Below the pieces are notes generated by a model that ran no database searches, was not told where the DNA came from, and saw only the letters and a list, made by a program, of their open reading frames with translations. Below are positions 1 through 55,540 of a stretch of 55,540 nucleotides of DNA, piece by piece. The DNA lies in contig CAJJCQ010000016.1 in assembly GCA_905182725.1 (NCBI GenBank), forward strand, positions 1 through 55,540, written 5' to 3'. The translations under genes were made by a program, and so were the position numbers. Origin of the DNA: an uncultured Candidatus Poseidoniales archaeon. GTDB lineage: Archaea > Thermoplasmatota > Poseidoniia > Poseidoniales > Poseidoniaceae. The first letter of the stretch is position 1. Each line of letters opens with the position of its first letter.

Positions 1-128
1 CATGCCTGTTCGATTTTTGGAAGTACTTCCTCATCGACCCATGCACGAACCATATCGCGAATCATGATTTCTTCTTCTGTAAGCAAGCTTTCAATATCGT
101 AGAAATCTAATCCTTCGTAAGGCTCCAT
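1..128 (-). CDS. Acyl-CoA dehydrogenase (glutaryl-CoA dehydrogenase-like), N-terminal fragment running off the window
   Basis: Manual translation MEPYEGLDFYDIESLLTEEEIMIRDMVRAWVDEEVLPKIEQA matches the acyl-CoA DH N-terminal pattern (LTEEE..IRD.VR); AGAGGA RBS-like sequence upstream; not in ORF track. Confidence 0.75.
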   Translation of the reverse strand, partial: MEPYEGLDFYDIESLLTEEEIMIRDMVRAWVDEEVLPKIEQA

Positions 129-245
129 ACTATCCTCTCAAGGTGCGGTCTTCACGGGGCTTCAAGAACCTAACCCTCTCTCCGCTAGATGAAAAGAACA
201 TTTGGCATGAAAGTATTCACGAGTCTTGTGAAAAAGAAGAGGTGA

Positions 246-1424
246 TTATTTCTTCTTCAATCCACGGAATTGCAAATATTTTCGTTGAAGATAGGGGCTG
301 TTCATGTAGATCAATCCTAAGACTACACCCGGGACAGAAATGGTGACTGCAGCCATGACCATAATGGACAGGAGGTCTAAATCTTCACCAGATACGCCTA
401 TTTTCTCAAACGACACAATGTTACCAAATGAAGTAATAATGAAGCCTTCTTGATGTGCATTCTCCCAAACGACCTCAAGTGAACGGCCAGCGACAACAGC
501 ATCCCATGCCATTGCATCCTCGGATACAATTTGGGCAAATGCTTCAGAGACCAACGGTTGTTGGCGAATTGTTGCAAATGGTGCCATGTGAATCAAAGTG
601 GTTCCGTCGTGCCCACGAGAGACTCCGGTGAAATCACCTTCCAGCGAGGAGAGTTGCATGATTGCTCGAGTAGTTGATTCACTGGCATCCACCATATCCA
701 GTCGAATCGCTTGAGTCCTCAATCCGCTGGCAAATCCGACACACTCATTCAACGTCGGGTCTGCACAATCTACACCGACCCAAGTGTCGCCACCGGTGCC
801 TGAAAGAAACGTAAGTTGATCATTCGTTGAAAGAACGGCAAGACCGTCATTCAGTGTTGCAACCACGCAAATGTTTTGGCTACGGTGGCAGGCGATATCG
901 CTTATCGAAGAACTACGTGTGTCGGCTATAGCAGTCATACCTGAGCCTTCATTAAACTTCCAAAGGCTTCCATCCGAGGCACCAAAGTAAGCATAATCAC
1001 CTGCAGGTCGCCATTCAACTGCAGTCATATTGAGCCCAATGATCGAACCTGAACCATTGACGGTCGTAATCGCATGGTTCTCAGTCGAATAACGCAGAGC
1101 AACCCCCATATCACCGGTAATCAAGGCTGTTTCGCCCCGTGGATGCCAAGAGACATCATGCAACGCAGCATTTCGTGCCGTACTCAGCTCCACATCTTGA
1201 CTTCGGTCTTCAGCATGAAGTGCAGAGACGCGATGTGCATAGCCGTTTTCTCCAACCAACAAGACTGACAAGCCATCCGGTGACATCTTCCCAGCATGGA
1301 TGCCAAGATCAGAATCTTCGAGAGAGCCAACCAATTTCAATTCAATCAGCGACTCAGGTTGCGCAGGTACTGCTGGCAAGAGTAAGATAAGCAGGCATAC
1401 GCCCAAGAAAAAGTGCCCTCGCAT
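246..1424 (-). CDS. Secreted/membrane-anchored WD40-like beta-propeller protein
   Basis: N-terminal signal peptide (FFLGVCLLILLLPAVPA), blade-like repeats (DVSWHPRG, AVEWRPAG..FGASDGSLWKF), C-terminal TM helix plus basic tail; start moved to ATG 1424. Confidence 0.65.
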   Translation of the reverse strand: MRGHFFLGVCLLILLLPAVPAQPESLIELKLVGSLEDSDLGIHAGKMSPDGLSVLLVGENGYAHRVSALHAEDRSQDVELSTARNAALHDVSWHPRGETALITGDMGVALRYSTENHAITTVNGSGSIIGLNMTAVEWRPAGDYAYFGASDGSLWKFNEGSGMTAIADTRSSSISDIACHRSQNICVVATLNDGLAVLSTNDQLTFLSGTGGDTWVGVDCADPTLNECVGFASGLRTQAIRLDMVDASESTTRAIMQLSSLEGDFTGVSRGHDGTTLIHMAPFATIRQQPLVSEAFAQIVSEDAMAWDAVVAGRSLEVVWENAHQEGFIITSFGNIVSFEKIGVSGEDLDLLSIMVMAAVTISVPGVVLGLIYMNSPYLQRKYLQFRGLKKK

Positions 1425-1531
1425 GATTTGCCCAATGCCAACTACAAAAAAACCCCTCCTACGCATTCGAACGAGTTTTTCTCATTCACCTCGACGGTGA
1501 GCCTTATGGCAAAGAGGCTCTTCGCAGATGT

Positions 1532-2056
1532 ATGGAGCGATTCGCAGTCAAGCGTGGTTTAGAAAAAGAAATTGGTGGGAATGCAGGGCTTGCACGTATT
1601 GCAACGACCTATTTCGACAACATCCAAGTTGATGCTGAAGGCATGTTTACTGGCACATTTGCCATTCTCACACGAATCAATGGCCACTTCGGCTCAGATG
1701 GAAAACTCGTGATGGATGTTGAACAAATGAAAGGTGGAGACCTCACAAGTTTCTTATCTGCTGATGGTGGACGTGAAAATGCAATGCTCTCCCGACATAA
1801 ATGGTCATCATTCCTTGATGAAGTAACAGGATACTCCCCAAAACAACGTGGCGATAAGGCAAAAGAAGATGCAAAGAAATTTTCCAAAGCAAAATCGGCT
1901 ATCAAGATGGCCTACAAAATGATGGAGATGAGTAAGACTGTCGACCAAGCCACCATTGATACAGCAAATACTATGATTGCTGAATTACAAGCAATGATCG
2001 ATTCTGGAATTCCTCCGTCGGAAGGAAAGGTAAAGAAACTCAACGACTTAATTTGA
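1532..2056 (+). CDS. Conserved archaeal protein (DUF5611-like)
   Basis: N-terminal F.VKRG and W..FLD..TGY..K.R..KAK motifs recalled for this family; function unknown. Confidence 0.55.
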   Translation: MERFAVKRGLEKEIGGNAGLARIATTYFDNIQVDAEGMFTGTFAILTRINGHFGSDGKLVMDVEQMKGGDLTSFLSADGGRENAMLSRHKWSSFLDEVTGYSPKQRGDKAKEDAKKFSKAKSAIKMAYKMMEMSKTVDQATIDTANTMIAELQAMIDSGIPPSEGKVKKLNDLI

Positions 2057-2069
2057 AAGAAGTGGTAAC

Positions 2070-3215
2070 ATGGGCATCGATTCAGTTCTCGAATCCTTTG
2101 TCGAAGAGAATCCACGTATCCTTGAATTAAATGAGCAACAACAACACCGACTGGCCTTGATGGTTGGCCAAGTTGACGAAACCGTTGGTATTGGCCATCT
2201 GGTGAATTGCTTGGCGGATAACACCAGCATGGCTGGTGATGGTGTGATACGCTGTTATGTCGGATTCGAACCGTCCGGAAAAGCCCACATTGGTTGGAAA
2301 GTTCTCTCCTTACAACTTCGAAGAATGTTAGAAGCCGATGCCAATGTACTCATCTTTTTGGCTGATTGGCACGCTTGGGTCAATGACAAATTTAACGGCG
2401 TCATGGAAGATATTCAAACGACTGCAACCTATATGGAAGAAACATTCCGTGCTTTACTCGGTCATCCTGAAGAAGGCGATGGACCTGGACAACTTCGTTT
2501 CATTTGGGCATCTGAAATAATGAGTTCTGGCGATTATTGGGCACGAGTTCTTCGCTGCTCCAAGGGCGCAACACTCGCAAAAGTTCGCAAAACATTCACC
2601 ATCATGGGCCGGGATGAGGCATCCTCTGATCACGACCTCTCCAAATTCTATTATCCAGCAATGCAAGCCAGTGATATCTTTGAAATGAAAATTGATGTTG
2701 CTCTTGGTGGCATGGATCAACGTAAAGCTCACATGTTCATGCGAGATGTTGCGACTCGATGGAATTGGGAAAAGCCAACCTGTTTACACACACCGATTCT
2801 TTCATCACTCAAAGCGGCTGGAGTCCGAATGGAGAGTTTTGACCACAAGATGAGTAAATCTGACCCTTCAGGCGCCATATTATTGCATGATGAAGCGAAA
2901 GCCCTTCGAAAGAAAATGCAAAAGCATGCTTACTTGAATCCCGAAGACCCGAATTCACCTGTCTATGAATTGGCTGAGCATGTCGTTCTACCAGAATGGG
3001 GGGAAATCATTGTCACTCCGAATCCAAAATTCGGCGAACCCTCGACTTGGAATGATCTTGAAGCATTCAAAGCAGCCGTAGTTGATGGCACACTTCACCC
3101 TCTTGACGCCAAACTCGGCGTAGCTGATGGTATTATCCGTGGCTTACAGGGTGTATCTGAACATTTCGAAAAGCACCCAGAAACGCTTGATGCTGTTTCA
3201 TCACTACGAAAGTGA
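2070..3215 (+). CDS. tyrS: Tyrosine--tRNA ligase, archaeal type
   Basis: YVGFEPSGKAHIGW (HIGH), ADWHA, YYPAMQASD, GGMDQRK, KMSKS. Confidence 0.95.
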   Translation: MGIDSVLESFVEENPRILELNEQQQHRLALMVGQVDETVGIGHLVNCLADNTSMAGDGVIRCYVGFEPSGKAHIGWKVLSLQLRRMLEADANVLIFLADWHAWVNDKFNGVMEDIQTTATYMEETFRALLGHPEEGDGPGQLRFIWASEIMSSGDYWARVLRCSKGATLAKVRKTFTIMGRDEASSDHDLSKFYYPAMQASDIFEMKIDVALGGMDQRKAHMFMRDVATRWNWEKPTCLHTPILSSLKAAGVRMESFDHKMSKSDPSGAILLHDEAKALRKKMQKHAYLNPEDPNSPVYELAEHVVLPEWGEIIVTPNPKFGEPSTWNDLEAFKAAVVDGTLHPLDAKLGVADGIIRGLQGVSEHFEKHPETLDAVSSLRK

Positions 3216-4082
3216 TTCTTCTTCAGATGAATCGACTTCGATATAATTTGAAAAGCCTTCTTCGACACTGTGGGCTCGTAAGTAAATCATTCGTCGAGTA
3301 TCTCGAATGAAATCGCGGTTAATCAACGGGTCAACAGCAACAACAGCATTGATGGTTAAGCAATCACTCTTGGCGAATTGTCCAACATTTTCATCGAACA
3401 CAACAACTTGGAAACTTTCCCCATTCTCTGCCATGCCGTTTTCCAACATAGTAGGAGATACAATTTCGAGGTATTGAACGTCTTCATAGTAGTTTTCTTC
3501 CGTCACCATCGAGATATCTGTTGGATCTTTATGGTACGACTTCGGTTTCTTTGTATCCATATTTGAAAGAATGATGTCGAGACAGGTTCGACAATATTTC
3601 ACTTTTTCACGTGGACGAGCTAAACGCTCTTCAATCGTCCACTTCGAATCGCAATCATTACATTTGTGAACACTGGTTTTGAGCCAACCAATAATCGGAC
3701 TTGTTGAAACAACAACTCCGTCGAAAGTGAGTAATCGAGTACGGTCTCGCATTCTTAGTTCACTTACTTCATAGGATCGATTACTAGGGAGGTTGATCAC
3801 ACGTATTACCGGGCGCGTTGACATGTTTCGGTCCGTATATTGCTCTTTAAGCACTTGATTCCCACAAAACAGGGTGGGGCCCATGTTTTCAGAAAATTTC
3901 ACTTGAAGACCATCATACTTCGCTAAATCATTCCATTCGACTTCAAAACCAAAAACAGGTTCGCCAATACCAGGGAGTGCATCGAGGTCGTTTTTGTAGA
4001 CCTCACTTTCAAACAAAAGTCTCCATGATTCAAGGGTACTTTGGGAATCTTCATCGGGTTCGGTTGGAGTTTTTTGCTTCAT
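3204..4082 (-). CDS. MCM N-terminal domain (OB + Zn finger) protein lacking the AAA+ ATPase
   Basis: IRVINLP...ELR...LLTFDGVVVSTSPI, CNDC...CRTC zinc finger, EDVQYLEI, final OB strands LTINAVV...IYLRAHSVE; ends with no Walker motifs. Confidence 0.7.
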   Translation of the reverse strand: MKQKTPTEPDEDSQSTLESWRLLFESEVYKNDLDALPGIGEPVFGFEVEWNDLAKYDGLQVKFSENMGPTLFCGNQVLKEQYTDRNMSTRPVIRVINLPSNRSYEVSELRMRDRTRLLTFDGVVVSTSPIIGWLKTSVHKCNDCDSKWTIEERLARPREKVKYCRTCLDIILSNMDTKKPKSYHKDPTDISMVTEENYYEDVQYLEIVSPTMLENGMAENGESFQVVVFDENVGQFAKSDCLTINAVVAVDPLINRDFIRDTRRMIYLRAHSVEEGFSNYIEVDSSEEESLS

Positions 4083-4268
4083 GGATTCTATCGGGCAGTT
4101 GAGACGGTTAAGAAACGTTTTGATTAGTCGTCATTTACTTACTTTATTCCATGCTGCCGGTGATCTGCAATTGAACGGGTCACTGCGAGTGAAGACCAAT
4201 GAATTGGTGTGCAAACGTTCAAGAATCCCTTTGAGGTGGTCAAGATATCCCTTGGGAGCGTCTCTGCT

Positions 4269-5006
4269 ATGGCCAACATTATCGTCCTCGTTAAACAAGT
4301 ACCTGATACCAATGCTCGCATCGTCCTTTCTGGCGACCGAGTCGACCTTTCTGCTGTCAAGAAAGTGATGAGTCCTTACGATGAATTCGCTGTAGAAACG
4401 GCACTTCAACATCGCGAATCAAGCGGTGGTGAAGTAACGGCAATTACCGTTGGCGGCGCAGGGGCAGACAAAGTATTGAAAGATGCAAAAGCCATTGGTG
4501 TTGACAATATTGTCCGTATTGATTGTGAGACTCCACTCGATTCCAATTCACTCCAATCAATTCTTGCATCCGTCATCTCAAGCCTTAGCGCTGAAGTCGT
4601 CTATTGCGGAAAATCTGCTGCAGATACAGGCGCAGGCTCAACTGGACCTGGACTCGCTGAACGACTCGGCTGGGCTTCTGTTTCAAACACAACAAGTGTT
4701 GAGTTTGGGGAACAACTCTCCGTAGTCACTCCATCTGCTGGAGGAAATGCACGAATCAATGTGCCTCTACCAGCAGTCGTCTCCTGTGATAAGGGTAACA
4801 TCAAGGTTCGAAAGCCAAATGTCAAAGGAATTATGCAAGCAAAGAAGGCCCAAGTCGATGTTCGTAGCGTTGATGTTCCTGCTTCGACCGTTTCGGTCGT
4901 AGCACACAGTATGCCCCCTGCAAAACCTGCAGGCAAATCTTACCAAGGTGGCGCAGCAGCAGCTGAAGTCGCTCAACTCCTCCGGGATGAGGCAAACGTA
5001 ATTTGA
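4269..5006 (+). CDS. etfB: Electron transfer flavoprotein beta subunit
   Basis: MANIIVLVKQVPDT, MSPYDEFAVETAL, CGKSAAD, RKPNVKGIMQAKK; ATG at 4269. Confidence 0.95.
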   Translation: MANIIVLVKQVPDTNARIVLSGDRVDLSAVKKVMSPYDEFAVETALQHRESSGGEVTAITVGGAGADKVLKDAKAIGVDNIVRIDCETPLDSNSLQSILASVISSLSAEVVYCGKSAADTGAGSTGPGLAERLGWASVSNTTSVEFGEQLSVVTPSAGGNARINVPLPAVVSCDKGNIKVRKPNVKGIMQAKKAQVDVRSVDVPASTVSVVAHSMPPAKPAGKSYQGGAAAAEVAQLLRDEANVI

Positions 5007-5016
5007 GGTGAAAGAA

Positions 5017-5949
5017 ATGACAGATACTATAGTAATCGCTGAAATCGTCAAGGGTGCAGTCCACCCTACAACTGCTGAACTCATCACTGCGGCTCTCGCA
5101 CTTGGATCTCAACCTGTTGTTGTTGTCCCTTGCACAGACGCAAGTGTTGCTGATGGCGCCTCCCAATTTTCAGGCGCAGCTCGTATTCTTGCTGCAAAAT
5201 CTGATGTGTTCTCAAACTATGATGCTGCAGGATGGGCATCGGCCCTTGATGCAGTGACACCAGCAGGTATCATCATCACCTCGGCCTCTCCACAATCAAA
5301 AGACCTCGCTGCCCGTTTGGCTGCTCGAAGAGGGATTTCGGTCGTACAAGATGTCGTACAAATCGAAGGTGGAAACTTGACTTCACCAATTTATTCTGGT
5401 AAGGCAATGCAAACTGTATCTCTCAGTGGAAATGCAGTCGTCACTGTTCGCCCGAATGTCTTTGCAGCAGCAGCCAGTGATGGTTCAACCGATGTATCGG
5501 TTGTCGACACGACTGGAAACGTCGCTACTGCGGTTCAAGAGTTCATGGCTCGTGCTTCAACACGTCTCGATGTGGCCGAAGCAAACATCATCATCTCCGG
5601 TGGAAGAGGAATGGGCTCTCCAGCAAATTTCTCTCACTTAGAAGCAATTGCTGATACTTTGGGTGCTGCAGTTGGTGCATCTCGTGCAGCAGTTGACACA
5701 TGGGATGACATCCCTCACTCGATGCAAGTTGGTCAAACTGGAAAGACTGTCAATCCGAATCTCTACATCGCTGTCGGAATCTCTGGCGCCATACAACACT
5801 TGGCTGGAATGCGTTCATCGAAGTATATCGTCGCCATTAACAAAGATGCTGACGCACCTATATTCCAACATGCAGATTATGGAATTGTAGCGACTTGGGA
5901 AGAGGCATTGCCTATTCTTCAATCGACACTTTCGACCATGATGGCGTGA
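5017..5949 (+). CDS. etfA: Electron transfer flavoprotein alpha subunit
   Basis: [50 protein letters not shown]; GAGGTG RBS before ATG 5017. Confidence 0.96.
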
Positions 5950-6732
5950 TTAGGCATATCGCCCACGGCTGTAAACACCAGCACCAGCATCATCTCCAAC
6001 AAAGGGATTCGTTTGTTTTTCATGACCAATTGTCGTCAATGGACCATGGCCAGGGTACACGATGGTATCAGGTGCTAACGGCCAAAGTTGAGTATGAATC
6101 GATTGTGCGAGAACAGTAAAGTCTCCACCGGTGTCTGGCAAATCAGTTCGACCTACAGAACCCGCAAACAATGTATCTCCGACGAACAAATGATCTGGGC
6201 CATCATCAACGATGAGTCGAAGACAACATCCACCGAGCGTATGACCGGGAGTATGAAGAATTTCAAAAGTAAGTGCTCCAATCTCGAGAATTTCACCAGC
6301 AACTAAATCCACATCAGCTATTGCAGGTTCCGGGACTTCGAAACCGTACTTTTGGGCCGAAGAAGGAGCTAATGTTTGCAAATACGTATCATCGGGATGG
6401 AGATACCATTGAACATCATAGCGTTCCAAGAGGTCAGGGATGTGTCCACTGTGGTCAAAATGGGCATGGGTATTGACTAAGGCAACTACCTTTCGAGATG
6501 GAATCTTTTGTTGTATTCTTTCATTGTCTGATCGAGGGCCATTTGACCAATCCGGGCCATTACCGGCAAATCCATCAACCCAATCGATAAGACGTTCAGG
6601 TTCACCACCACCATCAATGATGATTGTATCACCTGTTGCCCGGTCAGTAACGATAGAACAGCGCATCTGTAAAACACCTACAAAGAAGTATTCGACCCAC
6701 GGTTTACTCACGCCCATGTCCATGCTAAACAT
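5950..6732 (-). CDS. MBL-fold metallo-hydrolase (glyoxalase II/YcbL-like)
   Basis: THAHFDH, HTPGHT, GDTLFAGSVGRTDLP, PGHGP; exact start uncertain. Confidence 0.9.
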   Translation of the reverse strand: MFSMDMGVSKPWVEYFFVGVLQMRCSIVTDRATGDTIIIDGGGEPERLIDWVDGFAGNGPDWSNGPRSDNERIQQKIPSRKVVALVNTHAHFDHSGHIPDLLERYDVQWYLHPDDTYLQTLAPSSAQKYGFEVPEPAIADVDLVAGEILEIGALTFEILHTPGHTLGGCCLRLIVDDGPDHLFVGDTLFAGSVGRTDLPDTGGDFTVLAQSIHTQLWPLAPDTIVYPGHGPLTTIGHEKQTNPFVGDDAGAGVYSRGRYA

Positions 6733-6754
6733 CTCCCCTTCAAGAGGCTAGGCC

Positions 6755-8389
6755 CTATTCAATCAAGATATGCAATGAATCACTCGACCATTGTCCATCA
6801 CGGTCACAAATGCGTAATTCAAAACGATGGCTTCCACGTGGAATCCGAACACGAACCTTAGCGGAAGAAGCAATTTCCTTACCACTACTCTCAATCCAAG
6901 ACCAAGTTTGAATACGATCTTGGGGGTCAAAGGAAGTTGAACCATCAAGGGTAACAATTGCGGAACCATCGGCGTCAGCTTTGAGATGCTGATCTTCACC
7001 AGAAACAGCACGTGGGACAAGTATTTCTCCGATTTCAGTGTTCAATTGCTCGAGGAGATCTTCTGAAGGTAAAAGTGCCATTTTAGTAATTGCATCATCA
7101 AGTTGAGTAAGTAGGTCCTCTGTGTCAATGTCAAGTGCTCCATCTTCAGTCACTTTCGGAGGTTCGCCAAAGTCGCCTTCGAGTGCACTGTGTAATGCTT
7201 CCAAGCCGACGTCGGCTGGTTGTGAGGTTTGCATTGATTTTAATTCTTCTTCTGTGAAAAATTCATTCATTGAATCATCTACTCTATAGAGTTCTTCCGC
7301 TGATAATTGTACCGTTTCCTCAGTCTTTTCAAACCACAAATTAAGTTCTGATGCATCGATTTCAAGAAGTTCCTCATTGAATGAAAACAATCCTATCGGC
7401 TCTATTTCGGTCCAATCATTCTGATCTTCACCCGCAAACAAACATACTGAGCCATCAAGTGAAGCTTCAATAAAATGAGGCATTCCTTGATGTTCAATTT
7501 TCCATTCACGCCCATCTGCGTTCAATCCATAAATGTAAAACCACGATGTTGCGGCAATACATCCATTTCGGAAAAGAAGTGTTTGAATCGGATAAGTGCA
7601 TGAAATTCGTGGTTCGGAGGTATAGGAGGATTGACCAGTAAGGTATTCAGTTACGTGGCCATCAGCAAATCCACAGTAGAGACCTTCGTTTGATGGAATC
7701 GCATGCAATAACTGACTCTTTACATCATCTCGGTGGACCAAGACTTGTTGTTTCAGATCCCAAATTTCGATTTCTAAAACCTCTTCATCTCCTGAAACAA
7801 GTGCATAACCTTCTCTCCCAATGACCAGATGATGATTGACATCTGAACCAAGACACGTGATTGATTCACCTGTTTCTCCACGAATTGGTCTTGACCAGAC
7901 CGTTTGTCCGTTTTGAAGGGCTTGAACTTGACCACTTTCGTGTGCTAAAATTAAGTATTCACCAATGGCTGTAAAGCGTAGGATATCAGAATATGTTGTT
8001 GGTAAATCGAAAGGAGTACCATCATAGCCAAACAGATGTAAACGTCCGAGTCCATCAATGACTGCGAGTTGTGAAGGTAATTGCTGTAATGCAAAACCGC
8101 CCGCTCCAATTTCAACTTGCCATAGGACTTTACCTTCGAGGTCTAAACAGGTAAGGCCATATTCATCATCTAAAACAAATATTTGATTACCACGCAATAT
8201 GGCTTTTCGAATCAATGCTGGTGCTTGCCATGAAGTCGAAGGGGCGAGAACTCCTTCTGAACTTTGAGCGATGAAGAGTTTACCATCACCTTCTGCCCAA
8301 ACAGCGACATCACCACCTATTGACATTGCCAAAGCACTCACCTTTGCTTCAGGTTGGAATGCGATATGCACCGAATGGGTACTGAGCAT
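6755..8389 (-). CDS. PQQ-like beta-propeller protein with acidic linker and C-terminal PKD-like domain
   Basis: Blades such as LTCLDLEGKVLWQV and VQALQNGQTVWSR; C-terminal VTLDGSTSFDPQDRIQTWSW...G.HRFELRICDRDG. Confidence 0.65.
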   Translation of the reverse strand: MLSTHSVHIAFQPEAKVSALAMSIGGDVAVWAEGDGKLFIAQSSEGVLAPSTSWQAPALIRKAILRGNQIFVLDDEYGLTCLDLEGKVLWQVEIGAGGFALQQLPSQLAVIDGLGRLHLFGYDGTPFDLPTTYSDILRFTAIGEYLILAHESGQVQALQNGQTVWSRPIRGETGESITCLGSDVNHHLVIGREGYALVSGDEEVLEIEIWDLKQQVLVHRDDVKSQLLHAIPSNEGLYCGFADGHVTEYLTGQSSYTSEPRISCTYPIQTLLFRNGCIAATSWFYIYGLNADGREWKIEHQGMPHFIEASLDGSVCLFAGEDQNDWTEIEPIGLFSFNEELLEIDASELNLWFEKTEETVQLSAEELYRVDDSMNEFFTEEELKSMQTSQPADVGLEALHSALEGDFGEPPKVTEDGALDIDTEDLLTQLDDAITKMALLPSEDLLEQLNTEIGEILVPRAVSGEDQHLKADADGSAIVTLDGSTSFDPQDRIQTWSWIESSGKEIASSAKVRVRIPRGSHRFELRICDRDGQWSSDSLHILIE

Positions 8390-8444
8390 GCATCGTAGAG
8401 GTGACTACCTCAATTAACCTCATCCCTTGCTTGCGTGGGACTGT

Positions 8445-9373
8445 TCATTCAATCCAAGAAGTTGTATCGGGATGAGGGCGGAACTTACTTGGCGCATTGA
8501 TATGTTGCCACAAAGATGCTTTTTCAGCCACCGTCCACCCACAGAGAGGTTCAAGCGTTGACAAAGGTGTCGTTTTAATTGCGGTTTCTCGTCGTTGAAT
8601 GTGTGGTTTAGCTTGTTCAAGTGTGAGACCAACCACCCCCCAGGCTGGTCGTTGAAACATTTGACCAGATTCATATTTAGTCCGACTACGAACTCCGAGG
8701 AAGGGGTCCCATTTCGAGAGTAAACTCACGAACTCAGGTTTTGAGTCAAGTATTGGAATAATTCGTGAACCACGGCGCATGATGAGAAACGAACTCATCG
8801 CATCTTCCTCGGTTTTCAGCTGAACTAAGACATCGCCTTGAACACCTGTAGGCAATCCACCTGGACCGGTATTCGTATTTCAATCGAAGAAACACTGGCA
8901 GATTCAAGAATAATCTTCACCCACCATTCTGGATTTGATAAGTCGACTGAAAGTGAAGGGTCTCGTTCAATTAATGCTGCACTGAGTGCTCTTGCATAGG
9001 ATTGTGAATCCCACTCACCTTTGGCCCCAAGCCGTTTGATTCGCACCCCAAAGGTTCTTTTTCCACCTACACGGTCATGTCGTTCAAGTAAAAGTTCGGA
9101 GATCAGGCCGGGGTCAAGATTTTCAGATAATTCCACGATACGATCCATCGCCACAATTCCCAATCCATGGCACATTAAATCCTCAACCATTTCTGTTGGA
9201 GCACTGGAATAGATGACATCAAATTCTCTCAATCGGTCTCGAATGAGAGGGACTGAGGAATCTTCAGCAAGCTGTATCAAGTTTTTTCGTAATGAACGTT
9301 GAAACGAACGTCGAACAACTTTGGATTTGAGACCGAACTCCCCAAAACGAAGAATCCAAGATTGTTGTGGCAT
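8445..9373 (-). pseudogene. ThiI-like THUMP-domain protein split by a single-base frameshift near 8868-8879 (pseudogene or assembly error)
   Basis: ORF 8825-9373 has LRFGEFGLKS..VRRSF and THUMP (TFGVRIKR..VDLSNPE); the ThiI motif GPGGLPTGVQG continues in another frame into ORF 8445-8855. Confidence 0.75.
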
Positions 9374-9382
9374 TGAAAAGCC

Positions 9383-10924
9383 TTAATCAGCTGTATCGTT
9401 GTGCATATCTACGATTTCATCATCTTCACTGGATTCTTCTTTCGCCAAATCATTGCGAGAGTTGAACAGTTTTTCGAGATAGGCATCGTCAATATCACCA
9501 GTGATGTATTCGCCATTGAAACAACTTGTATCAAATCGAGTAGGAGGGTTTTCACCAATTGATGTTGCTTCAATCAAATCTTCAAGCGTTTGGTAAAAGA
9601 GTCGGTCACTGCCAATGATGGTATTGATCTCATCAATGGTTTTTCCATTTGCAATAAATTCAGTGATTGCTGGCATATCGATCCCATAGACATTCGGATG
9701 GCGAACAGGAGGGGCTGCAGATGCAAAGTAGACTTTCTTAGCACCGACATCACGCGCCATCTCAATGATCTGCGCACTGGTTGTACCACGAACGATGGAA
9801 TCGTCAACCAGAAGAATATTTTTACCCGAAAACTCGTGTTCAATAGCATTGAGTTTACGTCGAACGGATTTTTCTCTCAACGCTTGACCTGGCATGATAA
9901 ACGTTCGACCGACGTACCGGTTCTTGACAAAACCTTCACGGTAAGGCACATCGAGTGCATCAGCCATTTGAAGAGCAGCAATTCGTCCTGAATCAGGTAC
10001 TGGAATGACTGCATCTATGTCATGGTCTGGCCATTGTTCAAGAATACGTTTAGCCAATATGTCGCCTTGATTCAAACGGGCATGGTAAACGGAAATTCCA
10101 TCAATCACTGAATCGGGTCGAGCGAAGTAAACATGTTCAAATATACAGGGTGAGGCTTCAACTTCCTCAGAGCATTGGCGATGGAATAAATGGCCTGAAG
10201 TCGAAATGAAAATTGCTTCACCAGGTTGAACATCACGAACAATTTCAAAGCCAAGTGCAGTGATAGCTACCGATTCACTGGCAACCATCCATTCTGTTTC
10301 ATCGCCAATTTCCCGCTTTCCGAAAATGAGAGGGCGGATTCCATGAGGGTCACGGAATGCCAACAGACCGTAGCCAGAAATGATGGAGACGCAGGCATAA
10401 CTTCCCTTCACTCGCTTATGGAGATTCGAAACGGCACCAAAGACGGATTCGATATCCAGATGAGGTGCACCTTCGATTGAAAGGTTGGATGAGTGGGAAG
10501 TCAGTTCAACTGCAAGCATATTGAGTAAGAGTTCTGAATCGCTTGAGGTGTTCATGTGGCGATGGTGATTATCGGTAAGTTGAATTTGAAGTTCTGAGGC
10601 ATTGGTCAAGTTTCCATTGTGCGCAAGTCCAAGACCGTAGGGGGAATTCACGTAGAACGGCTGTGCTTCTGAACGAGAAGAAGAGCCTGCGGTGGGATAT
10701 CGGACATGGCCGATTCCAATATGGCCCTGTAGTCTACGCATGTGCCGGGTGTAAAAAATATCTGAAACGAGGCCTTTGGACTTCCGCAATCGGAATTGAC
10801 CGTCAAAATCAGTCATGATACCGGCAGCATCTTGACCACGATGCTGAAGAACAGTGAGTCCGTCATAGATCAATTGATTGACATGGACATTGTTACGCCC
10901 GACGATTCCAATGATTCCACACAT
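9383..10924 (-). CDS. purF: Amidophosphoribosyltransferase
   Basis: N-terminal [34 protein letters not shown] motif [19 protein letters not shown]. Confidence 0.97.
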
Positions 10925-10994
10925 TGCTTTGCCTCAACTCCATCGAATACTCGACGCTTTGTAGCCATTGCGGCTTAGAAACATATCCTGAGCC

Positions 10995-11174
10995 TCAAGC
11001 CTTAGGACGGTGGGACTTCTTTGCCCAGTTGAATTTACGAATACGGGCTGTTTCGCCGTAACCGCATGATGCACAAACTGACTTTTGCTTGTGATATGCA
11101 CTACGACCACAGCGGCGGCAACGAATGTGGGTTGTCTTCTGACGTTTACCCATGGATGGCGTACCTTTCGACAT
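10995..11174 (-). CDS. rpl37e: 50S ribosomal protein L37e
   Basis: Manual translation [53 protein letters not shown] (59 aa); below ORF-track cut-off. Confidence 0.96.
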
Positions 11175-11252
11175 AGAAACACCTGTATAACCGCCCCACC
11201 AACATCCCCCTTATCAAACCGACGGCGGAGGTATTCGCTACAGAGCCGAAGA

Positions 11253-11729
11253 TTATTCATCTTCTAATTCAAAACTACTTCGCTGTTTTTGCGATGTAAT
11301 AGCCGAAAACGTCACTCCTAGAGCAACACATAATGACAGAAGAATAGCCCCCGACGACACAAACATGTGAACAATGTTGTAGATTGCCTGAGCTCGGACT
11401 GAACCATTGTATTCCAACAGCATAGGACCTTGCCCAATGAAGAAGACTGTTGCTAACACTCCGAGCCCAGTGGCCATGATCATTCCAACCAATGGTGCTA
11501 ATGGACGATTTCTCGATTCACCATAAAAGAAAAGATTACCAAGCAAAAACAACGAGCACAATGTAAAAGCAGTCAAGGTGGCATTGGCAAACCGAGTGAA
11601 TGAAACTCCAGAGTCAAGACCCTTGAACTCTCCAAAGAAAGTCACCTCGAAGGCGAGGATGAGCAAAGGTGGAAGGAAAAAGGCAAGAAGCATCATTCTC
11701 CAAGTAAGGACAAGATTGGATTCTTTCAT
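11253..11729 (-). CDS. Hypothetical integral membrane protein (about 4 TM)
   Basis: Four hydrophobic segments; GGAGGTGA RBS; 4-bp overlap with the upstream gene. Confidence 0.7.
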   Translation of the reverse strand: MKESNLVLTWRMMLLAFFLPPLLILAFEVTFFGEFKGLDSGVSFTRFANATLTAFTLCSLFLLGNLFFYGESRNRPLAPLVGMIMATGLGVLATVFFIGQGPMLLEYNGSVRAQAIYNIVHMFVSSGAILLSLCVALGVTFSAITSQKQRSSFELEDE

Positions 11730-12508
11730 TCCTCTTCACCTCCAAGGTGTGTTGCTATGAGCGTAGAAACTTGCTTGAGTTCTGAATCGGTGGGAGGAGT
11801 GATTGATTCTGGCCCAGGTAAGTTTCTCTCATAGGTATAGATGACTAAAGCAAATACGAGAATTGACAGTGCGCTTCCAACTGCAATCCCTGACATATCG
11901 GCGACAGCAAGCCAAAGGTGTTGACGGAAGTCGCCGGAAGTCACTAAAGGGCCATCGACATTTAATCCCAAAAGAAGAAGCGTAAAAGAAAATGCAGAAA
12001 CAAGGAACATGATATTTGATTCGGCTTTGCGTCGCTCACCGATCATTAACAAAGTTACTGCCGAACAAGAGGCAAGACAAGAGGTCAGGAGAAGAAATGT
12101 GGGCCAAAAGACATACCAGTAGGCGTTCACTTCATTTTGCACGATTTGTGGTGTGAGAATCCACCAATGCATACCTGCTAACCAAGCAAATCCTACAGTC
12201 GTCATTAAAAATCCGATTTTACGATCGCTCCTGGGTAATTTACCAACTGGAACATTTCCAGAAAACGAGATGAGATAAATCCCGAGCACAATTAACATGC
12301 ACGGCCCAATTACGGCGCCGAGTAAATGACCGGCTGCCGATGAAGGTGATGACGGAACAGTCCATGGGCTCAGACAAATCAACACAATGCCTGTAAACGC
12401 TAAGAATCGACCACGCAAAGGAGATGATGTAAGAGAATACCAAAGCCCCAATGGCACCATGGACACGGGTATCCAAAACAGTAAGAACGCTTGGAGCATC
12501 TCGTCCAT
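11726..12508 (-). CDS. Hypothetical multi-pass membrane protein (about 7 TM)
   Basis: Hydrophobic helices from MDEMLQAFLLFW onward; ORF-track extension to 12877 is antisense to rpl44e and was trimmed. Confidence 0.7.
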   Translation of the reverse strand: MDEMLQAFLLFWIPVSMVPLGLWYSLTSSPLRGRFLAFTGIVLICLSPWTVPSSPSSAAGHLLGAVIGPCMLIVLGIYLISFSGNVPVGKLPRSDRKIGFLMTTVGFAWLAGMHWWILTPQIVQNEVNAYWYVFWPTFLLLTSCLASCSAVTLLMIGERRKAESNIMFLVSAFSFTLLLLGLNVDGPLVTSGDFRQHLWLAVADMSGIAVGSALSILVFALVIYTYERNLPGPESITPPTDSELKQVSTLIATHLGGEEE

Positions 12509-12640
12509 GACCCTGCTAAAGTCCCGAATGTTCATTATATCTCCCCTTGTTTCACACGCAGTGTAGCGAAATTTGCTGGCGATTGAATGCGGCACTCCTA
12601 AATACCCGTCTCTTGTGGGCCGAATGCTCAAGGTGCTATC

Positions 12641-12925
12641 ATGGTCAAAATGCCACGTCAAGTCAAGCGTTACAGTCCATCGGCTGGTAAGCATACAATG
12701 CATACAATTGAGCGAGTGAAGAAGAAGCGTGCTTCTGAACTTCGCTGGGGTCAACGACGTTTCCGCCGTGTTATGGCTGGATACCGTGGTTTCCCTCGTC
12801 CAAAACCTGAAGGCCGTGAGAAGCCTACCAAGCGAGTGAACATTCTCTACCGTTGCACAGAAACCGGCAAAGCGCATTACGCACCTTGCCAGCGTGCTAA
12901 GAAATTCGAATTAATCGACAAGTGA
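12641..12925 (+). CDS. rpl44e: 50S ribosomal protein L44e (eL42)
   Basis: MVKMP...HT.H, WGQRRFRR...GYRGFPRPKP, KPTKRV.I.YRC; first gene of the conserved L44e-S27e-aIF2a-Nop10-PAC2 operon. Confidence 0.93.
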   Translation: MVKMPRQVKRYSPSAGKHTMHTIERVKKKRASELRWGQRRFRRVMAGYRGFPRPKPEGREKPTKRVNILYRCTETGKAHYAPCQRAKKFELIDK

Positions 12926-12935
12926 GTTGACAACT

Positions 12936-13106
12936 ATGGCAAAAAATTTCCTAAATGTATCCTGCAAAGATTGCAGCAACGAAACTACAATTTTCTCTCG
13001 AGCAACCTCCGTAATTTCTTGCGGTGTTTGCGGAGCAACCCTTACCAGCCCATCCGGCGGAAAGGCCGACTTGATCGGATGCACTGTTGTTGAAGCACTT
13101 GAATGA
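12936..13106 (+). CDS. rps27e: 30S ribosomal protein S27e
   Basis: Manual translation MAKNFLNVSCKDCSNETTIFSRATSVISCGVCGATLTSPSGGKA (56 aa, C4 zinc finger); expected operon position. Confidence 0.94.
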   Translation: MAKNFLNVSCKDCSNETTIFSRATSVISCGVCGATLTSPSGGKADLIGCTVVEALE

Positions 13107-13121
13107 GGAGGCAGAGCCTCC

Positions 13122-13907
13122 ATGTCTGAGAAAATAAATACGCCAAATGAAGGCGAACTTGTTGTTGTCAGCGTTACCACCGTTAAGCAAAACGGTTGTT
13201 ATGTAAAACTCGATGAGTTTGAAGGCGTTGAAGGCTTTATTTTCATTGGCGAAATCGCCAGTGGATGGGTAAAGAACATTCGAGTCTTTGTCCGTGAAGG
13301 ACAACGCCTCATTTGTAAAGTCATGCGAACCCGTAAAGACGGGACATCGCTTGAGCTTTCACTCAAATCAGTTTCAGAAGAACGACGACGAGAACGTCTT
13401 CAAGAATGGAAGAACGAACAACGTGCACACCAATTGCTCAAAGTGTTGGGTGAAAAGGTCGGTTGGACAAAGGATGACATCAAAACCTCCGGTGAAGAGT
13501 TAATTGAGGCATATGGAGGACTCTATACTGCATTTGAAGAAGCTGCAATGAATGAAGGTTCTTTGGCTGATGCTGGATTCGAAGGTGAGTGGCTCAAGAC
13601 GTTCATCGAAATTGCAGTTGAAAACGTGATTCCTGCATTTGTAGAAATTCGAGGCATATTCACATTGAGCATTGACGGCACGAATGGAGTTGAAGTGATT
13701 CAAAAAGCACTCCTTGCCGCTGAAGCCCTGTCTTCGGTTGAAGAAGAAATTGAAGTGACTTGCCACTACAATGGCGCACCACAATACCGAATCGAATTGA
13801 AAGCACCAGACTTCAAAACTGCAGAATCAATTTGGGAAAATGCCACAAAGGCAACTTTAGACCATGTTCTCGAAGCTGGCGGAGAAGCCACTTCATACCG
13901 CCAATGA
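13122..13907 (+). CDS. eif2a: Translation initiation factor aIF-2 alpha
   Basis: PNEGELVV S1 domain, EIASGWVKNIR, LSLKSV, GAPQYRI...DFKTAE; GAGGAGG RBS. Confidence 0.95.
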   Translation: MSEKINTPNEGELVVVSVTTVKQNGCYVKLDEFEGVEGFIFIGEIASGWVKNIRVFVREGQRLICKVMRTRKDGTSLELSLKSVSEERRRERLQEWKNEQRAHQLLKVLGEKVGWTKDDIKTSGEELIEAYGGLYTAFEEAAMNEGSLADAGFEGEWLKTFIEIAVENVIPAFVEIRGIFTLSIDGTNGVEVIQKALLAAEALSSVEEEIEVTCHYNGAPQYRIELKAPDFKTAESIWENATKATLDHVLEAGGEATSYRQ

Positions 13908-13945
13908 GGCGTTGAATCATAAACGTGAATCTTACAGGTGATATT

Positions 13946-14191
13946 ATGGCACGACAACTTTTACAGCAATGTCTCGAATGTGAGGCATGGACTTTAGCTA
14001 CGACTTGCCCTTCTTGCGGAGCAAAGGCTCAGGCTGCCGCTCCACTCAAATGGTCTCCAGAAGACCATCGAGCAGATATCCGAAGAAAGATGTACAATGT
14101 TGAAGATCCTGCATGGGCAAAAGCACTCGCCACCTTACCTTCACTTGAAGAGATGAAAGCAACACAACTCTCTATCGAAGAAGAAGAGTGA
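13946..14191 (+). CDS. nop10: H/ACA RNP protein Nop10
   Basis: CLEC..WTL...CPSCG....AAPLKWSPED; conserved position after aIF2a; AGGTGA RBS before ATG 13946. Confidence 0.85.
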   Translation: MARQLLQQCLECEAWTLATTCPSCGAKAQAAAPLKWSPEDHRADIRRKMYNVEDPAWAKALATLPSLEEMKATQLSIEEEE

Positions 14192-14279
14192 TGCGTTTCA
14201 CTCAACCCCTCGCAATTCAACTTTTTTGCTTGATTTCAATGTCAAACATTATAGCGCGGCGGAAGACGATATCCCCTAT

Positions 14280-15035
14280 ATGGGATTACATATTGAATGG
14301 AGAGGCACTCATTCTGAACTTGGTGAACACGCCATTATGTTGTTTGCACTTCCTGGCGTGGGAAACGTCGGTAAAGTCGCTCTTGAAGGAATCAACACCT
14401 CACATATCTGCCATGAAGTCGCTCGCCTCCATCACACTGCACTTCCACCATTAGCAACACTCGACGAGCAGGGTTTACTTTCACCCCCCCATCTTTCCCT
14501 TTCCTCTATAGAATCAGTCACAGGGAAAAGAGTACTTACGCTCACAGGAACATCCCAACCGCTTGAGCCTGAACATCAAGGCATGATGGCTCGAGAGGTT
14601 CTTCAGTGGCTTGAACAACAAGGTGTCCAATCACTCTACGTATTGGCTGGACTCATGGATGCTCCAACACGAAAAGAAACGTTCATGGTAGCCTCAAACG
14701 CTTCACATAGGATTGATTTGGAAGCACTTGGAGTAGATGTCCGTCGAGATGAGCCGAAATCAGGCGCCATTGGCTTAGCCGCACTCATCGCTTCCAATGG
14801 ACCATTGTTCAACATCAATTCTGCTTGTGCGATTGCAACAACCGTGGGCTCAAGTGGAGATGTCTTTGCTTCACAGCGCCTCCTTGAATCACTCGATGGG
14901 TGGTTCGACCTTGGAATCGCTTTACCAAGCGACATTCATTCGAAACTTACGGAAAAACTGTCTGTACTTGCACCCGGGAAACCATCCGATTACGTCGGAG
15001 AATTAACCGAATCTCCTGATGCATTCTACATGTGA
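14280..15035 (+). CDS. PAC2 family proteasome assembly chaperone
   Basis: ALPGVGNVGKVA, H..LPP, LTGTSQP, C-terminal ..YM tail; conserved position after nop10. Confidence 0.8.
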   Translation: MGLHIEWRGTHSELGEHAIMLFALPGVGNVGKVALEGINTSHICHEVARLHHTALPPLATLDEQGLLSPPHLSLSSIESVTGKRVLTLTGTSQPLEPEHQGMMAREVLQWLEQQGVQSLYVLAGLMDAPTRKETFMVASNASHRIDLEALGVDVRRDEPKSGAIGLAALIASNGPLFNINSACAIATTVGSSGDVFASQRLLESLDGWFDLGIALPSDIHSKLTEKLSVLAPGKPSDYVGELTESPDAFYM

Positions 15036-15052
15036 GAGAAACTCTCAGTTTT
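15033..15052. terminator. Short hairpin between convergent PAC2 and TM2 genes (possible terminator)
   Basis: TGAGAG-AAA-CTCTCA perfect inverted repeat followed by GTTTT. Confidence 0.3.
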
Positions 15053-15054
15053 GA

Positions 15055-15477
15055 TCATCTCATGTTTTGGCGTCGAACCAAATCGGGAATCAAGAATAAA
15101 TCGAGTAACCAACCAAATCCAAATAAACCAAAGGTAAAAAGATAGACCACTCCAATGACTATATCGTTCAAATAAAACCGGTGGGCTCCGAAAAAGCCAA
15201 GGAAAAGCCACAACAAGTAAGCCACTAAGGTGTCTTTTTGTGCACCGTAATAGATGGTTTGACCGCCATGTTGCTGGTAGTAATTTGGATAAGGTTGTTG
15301 CTGAACAACTTGAACCGGTTGTTGGTAAACCGGCTGCTGTGCCACCACCTGCTGAACTGGAGCTTGTGGAGCTGCGTGATAGTGATTATGAACAACCGTC
15401 CCCGTGTGAATATCTCCTGAAACAACGCTGTCTTTGATGTTTGGAGATGAGCCTGGCGCTGGTTCCATGTGGCTCAC
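15055..15477 (-). CDS. TM2 domain membrane protein with Gln/Pro-rich N-terminus
   Basis: KDTLVAYLLWLFLGFFGAHRFYL...GVVYLFTFGLFGFGWLLDLFLIP is the TM2 signature. Confidence 0.88.
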   Translation of the reverse strand: MSHMEPAPGSSPNIKDSVVSGDIHTGTVVHNHYHAAPQAPVQQVVAQQPVYQQPVQVVQQQPYPNYYQQHGGQTIYYGAQKDTLVAYLLWLFLGFFGAHRFYLNDIVIGVVYLFTFGLFGFGWLLDLFLIPDLVRRQNMR

Positions 15478-15528
15478 TCAGACTTACGTAGAAGTATTAC
15501 CTAAAAAGTTCCTTGGATAACGAAAAGG

Positions 15529-15611
15529 CGCCGAGAGAGAGATTTGAACTCCCGCGTCCAAGGGACAGTGGATTTCGAATCCACCGCAATACCGGGCTAT
15601 GCGATCTCGGC
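15529..15611 (-). tRNA. tRNA-Ser(CGA)
   Basis: Reverse complement GCCGAGATCGCATAGCCCGGTATTGCGGTGGATTCGAAATCCACTGTCCCTTGGACGCGGGAGTTCAAATCTCTCTCTCGGCG: acceptor stem, GTGGA/TCCAC anticodon stem with CGA, long variable arm, TTCAAAT T-loop, G discriminator, no intron. Confidence 0.95.
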
Positions 15612-15666
15612 CGCAGATGTCGGGTTTAGCGCCACCGTCATAAGCATGGCGTTGACTCGTAGTTGT

Positions 15667-15867
15667 ATGGAGATACACCTCAAGGGGCGTGACTATGATG
15701 TCAAAGTAGAACTCGATGGTGAACAAACTGTCCGACAGGCGCTACTTGAGGCTGGAATCCACCCCTCAACAGTCATTGTCAGTTACGATGGGACAATCTT
15801 GCCGCACGCCACTGTATTGTCCCAATCGGTACAACTGTTGGTCATCACCATTTCATCCGGCGGTTAA
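15667..15867 (+). CDS. Ubiquitin-like MoaD/ThiS-family protein (SAMP-like)
   Basis: 66 aa beta-grasp pattern (TVRQALLEAGI..STVIVSYDG) ending in di-glycine SSGG. Confidence 0.85.
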   Translation: MEIHLKGRDYDVKVELDGEQTVRQALLEAGIHPSTVIVSYDGTILPHATVLSQSVQLLVITISSGG

Positions 15868-17705
15868 TCTCGTTGTACACGTTCGATGATCTGGAACTTG
15901 GTATTCTGTGAAATATTGCCACGAACTTCTACAGCCCAAGCGTCTAATCCGAGATTAGCGACAACAATTGTATCGCCGATTTGCGCCAAATCATACTGAG
16001 TACCCCAATCATTAGCCCAACCTTCAACTTTCATAGCACCAGTTGCATCCAAAATCATGGCCCCCTTTCGATGCCATTCCTTCCCATTACGTCCAACACC
16101 ACGTTTTTCAAAGCGGTAAATAAGGCGTCCAGCAACGTTCCAACGTGCACGGAATTCCAGCAAGTCCGAGCCGACTTCATCTTCTGAAGCATGTACTACA
16201 CATGCATGTGGATCGACTTTGAGTTCAATCTCGCCCTTCCAATTGGCAGTTGGAATCACTTGGTCGAGTTTCACTCGGTCACCTTTTGCAATGTTTTGAG
16301 GCCACGATGGTTCACCATCTTGGTGTTGATCAACCAAGAGAATCACCTTGGCGAAATGATCACCCTGAGAAATCGTAATTCGAGGGCGATGTCCTTCTTT
16401 GACTCCCATAACACTGAACACTTCGCCAACAAAGGTCATGCGAGGATCAAGGTCACCAAGTGGTGTGATCTCAATATCAGTAGGGGTGCCTGGCAATCGA
16501 ACTAAACCGCCGGATGGAAGGTCATCGTCACCTTGTCCACCCGGACATACAGAGGCCCAATCACAACGGTCACAACGGACTTCATCGGGTGCTTCTATAG
16601 CGATTCCACCATTCTTAAAACCACGCACTGGAGATGGGTTCGGTGGACAGTCCTCAAGCACCGGTGTTGTTTCTCTAATTTGATGCCACATTGATTCAAG
16701 TTCGGATTCCATTTCAGTCATTTCTGAAACGGTAGGACATGCAATCGTCTTAATTGAATTTGCACCGAGGTACCATATTTCAAGCACATCGACCTGTTCC
16801 TTCTTTTCGTGAGTAATCCACCACAACATCGCATACATGCGTAATTGTTCAACGTAATTACCGGAACGGTCACCGCGACCTACGCTGGCTTTCAAGTCAA
16901 CAATATTGATTCGACCATCCCATCGGTAAATTAAATCATATTCACCTTGAAACCAATGTTCGGGATGTATTGCATTCATTGCAAACTTTCCTGCATTTGG
17001 ATCAACAAACCAAGGGCGGGTTATTTCCCAAGCTTCAATCAAACTGACCTCACCGTCTTGTGAAAGAGGATGATTATTGGAAAGTGTGTATCGGCGAGCA
17101 TCAGGTGCTGGCCATTCAGGTCGGTGTCCTCTACGCCATTCTTTCAGACCTGGCCCACCGTTTTGGTCAAGGCAACGCTGAACTTCATTCAAATGAAATT
17201 CAAGGCCATTGATGCACATTTTGAGACAATAATCAGGATTTACTGATTTCCAATCGCCAGCTCTCCGTTCATCTTTTTTCCATTCTTCTTTCATTGAATT
17301 GAGTGCGAGGTGGAGATGGACCTTCAACCGCCCAATTGCCCATTGTCGAAGACTGTCGAGGCTCTGTGGCTGCATGTTCTCAGGTAAAGCCAACAGACGT
17401 TCTGCTGGCCAAGGGTCGAGGCTTGAACGGCTTGGAACTCCATCCTCATCCAGTGGGATGGCTGAAAGAGTGTCCGATGATGCCTTCGAAACCAAAAGCG
17501 CTGGAGATTCCATCAACATACGGCAAATCGCTTCTTCAACGGCTCTACCAACAAATAATACCGGTATTTGCGGCATCTTGAAACGCCGAACTTTCTCGTA
17601 AAACCATAGCCGTGGACACGCGCGATAAGCGTTCACTTGGCTTGCTGAAAGTCGGTTATATGGGCCAACAGAATCTTCAGAGGATGTGACAAGACTTACC
17701 GGCAT
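15864..17705 (-). CDS. PD-(D/E)XK RecB/Cas4-like nuclease with Fe-S cysteines and two C-terminal OB folds (paralog A)
   Basis: LSASQVNAYRACPRLWFY, GEYDLI..IVDLKAS, QLRMY, CDRCDWASVC; OB-like C-terminus (WNVAGRL...ILDATGAMKVEGW...IGDTIVV). Confidence 0.8.
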   Translation of the reverse strand: MPVSLVTSSEDSVGPYNRLSASQVNAYRACPRLWFYEKVRRFKMPQIPVLFVGRAVEEAICRMLMESPALLVSKASSDTLSAIPLDEDGVPSRSSLDPWPAERLLALPENMQPQSLDSLRQWAIGRLKVHLHLALNSMKEEWKKDERRAGDWKSVNPDYCLKMCINGLEFHLNEVQRCLDQNGGPGLKEWRRGHRPEWPAPDARRYTLSNNHPLSQDGEVSLIEAWEITRPWFVDPNAGKFAMNAIHPEHWFQGEYDLIYRWDGRINIVDLKASVGRGDRSGNYVEQLRMYAMLWWITHEKKEQVDVLEIWYLGANSIKTIACPTVSEMTEMESELESMWHQIRETTPVLEDCPPNPSPVRGFKNGGIAIEAPDEVRCDRCDWASVCPGGQGDDDLPSGGLVRLPGTPTDIEITPLGDLDPRMTFVGEVFSVMGVKEGHRPRITISQGDHFAKVILLVDQHQDGEPSWPQNIAKGDRVKLDQVIPTANWKGEIELKVDPHACVVHASEDEVGSDLLEFRARWNVAGRLIYRFEKRGVGRNGKEWHRKGAMILDATGAMKVEGWANDWGTQYDLAQIGDTIVVANLGLDAWAVEVRGNISQNTKFQIIERVQRD

Positions 17706-17752
17706 ACCTGTGAGTGTTTTGTCGAATGTTCTTGAACCCTACTCTCTGGAAT

Positions 17753-19516
17753 TCAATCCTTTACTTGCAGACGCGTTTTTCTCGAGTCGATTCGAAGTTG
17801 AGGCAATCCTGCTCTCCAGCCCATTTCGGCAGCCAATAATTTGAGTGTTTGACCTGGCCGTAGTGCTTCCATTTGACCGGTTATACTCGAACCGAAGGAA
17901 GCAACTTCAACAATTGAATGCCCATCCCAAAGGTGGACGTTGAGCATAGTCCATGGTTTGGCATCCAATCGAATCCCAGAACGCTTGCGAACACTGAGAA
18001 CAACGCCTTCGACGTTCGCCCGTGTGCGAAGTAAACCGATGCGAGTTGTTCGTTCTGAAAGAGAAAGTGGTGTCTGTTCAAATTCTTTGGCTGCTTGCGC
18101 AACTGGCATTATTCTAGTTCGCGAATCGACATATAACCGAGGCGCACCACGCCAGACTCCGGGTAATGCGTCTAAAATCACGAGTTCTCCAGTCGGTTGG
18201 TCGTGAAGAAGAGGATATGTGCCTGGTTCGCTCTCTTCAACTGTAATTTGTGCACCTCCGGCAACAAGCATTGCACCCAAAACGGGTTCTCCGAAATGGT
18301 TGGGCAATGGACCCCATGCACCTGTAAACTTTCCTTGAACACTAACTCGAACTGGTATTTCCGACAAAGGTTCACTCGGGACTGTAAGGGGGATTTCTCG
18401 CAATGGAGTGATTTCTGAGAGTAATTCATCGCCAGACCAAGTTCCCTCTTCATCTCGGGCAAGACTGCACCAATGACAACCCGCCGCGCTACCATCACAG
18501 GCCTCACTTGGAAGAACTGGCATGCTTGCCGGCCCTGAACCCATGTTTTGCATTTCAGTGTTGATGCGTGAAAATTCAGAGGTCATTTCAGTGTACTCAG
18601 CAGCTTGTGGGACTTCATAGACAATACGATGAGGTCCATTGAGGTACCAGCCTTCCAAACCGTCGATGCATTGTCCATCGTGGGTTTCATGCCAAAGCCA
18701 GCCATAGAAACGAAGTTGGTGTTGAAGCGATTCTGCAAATTTAGAACTTGGATCGCCAGATTTGATATCGACCAGGCGTATTCGCCCATCCCATCGAAGG
18801 ACAAGATCAAGTTCACCTGCTGCCCAACGTTCTGGATGAAACAAACGTTGAGGTTGGTGGACGCGAGGGTCTTTGGTCCATGGACGAGCAATTTCGAGTG
18901 CTTCATTCCAAGTAACTGCAGAACCGGGAGATTGCCATTGCATGGCTTGTCCTTCAACGGCCCAGGAACGCAACTCATAATTTCGAACCTTATCTGGAAC
19001 AGGGAAAGAGGGTTCATCTCCCCAAGCAGGTGACGGGACCTCGAATGGTGATTCTCCTGCCCTGTAGAGTTCTAAATATGGCCCACCGTTTTCTTGGTAG
19101 CAGGATTCAATTTCTTCAAAGAGGAGCACCAGACCGTTTTCAAGTCGGGCAATAAAAGAATCAATTTCCACATCCTCCCACGAAGTTCCTGGTTCATACC
19201 AAATCCCTTCATCCCAAAGAATACGACCTGCATCGAGGGCTTCTTGTGCAGCCTTTGGAAGCAAAGTGTGCATCCAATCTTTCAATTCCGATAGTGTTTT
19301 AATTTGCATTGTAGGACGTTGCATCATGACTCCACAAAATGCATCTTCAAGGACAATCCCAATCACCTGAGATGGTCGAAGTGGGCCGGAGATTCCGACT
19401 TTTGAACCAAGAAACCACTGCCGTTTGCAGCGAAGGAAAGTCGTCAAACCACTTGCAGAGATTCGTGAGCGAGAACGTCCCAATGGGCCACCAAGTGGAG
19501 GAATTCCTACAGGCAT
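17753..19516 (-). CDS. PD-(D/E)XK RecB/Cas4-like nuclease with C-terminal OB folds (paralog B)
   Basis: ISASGLTTFLRCKRQWFL, GELDLV..LVDIKSG, QLRFY, C..GCHWC; OB-like ANVEGVVLSV...LWDGHSIVEVASF...LRPGQTLKL. Confidence 0.8.
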   Translation of the reverse strand: MPVGIPPLGGPLGRSRSRISASGLTTFLRCKRQWFLGSKVGISGPLRPSQVIGIVLEDAFCGVMMQRPTMQIKTLSELKDWMHTLLPKAAQEALDAGRILWDEGIWYEPGTSWEDVEIDSFIARLENGLVLLFEEIESCYQENGGPYLELYRAGESPFEVPSPAWGDEPSFPVPDKVRNYELRSWAVEGQAMQWQSPGSAVTWNEALEIARPWTKDPRVHQPQRLFHPERWAAGELDLVLRWDGRIRLVDIKSGDPSSKFAESLQHQLRFYGWLWHETHDGQCIDGLEGWYLNGPHRIVYEVPQAAEYTEMTSEFSRINTEMQNMGSGPASMPVLPSEACDGSAAGCHWCSLARDEEGTWSGDELLSEITPLREIPLTVPSEPLSEIPVRVSVQGKFTGAWGPLPNHFGEPVLGAMLVAGGAQITVEESEPGTYPLLHDQPTGELVILDALPGVWRGAPRLYVDSRTRIMPVAQAAKEFEQTPLSLSERTTRIGLLRTRANVEGVVLSVRKRSGIRLDAKPWTMLNVHLWDGHSIVEVASFGSSITGQMEALRPGQTLKLLAAEMGWRAGLPQLRIDSRKTRLQVKD

Positions 19517-19531
19517 TGTATCATAATCTCC

Positions 19532-21310
19532 TCAATGGTTAAACGAATAGAAATCCCCAACACTTCGCTGTTCTCTGTCTTTTCGACTTTCCAGTTTATT
19601 GATTCTTGGGCGCTTCGAATCATGGTCTCGACGGAAGGTGATATTGACCCCTTCAAGGAAACGATTCATTCCCTCGCGAAGTTTGAATGGGCCTTCTGCT
19701 TTACCATGGATTCCACCTTCGCCTTCAAAGACGAGAAGTGAATCGCTTACGATATCAATGAAGTAGACATCGTGGTCGATGACGAATGCAGATTTTTCAT
19801 TGGCTTCCATCGTTCTTCGAATTGCCTTTGCAGCTTCCATTCGAGCGTTTGCATCGAGGTGTGCGGATGGTTCATCCAGCAGGTAAAGATCGGCATCTCT
19901 TCCAAGGCAAATGGCGATTGCAACTGCCTGACGTTCTCCACCAGAGAGTTTCTTGACTCGCTTTGGAAGGAGTTCATCTACGCCTAAAGCACGAATCACG
20001 TTGACATTGTATTCACCTACTCGCCACTTTGGACCAATCTCGCTATCAAGCCATAATTGGACACTGCAATCCATGTCAACATCAATATGCTGAGGTTTGT
20101 ATGAAACCGTTGCGTTTTCAGTGACCCATCCATCATCATAGCCGTGTTCTCCTGCTAAGATTTTAATCATGGTTGATTTTCCTGTGCCGTTTGGACCTAC
20201 GACACCTACGACTTCGGAACGATGCACTGCACCTTCACCAGTGGTAAGTTGGAACTCACCAAGTTTCTTGGAAAGTCCACCCCAAGATACGACTTCAGCA
20301 CCAAGTTCGGATACTCGGTCACTGTGGTTAAGGAACTTGATTGGTTTGTCACGAATACGGACATTTTGTTCTGGTAAGAATCCATCGAGATAGGTGTTAA
20401 TGGCTTGACGAGTTGTTCGGGCAGGAGTGAAAATTCCAAAAGCACCCTTCTTGCCGTAGACGATATGGACCAAATCCGCAAGTACGTCGAGAACTGCAAG
20501 GTCGTGTTCAATTACAATTACTCGCTTTGTCTCTGCGAGTTTTTGTATAATTCTCACAATCCGCATACGTTCGTGAATATCCAGATAAGATGAGGGTTCG
20601 TCAAAGAAATAAACATCAACATCACGTAAAAGTGTAGCACAAATAGCCATACGTTGTAATTCACCACCAGAAAGTTGCTGGACAGTTCGGTCGAGTAGAT
20701 GGTCGATTGCAAGTTCTTTGGTCATCTCTTCAAACATACCTCTTTCGTCGACGCGTGAAAGTAAATCACGAACGGTACCTTTGATTTTATGCGGCAAACG
20801 ATCTACGTTTTGGGGTTTCAAAGCCACTTTGATATCGCCTTTCTCGACTGAAATGAAGAAGTCTCTTAATTCGCCGCGTGGAAGAGATTCAATGATGTCT
20901 TCCCAGTCAGCATCTTTGTTCAGCCAGTCACCAAGGTTCGGGATCATTCGACCTGAAAGCGCATTAATTGCAGTCGATTTCCCCATACCGTTCGGTCCAA
21001 GGATTCCAACGACACTTTCCTTTGAAGGAGTCGGCAAGCGGAACAGCCGGAAACCGTTCATCGAATAGCGATGAATCATATCGGTTTCGAGTTCACTTGG
21101 TAGTTGTTCGATAATCAAAGCATCATGTGGACATTTGTTAATGCAAATACCGCAACCAATACACAGGCTTTCTGAGATGTGAGGTTTACCGGTTTTATCA
21201 TCCATAATGATGCATTCTTGTCCATTCCGAACAGGTGGGCAGAATGCTTGACATTCGTCGTTACATTTCTTTGGTTGACAATGATCTTCTTTCAGAACTG
21301 CGACTCTCAT
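19532..21310 (-). CDS. rli: Ribosome recycling ATPase ABCE1/RLI
   Basis: CQPKKC..EC..FCP and CIGCGICINKCP Fe-S domain; two ABC domains (GPNGMGKST, LSGGELQR, DEPSS; GPNGTGKST, LSGGERQ); TFRRD...RPRINK. Confidence 0.97.
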   Translation of the reverse strand: MRVAVLKEDHCQPKKCNDECQAFCPPVRNGQECIIMDDKTGKPHISESLCIGCGICINKCPHDALIIEQLPSELETDMIHRYSMNGFRLFRLPTPSKESVVGILGPNGMGKSTAINALSGRMIPNLGDWLNKDADWEDIIESLPRGELRDFFISVEKGDIKVALKPQNVDRLPHKIKGTVRDLLSRVDERGMFEEMTKELAIDHLLDRTVQQLSGGELQRMAICATLLRDVDVYFFDEPSSYLDIHERMRIVRIIQKLAETKRVIVIEHDLAVLDVLADLVHIVYGKKGAFGIFTPARTTRQAINTYLDGFLPEQNVRIRDKPIKFLNHSDRVSELGAEVVSWGGLSKKLGEFQLTTGEGAVHRSEVVGVVGPNGTGKSTMIKILAGEHGYDDGWVTENATVSYKPQHIDVDMDCSVQLWLDSEIGPKWRVGEYNVNVIRALGVDELLPKRVKKLSGGERQAVAIAICLGRDADLYLLDEPSAHLDANARMEAAKAIRRTMEANEKSAFVIDHDVYFIDIVSDSLLVFEGEGGIHGKAEGPFKLREGMNRFLEGVNITFRRDHDSKRPRINKLESRKDREQRSVGDFYSFNH

Positions 21311-21370
21311 TCATTCACCTCCTGTTTGCTTTAACGATTGCTTTTTGTTCGGACTTAAGGAACTCACGCC

Positions 21371-21421
21371 CAAAAAGCCTCAACAAACAGAGGTTTGTCC
21401 GACATTGGGCTGAACCCAATG
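21371..21421 (-). terminator. Hairpins plus T-tract downstream of rpl10e
   Basis: CATTGGG/CCCAATG inverted repeat (21403-21421), then ACAAAC-CTCT-GTTTGT hairpin and TTTTT on the minus strand. Confidence 0.35.
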
Positions 21422-21425
21422 GATT

Positions 21426-21965
21426 TCAAATGAGACCCTTGAGGTGCTCGTGCCCTTGAATCAAGCGGACTGTGCATGGCGTTGGGAACTTCATAGTTGC
21501 CTTACGCAGTGCATCTCGAGCAACGAGGTAGTGTTCAGGGTTAACTTGCAAAGAGATGACACGTTGTCCTCGCTTAACACGGGCAGCTGTACCAACGTTC
21601 TTTCCGAAAGCGCAACGCATTCCTTGAGAAACACGGTCAGCACCTGCACCAGTTGCTTGCTTGTTTTCACGAAGAATGTGGTGAGGGAAGGTGTGGACGC
21701 GAAGAGCGTAGCCTTGAGTTCCTGCAATCTTACGGATTGTAGAGTTTGAAATAACACGGGCTGCTTCAAGTGCCGTATGACGGATTTGACAGTTGTTATC
21801 AGCACGAAGTTCTATAATGACTTTGAACTGTCCTGTCTCAGCAGCAACACGGTTTCCAGCGTGGAAAGACGTGATTCTGTTGTTCGGGACACCTCCGATG
21901 TACTTACGTCGAGTGAAGGCAGGACCCTTAAGGCGGCGATACATAGATGCTGGTTTACGTGCCAT
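21426..21965 (-). CDS. rpl10e: 50S ribosomal protein L10e (uL16)
   Basis: MARKPASMYR, QIRHTALEAAR, LRENKQATGAGADRVSQGMRCAFGK. Confidence 0.96.
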   Translation of the reverse strand: MARKPASMYRRLKGPAFTRRKYIGGVPNNRITSFHAGNRVAAETGQFKVIIELRADNNCQIRHTALEAARVISNSTIRKIAGTQGYALRVHTFPHHILRENKQATGAGADRVSQGMRCAFGKNVGTAARVKRGQRVISLQVNPEHYLVARDALRKATMKFPTPCTVRLIQGHEHLKGLI

Positions 21966-22113
21966 GATACTCTCTCCAAGCACTCCTGCGACTAATATTC
22001 CCTTTATCATCTCTCCGCTTCAAGCCTCGTCGGGAGAAACAGGCATTCGATAAATGAAACTCGGCTCTTTGTTCAATAAAAGGTTTCATGTGCTCGTTTA
22101 ACATCCTGCAAGT

Positions 22114-23364
22114 ATGGCGAAGGGTTGGCGTAGTCTTCTTGAAGAAGAATCGGAACACCAGTGGGTTGCTATTACCGGCTTTTTCGTGTTTATTATCCTA
22201 GGTGCACTCCTCATACAAGGCACCTCCACACTCCCAGGAGTCAACTATTCGAACAACGGCCTGGATGCAATTGATGGTCGAGTACTGGATATAGTGTATG
22301 GAGATTCGGATACCTACACCGCCTTGATCTTAGGCGAAGATGGTGGAATGATATTCCATTACGACGATGCTGGAATAATCAACGACATCGGGGCAGACTA
22401 TGACGATGTGCTCGGGATGGCATTCATGACCGAACTCCACGATGGTAGTGTTGTCGTCTCCCCTTCAAAGAATACGCTTGAAGTACTTCATGTCAATGAT
22501 GAAAGTTCACAGCGCACCATCATCCCGCTTACAAGCAACCAAGAGACGTTTGATGTGCTCGATGTTGCTGAACAACGAAGTGGCGATTCATATCGCTGGT
22601 TAATGGTCACCGATGAGGGCAACACAACCGGCCTTCGTGGTTTTGGATCGATTAACGCACCCCTTTCATCAACTCAAGAGGCTTTTGGAAGCGCAACATT
22701 GACTGCAGCAATGGTGAATTCTGGCAATATCGGCTGGAACATGGTTGAATCTCTCGATGATGGAACCTGGATTGCCATTGGTTCAATGACCAATTCCTTT
22801 AGTATCGATGATGAAAGTCCAGCTTTACCAACAAAGCATCCCGTTATTGGATTCATTTCTTGGTCAGAAGGACCAACCTCGCCAATGCTTACCTCAATTG
22901 AGGAACTGGATAAAGGAGAAATCCATTCATTGATACGTCTCGACAACGGATCTTTACTTGCTGCAGGGACAGATTCAGCGGTTCACATCTCTAAAGATAG
23001 AACAACGACCACTGTGGACTTTTCCAGTGTTTCAGCAACACTTGATGACAACGGAGTTGTTTGGATGTTTGGAAGTCAAGGAAGCACCTCAATCGTCCGT
23101 ATGGTTGACGGCGTTGCTGAGAAAATGCCTCTAGCACAACCCCTGCCTTTGACTGTTGAAACTTCTGATGTCTCCGATGGAGTCGTATATGCACATGGCC
23201 TCAATGCAAATGGGGAACCGGCAACCTATACTGTCGACTCCCTTGCAATCGGCTCTATAGAGAGCGGGAGAGGTTTCTTGAATTTTATGTTTTTCACAGT
23301 CGCGAGTATCGTCATGGGCGTAATGATCTGGACTGCATTCAAGAGAATGTGGCAGAATAAATAA
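22114..23364 (+). CDS. Hypothetical membrane-anchored surface protein (N- and C-terminal TM, acidic beta-rich ectodomain)
   Basis: TM helices at both ends; short beta-strand/Gly-Asp turn pattern suggests a propeller. Confidence 0.65.
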   Translation: MAKGWRSLLEEESEHQWVAITGFFVFIILGALLIQGTSTLPGVNYSNNGLDAIDGRVLDIVYGDSDTYTALILGEDGGMIFHYDDAGIINDIGADYDDVLGMAFMTELHDGSVVVSPSKNTLEVLHVNDESSQRTIIPLTSNQETFDVLDVAEQRSGDSYRWLMVTDEGNTTGLRGFGSINAPLSSTQEAFGSATLTAAMVNSGNIGWNMVESLDDGTWIAIGSMTNSFSIDDESPALPTKHPVIGFISWSEGPTSPMLTSIEELDKGEIHSLIRLDNGSLLAAGTDSAVHISKDRTTTTVDFSSVSATLDDNGVVWMFGSQGSTSIVRMVDGVAEKMPLAQPLPLTVETSDVSDGVVYAHGLNANGEPATYTVDSLAIGSIESGRGFLNFMFFTVASIVMGVMIWTAFKRMWQNK

Positions 23365-23472
23365 ATCTCAATAAACGCTTGAAAACAACGGTTCTTTCCA
23401 ACCGGCGCGATAACCTTCATGTGCTCTCGGCAACGACAGTAAACTCCAGCGAGAGCAAGGAGCGTATTGAGT

Positions 23473-26127
23473 ATGACAAAAAGGGGGATGATGGACCAAT
23501 TCATGGACATCAAAAAGGAACACCCCGATACGATTCTTTTTTTCCGAATGGGCGATTTCTACGAGTTGTTTCATGAAGATGCCGTTCTTGGTTCTGAAGT
23601 CCTCGGTTTGGCATTAACTTCACGTGATAAAAAAGCGGATAAACCCATTCAAATGGCCGGTTTCCCATGGCATGGGCTTGAAGATAATATTCGCGTTATG
23701 CTAAAAGCAGGACACAAAGTTACAGTTGCTGAGCAAGAACAAGAACTGAGAGAAGGAGCAAAATTACTCGAACGTATCGTTACTCGAGTCTACACACCAG
23801 GAAGTCTGTATGAAGAATCCTTACTTGGAACCGATGAACGTTCCCTTCTGGTGTCAGTTGCCCTTGGAAAATCTGCCCTCGGAATTGGAATCGTTGACGC
23901 TTCAACTGGACAAGCATGGGCATCAAACTTGAATGGTGAAGATCGATTTGCTCGAGCATTGGATGAAATCATGCGTTGGCGACCAACTGAAATCGTAGTT
24001 TCACCTCAAGATGCAGAAGATACTGCGTTGTGTGCCCTTTTCTCCCACCTCGATAACGTCCTAATCAGTCAGCATAGAGCAAGTGAAAACAAACGAAGAA
24101 AGAGACTTGAAAAAGTACTCAAAGTCGCAGACCTCGGACATTTAGATTTAGATGACTCCCCTCTTGCTTTAGCAGCTGCTGGTTTAGCTGCCGACTATCT
24201 TGCAACCATGCATATTGCAGACGAAGTTCCACTTCGCGATATCGAAGTCATCGATGAATCTGGACATCTTGTGCTTGACCAAACCACTTTGAGAAACTTG
24301 GAATTAACTTCGACACTTGCAGGAGAGTTTGAGGGAAGTCTGCTTTCTACAATGAATGCATGTCGCAGTTCAATGGGAAGAAGATTGCTCAAAACTTGGA
24401 TTTTAAGACCACTTTGCAATCTTGAAGCAATCGGTGCTCGTCACGAAGCAGTAGGGTCACTCTCTCGTTCAGCTCGCCGTCTTGAAGGATTACGAGAAGC
24501 ACTCCGTGGACTACGAGACATGGAACGTTTAGCCACACAACTGGCCTATAACCGTTCAAATGGTCGTGACTTAATTGCCGTATGTGATGCTCTCGAACGA
24601 ATGCCAGCCATCATCAATCTTTGTAATGAAACAGAAAATCCCCTCTTAGGTCACCTTTCACATCAATTGGATGCCTTAAATGAACTTGCAGAAGATATTC
24701 GGCGTACTTTAGTCGATGAACCACCCCTCAGTATTCGTGATGGGAAACTCATCCGACCTGGACTCCATTCAGCGATTGACGAACTCCATGAAACATCAGC
24801 ATCGGGACATTCATGGTTCAGCGATTTAGAATCTAAATTACGAATTGAATTAGAAATACCTTCTCTCAAAGTGCGAATGAACCGACAGATTGGATGGTTT
24901 ATTGAAGTCACCAAACTAAATGAAGCAAGAGTTCCTGAAGAATGGCGAAGAAAGCAACAAATGACGAATGGTTCACGTTACGTCACCGAGGAACTTGCGC
25001 AAAGAGATGACCTGCTACTCACTGCAGATACCAAAGTAAAGGAACTGGAATATCGAGAATTCACATCACTGCGTGAACGGTGTCGAATACATGCACAAGA
25101 ACTGGCAAATATCGCTGGGCGAGTGGCGGCAATCGACGTCTTGCAATGTTTCGCTTCTATCGCACGTTCCCGTTCATGGACCCGACCTGAATTAACCGAC
25201 GGCCATCACCTGAAGGCTGAAGGTGCACGACATCCGACCTTGGAAATGCAATCTGGGTTTGTACCAAATGATATACAATTGCAAAAGAAACGAAACTTCT
25301 TGTTGATCACCGGACCCAACATGGGTGGTAAATCGACCTACCTTCGGACGACTGCACTGCTCACCATTCTTGCTCAAACCGGTAGTTTTGTTCCTGCTAA
25401 AAAAGCAAGAATCGGACTTGTCGACCGAATATTCACACGTGTTGGAGCAAGTGATGACCTCCGTCGTGGGCGTTCTACATTTATGATGGAAATGATTGAA
25501 GTTGCCCACATCCTCCGCAGAGCAACCCCGCAATCCCTCGTTTTACTCGATGAAATTGGACGTGGAACTTCAACATTTGACGGTTTGTCAATCGCTTGGT
25601 CTGTAACGGAAGACATCTGTAAAAGAATTGGAGCACGGACTTTATTTGCAACGCATTACCATCAATTGATTGGCCTTGAAGGCGAAGTTGACGGATTGGT
25701 CAATGTCCATGTTCAAGTTGCTCAGGCTGACGGTGAACTTCGATTCCTTCACACGGTTGCTGATGGCCCATGTGATGACTCATACGGTGTGCAAGTCGCT
25801 GCTTTAGCAGGCTTACCACGCCCTGTTGTCGAACGAGCAAGTGATCTGCTTGCTTTCCTTGAACAACAAGCTCATGGTGCTAAGGCTGGTGAATCGGGAA
25901 CTCCTTCTGCTCGCGCAGAAGGTCAATCCAGTTTAATGGGATATTTTGCCGCTGCTGCAATGACACAAAATAATGGCACGGCACAACCTGTTCCAAGCAT
26001 CAGTTCAGAAGAGAAAGAAACACTTGATTACCTTTCGAATATCGATGCCGATGAACTTTCCCCTCGTCAAGCACATGATGCCCTCTATAGACTAAAGAAA
26101 ATTCTCGGAGGTGCTCCTAATGTCTGA
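23473..26127 (+). CDS. mutS: DNA mismatch repair protein MutS (MutS1)
   Basis: FFRMGDFYELF mismatch-binding motif, ITGPNMGGKSTY, STFMMEM, DEIGRGTST, ATHYH, SYGVQVA. Confidence 0.97.
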   Translation: MTKRGMMDQFMDIKKEHPDTILFFRMGDFYELFHEDAVLGSEVLGLALTSRDKKADKPIQMAGFPWHGLEDNIRVMLKAGHKVTVAEQEQELREGAKLLERIVTRVYTPGSLYEESLLGTDERSLLVSVALGKSALGIGIVDASTGQAWASNLNGEDRFARALDEIMRWRPTEIVVSPQDAEDTALCALFSHLDNVLISQHRASENKRRKRLEKVLKVADLGHLDLDDSPLALAAAGLAADYLATMHIADEVPLRDIEVIDESGHLVLDQTTLRNLELTSTLAGEFEGSLLSTMNACRSSMGRRLLKTWILRPLCNLEAIGARHEAVGSLSRSARRLEGLREALRGLRDMERLATQLAYNRSNGRDLIAVCDALERMPAIINLCNETENPLLGHLSHQLDALNELAEDIRRTLVDEPPLSIRDGKLIRPGLHSAIDELHETSASGHSWFSDLESKLRIELEIPSLKVRMNRQIGWFIEVTKLNEARVPEEWRRKQQMTNGSRYVTEELAQRDDLLLTADTKVKELEYREFTSLRERCRIHAQELANIAGRVAAIDVLQCFASIARSRSWTRPELTDGHHLKAEGARHPTLEMQSGFVPNDIQLQKKRNFLLITGPNMGGKSTYLRTTALLTILAQTGSFVPAKKARIGLVDRIFTRVGASDDLRRGRSTFMMEMIEVAHILRRATPQSLVLLDEIGRGTSTFDGLSIAWSVTEDICKRIGARTLFATHYHQLIGLEGEVDGLVNVHVQVAQADGELRFLHTVADGPCDDSYGVQVAALAGLPRPVVERASDLLAFLEQQAHGAKAGESGTPSARAEGQSSLMGYFAAAAMTQNNGTAQPVPSISSEEKETLDYLSNIDADELSPRQAHDALYRLKKILGGAPNV

Positions 26128-28129
26128 ACCGAACCGGATTCTACAACTCGATGAAACAACCATTGGCCATATCGCGGCTGGTGAAGTCGTTGAACGACCT
26201 GCGCAAGTGGTCAAGGAATTACTTGAAAACAGCCTTGATGCTGGAGCAACACGCCTTGTGATTACTGTTGAGCGTGGCGGTTTTGACTTGATTCGAGTTG
26301 AAGATGACGGGAGTGGAATCGATGAACAAGACCTCCGTTTAGCATTGGACAGACACGCAACTTCAAAGTTGCAAAAAGCAGAGGATTTGAATTCTATCCA
26401 TACCCTCGGGTTCCGAGGTGAGGCTTTAGCAAGTATCGGCATGGTTTCGCACCTTTCAATTTCAAGTCGTCCTGCCGGAAAAGAAGGAAAATCAATTGCA
26501 ATGAAGAATGGAGAAAAGGGACTCGTAGAGCCATTCGGCATGCAAACTGGCACCCGTGTTGATGTTGAACACTTATTCCGGAATACTCCCGCTCGTCTCG
26601 CCTTCCAACGGCGACCTGCTACTGAAAACGCTCGGGTTGTTGATGTGGTTGTTGCACATGCCATGGCCCACCAGTTGACTGGATTCCGATTGGTCATCGA
26701 TGAGCGAGTTATGCTTGATATCCCTCCAGCAGAATCCATGATGGACCGGCTATTCGACCTACTCGGTGGTCAAGTCGAATCAATGCTTGAGATCACACCT
26801 CCTGAAAATGACGCTGAAGCGCCTGGCCAAGAACAGTGGAGTGGATGGATCAGTACCCCTGATATTACTCGTGGAAAAGGCGACGACATACATATTCTCA
26901 TCAACGAGAGACCTGTTGCTGCAGGGCCATTTCTTCAAGCCATACGTCGAGGTTACCGCACCCGTTTGATGCAAGGAAGGCACCCTATTGCTGTTCTTTC
27001 GCTTACATTGCCACCAGAAGAAGTCGATGTTAACGTTCATCCAACCAAACGTGAAGTTCGTCTTCGCCATTCCTGGCGTGTTTTGGAACGTCTTGAACGC
27101 GCCATTGCCCACACCCTCGAATCTGTCCCGACCCAACCTGATGCTGCGGGAGGTATTCCTGGGCTACAAGGTCTCGGCATACAGAAAGTAACTCCAATTC
27201 AAGAACATCTTTCGACTGTGAAAGCGCCTACGGTCGACCCATTGGATGCTGCTGCGGGAGCCCCAACCCTCGTACTCCCTCGAGAAACAAAAACCGAAGC
27301 CCCTCCTGCATGGGCCATTGCTGCAGGTGCACAATTGAACCTTCATGGAGTAGAAGCATCTGAACCGGATTCCACCGAAAAGATGCGACCTCAATCAACG
27401 GCTCCTGAAGCCCAAGAAACATTACCTGGATTAGATGAGAAGCCAATGGCTCCAGCATTATCACCTGCAGAACGGACACTTCACCGTCATGCAGGTTGCG
27501 GACATAGAACTTCTCCGAATGAAGAACAACCCCTTGAAGGCATCATCAATGAGTTACCGGAAATGGAACCTCTCGCCCAATTTGCAGACTCGTACATCTT
27601 AGTACAAGCTGAAGGTGAATTGTTGTTAATCGACCAACATGCACTCCACGAACGTATACGGTACGAACGTTTGCGAAACGATGACTCTCTGTGGGAGAGT
27701 CAAGCGAAACTCGAACCGATTCAATTAAACCTTGATGCCCGACAATCTGTACGAATGTCAGCAGCAGTCGAGACATTGAGTGAAGTTGGATTTTCATTAC
27801 GTGAAAATGACAATGGATGGGTGATTGACGCTGCACCTCATCTACTCGAAGGTGAAGAACTGGTTCCATTCCTACTCGACTTACTGCAAGATACTGCAGA
27901 AGATGGCGCACCACTTGAAACAGTTGACCGACGTAAAGATCACCTTGCATTCCTCAATGCATGCCGAGGTGCAGTCAAAGCAAATGAAAAGTTGACATTA
28001 CCAGAAATGCGAAGATTAGTCGATGATATGCGACGAATCACAAATCCATGGGCTTGCGTTCATGGACGCCCAACCGCGTTACGGCTTCCGTTGAATTCTC
28101 TGGACCACCATTTCGGCCGTCATGGTTAA
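26120..28129 (+). CDS. mutL: DNA mismatch repair endonuclease MutL
   Basis: IAAGEVVERPA.VVKELLENSLDAGA, TLGFRGEALASI, VDVNVHPTKREV, endonuclease motifs DQHALHERIRYE, ACRGAVK, CVHGRP; GGAGGTG RBS. Confidence 0.97.
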   Translation: MSEPNRILQLDETTIGHIAAGEVVERPAQVVKELLENSLDAGATRLVITVERGGFDLIRVEDDGSGIDEQDLRLALDRHATSKLQKAEDLNSIHTLGFRGEALASIGMVSHLSISSRPAGKEGKSIAMKNGEKGLVEPFGMQTGTRVDVEHLFRNTPARLAFQRRPATENARVVDVVVAHAMAHQLTGFRLVIDERVMLDIPPAESMMDRLFDLLGGQVESMLEITPPENDAEAPGQEQWSGWISTPDITRGKGDDIHILINERPVAAGPFLQAIRRGYRTRLMQGRHPIAVLSLTLPPEEVDVNVHPTKREVRLRHSWRVLERLERAIAHTLESVPTQPDAAGGIPGLQGLGIQKVTPIQEHLSTVKAPTVDPLDAAAGAPTLVLPRETKTEAPPAWAIAAGAQLNLHGVEASEPDSTEKMRPQSTAPEAQETLPGLDEKPMAPALSPAERTLHRHAGCGHRTSPNEEQPLEGIINELPEMEPLAQFADSYILVQAEGELLLIDQHALHERIRYERLRNDDSLWESQAKLEPIQLNLDARQSVRMSAAVETLSEVGFSLRENDNGWVIDAAPHLLEGEELVPFLLDLLQDTAEDGAPLETVDRRKDHLAFLNACRGAVKANEKLTLPEMRRLVDDMRRITNPWACVHGRPTALRLPLNSLDHHFGRHG

Positions 28130-29559
28130 TCTTCAAGCGATGGTGTTGTGGTCGCTTCAATTCCAACACCAGCATCTTGTAAGCGCTGTACAAAGGCTTC
28201 ATCGGCAACATGATGAAGAGTTTGACCAATCACTTCCCCGCCCGTTTTTGAGGCAAGGAGTACTGCTGTCATGAATAAGCGATGATCGTCGAAGGTCGGT
28301 ACAGGTTGTTGCGGCATGATTGGTCTTTGGTTACCTTTAACCTCAATCCCATCAGCGAGTAAAGTCGCTTGAATTCCAAAGTAACTGAGAACCTCAACAG
28401 TTCGAGATAAGCGGTTACTCTCTTTGTGAACAGCATGGGCTGCACCAGTAATTCTCCCTCCACATCCAAGTGAAAGCAATGCAGCAAGAGGGGGTAAGAT
28501 GTCGTTTGAATCCGTAACATCAAGCGTAACTGGGACCTTTGACCCCACACATGAAAGAATATCGCCGTCCCACTTTATGCCACATTCTATAGCAGATTCG
28601 GAGAGGATTTCATGGCCAATTGCTTGTTCAGCTCCAGGCCACCCATGCAATTCAATTTCGGCATCAAGGCAATGTGTGGCTAAGAAAGCAAACGAAGTCA
28701 TTGAAGCATCACCCGGCACAGCATAGGTTTCTTGAAGTGATGGCATCCAAGGTGAAAGCATACACTGAGAGCCATTTAATTCAACTTTTCCACCGGTCAG
28801 TTGAATCATTTCCGCAGTTAATTTCGAATGTCGATTTGAAACGCCTTTGCCGTGAAGTTTGAGTTCGACCTTCATTGGAAGTGATGCTGATGCCAACATC
28901 CATGACGAAAGTGGTTGACTTGAACGACTGATGTCAAGATCGATGCCGAGTTTAAGTTGCTCTTCTTTCCAAGGGCCGCTCAGGATTACGGGTAACCGTT
29001 CTTTTCCTTGACCAATCGAAACTTCTACTCCGGCCTGTTTGAGTGAATCCCATAGCGCTTCAGAGTCTCTTTGCCGTAATGAAAGGTCCCCATCCAACAT
29101 GATTGGCCCTTCCATGCGTGCTGCAATGCCTGCCAAGAACCGGAGAGCAGTCCCTGAATTGGCAGCATTGAGAACACTGGCTGGACGTTTGAAACCGAGT
29201 GGACCTACGCCGCTAAGCACCCACTGAACTGAATCTGGATGTGGCCCAAGGTCCATTGGGTTTGTTTGGTGAAGGAGTTGGCCTGACCGGTCATAATCTG
29301 CAAAATGAACACCCATTTGTGCCAAACTGCAACGCATTGCGCGCACATCATCCCCAGCAGAGGCAACGTTCTCTAAGGTGACTTGTTGTTGTGTTTGAGA
29401 AAACAAAGCAAGTGCCCGAATTAAGTGACTCTTTGAAGGAGGTAATTGCCATTGAACTCGGCTTGTTTCAGACCTCGGCGTGATTCGGAGAATACGGAGG
29501 TCATTACGGCGGTGATCTTTGCCAGATGAGGTCCAGCGCTTCACCCAGCCTCTCGCCAT
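28126..29559 (-). CDS. aroA: 3-phosphoshikimate 1-carboxyvinyltransferase (EPSP synthase), divergent
   Basis: LPPSKSH..RAL, NSGTALRF, SSQ, VPGDAS, KESNRL, DDHR; start uncertain. Confidence 0.82.
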   Translation of the reverse strand: MARGWVKRWTSSGKDHRRNDLRILRITPRSETSRVQWQLPPSKSHLIRALALFSQTQQQVTLENVASAGDDVRAMRCSLAQMGVHFADYDRSGQLLHQTNPMDLGPHPDSVQWVLSGVGPLGFKRPASVLNAANSGTALRFLAGIAARMEGPIMLDGDLSLRQRDSEALWDSLKQAGVEVSIGQGKERLPVILSGPWKEEQLKLGIDLDISRSSQPLSSWMLASASLPMKVELKLHGKGVSNRHSKLTAEMIQLTGGKVELNGSQCMLSPWMPSLQETYAVPGDASMTSFAFLATHCLDAEIELHGWPGAEQAIGHEILSESAIECGIKWDGDILSCVGSKVPVTLDVTDSNDILPPLAALLSLGCGGRITGAAHAVHKESNRLSRTVEVLSYFGIQATLLADGIEVKGNQRPIMPQQPVPTFDDHRLFMTAVLLASKTGGEVIGQTLHHVADEAFVQRLQDAGVGIEATTTPSLED

Positions 29560-29633
29560 GGTCCTTCCAGACTCCGAGCACCCATCAACCCTTGCAACAC
29601 AGAATAAAAAGCCCAAGCCGCATAGCCTGCACG

Positions 29634-30638
29634 ATGCTGTTACAGGATTCACTCGGTCGCCCATTGAGGGACCTTCGAATCTCTATTACAGACCGATGTA
29701 ATTTCCGTTGCACATATTGTATGCCGAGGGAAAGTTTTGGCCCAGAGCATGTCTTTTTGGCAAAAGAGGAAATCTTGAGTTATGAAGAGATGGCAAGTGT
29801 AGTTGCTTCGTTACTCCCTTTAGGACTTACAAAAGTAAGAATCACTGGTGGAGAGCCGCTTATTCGAAGAGATTTACCAGTATTCATCGCCATGCTACGA
29901 GACCTGGATTCTGAACTTGACATTGCACTCACGACCAATGCTGTACTTCTCGAACGCCATGCTGAAGCACTGTTCAAGAGTGGACTTAACCGGGTCACGG
30001 TGAGTCTTGATGCAGTAAATACAGATTTATTTCAATCCATCACTGACAGCACAAATACGCCCGAAGAAATTTTCCGAGGGATTGAAACTGCACAACAAAT
30101 TGGACTCCCCGTCAAAGTCAATTGCGTCATTAAGAAAGGCGTGAATGATTCCCAAATTGTACCATTGACTCAAGCCTGTATCGAACGCAATATAACTGTC
30201 CGATTCATTGAATTCATGGATGTTGGAACCACTAATAATTGGAACTTAGATTCTGTAATGAGTGGAGATGAAATGAGAACAATTCTACGCGACCACTTCG
30301 GACCACTCGAACCAAAAACCTCAGCACATCCATCTGATGTAGCTCGATTATGGCGTTTTGCCAATGGTTCAACGGTTGGTTTTATTGAATCTGTTACCAA
30401 ACCATTCTGCGGAAATTGCTCACGTGCTCGGCTTTCTGCCCATGGATCCATCTATACATGCTTATTTTCCGAAAAGGGATTTGACTTACGTGGCATCCTT
30501 CGTTTTGGTGCAGATAAAGAAGAGACTGCCACAATCATTCGTGATATTTGGACGCATCGTGAAGACCGTTATTCTGAATTAAGAACCCAACTCAAAGAAA
30601 AAAGGCAGCCCGTAGAAATGTCTTTCATCGGTGGATAA
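29634..30638 (+). CDS. moaA: GTP 3',8-cyclase MoaA (radical SAM)
   Basis: LRISITDRCNFRCTYCM, RITGGEP, RFIEFMDVG, FCGNCSRARLSAHG..YTCLF, C-terminal MSFIGG. Confidence 0.96.
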   Translation: MLLQDSLGRPLRDLRISITDRCNFRCTYCMPRESFGPEHVFLAKEEILSYEEMASVVASLLPLGLTKVRITGGEPLIRRDLPVFIAMLRDLDSELDIALTTNAVLLERHAEALFKSGLNRVTVSLDAVNTDLFQSITDSTNTPEEIFRGIETAQQIGLPVKVNCVIKKGVNDSQIVPLTQACIERNITVRFIEFMDVGTTNNWNLDSVMSGDEMRTILRDHFGPLEPKTSAHPSDVARLWRFANGSTVGFIESVTKPFCGNCSRARLSAHGSIYTCLFSEKGFDLRGILRFGADKEETATIIRDIWTHREDRYSELRTQLKEKRQPVEMSFIGG

Positions 30639-31136
30639 CTACGCTTCTATCGGTGGTAAAATCACATCGACCATGACTGAGTTGGTCGATAAATCAACAA
30701 GTTTGAATCGCCAAGTGCCAGAATCTGAACCGACGGTTGTGGAATCAATGACAAAATAATCACCTTGACTCACTGAATATCCAGCATCACGATCATGGAA
30801 CGAAACATTGGCACCAATAAGCCCGTAGACTCCTGGGTCACTGACTTTACCACGTATTGGGTTGCCATCTTCAAAATTTTCTGGAGAGAGGTCATATTGA
30901 ATCTTAGCCGGGTCAATTGTTTGGTCGAGAGTCGTCATCCGAATCACGTGAAAACCGTTTGATAATCCACGAACGCTAACGGTCGCCTGTGCTGGTGGTT
31001 TGTCTGCAGTTGTAAGTGCTCCTTGCATCAACACAAAGACCATGCTGGAAAGCATAACGGTAATCGCAAGCAGCAATACGGTGGCGATAACGGGGCTGAC
31101 TGCCTCATTGTCAGACGACCTCCGCACGTTGCGCAT
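30639..31136 (-). CDS. Archaeal type IV pilin (class III signal peptide)
   Basis: RRSSDNEA/VSPVIATVLLLAITVMLSSMVFV pilin N-terminal domain. Confidence 0.85.
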   Translation of the reverse strand: MRNVRRSSDNEAVSPVIATVLLLAITVMLSSMVFVLMQGALTTADKPPAQATVSVRGLSNGFHVIRMTTLDQTIDPAKIQYDLSPENFEDGNPIRGKVSDPGVYGLIGANVSFHDRDAGYSVSQGDYFVIDSTTVGSDSGTWRFKLVDLSTNSVMVDVILPPIEA

Positions 31137-31210
31137 GAAACCACTGAACTATCGATAGGACTTGAAACAACCGTTTCAAATGAAGGTGAGAAGACCTCTT
31201 CCGTATAGGT

Positions 31211-32356
31211 TCAGAAAAGCCACATCGGCTTATCGCACTCCATGGCCCTTTTGATTCCACCAATTGGGCCAAGAACTCTCAATAATGATTCAGTAACAAA
31301 GTCTCCTTTAAAGAACGCATAACCCATGTTCTTGGAACGAAGAGAATTCTTCAATGCTCTCCCCATCGACGAGCGAACTCGAGTTTCATACATGGTCAAA
31401 GGTGTTCCATCACGAAGGTGATCAAGAATAGTTTCTGCTGCAAAGCATCCAGAAATGATGGCTTGTGAAATGCCGCCACCGTTACTTGGCATAACTAGGC
31501 CAGCCGCATCACCAACTGCCAAAGTCGTGCCATCAACCATCGTTTTAACAGGGCCACCCATTGGAATCCAACCGCCACCCCAGGAAAGGATTTCAAAGCC
31601 TAAAGAAGCACAGAATTCAGTTAAATGGTCTTTCAAATTACCTTCCAAATAGCCTGCACGTACCCCAAGACCAACATTGGCTGTATCAGGGCCTTTTGGA
31701 ATAATCCAAGCATAGCCAGAAGGAGCGACTGAACCCAAAAATACATCAAACGTTTCAGGTACTTTCCCTTGAACCTGAGCATAAACAGTTGGAACTTGGT
31801 CTTGAGGTCTATAGCGCTCATCTGTACCGTGACGCAATCGTGCTACATGGGCAAGAGAGCCACTTGCATCAATCAAGAAGTCGAATGAATAACGACCATG
31901 GCTGGTAACCAAAAGGTCACGGTCCAGTTTCGTTTGATGTTGAATTCGAGTCATTGCTTCACCAGTGCGAACTTCAGCACCAGCATGAATCGCCTTATCA
32001 CAAAGGAATCCATCAAAGTGTAAACGATGACCTGCGAAGGCATCTAAATCAAAATGATAGGCTTTTCCAGATGGAAGGAAAACTCGCATATTATCGAGAT
32101 CATGAAGTTTCAAGCGTTCTGGGAATTCAAAATAATCTTTCAGCCATCGATGGTCATCAAGGTCTGAAAAAGTACCAACTACTTCACCCCAATTCGGGAT
32201 ACATTCGCCACACTGAGCGGGATTCCCGATAATTTCTCGTCGTTCAATAATCAAAACATCGATGCCGTCTTCGGCAAGTCGTTGAGCACATGCAGAACCT
32301 GCAGGTCCAGCACCAATGACAATCACTTGACGATGTTCGATTTCTTTACGGGCCAT
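31211..32356 (-). CDS. Geranylgeranyl reductase family (digeranylgeranylglycerophospholipid reductase-like)
   Basis: VIGAGPAGS, QCGE, APSGYAWIIPKG, VGDAAG.V.P.NGGGI; adjacent to prenyl synthase. Confidence 0.88.
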   Translation of the reverse strand: MARKEIEHRQVIVIGAGPAGSACAQRLAEDGIDVLIIERREIIGNPAQCGECIPNWGEVVGTFSDLDDHRWLKDYFEFPERLKLHDLDNMRVFLPSGKAYHFDLDAFAGHRLHFDGFLCDKAIHAGAEVRTGEAMTRIQHQTKLDRDLLVTSHGRYSFDFLIDASGSLAHVARLRHGTDERYRPQDQVPTVYAQVQGKVPETFDVFLGSVAPSGYAWIIPKGPDTANVGLGVRAGYLEGNLKDHLTEFCASLGFEILSWGGGWIPMGGPVKTMVDGTTLAVGDAAGLVMPSNGGGISQAIISGCFAAETILDHLRDGTPLTMYETRVRSSMGRALKNSLRSKNMGYAFFKGDFVTESLLRVLGPIGGIKRAMECDKPMWLF

Positions 32357-32364
32357 GGAATCCC

Positions 32365-33348
32365 TCACAGATGTCGACGCATGACATAATCAGTGACATG
32401 GAGCATCAATGCTTTCGCATCACTTTCTGGAAATATGTCAAGTTCAGCGATTGCTCGTTCTAAATGTGTACGAACTAAGATTTCGGCATAATGTAAGCTG
32501 TCTGAATGGTTGAGCAGTGTCATTAATTCATCGAAAGAATCATCGGTAAAGTTCTCGATGATGTGGGCTAAACGCTGACGTTCTTTACCGTGTGAAAGTG
32601 TCAATGCGTGGATTAAAGGGAGCGTCATTTTCCCTTCGATCACGTCTGCACCTCTTGGTTTCCCCATACGCTCATCACCTCGCAAGTCAAGTAAATCATC
32701 GACCAGTTGGAAAGCGATTCCAAGTTCCATTCCGAAACGCTTGAGCGAAGATGCTTGTTGTTCAGAGAGTCCTGCAACTAAGCCCGCAGCATGACATCCA
32801 GCAGCAAATGGCCCTGCGGTTTTACCTCGGACAATATTGAGATAGTCCTCGGGAGAAGTGGTAAGGTCGAGAACATGGTCGAGTTGTTCGAATTCGGCCA
32901 CTGCGAGTTCTGCACAATACTGGGCCAGAATACGAACAATAACCTCATCATACCGTCCTCCAAGGGCGAAACCTTGTGAAAACAACCAATCCCCGGCAAT
33001 AACAGCCTTCGGAAGTCCGACACGAGAATGGATGGTTTCTATTCCTCGTCGGTGTGATGCTTCATCATTGATGTCATCATGAACAAGGGTTGCAGTATGA
33101 ATCATTTCCGAGGCAAGAGCGAGCGGCATAATTTCCTCTATATCCGTGCCTCCAGCAATTTCGTGTGCCAGTAGAATCAACAGAGGCCGAAGGCGTTTAC
33201 CGCCTGCAAGGAGTACTGAGCCACAGAGTTCAGCAACTTGTCCTGAACCGTTTTTGATTTCATTTTCAATTAATGATTCAAGCTCAGCATCAACCAAAAG
33301 CCTCATCGATTCAAGGCGGTCACTTGCTTCCAACTCGACACTCGCCAC
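32365..33348 (-). CDS. Polyprenyl diphosphate synthase (GGPP synthase-like)
   Basis: GGKRLRP, EMIHTATLVHDDIND...RRG (FARM), KTA, FQLVDDLLD (SARM), GKPRGADVIEGKMTLP. Confidence 0.93.
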   Translation of the reverse strand: MASVELEASDRLESMRLLVDAELESLIENEIKNGSGQVAELCGSVLLAGGKRLRPLLILLAHEIAGGTDIEEIMPLALASEMIHTATLVHDDINDEASHRRGIETIHSRVGLPKAVIAGDWLFSQGFALGGRYDEVIVRILAQYCAELAVAEFEQLDHVLDLTTSPEDYLNIVRGKTAGPFAAGCHAAGLVAGLSEQQASSLKRFGMELGIAFQLVDDLLDLRGDERMGKPRGADVIEGKMTLPLIHALTLSHGKERQRLAHIIENFTDDSFDELMTLLNHSDSLHYAEILVRTHLERAIAELDIFPESDAKALMLHVTDYVMRRHL

Positions 33349-33429
33349 GAACCTCCTACAGGGGTGTCCTTCTTAACCCGTAGTCTCCGGCCTTGTAATG
33401 TGAGGATTCATCCTCGCCGAGGTGATGCG

Positions 33430-34614
33430 TTGTCAGAAAAGGTTCGACTAGAAGTCCTAACCACTGCATCACGCCGTGATGGTGTGCGTCTTCAAATAGA
33501 GCGGACTATCGAACAAAATCGTAAGATTTTTGATTTCAAATTGCAGGAACTACCCCATATTGAATCAGCAATAACCGCACTCCAAAATGGCACTGGCGAT
33601 CTTGTTGCAATGAGTGCATTGGACTGGCGAAACCTCGATGTTGAGGGATTATCAATTGTCGGAATCTTACCACGCCGAGAACCAACATGGGTTCTCGTTT
33701 CAAACGATAAACCAGAATATTTGTGTTCGAAGGCTGTCGTTGTGTGTGATAACGAACTGCTGCGACGTCAAATGCGCCGCCTCCGTAGCGACCTCATCAT
33801 ACTGACCAGTGAACAATTCGCCGAGCGTATTGGAAAACTCGATGCGTATCTCAATTTGGATGAAGAAGATCGCATTCATTGGATTGAAGAATGCCGTCAA
33901 GATAAGTTATTGGAAGGTTTCGTTGTCTCCCGTGGTGAACATTCAGCATTGAGATTCAAATCACGCCGTCATACCCTTGGTCTGCAACGTGAAAAACCTG
34001 AGCGAACACATTTCGTCCCTCCACCTTTGCATGGATTCACACTCCTTGTCAGCCGTACTGGATTCCCAAGTGCAACGGTTCTCCCTATGTTTGATCCAAG
34101 TGCATACCTTGCTCACAGAATTGAAGCAGCCTTGCTCGATTCACTACCGAAAGAAATACATTCACTTGTTGGGATATTTGTTGAACAACGAAAATTCAAG
34201 ACGATTCTCAAAGAAGCTCAGCGTTCAAATGATGACTTTACCAATGATTCATTCCTTGACTCGAATCATGCTCAAGGGAAAGTGAGTGGGAAAAATTTGA
34301 CTGGAAGTGCAAAATGGGAACGCTCAGTTCCAAAGAAAGGCATGTCAACAAGTCCTCGATTGGAGATTAAGGTTGAAACATTGAACTACGCTGGAACTGT
34401 TACTGCGAGTGCAGAACGTGTTTCCACACTTGAGGAAAGCCATATGAGCATGGTGAATGTCCTCAAGGAATTCATGAATTTACTCGAAACTATGCAACTT
34501 GACCATGAAGAAATGGTTCGTAAATTCCCAGGGCTCCCAGAGGAATACAGCCTTGCCCGACCCCCACTTATGGATCTCCATTCTGTTCAAGCGTCTTCAT
34601 CGGAAGAAGAGTGA
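33430..34614 (+). CDS. Hydroxymethylbilane synthase (HemC)-like protein with degenerate active site
   Basis: ALQNGTGDLVAMSALD, ILPRREPTWVLVS, RRQMRRLRSDL, FVPPPLHG, RIEAALL align in order with HemC motifs, but the cofactor Cys (GGC) is absent; TTG start after GAGGTGA is inferred. Confidence 0.55.
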   Translation: MSEKVRLEVLTTASRRDGVRLQIERTIEQNRKIFDFKLQELPHIESAITALQNGTGDLVAMSALDWRNLDVEGLSIVGILPRREPTWVLVSNDKPEYLCSKAVVVCDNELLRRQMRRLRSDLIILTSEQFAERIGKLDAYLNLDEEDRIHWIEECRQDKLLEGFVVSRGEHSALRFKSRRHTLGLQREKPERTHFVPPPLHGFTLLVSRTGFPSATVLPMFDPSAYLAHRIEAALLDSLPKEIHSLVGIFVEQRKFKTILKEAQRSNDDFTNDSFLDSNHAQGKVSGKNLTGSAKWERSVPKKGMSTSPRLEIKVETLNYAGTVTASAERVSTLEESHMSMVNVLKEFMNLLETMQLDHEEMVRKFPGLPEEYSLARPPLMDLHSVQASSSEEE

Positions 34615-35171
34615 GTTGGTATTTCCACCAATGCATCGTATCCTTGTTTGGAGATGAAGTGTTCAAGGTCACCGAGTTCAGCAGGTTCATGATCGTCACA
34701 TAACTCAAGTATCGATTCATCAATTTCACGACCATTGCGTTCCCATGTACCTGCAGAGCGTTGAAGGTCTGATGCAAATTTTTCTACAATTTCAATGGCA
34801 TTTAAATTCGGGCTGAGTACCGACTTGAGTGATTCGACAATAGTGTCGTTGGCTTCTCGAAGACGAAAGATTCGGCCAGACAAATCGACCAAGAATTCGC
34901 GTAATTCTTTCGCTTCATTCGAACGTGAGAATCGACGTTGAGCACGCTCGAGGTCCTTTCGCATCACTCCAATTCCTGCAATGATGGCTAACTTTCCTTT
35001 GGTAGCCTCTAGAATTGCTTCTTCAGCATCACTAATTCGTGACTGAAGCATTTCTTCAAATCCAGCATACTGGTTTTTCAAATCAATCCATACGAGTTCA
35101 CGAAGGGATTCGACAAGCGTATCGGCTTCCTTGAGGGCGGCTTTCGTAACTTTCACTGTTCTTGCCATCAT
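34587..35171 (-). CDS. Hypothetical all-alpha coiled-coil protein
   Basis: 194 aa heptad-rich ORF with GGTGAGGG RBS. Confidence 0.7.
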   Translation of the reverse strand: MMARTVKVTKAALKEADTLVESLRELVWIDLKNQYAGFEEMLQSRISDAEEAILEATKGKLAIIAGIGVMRKDLERAQRRFSRSNEAKELREFLVDLSGRIFRLREANDTIVESLKSVLSPNLNAIEIVEKFASDLQRSAGTWERNGREIDESILELCDDHEPAELGDLEHFISKQGYDALVEIPTHSSSDEDA

Positions 35172-35332
35172 CCCTCACCAGTGACTCATAGACTTCAAAC
35201 CATTGCCAGTAAATCGACATATCCAATGGAGATGGAGAGGTATGAACGGTCGAAGAACTGCCCTTTTTGTCATCTCTACACAGCGAAGACACATATACCC
35301 CTTTGAACCGAAAGTCAACGGTAGGTGAGACT

Positions 35333-37114
35333 GTGACTGCAAAAGGCGAACTCTTGAACGAACTCTATCAAGCGCGTTTTGATGGACTCAAAGAACTCGC
35401 GGTCACCTACAACTTACCAAAAAACGGTTCAGTGGAAGTCGTCAGAGGACGACTGATTCAACAACTCATCTTGGATGAATGGGACCTTTCTCCAACTGGA
35501 ATAAAGAATCTCATGAACGCTGAAATCGGCGAAATCCTAGGAATCTTTGGTATTAAGAAATCAGGCTCAGTTCGTGCACGTCGCCAACGCCTCTACCTCC
35601 ATCTCAATCATGACCCAAAACAATTCGTTCCTGAATCACTTGATGCAATGACTCGTGATGAATTACATGAGTTGTGTAAGACACTCGAATTACCCCTCTC
35701 TGGAAATAAGCAGGCTTTGCTTGTTCGTATTGCAGGTGTTCTCGCCTATCAGCAAGGAGGTTGGGGGAAGGTCAAGAAGAGCCTACGCCGTCCACGAAGT
35801 GGCGATTCTGTCGTCGAGATCCCTACCCCATCCCAGGATTCGAAAAATGAATCTCCTGCAGAATCTCAAATCGAAGAGCAAGATGTCATTCTCGAAACGG
35901 TTGAAACATTTGTATCTCAACATCCTAAAGGATGGACGTTTGAAGAAGAGACTGAAATGCGTACTGAACTCGCTCAAGAAGGAATCCCAATCTCTCGAGC
36001 ACCTCTTGCCGCCTCTATTGATGAGGCGCTACGAGCAGGACAAATGCAAATGGAAGAGAGTGATACACCGGCAATGGTCCAAAGTGCACATGTAGTTGAG
36101 GTTGTGGAACACAGTCTCGAGATAGAAGCAGTTTTACTTGAATTAACAGCCCGAGGTGCAGAAATTGAAGCAGCGGGTAGAGATTACTTAGCCGTCAGCA
36201 GTACGAGTGATGGCGAAGACCTGGAAGCATTCATTCGTAGCCTCTCTGGCCATGGTTTTGCAGTAGAAATTCCTGCTGTAAGTGACGGCATCCGTAATAC
36301 ATTGATGGAACTTGAATTCAGATCACAAACAGAAAAGGATGCTGTCTTAGCAATGCCAAACTCTTGGAGCGAACGAGAAGCACTACGGAATTTCGAAAAC
36401 GCTCGTGATGTTCTGCGAGACCAATTGAACAACACCCTGGCAAATTCGGATGGAGATTTAGTTCGAGCACGAATGTCTTTCGAACAAATTGGTCATGACA
36501 TGGGCCTCGACTTGCGAATTCCAAGTATCTCTGGAAGACTTCATGCTCTTTTCGACTTACATGTGGAAATTAATCAGGCTGAAGCACTTCAAGACCCATC
36601 GATTGCACGACGAAATCGTATCCTGCGTGTACTACAACATGGCGCAGTTCACCTTTCTGATGTTGAACGCATGACTGTCGACCGCCTTGAGCGAAATATT
36701 TCTGCATTTGAGGAATTAGTTGAAACGGTTCTTGAATCAAGTGAAGGAAGTTTCTCTGATGCACAACAAGCCTTAGTGATTCGATTCCTCGAATCCAGAG
36801 GCTATGAGGTGAACACAGTAGACCTAAGGCCACGTGTTCTTGCGTGTGCTGGAATAATCGGTGCTGAATTAGGATTTATATCTCCTTCCGAAATTCCTCG
36901 GATCGCACCAGGAATTATGGTATCTGATACTCAAGTCGATGCTATAGTGACAGAACTAAAGGCACTTGCAGAAGCATTCAAACCGAAGACTGATGAACAG
37001 CCAGATATCGAAATGGTCGTTGCTGAATCAGTCAGTGATGCCTCGGACCGAGTTACTTCTGCTCGAGGTAAAATCGATGCTATTGATGATTTACTCGCTC
37101 GACTACGTGGTTAA
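35333..37114 (+). CDS. Protein with three N-terminal SAP-like DNA-binding motifs and long acidic helical C-terminus
   Basis: LKELAVTYNLPKNGSVEVVRGRL; IGEILGIFGIKKSGSVRARRQRL; DELHELCKTLELPLSGNKQALLVRI; GTG start after AGGTGA inferred. Confidence 0.7.
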   Translation: MTAKGELLNELYQARFDGLKELAVTYNLPKNGSVEVVRGRLIQQLILDEWDLSPTGIKNLMNAEIGEILGIFGIKKSGSVRARRQRLYLHLNHDPKQFVPESLDAMTRDELHELCKTLELPLSGNKQALLVRIAGVLAYQQGGWGKVKKSLRRPRSGDSVVEIPTPSQDSKNESPAESQIEEQDVILETVETFVSQHPKGWTFEEETEMRTELAQEGIPISRAPLAASIDEALRAGQMQMEESDTPAMVQSAHVVEVVEHSLEIEAVLLELTARGAEIEAAGRDYLAVSSTSDGEDLEAFIRSLSGHGFAVEIPAVSDGIRNTLMELEFRSQTEKDAVLAMPNSWSEREALRNFENARDVLRDQLNNTLANSDGDLVRARMSFEQIGHDMGLDLRIPSISGRLHALFDLHVEINQAEALQDPSIARRNRILRVLQHGAVHLSDVERMTVDRLERNISAFEELVETVLESSEGSFSDAQQALVIRFLESRGYEVNTVDLRPRVLACAGIIGAELGFISPSEIPRIAPGIMVSDTQVDAIVTELKALAEAFKPKTDEQPDIEMVVAESVSDASDRVTSARGKIDAIDDLLARLRG

Positions 37115-37120
37115 CTCACT

Positions 37121-38359
37121 TCAACGGGATGCGTAGAAGTTTTGGATGACTTGTGTTACAGTTTGAATATCGTGAATATCACGCTGTGCTAAATCTCGGA
37201 TAATATTTTGGCGTTGTGACACGTGTTTTTCAAACACATCTGGAGAAATCCCAGCTGCTGTGCAAATGATTTCTCGAAGTTTGGAAGGAATACCAGTTTC
37301 TTCAATTTGGTCGGTAGCAGCATTGTATTTCCAAATAATGTTCAGACGTGGTTTATCGCCTTCCATACCTGCAACTTCAGCAACCTCAGTGATTTTACGA
37401 GCAGTTTTACCATTGACATGGAGTCGTGCTTGAATAATAATGAGGTCAAGTCCACCCAGCATAATAGGTGGAACATTCATTGGAGGATTGATCATACGAG
37501 TGACTGTTTCTTGTGCCGTGTTTGCGTGCAGCGAACCGAATGAACCGTCGTGGCCAGTGTTCATGGCTGTAAGCAAAGTTGCTGCTTCGGGTCCACGAAC
37601 TTCTCCAACAATGATTCGGTCAGGTCGCATACGGAGGCTTGACTGGAGGCAGTCATTCATATCAACCTCAGCAGTTCCATCTGGGCGTTGTCGGCGAGTT
37701 TCCATACGAAGCCAGTGGTCGTGGTAGACTTGCAATTCAGCGGTATCTTCGACTGTTAACAAACGTCGATCCCATGGAATAAACATTCCAAGGCAATTGA
37801 GTGTAGTGGTTTTACCAGATCCTGTTCCGCCTGCAATAACAAAGTTAGCAGGACGGCTATCGAGGCCTTCTATCCAAACCCACATCATTGCAGCTAAACG
37901 GGAATTAACAGTGCCGAACTTCACGAGATCAATCATGGTCAATGGATCTTCACGGAATTTACGGATGGTGAGTGTAGGGCCATCTGGTGTAACTGGAGGA
38001 ATCGTACCGTTGACACGGGAACCATCAGGCAGGCGTCCATCAAAGATGGGAACAAGACCTGGGCCATCCCCAAGTGGAACATTGGTAAACGCAGCGATAT
38101 TCTTGGCAATTTGGATTCCTGAATCATCATCAATCCAAATGTTCGTTCGGCACATACCATGGTCACGGTGTGCGACTTTCACACATTGTGTTCCACCATT
38201 GTACATCACTTCTTCAAGAGCATCATCTTCCAAAAGAATTGCAAGGTCGCCATATGGATTTGGTTCAACTTCACCATCGATGTGATAGATTGGTGAAGGG
38301 TGATTTGCTTCAGTATAAATTGTAACTCGACCGTATTGTGCTAAGACTAATTCACTCAT
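37121..38359 (-). CDS. Type IV pilus/Tad secretion ATPase (CpaF/TadA/VirB11 family)
   Basis: RLPDGSRVN, TIRKF, AGGTGSGKTTTLN, VEDTAEL, LRMRPDRIIVGEVRGPEA, AMNTGHDG, LHAN. Confidence 0.93.
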   Translation of the reverse strand: MSELVLAQYGRVTIYTEANHPSPIYHIDGEVEPNPYGDLAILLEDDALEEVMYNGGTQCVKVAHRDHGMCRTNIWIDDDSGIQIAKNIAAFTNVPLGDGPGLVPIFDGRLPDGSRVNGTIPPVTPDGPTLTIRKFREDPLTMIDLVKFGTVNSRLAAMMWVWIEGLDSRPANFVIAGGTGSGKTTTLNCLGMFIPWDRRLLTVEDTAELQVYHDHWLRMETRRQRPDGTAEVDMNDCLQSSLRMRPDRIIVGEVRGPEAATLLTAMNTGHDGSFGSLHANTAQETVTRMINPPMNVPPIMLGGLDLIIIQARLHVNGKTARKITEVAEVAGMEGDKPRLNIIWKYNAATDQIEETGIPSKLREIICTAAGISPDVFEKHVSQRQNIIRDLAQRDIHDIQTVTQVIQNFYASR

Positions 38360-38363
38360 ATGT

Positions 38364-39095
38364 TTATCCTCCAATCATTATAACTGCCCCTAAATAGAGA
38401 CTCATAGAAAGTGCAATCCACCCTGGCATCCACCAAAGTGCATCCTTGAATCGGCCGAGCATTCGGCCTGAAACACCAATCGCAATTGCGGATGCTGCTC
38501 CAAAGAAAAGTGAAAACGTTGTATTGAAGGATTCGATTTGGAAACCCTTACTTGCTGGAGCAAATAATCCAACAATGAAGGCAATAAGAATAGGTAAACC
38601 AATGCTGATGAAAAGAACGATCAGTATACCTTTACCCAACAATTCCTCTTCACGCTTATTCATCAAATCATTCAAGCGTTCATAATCCATTGCTAAATCA
38701 GAAAGTATTCCTTGAAGAGGAGAGTCTTGCTCAATTGCAGTTTCGATTAAGACCATGACTCGTTGAACTTGCGATGAACGAGTCTTTGCAGAAAAAGACG
38801 CAAGAGCTGCATCGAATGTTGAGGAGTGACTTTCTTCGAGTGTTTCTTTGAGCAGTTTTCCAAGCAGACCTGGAAGCGTTCTGGATTGTTCCATCATTGC
38901 TTCTTGAATACCACGACCTGCACCCACAGAGTCCGAGAGTGATTCGAGTAATGACGGTAATGTATTTTCTATAGAACGGCGCCTGTTGCGTTCTAGCATT
39001 GGTGGAATCCCACCAGCAGCACTGGCAATTCCAAAGACAACCAAGACCAACAAGAAAATATTCTCGTTAAATGTTTCAATGAGTCCGAAAATCAT
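38364..39095 (-). CDS. Type II secretion F-domain (TadB/TadC-like) membrane platform protein
   Basis: IENTLPSLLESLSDSVGAG..I.EA, FDAAL, C-terminal TM helices; next to ATPase. Confidence 0.82.
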   Translation of the reverse strand: MIFGLIETFNENIFLLVLVVFGIASAAGGIPPMLERNRRRSIENTLPSLLESLSDSVGAGRGIQEAMMEQSRTLPGLLGKLLKETLEESHSSTFDAALASFSAKTRSSQVQRVMVLIETAIEQDSPLQGILSDLAMDYERLNDLMNKREEELLGKGILIVLFISIGLPILIAFIVGLFAPASKGFQIESFNTTFSLFFGAASAIAIGVSGRMLGRFKDALWWMPGWIALSMSLYLGAVIMIGG

Positions 39096-39099
39096 GAAA

Positions 39100-39681
39100 T
39101 CACAACCCCGGGTCCTTTGTGTGGGCTTTTAAGCCAATCATAAACATTCCAAATAAGGTCAAAGCGAGTCCTGCGTTAACCACGAGATTGATGGTAGAAG
39201 CAGGTGGCAGTTGCATGAAAGCACCCAAGTCACCACTCATTAATTGTGGGACAAGCCCAGCGATTGCCAAGATGATCGGACCGATCATACCAATGGAAAG
39301 AAGTGTTTCAGGGACTGAACCGAGTTCTTCGATGTATTTTTTGACTGATTCTGTTCGTTCATTCTCCATACGTACGCCTTGCTTACGAATCGTTTCAATG
39401 ATGTCCGTGTTTTGTGTGACGTTGGTATACATTGTGTTGAGAAGACGGCGGTATCCTTCAGAATCTGCCTTACCCATCATGCTCTTGAGTTCAGGTCCAA
39501 GACCACGGCTGCTTCCTTTTTGCAAGCGTTTCATCATACCTGAGAAATCTTCTGAAATGATTCCGTAACCACCACTACCAATGGTGTGGATAGCAGCTTC
39601 AAGTCCAACACCAGAGGACATCAAAACATCAAGTGTTCGAATGACATAGAGAACTTCTCTCTGTTCATCCAATTTCCGCAT
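39100..39681 (-). CDS. Type II secretion F-domain (TadB/TadC-like) membrane protein
   Basis: LMSSGVGLEAAIHTIGSGGYGIISEDF, two C-terminal TM helices; GAGGTGA RBS. Confidence 0.8.
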   Translation of the reverse strand: MRKLDEQREVLYVIRTLDVLMSSGVGLEAAIHTIGSGGYGIISEDFSGMMKRLQKGSSRGLGPELKSMMGKADSEGYRRLLNTMYTNVTQNTDIIETIRKQGVRMENERTESVKKYIEELGSVPETLLSIGMIGPIILAIAGLVPQLMSGDLGAFMQLPPASTINLVVNAGLALTLFGMFMIGLKAHTKDPGL

Positions 39682-39690
39682 AATTTCACC

Positions 39691-40044
39691 TCAAACAATA
39701 TCTTCAAGTAATTCAAATTTGAACATTTGATTTGAACCATCATATTCCATTGAAGCAAAGATAACTTTGACATCTCGTTCTTCAAATGGGTCGTGGATGT
39801 AAGGCTGCCCTGACCGGAACATGATTAGAACTCGCTTGTAATCATCAAGCGTGATCTCCCCCGATACGGTGTAAGCGGCCGACTCAGAGCCTTCATCATG
39901 CAAATCATCGCCTTCTTCACCACGAATAATTGTACGTGTAAGGCGGCGAGTGAGACGGACTTTCATGTCACAATTAGGAATACGGACCCAATCCGCACTC
40001 GTTGTTCCTGATGCGGGGCGAATAAAAAAATCGATACCAGCCAT
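39691..40044 (-). CDS. Small beta-rich protein, weakly resembling phage tail-tube-initiator/Mu DNA circularisation N-terminal domain
   Basis: RRLTRTIIRGEEGDDLHDEGSESAAYTVSGEI...YIHDPF...VKVIF pattern; CDS is solid, family call is speculative. Confidence 0.4.
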   Translation of the reverse strand: MAGIDFFIRPASGTTSADWVRIPNCDMKVRLTRRLTRTIIRGEEGDDLHDEGSESAAYTVSGEITLDDYKRVLIMFRSGQPYIHDPFEERDVKVIFASMEYDGSNQMFKFELLEDIV

Positions 40045-40104
40045 ATGTGAACCTCTAATTTACCCACGCAGTGGTAAGGACTTCAATGTTGGGGGCAGAA
40101 ATCA

Positions 40105-41043
40105 TCACGCTACGATTCTAAACCAACCAAATCTTGGCTCATGAAGTGTCCCTTCGTTTGAAAGTTCATCGAGTTTTTCTTCTGCAAGAGTTCGGTCAAA
40201 TCCACGTGCAACTGTATTGGTCAAAACGGTCTCGAAATCAACACCATCGCCTTGGTCAAGTTGTTCGATAATCGATACAATCGTGTCCTTTACTTCATTT
40301 TCGCCGCCTGCAGCAGCATCTCCACTCTCGCCATCTGCATCAGTACTTGGGGCGGGTGCAGCAACTGGTTGACTGGCAGCCTCCATTCGCCCTTCGGCAA
40401 TATCCAAAGCCTGCATGATGTTGAGTGTGTAATTTTCAATCTCAATATCCCCGTAATGGTTACGAGCAACAAGAAGTCCATCGATCATATGTTCTGGTAT
40501 TTCAGCAGCAACCATGCCTTCTCGAGTTGGCTCAGCGGATAAGGAATCCGTGAAATGCTTCATTCTCTGTAGCGTGTCCTCGCATGTTCGAGTGAGCCAA
40601 AGAGCATACTGTTGCGCATCAATTTCACAGGCTTCTTCAGGACGAAGTGAGGTGTAAATCGCCCCTTCATCGGTTTGATACCATTTTGATTTTGCAACCA
40701 TGAGAAGGAGAACAGGTTCACCTGCTTCGATTTTCTTCACCAATTCCAAGGTAAGTTCACGCATCGATTCACTTGCATAATCTCCAACAGAAAAGTAATG
40801 AACACCTGAAGGGTCACGCATCTGTCCTTGATAGAGCGATGAACCATTGGAAGTTTCTCGAACTTCAAGTCGTTCCAAAAGTCCTGCTACCACGACTCGG
40901 TTGACTTTTGCCCCAAGTTTCGTAATTACAAAGGAAGGGTCGTATTCGCCCGAGCCTTTCTCATTGAGTGTAGCCTCACTAAATTCAGAGGCCAGTATGT
41001 GCCAAGCCGGTTGACGCTTTGCCCGTGTAGTTCCAGCTTGCAT
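40105..41043 (-). CDS. RPA-associated/RPA32-like OB-fold protein with C-terminal winged helix
   Basis: RQPAWHILASEF, PSFVITKLGAKVNRVVVAG, RDPSG, SLRPE, C-terminal LDELSNEGTLHEPRFG; TGATG coupling to upstream rpa. Confidence 0.85.
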   Translation of the reverse strand: MQAGTTRAKRQPAWHILASEFSEATLNEKGSGEYDPSFVITKLGAKVNRVVVAGLLERLEVRETSNGSSLYQGQMRDPSGVHYFSVGDYASESMRELTLELVKKIEAGEPVLLLMVAKSKWYQTDEGAIYTSLRPEEACEIDAQQYALWLTRTCEDTLQRMKHFTDSLSAEPTREGMVAAEIPEHMIDGLLVARNHYGDIEIENYTLNIMQALDIAEGRMEAASQPVAAPAPSTDADGESGDAAAGGENEVKDTIVSIIEQLDQGDGVDFETVLTNTVARGFDRTLAEEKLDELSNEGTLHEPRFGWFRIVA

Positions 41044-42752
41044 CAAGAAACCCTCCATTGAGCACGTATTTCAGTCGCCCGTAAACCAGCATCTTCCTCA
41101 ATCATTGAAGCACCATCTGCAAGCAGCATAGCACCCTGTTCATCGACGATACTACGGCCTGAAGCGTTCATTTTACGTCCGAGCATCTTTCCACGCAAGG
41201 ACTGGACAAAAGCAACCTGCCCAACATCGTCAATAGCACCTTGAAGTTCCGATTCAGTCATTCCAAGAAGACTCAATGTTGCCTCTTTATTGGTCAACAC
41301 GGATACGCTGGAAAGACCATTATCAATTGCTAAACGCAATCTTACGTCACTGTTTCCATCATTTGGACCATGGTCGGCGCATACGCCTTCACGGAGCACT
41401 CGACGGCATTCTGTGCATCGTAGGATGAAACCTGAATCTTCACGAACACTGACGACAAGAGCACTGGTCGAGATTCCTACTCGACTTGCACCAGTCGAGA
41501 GTTCATGTAGAGCAACCTCAACGGTATGATTTTTCAAATCCAATTCGCTGTCCCAAGGTGGGGCATCGAGTATTTCGACTTGGTCTGCATCATCAACGGT
41601 AATATCTGGTATTCCTTGCCAAGCACGAACACGCACTCCCTTGAGACGAACTGTTAACGGCAATTGGTCTTCAGTAATAGGAAGTTCATTCCATGCACTC
41701 ATACGGCAACGACCGGTTGGGTCAGCGATTTGACCTGACCAGAGGAAGCGTTCTTCGCCATCCTTGGTGAACGTGCGTTTTGCCCATTCAGTGATCTGAA
41801 CGATTGCATCAACATCTTTTGCTCCATCTCGAAGTTCTGATAGCGTAACCATTGTTTGTTCAGAGAGTGCCTCGACATCGGCAAAATTCTTGTCGTGATA
41901 GACTTCAACTTTGGTCGTTCGTCCGAAATTGAGTTCAGGTGTATCCCTGAATGTTCGGACTTGAGCACCTTCAATCTTGAGAAGCGTTCCGACTTCGTGA
42001 GCGAGTGGTTCCCAAGAAAGGAAGCCAATCGTACCTGTTTCGTCAGCCAAACGACCTCGAATGACCTCAATCGAACCGGAACCATCCTTACGATGAATCT
42101 GGTCCGGGCGTGTGGCAAGAATTCGCCCAACAATGCAGACATAACCATCAGATGGCAAAGTCGAGATGTCTTGGGGTTCACCTGGTGCTACAATAGGCCG
42201 TGTACCTTCACGAATCACGGCAATACGAGTGGATTGGTTGATGTTCAGTGACATCTTACCTTGATATTCATTGACAGATGCACCTTCAATTCGGACAACA
42301 GATCCAGGAGTGATATTCGAATTAGGACCCCAGTCTTTGAATTCCCAACGGGTTTTCTCTCCGTTTTCTTCCCAAGGATTATCTTCGAGAAGTCCGAAGG
42401 CGATTTGCTTTTCTTCGCCTCGAATGGTTTGGTCACGAATGTTATGAGAAATAATTTCTACTTCGATTTCAATTTCGCGGTCATCGCCTTTCAATTCGCT
42501 TAATCGGCTTACCTTACGTGTAGGCTTAGGCGCAGATGAACCTCCAGAGGCTCCTGAACTACCTGAACTACCGGATGACGGCGTGGGTGTCGTTTCACCT
42601 TTGAAACGTCGCAGAATCGAACGCATAGCATCTTGGGGCGGAATGAAGAACTCAGTTTCGTATTTTGCAAAAGCTGCAGATACGGCTTCAGGATCAGCGT
42701 CAGGGCATTCGGCAAGTATCGACTTGACGTGGGTTTCGTATTTTTCAGACAT
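41043..42752 (-). CDS. rpa: Replication protein A large subunit (multiple OB folds + Zn finger)
   Basis: GRLADETGTIGFLSW, GQIADPTGRCRMSAW, RCTECRRVL...CADHG...DVRLRLAIDNG; GGAGGT RBS before ATG 42752. Confidence 0.9.
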   Translation of the reverse strand: MSEKYETHVKSILAECPDADPEAVSAAFAKYETEFFIPPQDAMRSILRRFKGETTPTPSSGSSGSSGASGGSSAPKPTRKVSRLSELKGDDREIEIEVEIISHNIRDQTIRGEEKQIAFGLLEDNPWEENGEKTRWEFKDWGPNSNITPGSVVRIEGASVNEYQGKMSLNINQSTRIAVIREGTRPIVAPGEPQDISTLPSDGYVCIVGRILATRPDQIHRKDGSGSIEVIRGRLADETGTIGFLSWEPLAHEVGTLLKIEGAQVRTFRDTPELNFGRTTKVEVYHDKNFADVEALSEQTMVTLSELRDGAKDVDAIVQITEWAKRTFTKDGEERFLWSGQIADPTGRCRMSAWNELPITEDQLPLTVRLKGVRVRAWQGIPDITVDDADQVEILDAPPWDSELDLKNHTVEVALHELSTGASRVGISTSALVVSVREDSGFILRCTECRRVLREGVCADHGPNDGNSDVRLRLAIDNGLSSVSVLTNKEATLSLLGMTESELQGAIDDVGQVAFVQSLRGKMLGRKMNASGRSIVDEQGAMLLADGASMIEEDAGLRATEIRAQWRVS

Positions 42753-42943
42753 TGCAATGACCTCCGCCAGGCGTGTTCGTTCGGGGCCTGTACGGAGAAC
42801 AGGCTGCGGGCTTTCGTGCGGGTTGGTTGAGACTGTACACTCCCTTGACCTCCATGGATAACTACAGGAGAGACGACAGGCCATAAAGAATGCCGTGAAG
42901 TTTGTTCCTTTCTGATGATTATCGAATCAAGTGACTGAGAGAC

Positions 42944-44353
42944 TTAGGCGGGGTTGATTCGCAGCCCTTGCATCAATAACACATCGGGAAGGTGCATGTT
43001 GCCGGAGGAATACGAACCTTGGATGCGAACATCATCTCCAAGGTACACATCCTGAGAAAGAGCCTTGGCAAGATTGCCAGATAAACCAGCCTGCTTGACC
43101 GGTCCGAGTATCTGCCCACCTTCAACGCGTAACAGTGTACTCGAGGTGACTGAAAAATCGCCACTGGTTGGGTTTGCAGTATGCGCACCCATGACACTGT
43201 GGACGATGTAACCGTCTTCCATTCGTTCGAGAAGAGCATCTTGCGATGAACTTTTCAACGAAGAAACCATTTGTAAATCAGCACAACCTGTACCTGGTGG
43301 GCTTTGATGGCTACCACGAACTGCACAGCCGTTGGTTTCTGCATGGTCAATACGACCTTCTGCAACTTGTTGCGCAGCATCTCTGGTCGACCACATAGAA
43401 CCAACCAAACGCCCGTTTTCGATTAAGGTTTGGCGACGAGTTGGAACACCTTCTCCATCGCGAGAAGAAGACGACCTACCGCCTTCCATTCTCCCATCGT
43501 CAATGAGTGAAAGATCACCAGCAAGCACAAGTTCTCCCTGCTTACCAGACCAGAAGGATTCATCTCGAGCCAATCGGTCACCTCGAATTGCAGTAGGTAC
43601 AACCATTGAAAATAATGGAGAAAAACCTTCACTGGTCATCAAAACAGGCGTATCATGTGCCTCTGAATTCACTTCGATTGGACCACGTGTTTTCTGTGCC
43701 CAATCAACAGCAACTGCAATACAATCAGGAACATTTGGCAGACGTTGACAACTCGAATCGCCTTCATAAGAACTGGTCAATTCATCATCAGCATCGATGG
43801 AGACTTGAATCCCCATCCCATGAGAAGTTGTCACACCACTTGATTCGATTCCTTCGCTCGAATAAATGGCGGTAGCACTTGCGCCAACACCTAATCCACC
43901 ACCGGTAACTACGGCTCGATCATCGAGTGAAGCAACTTCACTCAAGATTGCATCAGCTTGTTCAAGTAAATCTTCAGGACCGATGCTGAGAATGTTTTTG
44001 TCAAACAATCCACCAACTTTTTTGGCCGTTTGCTCGCTTGGAAGAACAAAACCTTTCACTGAAGGTGAGACTTTAGCGATATCACGGGCTTGTTTAAGAG
44101 CGTAATCGGCAGAACCTAAATCGACAAGGTAGGCATAACCAAATCGGCCATCTTCGACAACCCGAATACCATATCCACCTTCACCACCTCCGGCAGCAAG
44201 AGCAATTTTACCTGCTTCAATGTCGATACTGTGACCGTACGATTGTGTAGCTACAATTTCCCATTGCTGAATTCCTTGTGCTTGACAGATTTTTCCGATG
44301 GTTCGGCAACCTTCTGTAATACGGTCTAGTGCATCATCTGGTAACATGTTCAT
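42944..44353 (-). CDS. pmbA: TldE/PmbA family protein
   Basis: GIRVVEDGRFGYA, DGEGVPTRRQTLIENGRL, GAHTANPTSGDFS; no HExxxH. Confidence 0.9.
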   Translation of the reverse strand: MNMLPDDALDRITEGCRTIGKICQAQGIQQWEIVATQSYGHSIDIEAGKIALAAGGGEGGYGIRVVEDGRFGYAYLVDLGSADYALKQARDIAKVSPSVKGFVLPSEQTAKKVGGLFDKNILSIGPEDLLEQADAILSEVASLDDRAVVTGGGLGVGASATAIYSSEGIESSGVTTSHGMGIQVSIDADDELTSSYEGDSSCQRLPNVPDCIAVAVDWAQKTRGPIEVNSEAHDTPVLMTSEGFSPLFSMVVPTAIRGDRLARDESFWSGKQGELVLAGDLSLIDDGRMEGGRSSSSRDGEGVPTRRQTLIENGRLVGSMWSTRDAAQQVAEGRIDHAETNGCAVRGSHQSPPGTGCADLQMVSSLKSSSQDALLERMEDGYIVHSVMGAHTANPTSGDFSVTSSTLLRVEGGQILGPVKQAGLSGNLAKALSQDVYLGDDVRIQGSYSSGNMHLPDVLLMQGLRINPA

Positions 44354-45792
44354 CCCACCAATGCTTGAGAAATGCGCATAATTGGGCCGCCGTCACCAAC
44401 TGGAACGGTTTGTCCTTTACCACAGAAACCAGGAGCGGCAAGACGGGCATCCCGAGTCAATCCATCGACGTCCTTGAGAATCTGAAGCGTCAAACCACTC
44501 ACGCTTACATCTTTCAATGGACGGGTGATTTCTCCGTTTTCAATTAACCAGGCTTCTTGAGCTGCAAATTGGAATGAACCTCGGCCTGTATCGACTTGAC
44601 CGCCTCGTGAACCACAAGCAAAAACGCCGTACTGGATGTCTTCCATCAATTCATCAACGTCATTATGTGTTCCGCCTTTGATCAACGTGTTCGACATACG
44701 AACAAGTGGGTGATGGAGGCCATCTTGGGCTCGGGCACCAGCATTTGGTTCAATGCCAAAGTGATGGGCTGATTCACGATGATTGAGATATTCGGTAAGA
44801 ACGCCGTTCTGGATGAGGTTTTTCTCACGGGTATCGAGTCCTTCATCATCGATTGGATGGGCGCCGTAGCCACCACGAATCGTTGGGTCATCGACTACGG
44901 ATACAATGTCATTACCAATGGTTTGACCGAGTTTTCCGGCCAGACATGAGTCTCCTGCTGCCACAAGGTCAGCCTCACAAGGGTGACCGAGTGCTTCGTG
45001 AATGTAAACGCCCGTCAAGTCACGGTCGGCAATCAATGGTAACTTACCAGAAGGAGCTCGTTCTGCTTTGAGGAGGCGTAGGGTGGCGATTCGGGCCGAT
45101 TCGCCAAGTTCTCCAAGGTCACATGCTTCGATGACTTCAAGACCACCTTCTCCGCCATGCCTTGTTCTATAGGAGACGACTTCCCCGCCGTCTCGGCCGG
45201 TAACACTTGCATTGATGAGTGAACGCTGGAAGGACCAAACTCGATTCATTCCTTCACTGGTCATCAGTTCAGTATGGAGGTGCTCATCGCTCCAACCACA
45301 GGTCACTGAAATAATTCGGTCATCATCTGCAGCACTGTTATGAAGTGTGTTCAAATGGTCGATTTTAGTTTGTAAATCAGTATTTCGGACATCTTGCTTT
45401 GGCTTCCAATGAATCTCGTCCTCTAGGATTGGAACTTCTGCCAACTGAACCGGTCGATCTTTGGAAGAACGACGAGCAGCAACTGCTTTTGCCAGTCGAA
45501 CGGTTGATTCAATTTGGGATGGTAGGGAGACTAAATCTGTCGTCGAATGAACGCCCCATGCCCCGTCTGCCAATATTCTCAAGGTGACGCCGACTTCTTG
45601 GCCAGGAATTGCTCGCTCAAGTTTTGCATCTCGAAGAGCAACGCTCGAATCAGTAATCGCCATCAATCGAACTTCTGCATACGATGCACCAAGGTCCTGT
45701 GCTTGGTCAAGCGCAGCTTGTATTTTCGATTGGTCGAGGTATCGACCGGTACTCGGCCTATGCTCATCGGTTGGACTTGCGCTCATCACCAT
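44350..45792 (-). CDS. tldD: TldD family metalloprotease
   Basis: HEALGHPCEAD, DDEG, RMSNT, GGQVD, CGKGQTVPVGDGGP. Confidence 0.93.
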   Translation of the reverse strand: MVMSASPTDEHRPSTGRYLDQSKIQAALDQAQDLGASYAEVRLMAITDSSVALRDAKLERAIPGQEVGVTLRILADGAWGVHSTTDLVSLPSQIESTVRLAKAVAARRSSKDRPVQLAEVPILEDEIHWKPKQDVRNTDLQTKIDHLNTLHNSAADDDRIISVTCGWSDEHLHTELMTSEGMNRVWSFQRSLINASVTGRDGGEVVSYRTRHGGEGGLEVIEACDLGELGESARIATLRLLKAERAPSGKLPLIADRDLTGVYIHEALGHPCEADLVAAGDSCLAGKLGQTIGNDIVSVVDDPTIRGGYGAHPIDDEGLDTREKNLIQNGVLTEYLNHRESAHHFGIEPNAGARAQDGLHHPLVRMSNTLIKGGTHNDVDELMEDIQYGVFACGSRGGQVDTGRGSFQFAAQEAWLIENGEITRPLKDVSVSGLTLQILKDVDGLTRDARLAAPGFCGKGQTVPVGDGGPIMRISQALVG

Positions 45793-45843
45793 ACAGGGAC
45801 CCTAGGTGCAATGGTGTTTGAACTCTGCTCTATTTCGTTTCGC

Positions 45844-46401
45844 TCACGAGGTGAATTCAGACGAGAGGATATGGCCTAAAAGGGCAGATTCGGTGAGGAC
45901 TTCGTGTTCAAATTCGAATTTCATTCCCAAACGAATTGCACCTGTTTTGGAAAGAACATACCCTTTGTCATCGGCTTCGAGTTCAAGTTGAGAAAACATG
46001 GAGGTGGCTTGAGATTGGACCTCCTCAAAGTCATACTTGACTGCTTGGCAATCGGTTTGAGTGTCATCTGTTGCTGTTGCTTCAGGCAAGAAAAGAACAA
46101 ACCCAGCAAGGTCAGCGTTTCGAACCCCCGCCCGTTTGAATGCTTCAGACACGTGGTGTGTTCCTGAAAGATAACGCAAAAACTCGGCGTCGAGTGAACG
46201 GGCCAAGGAACTCTTTCGAATCCATCTGCGAGATGCACACATCCATGCAGTCCATAATTGAAGATCGGATTGTATACATCCATCCCCGACCATCACCCAT
46301 TGAGAGTTTGGACGAAGTTCAAGAAATGTGCCGAGGAGGCTTTTGGCATCGACAGGATCCCCTGAACGCCAAGCAAAGCATGGGAACGGAGGTTGTGCCA
46401 T
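45844..46401 (-). CDS. cgi121: KEOPS complex subunit Cgi121
   Basis: ARSLDAEFLRYLSGTHHVSEAFKRAGV; downstream of hel308 as often seen in Euryarchaeota; start trimmed to ATG 46401. Confidence 0.8.
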   Translation of the reverse strand: MAQPPFPCFAWRSGDPVDAKSLLGTFLELRPNSQWVMVGDGCIQSDLQLWTAWMCASRRWIRKSSLARSLDAEFLRYLSGTHHVSEAFKRAGVRNADLAGFVLFLPEATATDDTQTDCQAVKYDFEEVQSQATSMFSQLELEADDKGYVLSKTGAIRLGMKFEFEHEVLTESALLGHILSSEFTS

Positions 46402-46426
46402 GGTGAATCCAGAGGGGGATTCTCTT

Positions 46427-49018
46427 TCAATTATCCGATGAAGATTCATCCGAAAGAGGAACATCATCATCACGGTGGGTGACCCGTTTGTTTGATGAGT
46501 CAGGCGATTCAGGGCGCCGAAGAACTTTTTCAACTTCTTTGTGGATCTTTTCGAGCAGTAATGGCCCCCAGCCACGTTTTGCTAAGAGTTGATTTCGAGT
46601 TGGCCGGTCCATGGCCATGACATCTTTCGGTGTTCGAATGCCCATACCTGCCAATTCACGTGCACGAGCACGCCCAATATTTTTGATATTGACCAATTGC
46701 AACAAGTCTGGTTTACAACCGTGACGGATACGTTGCCGTAACATGTCCAGCATCGTAGCAATTTCACCAATAGTTGAGAGATGTTCTTCCGCAAAGACAT
46801 CATCCGTCAAAAGAACCTGTTGACCAGCAGCCAGAAGCCAACCCATGAGGTCAACTCGATAATTGACATCCCCAGGACTTACATCAAGATCGCTTTCGAT
46901 GGTGCGTAAGGTTTCTTCTTCCATCCACTTTTCGAGCATCCATGCTGATTTGACTTTACCAAGTAATCGCTCTTCGAGTGTATCATCTGCAAGTAATTCA
47001 TCTTCGACTGCATTGGTTTTGAGCCAAAGAGAAGAACTCCGCTCCATTTCCGAATTCTTTGCCCAGAGTGGTAAGAAATCCGGTGTTGAAGTTGCTAAAT
47101 GCATCAGGCCAAATTCAGTCACTGAACCGCTTTGACGAACCTTGCGTCGAACTGCTCTTCGTAGGCCAGTTCGTAAGATCGATGCGGAAAGCGGGTCGAG
47201 GTAGAGTTGAGTGATTCGTTCCCCCATCAGGGTTGCTTCATACTCCATTGATGAATGGTCATTGCCGGAAGGAGCCGACCAACCTCCTACCTGAGATAAA
47301 TCAGAAGCAGAAGTGAAGCCCAAAGATGCCTGTGTAAAGGCAGAGGATGATTTTTGTGGTGGATTCTGTTGTGCTCGGCTTGAACGCAATTCAACGCCAC
47401 CGGTCGATTGGGCAATGGATGCCCAAATTGGCATTTCATCGTCCCAGTTCTCTTCTTTGCCGTCACCAACTTGGGCATCAGCACGGCGTTGGGCATAGGC
47501 TTCATCAATTCCTTTTTTGCGAATAAAGCGTTCATCAACTAACCAATTGAGCATCTCATCAAGACGTTCATTGAGCAGTGTTTTAGAAATTGTAGCTCCA
47601 AGGAAAGTGGCTGCAAAGAAATCACCAATCTCACCACGATGACGAAACCCTCCTGTTGCAATGGAGGCCAAAAGATGGACACGTAATGCTGGTTCACTTG
47701 CTAATTTAGACGAAATTGATTCCACGGGTCCAAAGAAATACCGTTCGCTGACATCATCAGCGATGCCCCAGCCATCTGTTCCTTTACACAAGACCCATGC
47801 TTCTCCAAAACTATCGTACTTTGGACGGCCAGCTCTGCCAAGCATCTGTCGTACCTCCATTACAGGAAGTGGACGACTCATTCCATCATCCCAACGCTTG
47901 AGGTCACGAACCAAAACTCTTCGAGCAGGTAAATTCACACCTGCTGCAAGTGTTGGAGTCGCTGTTAATCCAATGAGTAAACCTTCTTTAAAAGCGCCTT
48001 CAATGGCTTTTCGTTGCCCATGGGTCAAGCCTGCATGATGGAATGCAATACCGCCTCGAATTGATTCTGCCAATCGTTCTGCCATTGCTGTTTGACTACG
48101 ACCTTCAAGCGTTGAAGCGAAGTGCTCTAAGCGCTTTAATCGATCTGGGTCTTCCTTTTTAAGTCGCTTTTCAACTCGTTTTGCAAGTTTCAAAGCCTCA
48201 GATTGTGCACTTCGTCGAGTTCCGACAAAAATCAACACTTGTCCATCTTGGTCAATTGTATCATTGACTACAACCCAACTCGGATGGGATTTTGGTCCTT
48301 CAAGGTCACGCGGTGGTTGAAGAACATCTGCTTCGGTCGACATACCTGCCGATTGAACAAGTCGTGGTTCAAGATGAAGGTCATGGAATGTACTGTATTC
48401 TAAAGCAACGGGTCGCCATGAAGAAAGTACAAGATTTGCATCTAACCAAGCGGCGAGTTCTTCACAATTGCCAACCGTAGCAGAAAGAGCGATGATTTGT
48501 GCTTTCGGGCGAAGATACCGTAATCGAGTGAGATTTATTTCGAGGGTCGGGCCACGAGTTGAATCATTCATAAGATGAAATTCATCAGCGACAACAATCG
48601 AGACATTGGCCATCAATTCAGATCGGTTTCGCATCAAGGAATCGAGTTTCTCGGAAGTGCAGACCAGAATATCACAATCGTCAATTTTTTTGGCTTCTCC
48701 TGATGCATCGCCAATGCCAAGACCAACGGTTAATCCGACCGAGCCACCTAAAGCAACCAAATCTTCATGTTTTTCACTTGCCAAGGCTTTGAGAGGAACA
48801 ATATACACTGCTTTTGAACCGGGGTCATCGATCAGTAGACGGCGAATTATTCCAATGTAAGCAACTAACGACTTACCGCTTGCAGTTGGAATTGCAAGTA
48901 ATGTATTGGCACCAGACATCACACTCGGCATTGCCTCCTGTTGAGGAGGGTGGAGTTGTTTGATCCCCCATGTATTGGTTAAGAAATCAAGTGCCTTTGG
49001 AGGCAAATCTAAGGCCAT
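46427..49018 (-). CDS. hel308: Ski2-like SF2 DNA helicase Hel308/Hjm
   Basis: IPTASGKS, VPLKALASEK, DEFH, LSAT, FHHAGL, TPTLAAGVNLPA, QMLGRAGRP, C-terminal IGRARAR; start 49018 or 49042. Confidence 0.93.
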   Translation of the reverse strand: MALDLPPKALDFLTNTWGIKQLHPPQQEAMPSVMSGANTLLAIPTASGKSLVAYIGIIRRLLIDDPGSKAVYIVPLKALASEKHEDLVALGGSVGLTVGLGIGDASGEAKKIDDCDILVCTSEKLDSLMRNRSELMANVSIVVADEFHLMNDSTRGPTLEINLTRLRYLRPKAQIIALSATVGNCEELAAWLDANLVLSSWRPVALEYSTFHDLHLEPRLVQSAGMSTEADVLQPPRDLEGPKSHPSWVVVNDTIDQDGQVLIFVGTRRSAQSEALKLAKRVEKRLKKEDPDRLKRLEHFASTLEGRSQTAMAERLAESIRGGIAFHHAGLTHGQRKAIEGAFKEGLLIGLTATPTLAAGVNLPARRVLVRDLKRWDDGMSRPLPVMEVRQMLGRAGRPKYDSFGEAWVLCKGTDGWGIADDVSERYFFGPVESISSKLASEPALRVHLLASIATGGFRHRGEIGDFFAATFLGATISKTLLNERLDEMLNWLVDERFIRKKGIDEAYAQRRADAQVGDGKEENWDDEMPIWASIAQSTGGVELRSSRAQQNPPQKSSSAFTQASLGFTSASDLSQVGGWSAPSGNDHSSMEYEATLMGERITQLYLDPLSASILRTGLRRAVRRKVRQSGSVTEFGLMHLATSTPDFLPLWAKNSEMERSSSLWLKTNAVEDELLADDTLEERLLGKVKSAWMLEKWMEEETLRTIESDLDVSPGDVNYRVDLMGWLLAAGQQVLLTDDVFAEEHLSTIGEIATMLDMLRQRIRHGCKPDLLQLVNIKNIGRARARELAGMGIRTPKDVMAMDRPTRNQLLAKRGWGPLLLEKIHKEVEKVLRRPESPDSSNKRVTHRDDDVPLSDESSSDN

Positions 49019-49121
49019 CACAGCCCCCTCGGTCTCCTCCATGGGTTGACAACCGCGCCAACAGTCCAAAAGGACAACGCTTGGAAAGTTTCAATCCGAC
49101 ACCCATAAGACCCCTCTTCCC

Positions 49122-49748
49122 ATGTCCTCACACATGGGCGATGATGTTGAAACAATGGTTGATGAACGACTTTCGGTATTCCAAGACGAACCAGATATGA
49201 ATGACTGGGTGGAAGTTATGTGCGGAGCAGCAATGGCTGTCCTCGGTATTTTTCACCTTGTTCAACCTTGGGAATTCGTCAATCCGGACGTTATGCGTTG
49301 GTTTGCTGCTGCTGTCATCGCAGCCGGTGCAGTTTGGGCTGGACACGGCCTCAAAGACATGGCCGTGAAGGAAATGCGTCGTTCGATTGCCATCCTTGAA
49401 ATGTCACAAAGTGATGATGGTCCAAATCATGGCCTCATTCGAGATGTGCTTCTCAACCCAGATGCATACCGTTCCTTCCTTTTGGAATCCTATGAATCTG
49501 CATGGGAAGATGGAATCATTACAGAAGAAGAATTGGCAGAATTAAAATCCTTCCAAGAGGCTTTGGGCATCACTGATGAAGAGGCTGCAAAGATGAACAT
49601 CGATGCAGTGGTCAAGTCTGCTTCAAAAGATGGAGAAATCTCAGAACGAGAAGAAAAGGATATCAAAGAAGCTGCTGAAATGGCAGGCGTCGATTCTGAT
49701 GAAGTCATTAAAGATGCTAAATCAAAAGCAAAGAAAGGAAAGAAGTGA
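49122..49748 (+). CDS. Two-TM membrane protein with TerB-like acidic helical C-terminus
   Basis: Two TM helices, then repeated AWEDGIITEEE / ASKDGEISERE motif. Confidence 0.55.
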   Translation: MSSHMGDDVETMVDERLSVFQDEPDMNDWVEVMCGAAMAVLGIFHLVQPWEFVNPDVMRWFAAAVIAAGAVWAGHGLKDMAVKEMRRSIAILEMSQSDDGPNHGLIRDVLLNPDAYRSFLLESYESAWEDGIITEEELAELKSFQEALGITDEEAAKMNIDAVVKSASKDGEISEREEKDIKEAAEMAGVDSDEVIKDAKSKAKKGKK

Positions 49749-49751
49749 ACT

Positions 49752-51806
49752 TTAATCCCACTTTGAACTTTCATTGAAGTACCGAGCAGCGAGTGTTCTT
49801 GCTTTTTTCCGTCGTTGGTATTCAGTTCTGCTTGCAAATGCACAGAGAATCATTCCAAGAAGAGTCACAGGTGTAGAATAACCGATGAGACCAGATGCAT
49901 TCTCGATGTTGATCTGTGAAGGGATATCTTTGATATCAAATCCAGGTGAGTCAGTGAAACGGATATCTAAGAGGTCGAAATCACAGTCGCAAAGGCTCAC
50001 GGATATTTGCTTGGGGAAGAGGTTTGCTTGAAGCAGAACCCAATCGTTAGCACTGACTGATGTTGGCCGAGTCGCCCATGCTGGAACACTAATTGAACCT
50101 GATGCTGGAGCTGTAACCATGTCGAAATCAACATGGAAAATTGAAGACTTTGGAGGCTCATCAACGACCATCATTGCTTCGAGCATCAACAAATCCAGCA
50201 GAAGAGTGCGCCCTGCAAACAGAATGAAGCGAACCGTCTGTTGTTCAAGCATGCCTTCATCGGTCGTTTGAACTCCACCACGCGCTACTTGGGAAAAGAT
50301 GGCTTGGTCCATACGCAGTTCTTGTAGTTCTGGAAGAATCAATTGCCAACGACCATCGGGGAGTGGCTGCGCCTCTTCGACGACAAGACGGAGTTGCAAA
50401 TTATCACCGTCTAACATACCCCAAGTCGCACCAAGATGAGTAGCAAGGACCTGTTCTGGAACCCCTGGATAAGAGACGTCCCACAACTGTTGAAGTCGCA
50501 TTTCAATTAAATCATCAACCTGTATTTCAGAATCAGTTTGAACTTCTTCAGCCAAAACCCACATTGGATGGAAGATACCACCCACGAGTAACAAAATCAC
50601 ACCGGGTGAAAAGAGACCAAAACGAAGTACATTTGAGGTCGAATTACGGAGGCTATCAACCACAAATCCAATCAAGACGATAAAGGAAATAAAAAGAAGA
50701 CCAAAGCCAGATTGTGTGAGTGATATTGCTTTATCTTCATCACCTAAAATGGCGGTACCAGCGGGGTAGAATGCATCGCTATCAAATTCGTATGGACTCA
50801 AAGGGCCGATTCCTTCAAATGCGAGTTGTCCTGTCCAAATGTAGGGTTGAAATTTGCCTGCAGTTCCACCAATACAGAAGATATATTCTCCAACGGGTAG
50901 AGCGCGCCAACGATAGGTCATTCGAGTTGAGTCATCATCTTCTTTGATAATCACTTCTGGCGCCTTCGAGAGACGTCCGGAAGGTTGAATCAAATCAGGA
51001 AGACCGTGGCTTTGTTGTATCTCGATTGGAACACTTTCCCATTCTAAGTAGATGTTTAACAATTCATGTTCTCCAATTTCAAAGGTCCAGCAATCTCGAT
51101 CGTTTTCGAGTAAGGCACCATAGTGAATTGTTTCAAAATCGGTCAATCTTGGTTCAAGGTCACTGGATGGCTCATCTGTGTTACGTGAATCCACATCTTC
51201 GGACCATGGGATTTCTAAATTCAAGAAAGATGCTCCACGTAGGTGTAATTCCCATGTCCCTGGCCGATCGAGAATAAATGTCACTCGTAATCGCACGGGG
51301 TCTTCCGGCCATAGTAATCGATCTCCATTCAGATTGAGTTCTGCATTTTCCAAGGTGTAGGGGTTTGAGGTGCCCCCCACCGGTATGATTTCTGCCTCAA
51401 AGTCCCATGTGGTAACGGTTGAACCAAGAATCAAGGAAATTTCAAGTTCAGGCTTATTGGCACCTGAAAGTTCACCGGTAAAACGTAAATCGAGTTCCAT
51501 TGAAGCTAGAATACTCGGGAGTAAGGCCACTTCTTTTTGCCGCGGTTCCATTTCAAATTCAAGCGTAATTGTATCAGGTTGTGCAGGTGATGCAAAGATG
51601 GTATCGGAAATGATTCCTTCACCACTGGCAACTGAAGTCAAGAAGCATTCATCATCTTGTATACAGGATAAAAAAAGTTCTCCGCCATCAACAGACTGGT
51701 TCAAGTTGGCTTGTACTGCAGGCATGAGAAGAGACAACAGCAGTACACTCAGAAGAAGAATCAATGGACGTAACGGTCGTTGTTCACCAACATGATGACA
51801 GCCCAT
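49752..51806 (-). CDS. Large hypothetical secreted/membrane protein
   Basis: Signal peptide (LILLLSVLLLSLLMPAVQA), acidic beta-rich ectodomains, internal TM pair and C-terminal TM + basic tail. Confidence 0.7.
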   Translation of the reverse strand: MGCHHVGEQRPLRPLILLLSVLLLSLLMPAVQANLNQSVDGGELFLSCIQDDECFLTSVASGEGIISDTIFASPAQPDTITLEFEMEPRQKEVALLPSILASMELDLRFTGELSGANKPELEISLILGSTVTTWDFEAEIIPVGGTSNPYTLENAELNLNGDRLLWPEDPVRLRVTFILDRPGTWELHLRGASFLNLEIPWSEDVDSRNTDEPSSDLEPRLTDFETIHYGALLENDRDCWTFEIGEHELLNIYLEWESVPIEIQQSHGLPDLIQPSGRLSKAPEVIIKEDDDSTRMTYRWRALPVGEYIFCIGGTAGKFQPYIWTGQLAFEGIGPLSPYEFDSDAFYPAGTAILGDEDKAISLTQSGFGLLFISFIVLIGFVVDSLRNSTSNVLRFGLFSPGVILLLVGGIFHPMWVLAEEVQTDSEIQVDDLIEMRLQQLWDVSYPGVPEQVLATHLGATWGMLDGDNLQLRLVVEEAQPLPDGRWQLILPELQELRMDQAIFSQVARGGVQTTDEGMLEQQTVRFILFAGRTLLLDLLMLEAMMVVDEPPKSSIFHVDFDMVTAPASGSISVPAWATRPTSVSANDWVLLQANLFPKQISVSLCDCDFDLLDIRFTDSPGFDIKDIPSQINIENASGLIGYSTPVTLLGMILCAFASRTEYQRRKKARTLAARYFNESSKWD

Positions 51807-51850
51807 GAGTTGTCGTATTCACCATCTTCCTTCAATTCAATGGTTTAATG

Positions 51851-52411
51851 CTAAACCAATGCGGGATTTTTCTTATCGACGAGAATCGTATTGCATTTCC
51901 GACATCGGTATCGTTTGCGTGAAGGTTTTTGACGTGGGAATTCTTGTTGGCAATCAGGACAGCACCACAGCCAAATCGCTTTTTCCAAACGTAGATGTTC
52001 TGTAAATTGAATACCTTGCTCTCCGGCTGTCCGACCCGGCCAAGCCGCCTCAAGTTGTCGGAAAAGTGCATTGTGAGCTCGTAATCCGAGTGCATGAATA
52101 TACTCATGGTGTAAGACAAAAGCAGAATATGCCTTCCACCGTTGATTCAACATTTTTGGATGAATATCAATCACTTCGACATCTTCGGGTTGGAGTGAAT
52201 GAAGGTTTACACCTCGTTTCCAACGAGTGACGCCATGACGCTGTGTCGCATTTCTTCGGAGAACACCAAGAGGGATTGAGCGCAAACGCTCAACCTTTGC
52301 ATCAACCCATTCCGGCATATCCCGCATGACTTCTATGACGAAGTCTCGCAACTCATCTAAGAGAAGAATCTGTTCTTTACTTGGTTTCGCCATTGGCAGA
52401 TTCAACTCCAT
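51851..52411 (-). CDS. SprT-like zinc metalloprotease with C-terminal zinc ribbon
   Basis: VLHHEYIHALGLRAHNALF (HExxH..H), CPDC...YRCRKC. Confidence 0.8.
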   Translation of the reverse strand: MELNLPMAKPSKEQILLLDELRDFVIEVMRDMPEWVDAKVERLRSIPLGVLRRNATQRHGVTRWKRGVNLHSLQPEDVEVIDIHPKMLNQRWKAYSAFVLHHEYIHALGLRAHNALFRQLEAAWPGRTAGEQGIQFTEHLRLEKAIWLWCCPDCQQEFPRQKPSRKRYRCRKCNTILVDKKNPALV

Positions 52412-52869
52412 CGGTGATAAGCAGGATGACCCTCTTTCACCGCAACAAACAGGCCACTGCCTGTTGCACAGACTTTGCCGTTGGCTTCCAAGAGTAATTC
52501 GACTTCAACTCGGTCATCACTCAATTCTTTGACTTGGCTGGTCACTTTGAGAGAGACGTCTGTTGGTGTAGGACGGCGTAATTTAACCGTATAAGAGGCA
52601 GTGACAGTACAAGGTGGTTCTTCGAGTCCTTGTGCATCCATGAGTGCGACTGCAGCAGTCCAATTCCCATGGCAATCAAGAAGAGTTCCAATTATTCCAC
52701 CGTTAATCATACCGGGAAAGGCTTGATGATGTGGTTCAGGAAGGTATTCCATTGAAAGTCCGTTTTCAATGCGTATGCTGTTGATTTGCAAACCTTGTTG
52801 ATTCGCTGGACCGCAACCAAAACAGATCGAACTTGGAGCGTATTGACGTTGTACACCGACTTCTTCCAT
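52402..52869 (-). CDS. PaaI family (hotdog) thioesterase
   Basis: CFGCGPANQQGL, FPGMINGGIIGTLLD, VTASYTVKLRRPTP. Confidence 0.9.
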   Translation of the reverse strand: MEEVGVQRQYAPSSICFGCGPANQQGLQINSIRIENGLSMEYLPEPHHQAFPGMINGGIIGTLLDCHGNWTAAVALMDAQGLEEPPCTVTASYTVKLRRPTPTDVSLKVTSQVKELSDDRVEVELLLEANGKVCATGSGLFVAVKEGHPAYHRWS

Positions 52870-52960
52870 GCCCTTGGGCTCACCTCTAAGCACTTGTTTT
52901 CTTTGCTTGTTTGTATGAGAATATACGCATTCTTATTGAGTGGTGTTCACTGCCGTCACC

Positions 52961-54292
52961 ATGGCAGCAAAGAAACCGCGGACGAAGTCCAAAACTCGTG
53001 TTGCTCATGAATTGCCAAAACGTAGAAGAAATGCCATTCAAGAAGCAATGGCTGCCCATAAATTAGAAGACCGACCCGAATGGGACCGAAGTGCAGAATG
53101 GACGAACACTCGCTTCTATCGTAAAATCATCAAACCAGGAACAATGCGTACGGTTCATCTCCCACTTTTAGAAACCGACCTCGGGGACTCTTGGCCCATC
53201 CCGGTTACAATTCTTCATGGCATTCGACCAGGCCCAACCATTACGATTCTTGGCGGTGTACATGGTGATGAATTGACTGGACCTTCAACATGCACGCATC
53301 TTCTTTCAAACACATTTACTGATGCAGGAAAACCTCTCGACCCAATGCAGTTGGCGGGAACAATTCGGATTGTACCAATTGTGAATTTACCGGGATACCG
53401 TTCAAAATCAAGATATTTCCCTGATGGTCGTGACTTGAACCGCAATTTCCCTGGTGACATGAAAGGTTCCACTACACGGCGAGTTGCAGCCCAAACCTGG
53501 AAGTATTTGTTTTCAGATGTTGACGCTATTGTCGATTTACACAGTGCCGGAATCGGTCGCTCAAATATGCCACAACTTCGTGCTAATTTAGCACATGCTG
53601 GTTCAAACATTCTCGCAAAAGCCTTTGGAATTGAAATCATACTCGACTCGAAACCGCCTTCTGGCTCGTTGCGTAGAGCAGCCATTGAACAGGATATTCC
53701 AGTCATTACCTACGAAGGTGGAGGGGCAAACTTGCTCGACCATGGGGCGGTCAAAGTGGCTATGCATGGCGTGTTGAATGTACTTCGTTCACTGCGTATG
53801 ATCGATGGCAATCCTCATCGCCCAAGGTTCCGAATGCTTGCAAGTGGCTCACACTGGCTACGTGCAGGAGAAAGTGGATTGTTGGATATGTTTGTCTCGG
53901 CTGGCTCCGTAATGCGAGAAGGGGAAGTCATCGCCACCATCTCAGACCCTGGAACTCCAGGAATTACTGTGGATATTGTCGCACCTGAAGATGGATTATT
54001 GATTGGAGCAGCAACCAATCCTTTCACTGCAGCCGGAATGCCTGTTGGTCATTTCTTACCAATCTCAAAGCATCTCCATTTGTTGAATGACCAAATCGAT
54101 GATAACGGTCGGTTCATCGTATGTGGCTCACAAAACGAACCTGTTTGGCGAGAAGAGAATGATGTTGATGAAGTCGCTGTTGATGGCGAATGGAGTGGCG
54201 GAGTTGTTGACCAAGAATGGACAGTTACAAAGGAAGTCAATATGGAAAAGGGCGATACGTTCACCGATAACGAAGAAGAGGCTGAGGCCTAA
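52961..54292 (+). CDS. Succinylglutamate desuccinylase/aspartoacylase (M14-type) family protein
   Basis: GGVHGDE, RDLNRNFPG, VDLHS, TYEGG, C-terminal biotinyl-like segment; basic N-terminal and acidic C-terminal extensions. Confidence 0.88.
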   Translation: MAAKKPRTKSKTRVAHELPKRRRNAIQEAMAAHKLEDRPEWDRSAEWTNTRFYRKIIKPGTMRTVHLPLLETDLGDSWPIPVTILHGIRPGPTITILGGVHGDELTGPSTCTHLLSNTFTDAGKPLDPMQLAGTIRIVPIVNLPGYRSKSRYFPDGRDLNRNFPGDMKGSTTRRVAAQTWKYLFSDVDAIVDLHSAGIGRSNMPQLRANLAHAGSNILAKAFGIEIILDSKPPSGSLRRAAIEQDIPVITYEGGGANLLDHGAVKVAMHGVLNVLRSLRMIDGNPHRPRFRMLASGSHWLRAGESGLLDMFVSAGSVMREGEVIATISDPGTPGITVDIVAPEDGLLIGAATNPFTAAGMPVGHFLPISKHLHLLNDQIDDNGRFIVCGSQNEPVWREENDVDEVAVDGEWSGGVVDQEWTVTKEVNMEKGDTFTDNEEEAEA

Positions 54293-55540
54293 TCAAGCGT
54301 TAAGAAAAGTATCGACTACGTTCTTCACTTCTTGGTCTTCCATATTCCGTCGTTGGCTTTTTGCCACTTCAAAAACATGAGCTACAAGGTCATCTGAATG
54401 TTCATAGCCGTTTTGTTCAAGCCACCAGATGATGTTTGAACGTCCCGCCATATGCCCAATTCGAATGACTTGCTTCAGACCAAAATCTCCAGCAGGAACG
54501 CCGGAGTAGACGCGGTCTGCTAACCAATTGTCACCTTTTCGCATGGCTTTGATCACGGCAGAAGCATGAACACCTGTTCCAGTTTCAAAAGCATCCATTC
54601 CAAAGACAGGATAGTTACGAGGAAGAGGTACTTCGATGTATTCGTTGGCCTTTTTCATGTAGGCATCCAATTGAGTAAGGTCGTTATCAATCACACCGAG
54701 GAGTTTGAGATTGACCAAGGTTTGGTCGAGTGGAGCATTACCTGCCCGTTCTCCAACACCTAACGCAGTTCCGTGAATCACATCGGCTCCGGCTTCAACG
54801 GCGGCGATATTGTTGGCAACACCCAAACCACGGTCTTGGTGACCGTGCCAGTTGACTTCGATTTCTGAACGCTTGTAGCCTGCATCTTTGATGACTTCTT
54901 CATCGATGAATTGCAACAATTTTTTGACGCCGTTTGGAGTGACGTGACCGCAGGTATCACAAATACAGAGGCGACGAACACCCATTTCCATTGCCCGTTG
55001 ATAGATGGCTTTGATATCTTCAGGTTTGGAACGGGTTGTGTCTTCGGTAACGAACATGACTTGAACATCGTTATCAACAGCAAAAGAAACTGCTTTTTCC
55101 ATGGTTGAAAGAAGTTTTTCGATGGTCCATCCTTCCGTGTATTGGCGAATTGGGCTGGTCCCCAAGAAAGCGCTTGCTTGGATTGGAGTACCGTGTTTGG
55201 CTTGTAAATCAACCAAGGGTTCAATATCATTCATGAGTGTTCGAACTGCAGCACCAGGCCGTATTTTGAAATCATTTTCAGTGATGTGAGACATCATTGC
55301 ATCAATGTGTTCCAAATGGTAGGGGCCGGCACCAGGAAGTCCAAGATCGACTTTCTGAATTCCAAGGTTTTCCATGAAGGTGAGTAATTCTATTTTTTCA
55401 TCAATGGTTGGATTACGAGCGCTTGGGCTTTGCAATCCATCCCGAAGTGTTTCATCATCAAACCAAACTCCATGCGGGTGGTTTGCGGGATTTCGGTTGA
55501 GTTCATACTCGACAGTATTCCAATCATAAATCAATGAGCG
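54293..55540 (-). CDS. LeuA/DRE-TIM family synthase (2-isopropylmalate/homocitrate synthase-like) without regulatory domain; start probably just outside window
   Basis: DETLRDGLQ, EDTTR, CDTCG, HGHQDRGLGVAN, GVGERAGNA, GVHA; frame open to the window edge. Confidence 0.85.
   Translation of the reverse strand, partial: RSLIYDWNTVEYELNRNPANHPHGVWFDDETLRDGLQSPSARNPTIDEKIELLTFMENLGIQKVDLGLPGAGPYHLEHIDAMMSHITENDFKIRPGAAVRTLMNDIEPLVDLQAKHGTPIQASAFLGTSPIRQYTEGWTIEKLLSTMEKAVSFAVDNDVQVMFVTEDTTRSKPEDIKAIYQRAMEMGVRRLCICDTCGHVTPNGVKKLLQFIDEEVIKDAGYKRSEIEVNWHGHQDRGLGVANNIAAVEAGADVIHGTALGVGERAGNAPLDQTLVNLKLLGVIDNDLTQLDAYMKKANEYIEVPLPRNYPVFGMDAFETGTGVHASAVIKAMRKGDNWLADRVYSGVPAGDFGLKQVIRIGHMAGRSNIIWWLEQNGYEHSDDLVAHVFEVAKSQRRNMEDQEVKNVVDTFLNA

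Follow-up and report, generated by a model that had tools for sequence, protein, structure and literature searches.

In a marine Group II archaeon, two adjacent genes, here called A and B, encode paralogous proteins in which a Cas4/AddB/AdnA-like nuclease domain is followed by two OB folds. This architecture is without a studied counterpart and is kept throughout Poseidoniales, an abundant ocean lineage. On balance, we favour the explanation that A and B are motor-less ssDNA tail or flap nucleases for genome maintenance, two paralogs that act in one pathway and probably as a complex. The same explanation, taken as a whole and with the same guarded preference, has the A/B duplication predating the last common ancestor of Poseidoniales.

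Paralogous nucleases with intact active sites

The gene pair lies in a window of 55,540 nucleotides, which is the whole stretch of DNA that was analysed (Table 1). Both ORFs had first been read from the sequence alone, and the ORF list and translations reproduce their positions and minus-strand orientation exactly, together with all of the motifs named for A and B. BLASTP aligned the two proteins over their full length at 24% identity (E 2e-39), a paralogy far beyond chance. The shared motifs are SAS..C (S20-S22 and C30 in A, identical positions in B), NGGPGL in A and NGGPYL in B, EAWEITRPWFVDP/EALEIARPWTKDP and HPEHWFQGEYDL/HPERWAAGELDL, the catalytic motif (D257...D270-L-K272 in A, D237...D250-I-K252 in B), the RecB motif (QLRMY in A, QLRFY in B), and the Cys clusters CDRCDWASVC (A, 378-387) and CDGSAAGCHWC (B, 340-350).

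Table 1. Features of the A/B locus, with positions in the window
Feature	Position	Strand	Description and basis
Gene A	15864..17705	minus	613 aa, nuclease and two OB folds; downstream member of the pair
A nuclease domain	16530..17681	minus	aa 9-392, Cas4/AddB/AdnA-like; structure matches and Pfam
A catalytic D257 ... D270-x-K272	16890..16937	minus	invariant in 40/40 A-type sequences
A Cys cluster (predicted iron staple)	16545..16574	minus	C378-x2-C381-x5-C387, pairing with N-terminal C30; 40/40
A tandem OB folds	15867..16508	minus	OB1 about aa 400-510, OB2 about aa 515-613; Foldseek, VIA
Gene B	17753..19516	minus	587 aa, A paralog with the same architecture; upstream member of the pair
B nuclease domain	18461..19474	minus	aa 15-352; structure matches
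B Cys cluster (predicted iron staple)	18467..18499	minus	C340-x6-C347-x2-C350, spacing rearranged; alignment
B tandem OB folds	17756..18385	minus	about aa 378-475 and 495-587; Foldseek, VIA
ABCE1 (RLI)	19532..21310	minus	directly upstream of B, 15-nt gap; Pfam Fer4_RLI, Fer4, two ABC_tran stretches

Both proteins scored above the Pfam gathering threshold for PDDEXK_1 (PF12705; cut-off 22 bits), A with 58 bits and B with 47.4 bits, and the same model matched 71/71 family members. In VIA-align comparisons, the nuclease domain of A, which includes a helical Trp-rich insert (about aa 67-245), was best matched by ACE1 (9iab_B, Z 15.4, rmsd 3.5, 238 aligned), followed by AdnA (7sjr_A, Z 14.1), AddB (4ceh_B, Z 13.2) and Dna2 (5eax_A, Z 11.1). 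The nuclease domain of B matched AdnA (7sjr_A, Z 13.5), Dna2 (5eaw_A, Z 13.2), ACE1 (9iac_B, Z 12.9), AddB (4cej_B, Z 10.8) and Cas4 (8d3l_J, Z 10.7). These matches agree with the Cas4/AddB-type nuclease identity proposed in the sequence-only reading, the accompanying Fe-S cluster being predicted. The D ... D-x-K site and the RecB motif Q-x3-Y are present in both paralogs, and their residues do not vary: D257, D270, K272, Q287 and Y291 are invariant in 40/40 A-type sequences, as are D237, D250, K252, Q267 and Y271 in 31/31 B-type sequences. The catalytic residues of both proteins are thus intact, as had been claimed. A search of A and B against Pfam and NCBIfam returned no helicase family, Pfam giving PDDEXK_1 alone, and the AlphaFold2 models consist of a nuclease and two OB folds and nothing else, which bears out the supposed absence of a helicase domain.

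One N-terminal and three C-terminal Cys were found in both proteins. This 1+3 pattern of A is the 'iron staple' that the pertinent passages of PMC12094033 describe for the Cas4 family. In A, C30, C378, C381 and C387 are all invariant (40/40 sequences). In B, C30 is kept in 29/31 sequences and two of the cluster Cys in 30/31; the third occupies the canonical downstream place in 7/31, with an upstream Cys instead in most Poseidoniaceae rows, and in one B-type row the cluster columns are gapped. The B protein encoded in the window has four Cys in all. By homology, both A and B would carry a 4Fe-4S cluster.

RPA-like tandem OB folds

AlphaFold2 gave confident models of A (pLDDT 91.8, pTM 0.87) and B (pLDDT 91.4, pTM 0.88). 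According to these models and to fold searches, the C-terminal part of each protein forms the OB folds that had been guessed from the sequence. Foldseek matched the tandem OB folds of RPA70 with a probability of 1.00 and E about 1e-8 for both proteins (4gop_C; E 8.8e-9 for A and 1.4e-8 for B); HIN-200 and Teb1 were also matched by A. VIA aligned P. abyssi RPA (8oej_D) with the OB part of A at Z 12.3 (rmsd 2.6, 102 aligned) and with that of B at Z 11.2, and M. jannaschii RFA (3dm3_A) with that of A at Z 12.2. AspRS/AsnRS anticodon domains matched the A OB folds nearly as well as RPA did (Z about 11-12). The window's own C-terminal segments had no Pfam match at E up to 0.1 and reached NCBIfam PRK07218 at E 0.07-0.15; PF01336 was matched by 19/71 family members (best 1.2e-7), and the family profile found an 851-aa archaeal RPA via the OB part (E 1.9e-20). 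Conservation is strong in the OB folds of B, which contain many Trp and Arg residues. By analogy with these relatives, the OB pair of A and B is predicted to bind ssDNA.

Distribution and gene order

Of the 201 Poseidoniales genomes sampled, 195 had a match to the family, as did 61/61 high-quality ones and 24/24 genera. Full-length relatives were found neither in other Thermoplasmatota nor in viral contigs or PDB sequences, and when 1.84 billion representatives were scanned without any limit on length, the best 150 included no fused long relative, in keeping with the absence of a motor. Near-universal presence across Poseidoniales favours the core function that had been suggested for the pair. 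The idea of an A-B heterodimer fared less well. The family itself is near-universal, and its two genes also occur singly: A alone in 66 sampled genomes from seven Thalassarchaeaceae genera, behind which the gene tree places a single loss of B, and B alone in one Poseidoniaceae genome (85% complete), where it is gapped across the Cys-cluster columns. Because B is absent from 66 genomes, the heterodimer is not obligatory. Single occurrence in relatives, which the sequence-only reading had named as evidence against its proposal, is thus seen in part, and that reading as a whole is partly supported.

We examined 27 loci, 17 with the pair and 10 with A only. ABCE1 lies directly upstream of B and on the same strand in 17/17 pair loci, with a gap of 5-53 nt in 16/17, and the order ABCE1-B-A is kept with short gaps in 16/17. 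The B-A spacing is 22-51 nt in 14/16 loci and is kept across Poseidoniales. In the 10 A-only loci, A lies away from ABCE1. The upstream genes are those recognised in the sequence-only reading, ABCE1 (Fer4_RLI and ABC_tran) and ribosomal protein L10e (PF00252), and the wider neighbourhood is made up of translation genes (L10e, L44e, eIF2-alpha, Nop10). Contigs from 4 marine metatranscriptome runs (4 studies) cover both genes and one such contig spans the ABCE1/B junction, although contigs in RNA libraries are not proof of transcription. Cas1 (PF01867) was found in 0/5 genomes searched, with positive controls, and the window holds no tandem repeat array, in keeping with the view that the pair has no CRISPR link.

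Split conservation of A and B

Positions conserved to at least 90% number 90 in the nuclease and 9 in the OB part of A, and 64 and 50, respectively, in B. In pair-bearing lineages, the identity of the OB part relative to that of the nuclease is 0.66-0.71 in A and 1.12-1.19 in B; for A in the A-only clade this ratio is 1.01. The values come from 6-10 related sequences per group, and their contrast may be overstated, the A-only clade being younger. With B present, the nuclease of A is retained and its OB folds drift, and the OB folds of B are retained; A-only lineages retain both parts of A. Because conservation is split in this way, and restored in the A-only clade, the sequences point to one shared pathway for A and B.

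Proposed function and alternative explanations

We propose that A and B are helicase-less ssDNA nucleases of the Cas4/AddB/AdnA/Dna2 'iron-staple' PD-(D/E)XK group. Another activity would expose a single-stranded tail, flap or gap, duplex unwinding lying beyond A and B themselves. The RPA-like tandem OB module of each protein would then grip the exposed single strand and present it to the Fe-S nuclease site (D..DxK, QxxxY), where it would be cut. Labour may be divided, with A as the better-kept nuclease and B as the better-kept nucleic-acid-binding subunit, its active site still intact; the two would serve the same pathway and probably form a complex. This pathway would be housekeeping genome maintenance, in which ssDNA tails or long flaps are trimmed during replication/repair, much as by the nuclease half of Dna2; CRISPR adaptation and defence against mobile elements would not be its purpose. 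The substrate, the polarity and the metal cluster are all assigned here by homology. DNA is a predicted and not a proven substrate; OB folds of the A/B type also bind RNA, and the conserved neighbour ABCE1 is a translation factor.

A and B might instead be independent nucleases that form no complex, co-transcribed and directed at different substrates or polarities (e.g. 5' versus 3' tails), each working as a monomer or homo-oligomer. In seven genera A works with B absent, and in one genome the converse may hold; both paralogs have full catalytic sets, and the monomer models are compact (pTM 0.87-0.88). We nevertheless consider independence unlikely: the OB folds of A are less constrained solely where B is present, the constraint returning after B loss, which fits overlapping or joint function better, and the short distance between B and A (22-51 nt in 14/16 loci) extends across Poseidoniales.

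Rather doubtful, too, is a role as an AddAB/AdnAB-like two-nuclease heterodimer for DSB resection, in which each subunit would degrade one strand and a separate helicase such as Hel308 would unwind the duplex. Adjacent paralogous nucleases with both active sites intact are also found in AddAB and AdnAB, and the AdnA and AddB nuclease domains are among the best structural matches. Searches did not reveal the resection set usual for archaea (NurA in 0/5 genomes, Rad50 zinc hook in 0/5), the absence of Rad50 being weak evidence since the hook model matched just 3/14 control genomes. A Hel308-like helicase is encoded inside the window, at 46427-49069. However, this gene is about 27 kb from the pair, none of the 27 loci examined has a helicase gene linked to the pair, and we found nothing to connect Hel308 with A and B, contrary to the suggestion that Hel308 is the separate partner. 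B is moreover dispensable in 66 genomes. Both pair-bearing and A-only genomes encode adjacent AddB-like (1280 aa) and AddA-like (1650 aa; UvrD helicase and PDDEXK_1) genes, an AddAB-like pair of their own that is able to fill the resection role. Because the same genomes encode this helicase-nuclease, A/B need not be an end-resection machine, and the notion that their OB folds replace the motor of such a machine is weakened.

We give little credence to an RNA-directed role tied to ABCE1, in which the pair would hold mRNA or other RNA through its OB folds and cut it during ribosome rescue or recycling. Such a role would fit the place of ABCE1 in all 17 pair loci, the contig that bridges the ABCE1/B junction and the translation-gene surroundings, as well as the resemblance of the OB folds to AspRS/AsnRS tRNA-binding domains, which is about as good as that to RPA, and the PF01336 matches of some members. 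Yet A stands apart from ABCE1 in the 10 A-only loci, and archaeal operons often combine translation and DNA-metabolism genes. To our knowledge, every characterised Cas4/AddB/AdnA/Dna2/MGME1 member acts on DNA. ACE1 agrees with this in the passages of PMC12094033 that concern it. A narrower version, in our estimate a shade less probable still, has B and A co-transcribed with ABCE1 and serving the same process as a ribosome-rescue/mRNA-surveillance endonuclease, a Cas4-type Fe-S nuclease turned to RNA with anticodon-domain-like OB folds; it keeps its small probability because of the 5-53 nt ABCE1-B junction, the bridging RNA-library contig and the aaRS-like OB folds.

That A and B are a solo-Cas4-like pair of defence nucleases degrading invading plasmid or virus DNA is barely credible. 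The top structural match ACE1 is indeed a defence accessory nuclease and PADLOC gave weak matches to Cas4 and DruK models, but these matches are superfamily-level (best E 8e-6), the genes have a fixed chromosomal place among housekeeping genes and are near-universal in Poseidoniales whereas defence islands are patchy, Cas1 was found in 0/5 genomes and viral contigs contained no relatives.

Comparison with known systems

Family, sequence and structure comparisons found no characterised family that matches the whole A/B architecture, in line with the sequence-only reading, which had called the system possibly undescribed. The closest structural relative of the A nuclease is ACE1. In the passages of PMC12094033 describing it, this ssDNA endonuclease carries a 4Fe-4S cluster and neither unwinds nor cuts duplex DNA. 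ACE1 has in common with A and B a D..DxK site and a 1+3 Cys staple (4Fe-4S in ACE1, predicted in A/B). Unlike A and B, ACE1 is about 270 aa long, is without OB folds, comes from cyanobacteria and works together with pAgo in defence; sequence identity to A/B is 9-16%, and A/B have in addition a helical insert of about 140-180 aa and the two OB folds.

AdnAB and AddAB resemble A/B in that neighbouring genes encode two paralogous Cas4-like nuclease modules, an arrangement seen for B and A in the window and in 16/17 pair loci. The AdnA and AddB nuclease domains align at Z 13-14 with A and at 10.8-13.5 with B. AdnAB and AddAB differ in their SF1 helicase motors and in subunits of about 1000-1250 aa, whereas A and B end in OB folds; neither subunit has the SF1 (UvrD-like) helicase expected of an AddAB/AdnAB member.

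Dna2, like A/B, has a PD-(D/E)XK nuclease domain (Z 11.1 for A, 13.2 for B); that of Dna2 contains Fe-S and works on flaps and tails of ssDNA, as is predicted for A/B. Reportedly, this domain of Dna2 lies on the same chain as an OB or beta-barrel domain. The Dna2 entries compared were 5eaw, 5eax and 5ean. Dna2 differs in its SF1B helicase half and in domain order, and A and B cannot be assigned to it, having no match to PF08696 and no helicase domain; among family members, 1/71 matched PF08696 (E 0.0037).

CRISPR Cas4 shares the superfamily and the Cys staple, and Cas4 in Cas4-Cas1-Cas2 complexes aligns with B at Z 10.4-10.7. TIGR00372 (Cas4) gave a weak N-terminal match to A (E 4e-4), which at 20.2 bits falls far below the cut-off of 65, and no match to B; with Cas1 in 0/5 genomes and no array in the window, A and B are not CRISPR Cas4. 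They are three times longer and have OB folds. Their C-terminal halves resemble archaeal RPA/RFA (P. abyssi RPA, M. jannaschii and M. maripaludis RFA) and RPA70 DBD-A/B at Z 10-12. Unlike RPA/RFA, A and B are without a Zn-ribbon or Rep_fac-A_C part and have their OB pair fused to a nuclease.

Two paralogous nucleases, each with a tandem OB module

A and B are encoded by adjoining genes in the window and are paralogous over their full length (24% identity, E 2e-39, BLASTP). The sole Pfam family in either protein is PDDEXK_1, which scored 58 bits in A and 47.4 bits in B (cut-off 22). Sub-threshold NCBIfam hints included Cas4 at the N-terminus of A and an archaeal ssDNA-binding protein at the C-termini of both; the C-terminal segments alone had no Pfam match at E ≤ 0.1. 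Neither protein matched any PDB sequence at E ≤ 1. Their relatives carry the database labels 'PD-(D/E)XK nuclease family protein [Candidatus Poseidoniaceae archaeon]', 'Cas4 (RecB family)' or 'hypothetical protein', and ESM Atlas matches came from a single bacterial Cas4-like cluster and otherwise from Thermoplasmatota clusters of the family itself.

AlphaFold2 models were confident for both proteins (A, pLDDT 91.8 and pTM 0.87; B, pLDDT 91.4 and pTM 0.88); their input alignments, drawn from across Poseidoniales, comprised 40 sequences of type A and 31 of type B. The nuclease domain spans residues ~9–392 of A and ~15–352 of B. The best solved structures for the A domain were ACE1, an Argonaute-associated Cas4-family ssDNA endonuclease (Z 15.4), followed by the nuclease domain of AdnA (14.1), AddB (13.2) and Dna2 (11.1); for the B domain they were AdnA (Z 13.5), Dna2 (13.2), ACE1 (12.9), AddB (10.8), Cas4 (10.7) and MGME1 (10.1). 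The Trp-rich stretch of ~140–180 residues in each domain is an additional, mostly helical insert that did not align to the nuclease templates. In both models the final ~200 residues form two beta-barrels, and the top Foldseek matches for the whole proteins were the tandem-OB modules of RPA70 DBD-A/B, HIN-200 and Teb1 (E ~1e-8, probability 1.00). Single archaeal RPA/RFA OB folds matched at Z 11–12, nearly equalled by the anticodon-binding OB domains of aaRS. At the sequence level, PF01336 was matched by 19 of 71 family members, and positions 409–606 of the family profile retrieved an 851-aa archaeal RPA at E 1.9e-20. The sequence-only reading had assigned a nuclease plus OB folds to each gene; its quoted motifs were all found in the translations, and the models, fold searches and PF01336/RPA matches show the domain assignment to be correct.

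The catalytic Asp, the D-x-K motif and Q-x3-Y are invariant in all A (40/40) and all B (31/31) sequences. Every A also retains the 1+3 'iron staple' with its full set of four Cys (40/40). In B, C30 is present in 29/31 and two cluster Cys in 30/31, and the third sits at the canonical C-x2-C-x5-C position in 7/31 alone; it is shifted upstream (C-x6-C-x2-C) in most Poseidoniaceae rows, the window included, and two rows have C-x-C-x2-C. Because the catalytic residues are invariant, A and B both look catalytically competent from their alignments, in which the predicted cluster site of B is remodelled.

Positions of the nuclease pair, neighbouring genes and related loci
Feature	Source	Positions	Strand	Remarks
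Gene A	Window	15864-17705	minus	613-aa ORF
Gene B	Window	17753-19516	minus	587-aa ORF, upstream of A
TM2-domain membrane protein	Window	15055-15477	minus	Downstream of A, same strand; Gln/Pro-rich N-terminal half
Small ORF, 107 aa	Window	15544-15867	+	Weak SAMP2/ubiquitin-like match, E 0.044
MutS (bacterial-type)	Window	23467-26127	+	17-nt overlap with MutL
MutL (bacterial-type)	Window	26111-28129	+	
Hel308-like helicase	Window	46427-49069	minus	DEAD, Helicase_C, archaeal helicase domain 4; ~27 kb from pair
AddB-like, 1280 aa	Window's own genome, contig C17 (L051)	943-4785	+	C-terminal PDDEXK_1
AddA-like, 1650 aa	Window's own genome, contig C17 (L051)	4782-9734	+	UvrD helicase, UvrD_C, PDDEXK_1
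AddB-like, 1241 aa	Genome G003 (L048)	1499-5224		
AddA-like, 1646 aa	Genome G003 (L048)	5221-10161		
B-type gene after ABCE1	Genome G196 (L023)	5787-7601		Catalytic residues kept, Cys-cluster columns gapped
Short relative	L052	2870-4378	+	High-GC 5-kb contig, labelled proteobacterial

The family is confined to one order as far as sampled

A query with A or B found a match in 195 of 201 sampled Poseidoniales genomes, including 61/61 of high quality, and in 24/24 genera; the six matchless genomes are 79–88% complete. In a profile search of the class, matches were obtained in 64/65 genomes of family f1 and 39/40 of f3 (Thalassarchaeaceae), in 0/43 of the sister family f4, and in family f5 just at E ~1e-4. 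A sample of the phylum (251 genomes) gave the same picture for the order: all 47 of its genomes besides the window's own matched (f1 30/30, f3 17/17), with best listed matches that span nearly the whole profile. The matches listed from outside the order (108 further matches lie beyond these) had E values of at least 3.5e-14, covered the OB part of the profile only and came from ORFs mostly of ~420–570 aa. Among 1.84 billion cluster representatives there were 86 matches at E ≤ 1e-30, which correspond to ~32 family clusters of full length and a set of fragments; the best 150 contained no long fused form. A search of viral contigs found no relative. As far as sampled, the A/B combination is confined to one abundant uncultured archaeal order.

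Outside the family, the closest proteins are P0305, P0309 and P0334 (444–477 aa; 23% identity to A, E 1e-20). All three have nuclease and insert motifs as in A/B, and their short C-terminal part may be one OB fold. At the locus of one of them (L052) the gene adjoins another with a GatD-like product, as judged by eye only, which would be an archaeal trait, contrary to the contig's proteobacterial label. One apparent B–A fusion ORF of 1187 aa (genome G130; 1175 aa at L069, 1247–4774) proved to be an artefact, its junction being a stretch of X that reflects N bases in the contig; such an N-joined ORF would pass for a gene fusion in automatic annotation.

The pair occupies a fixed site among information-processing genes

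Gene order was compared across 16 genera, in 17 pair-bearing genomes with one locus each. At 17/17 loci the gene immediately upstream of B, and on its strand, is that of the ribosome-recycling ATPase ABCE1, with a gap of 5–53 nt at 16 of them (15 nt in the window). A follows B at 16/17 loci, and the gap is 22–51 nt at 14 of these 16 (47 nt in the window). Downstream the pair is flanked by a conserved PAC2-Nop10-eIF2alpha-L44e block (L44e by Pfam) and upstream by L10e; in the window we saw L10e and ABCE1 where the sequence-only reading had placed them.

Marine metatranscriptome contigs from four runs in four studies match both A and B at 95–100% identity. One contig (19366–19792) spans the ABCE1/B junction; none among the matches listed, beyond which lie 53 further pieces, spans the B–A junction. 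These RNA-library contigs establish presence and are not proof of transcription.

MutS and MutL lie 4–8 kb away on the opposite strand, and the position of MutS is kept in five Poseidoniaceae loci (L015, L016, L018, L019 and L022). The 107-aa ORF converges on the 3′ end of A with a 4-nt overlap, and homologous ORFs occur at the same place in L016, L019, L025 and L036. The motor-less pair had been suggested to work with a separate helicase such as Hel308. At none of the loci examined did a helicase gene show linkage to the pair, and for the Hel308-like gene likewise none was seen.

B was lost once, and the OB modules differ in conservation

The proposed two-protein system is not found throughout: A occurs alone in seven small-genome f3 genera (g14, g15, g16, g17, g19, g23 and g24; 66 sampled genomes). 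There the B query reached just E 8e-18 to 4e-34, the level of the A/B cross-match, and hit an A-type ORF wherever coordinates were listed. The A profile, which is more sensitive, likewise gave just one or two matching stretches per sampled genome, a count that includes a single-contig genome and excludes one fragmented assembly. A-only loci retain the downstream neighbours of A, and ABCE1 and B are gone from upstream; in one such genome the neighbours of A (a radical-SAM protein, an aminotransferase, a DeoC-like protein and peptidase S51) offer no functional lead. In a tree of 45 sequences, A and B split at 100% SH-aLRT, and the 10 single genes form one clade (99) within A that is sister to A of the pair-bearing f3 genera (96). 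By this A/B split and the nesting of all single genes in A, the duplication is older than Poseidoniales, and B has been lost a single time. In one Poseidoniaceae genome (G196) B follows ABCE1, but A was found neither within 7.4 kb downstream nor anywhere else in the assembly, and an alignment gap spans the Cys-cluster columns of this B. This may be a B-only, cluster-less lineage, represented by one genome of 85% completeness.

In 16 pair-bearing genomes the mean pairwise identity of A was 0.39–0.45 in the nuclease parts and 0.23–0.25 in the OB folds; the values for B were 0.35–0.50 and 0.41–0.47. Positions conserved in at least 90% of sequences numbered 90 in the nuclease and 9 in the OB part of A, and 64 and 50 in those of B, where Trp or Arg make up many of the conserved OB positions. 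The ratio of OB to nuclease identity in pair-bearing lineages was 0.66–0.71 for A and 1.12–1.19 for B, and it was 1.01 for A of the A-only clade, with the limits that the sequences are few and related and the A-only clade is younger. We infer that, where B is present, substrate is held mainly by its OB module, leaving that of A to drift, and that the A OB module came under constraint again where B was lost. Such relaxed and restored constraint is expected if A and B serve one process, and we take this contrast as the best indirect support for A–B cooperation. A complex prediction with full-length A and residues 1–385 of B, in which the B OB folds were omitted and controls were lacking, scored 0.00 and 0.00, values that count neither for nor against an interface. 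If A and B are tail or flap nucleases, the chances that they form a physical complex appear roughly even.

An AddAB-like pair is encoded elsewhere in the genome

NurA was found in 0/5 genomes (archaeal controls positive), yet the lineage has a bacterial-type AddAB-like pair, and an AddB-like ORF is also present in the A-only genomes G027 and G023. A bacterial-type end-resection machine seems to be in use in Poseidoniales. Searches of the same number of genomes gave nothing over cut-off for Dna2 (PF08696), the Rad50 zinc hook (PF04423) or Rep_fac-A_C (PF08646) and carry little weight, the controls having matched in 2/14 (1 over cut-off), 3/14 and 1/14 references, respectively. Cas1 was likewise found in 0/5 genomes, in agreement with the earlier remark that there are no CRISPR/cas genes, and PADLOC and PHROGs returned weak matches only, at superfamily level.

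Discussion

The order-wide universality of the family, its fixed site among information-processing genes and its absence from viruses and from CRISPR and defence contexts point to a role in housekeeping genome maintenance. A core function had been argued from the neighbouring genes, and order-wide presence at a fixed position argues the same way. ACE1, the closest structure, cuts ssDNA and cannot open duplexes according to the available text of PMC12094033. By homology with ACE1, Cas4, AddB/AdnA, Dna2 and MGME1, the nuclease domain of A and B would do likewise, and the tandem OB module would hold ssDNA as RPA70 DBD-A/B do. Combined, the two modules could act as a self-sufficient 'bind and trim' enzyme on ssDNA tails, flaps or gaps left by other activities. 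Because an AddAB-like machine is present, we rank a role as the resection machine below that of a general tail or flap nuclease. On balance we lean slightly towards the reading of A and B as tail or flap nucleases in genome maintenance.

We found no description of this architecture in the literature, including the available text of a Cas4 phylogenomics study (PMC5704561), in which 'OB-fold' occurs 0 times and whose supplements might list it. The parts are known, and it is their combination that appears undescribed: a predicted Fe-S nuclease of Cas4/AddB type that bears a large helical insert and two RPA-like OB folds, motor-less and duplicated into a conserved pair. A and B are a pair conserved throughout a lineage whose DNA-maintenance toolkit is known from annotation alone, with the domain design of no studied enzyme, and the division of labour between the paralogs can be read as a clean natural experiment. 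If biochemistry agrees, they would be a compact, helicase-independent ssDNA-processing nuclease, comparable in the proposed 'bind and trim' role to the nuclease half of Dna2. They would also show by example that AddAB-like two-nuclease systems can rest on binding modules in place of motors.
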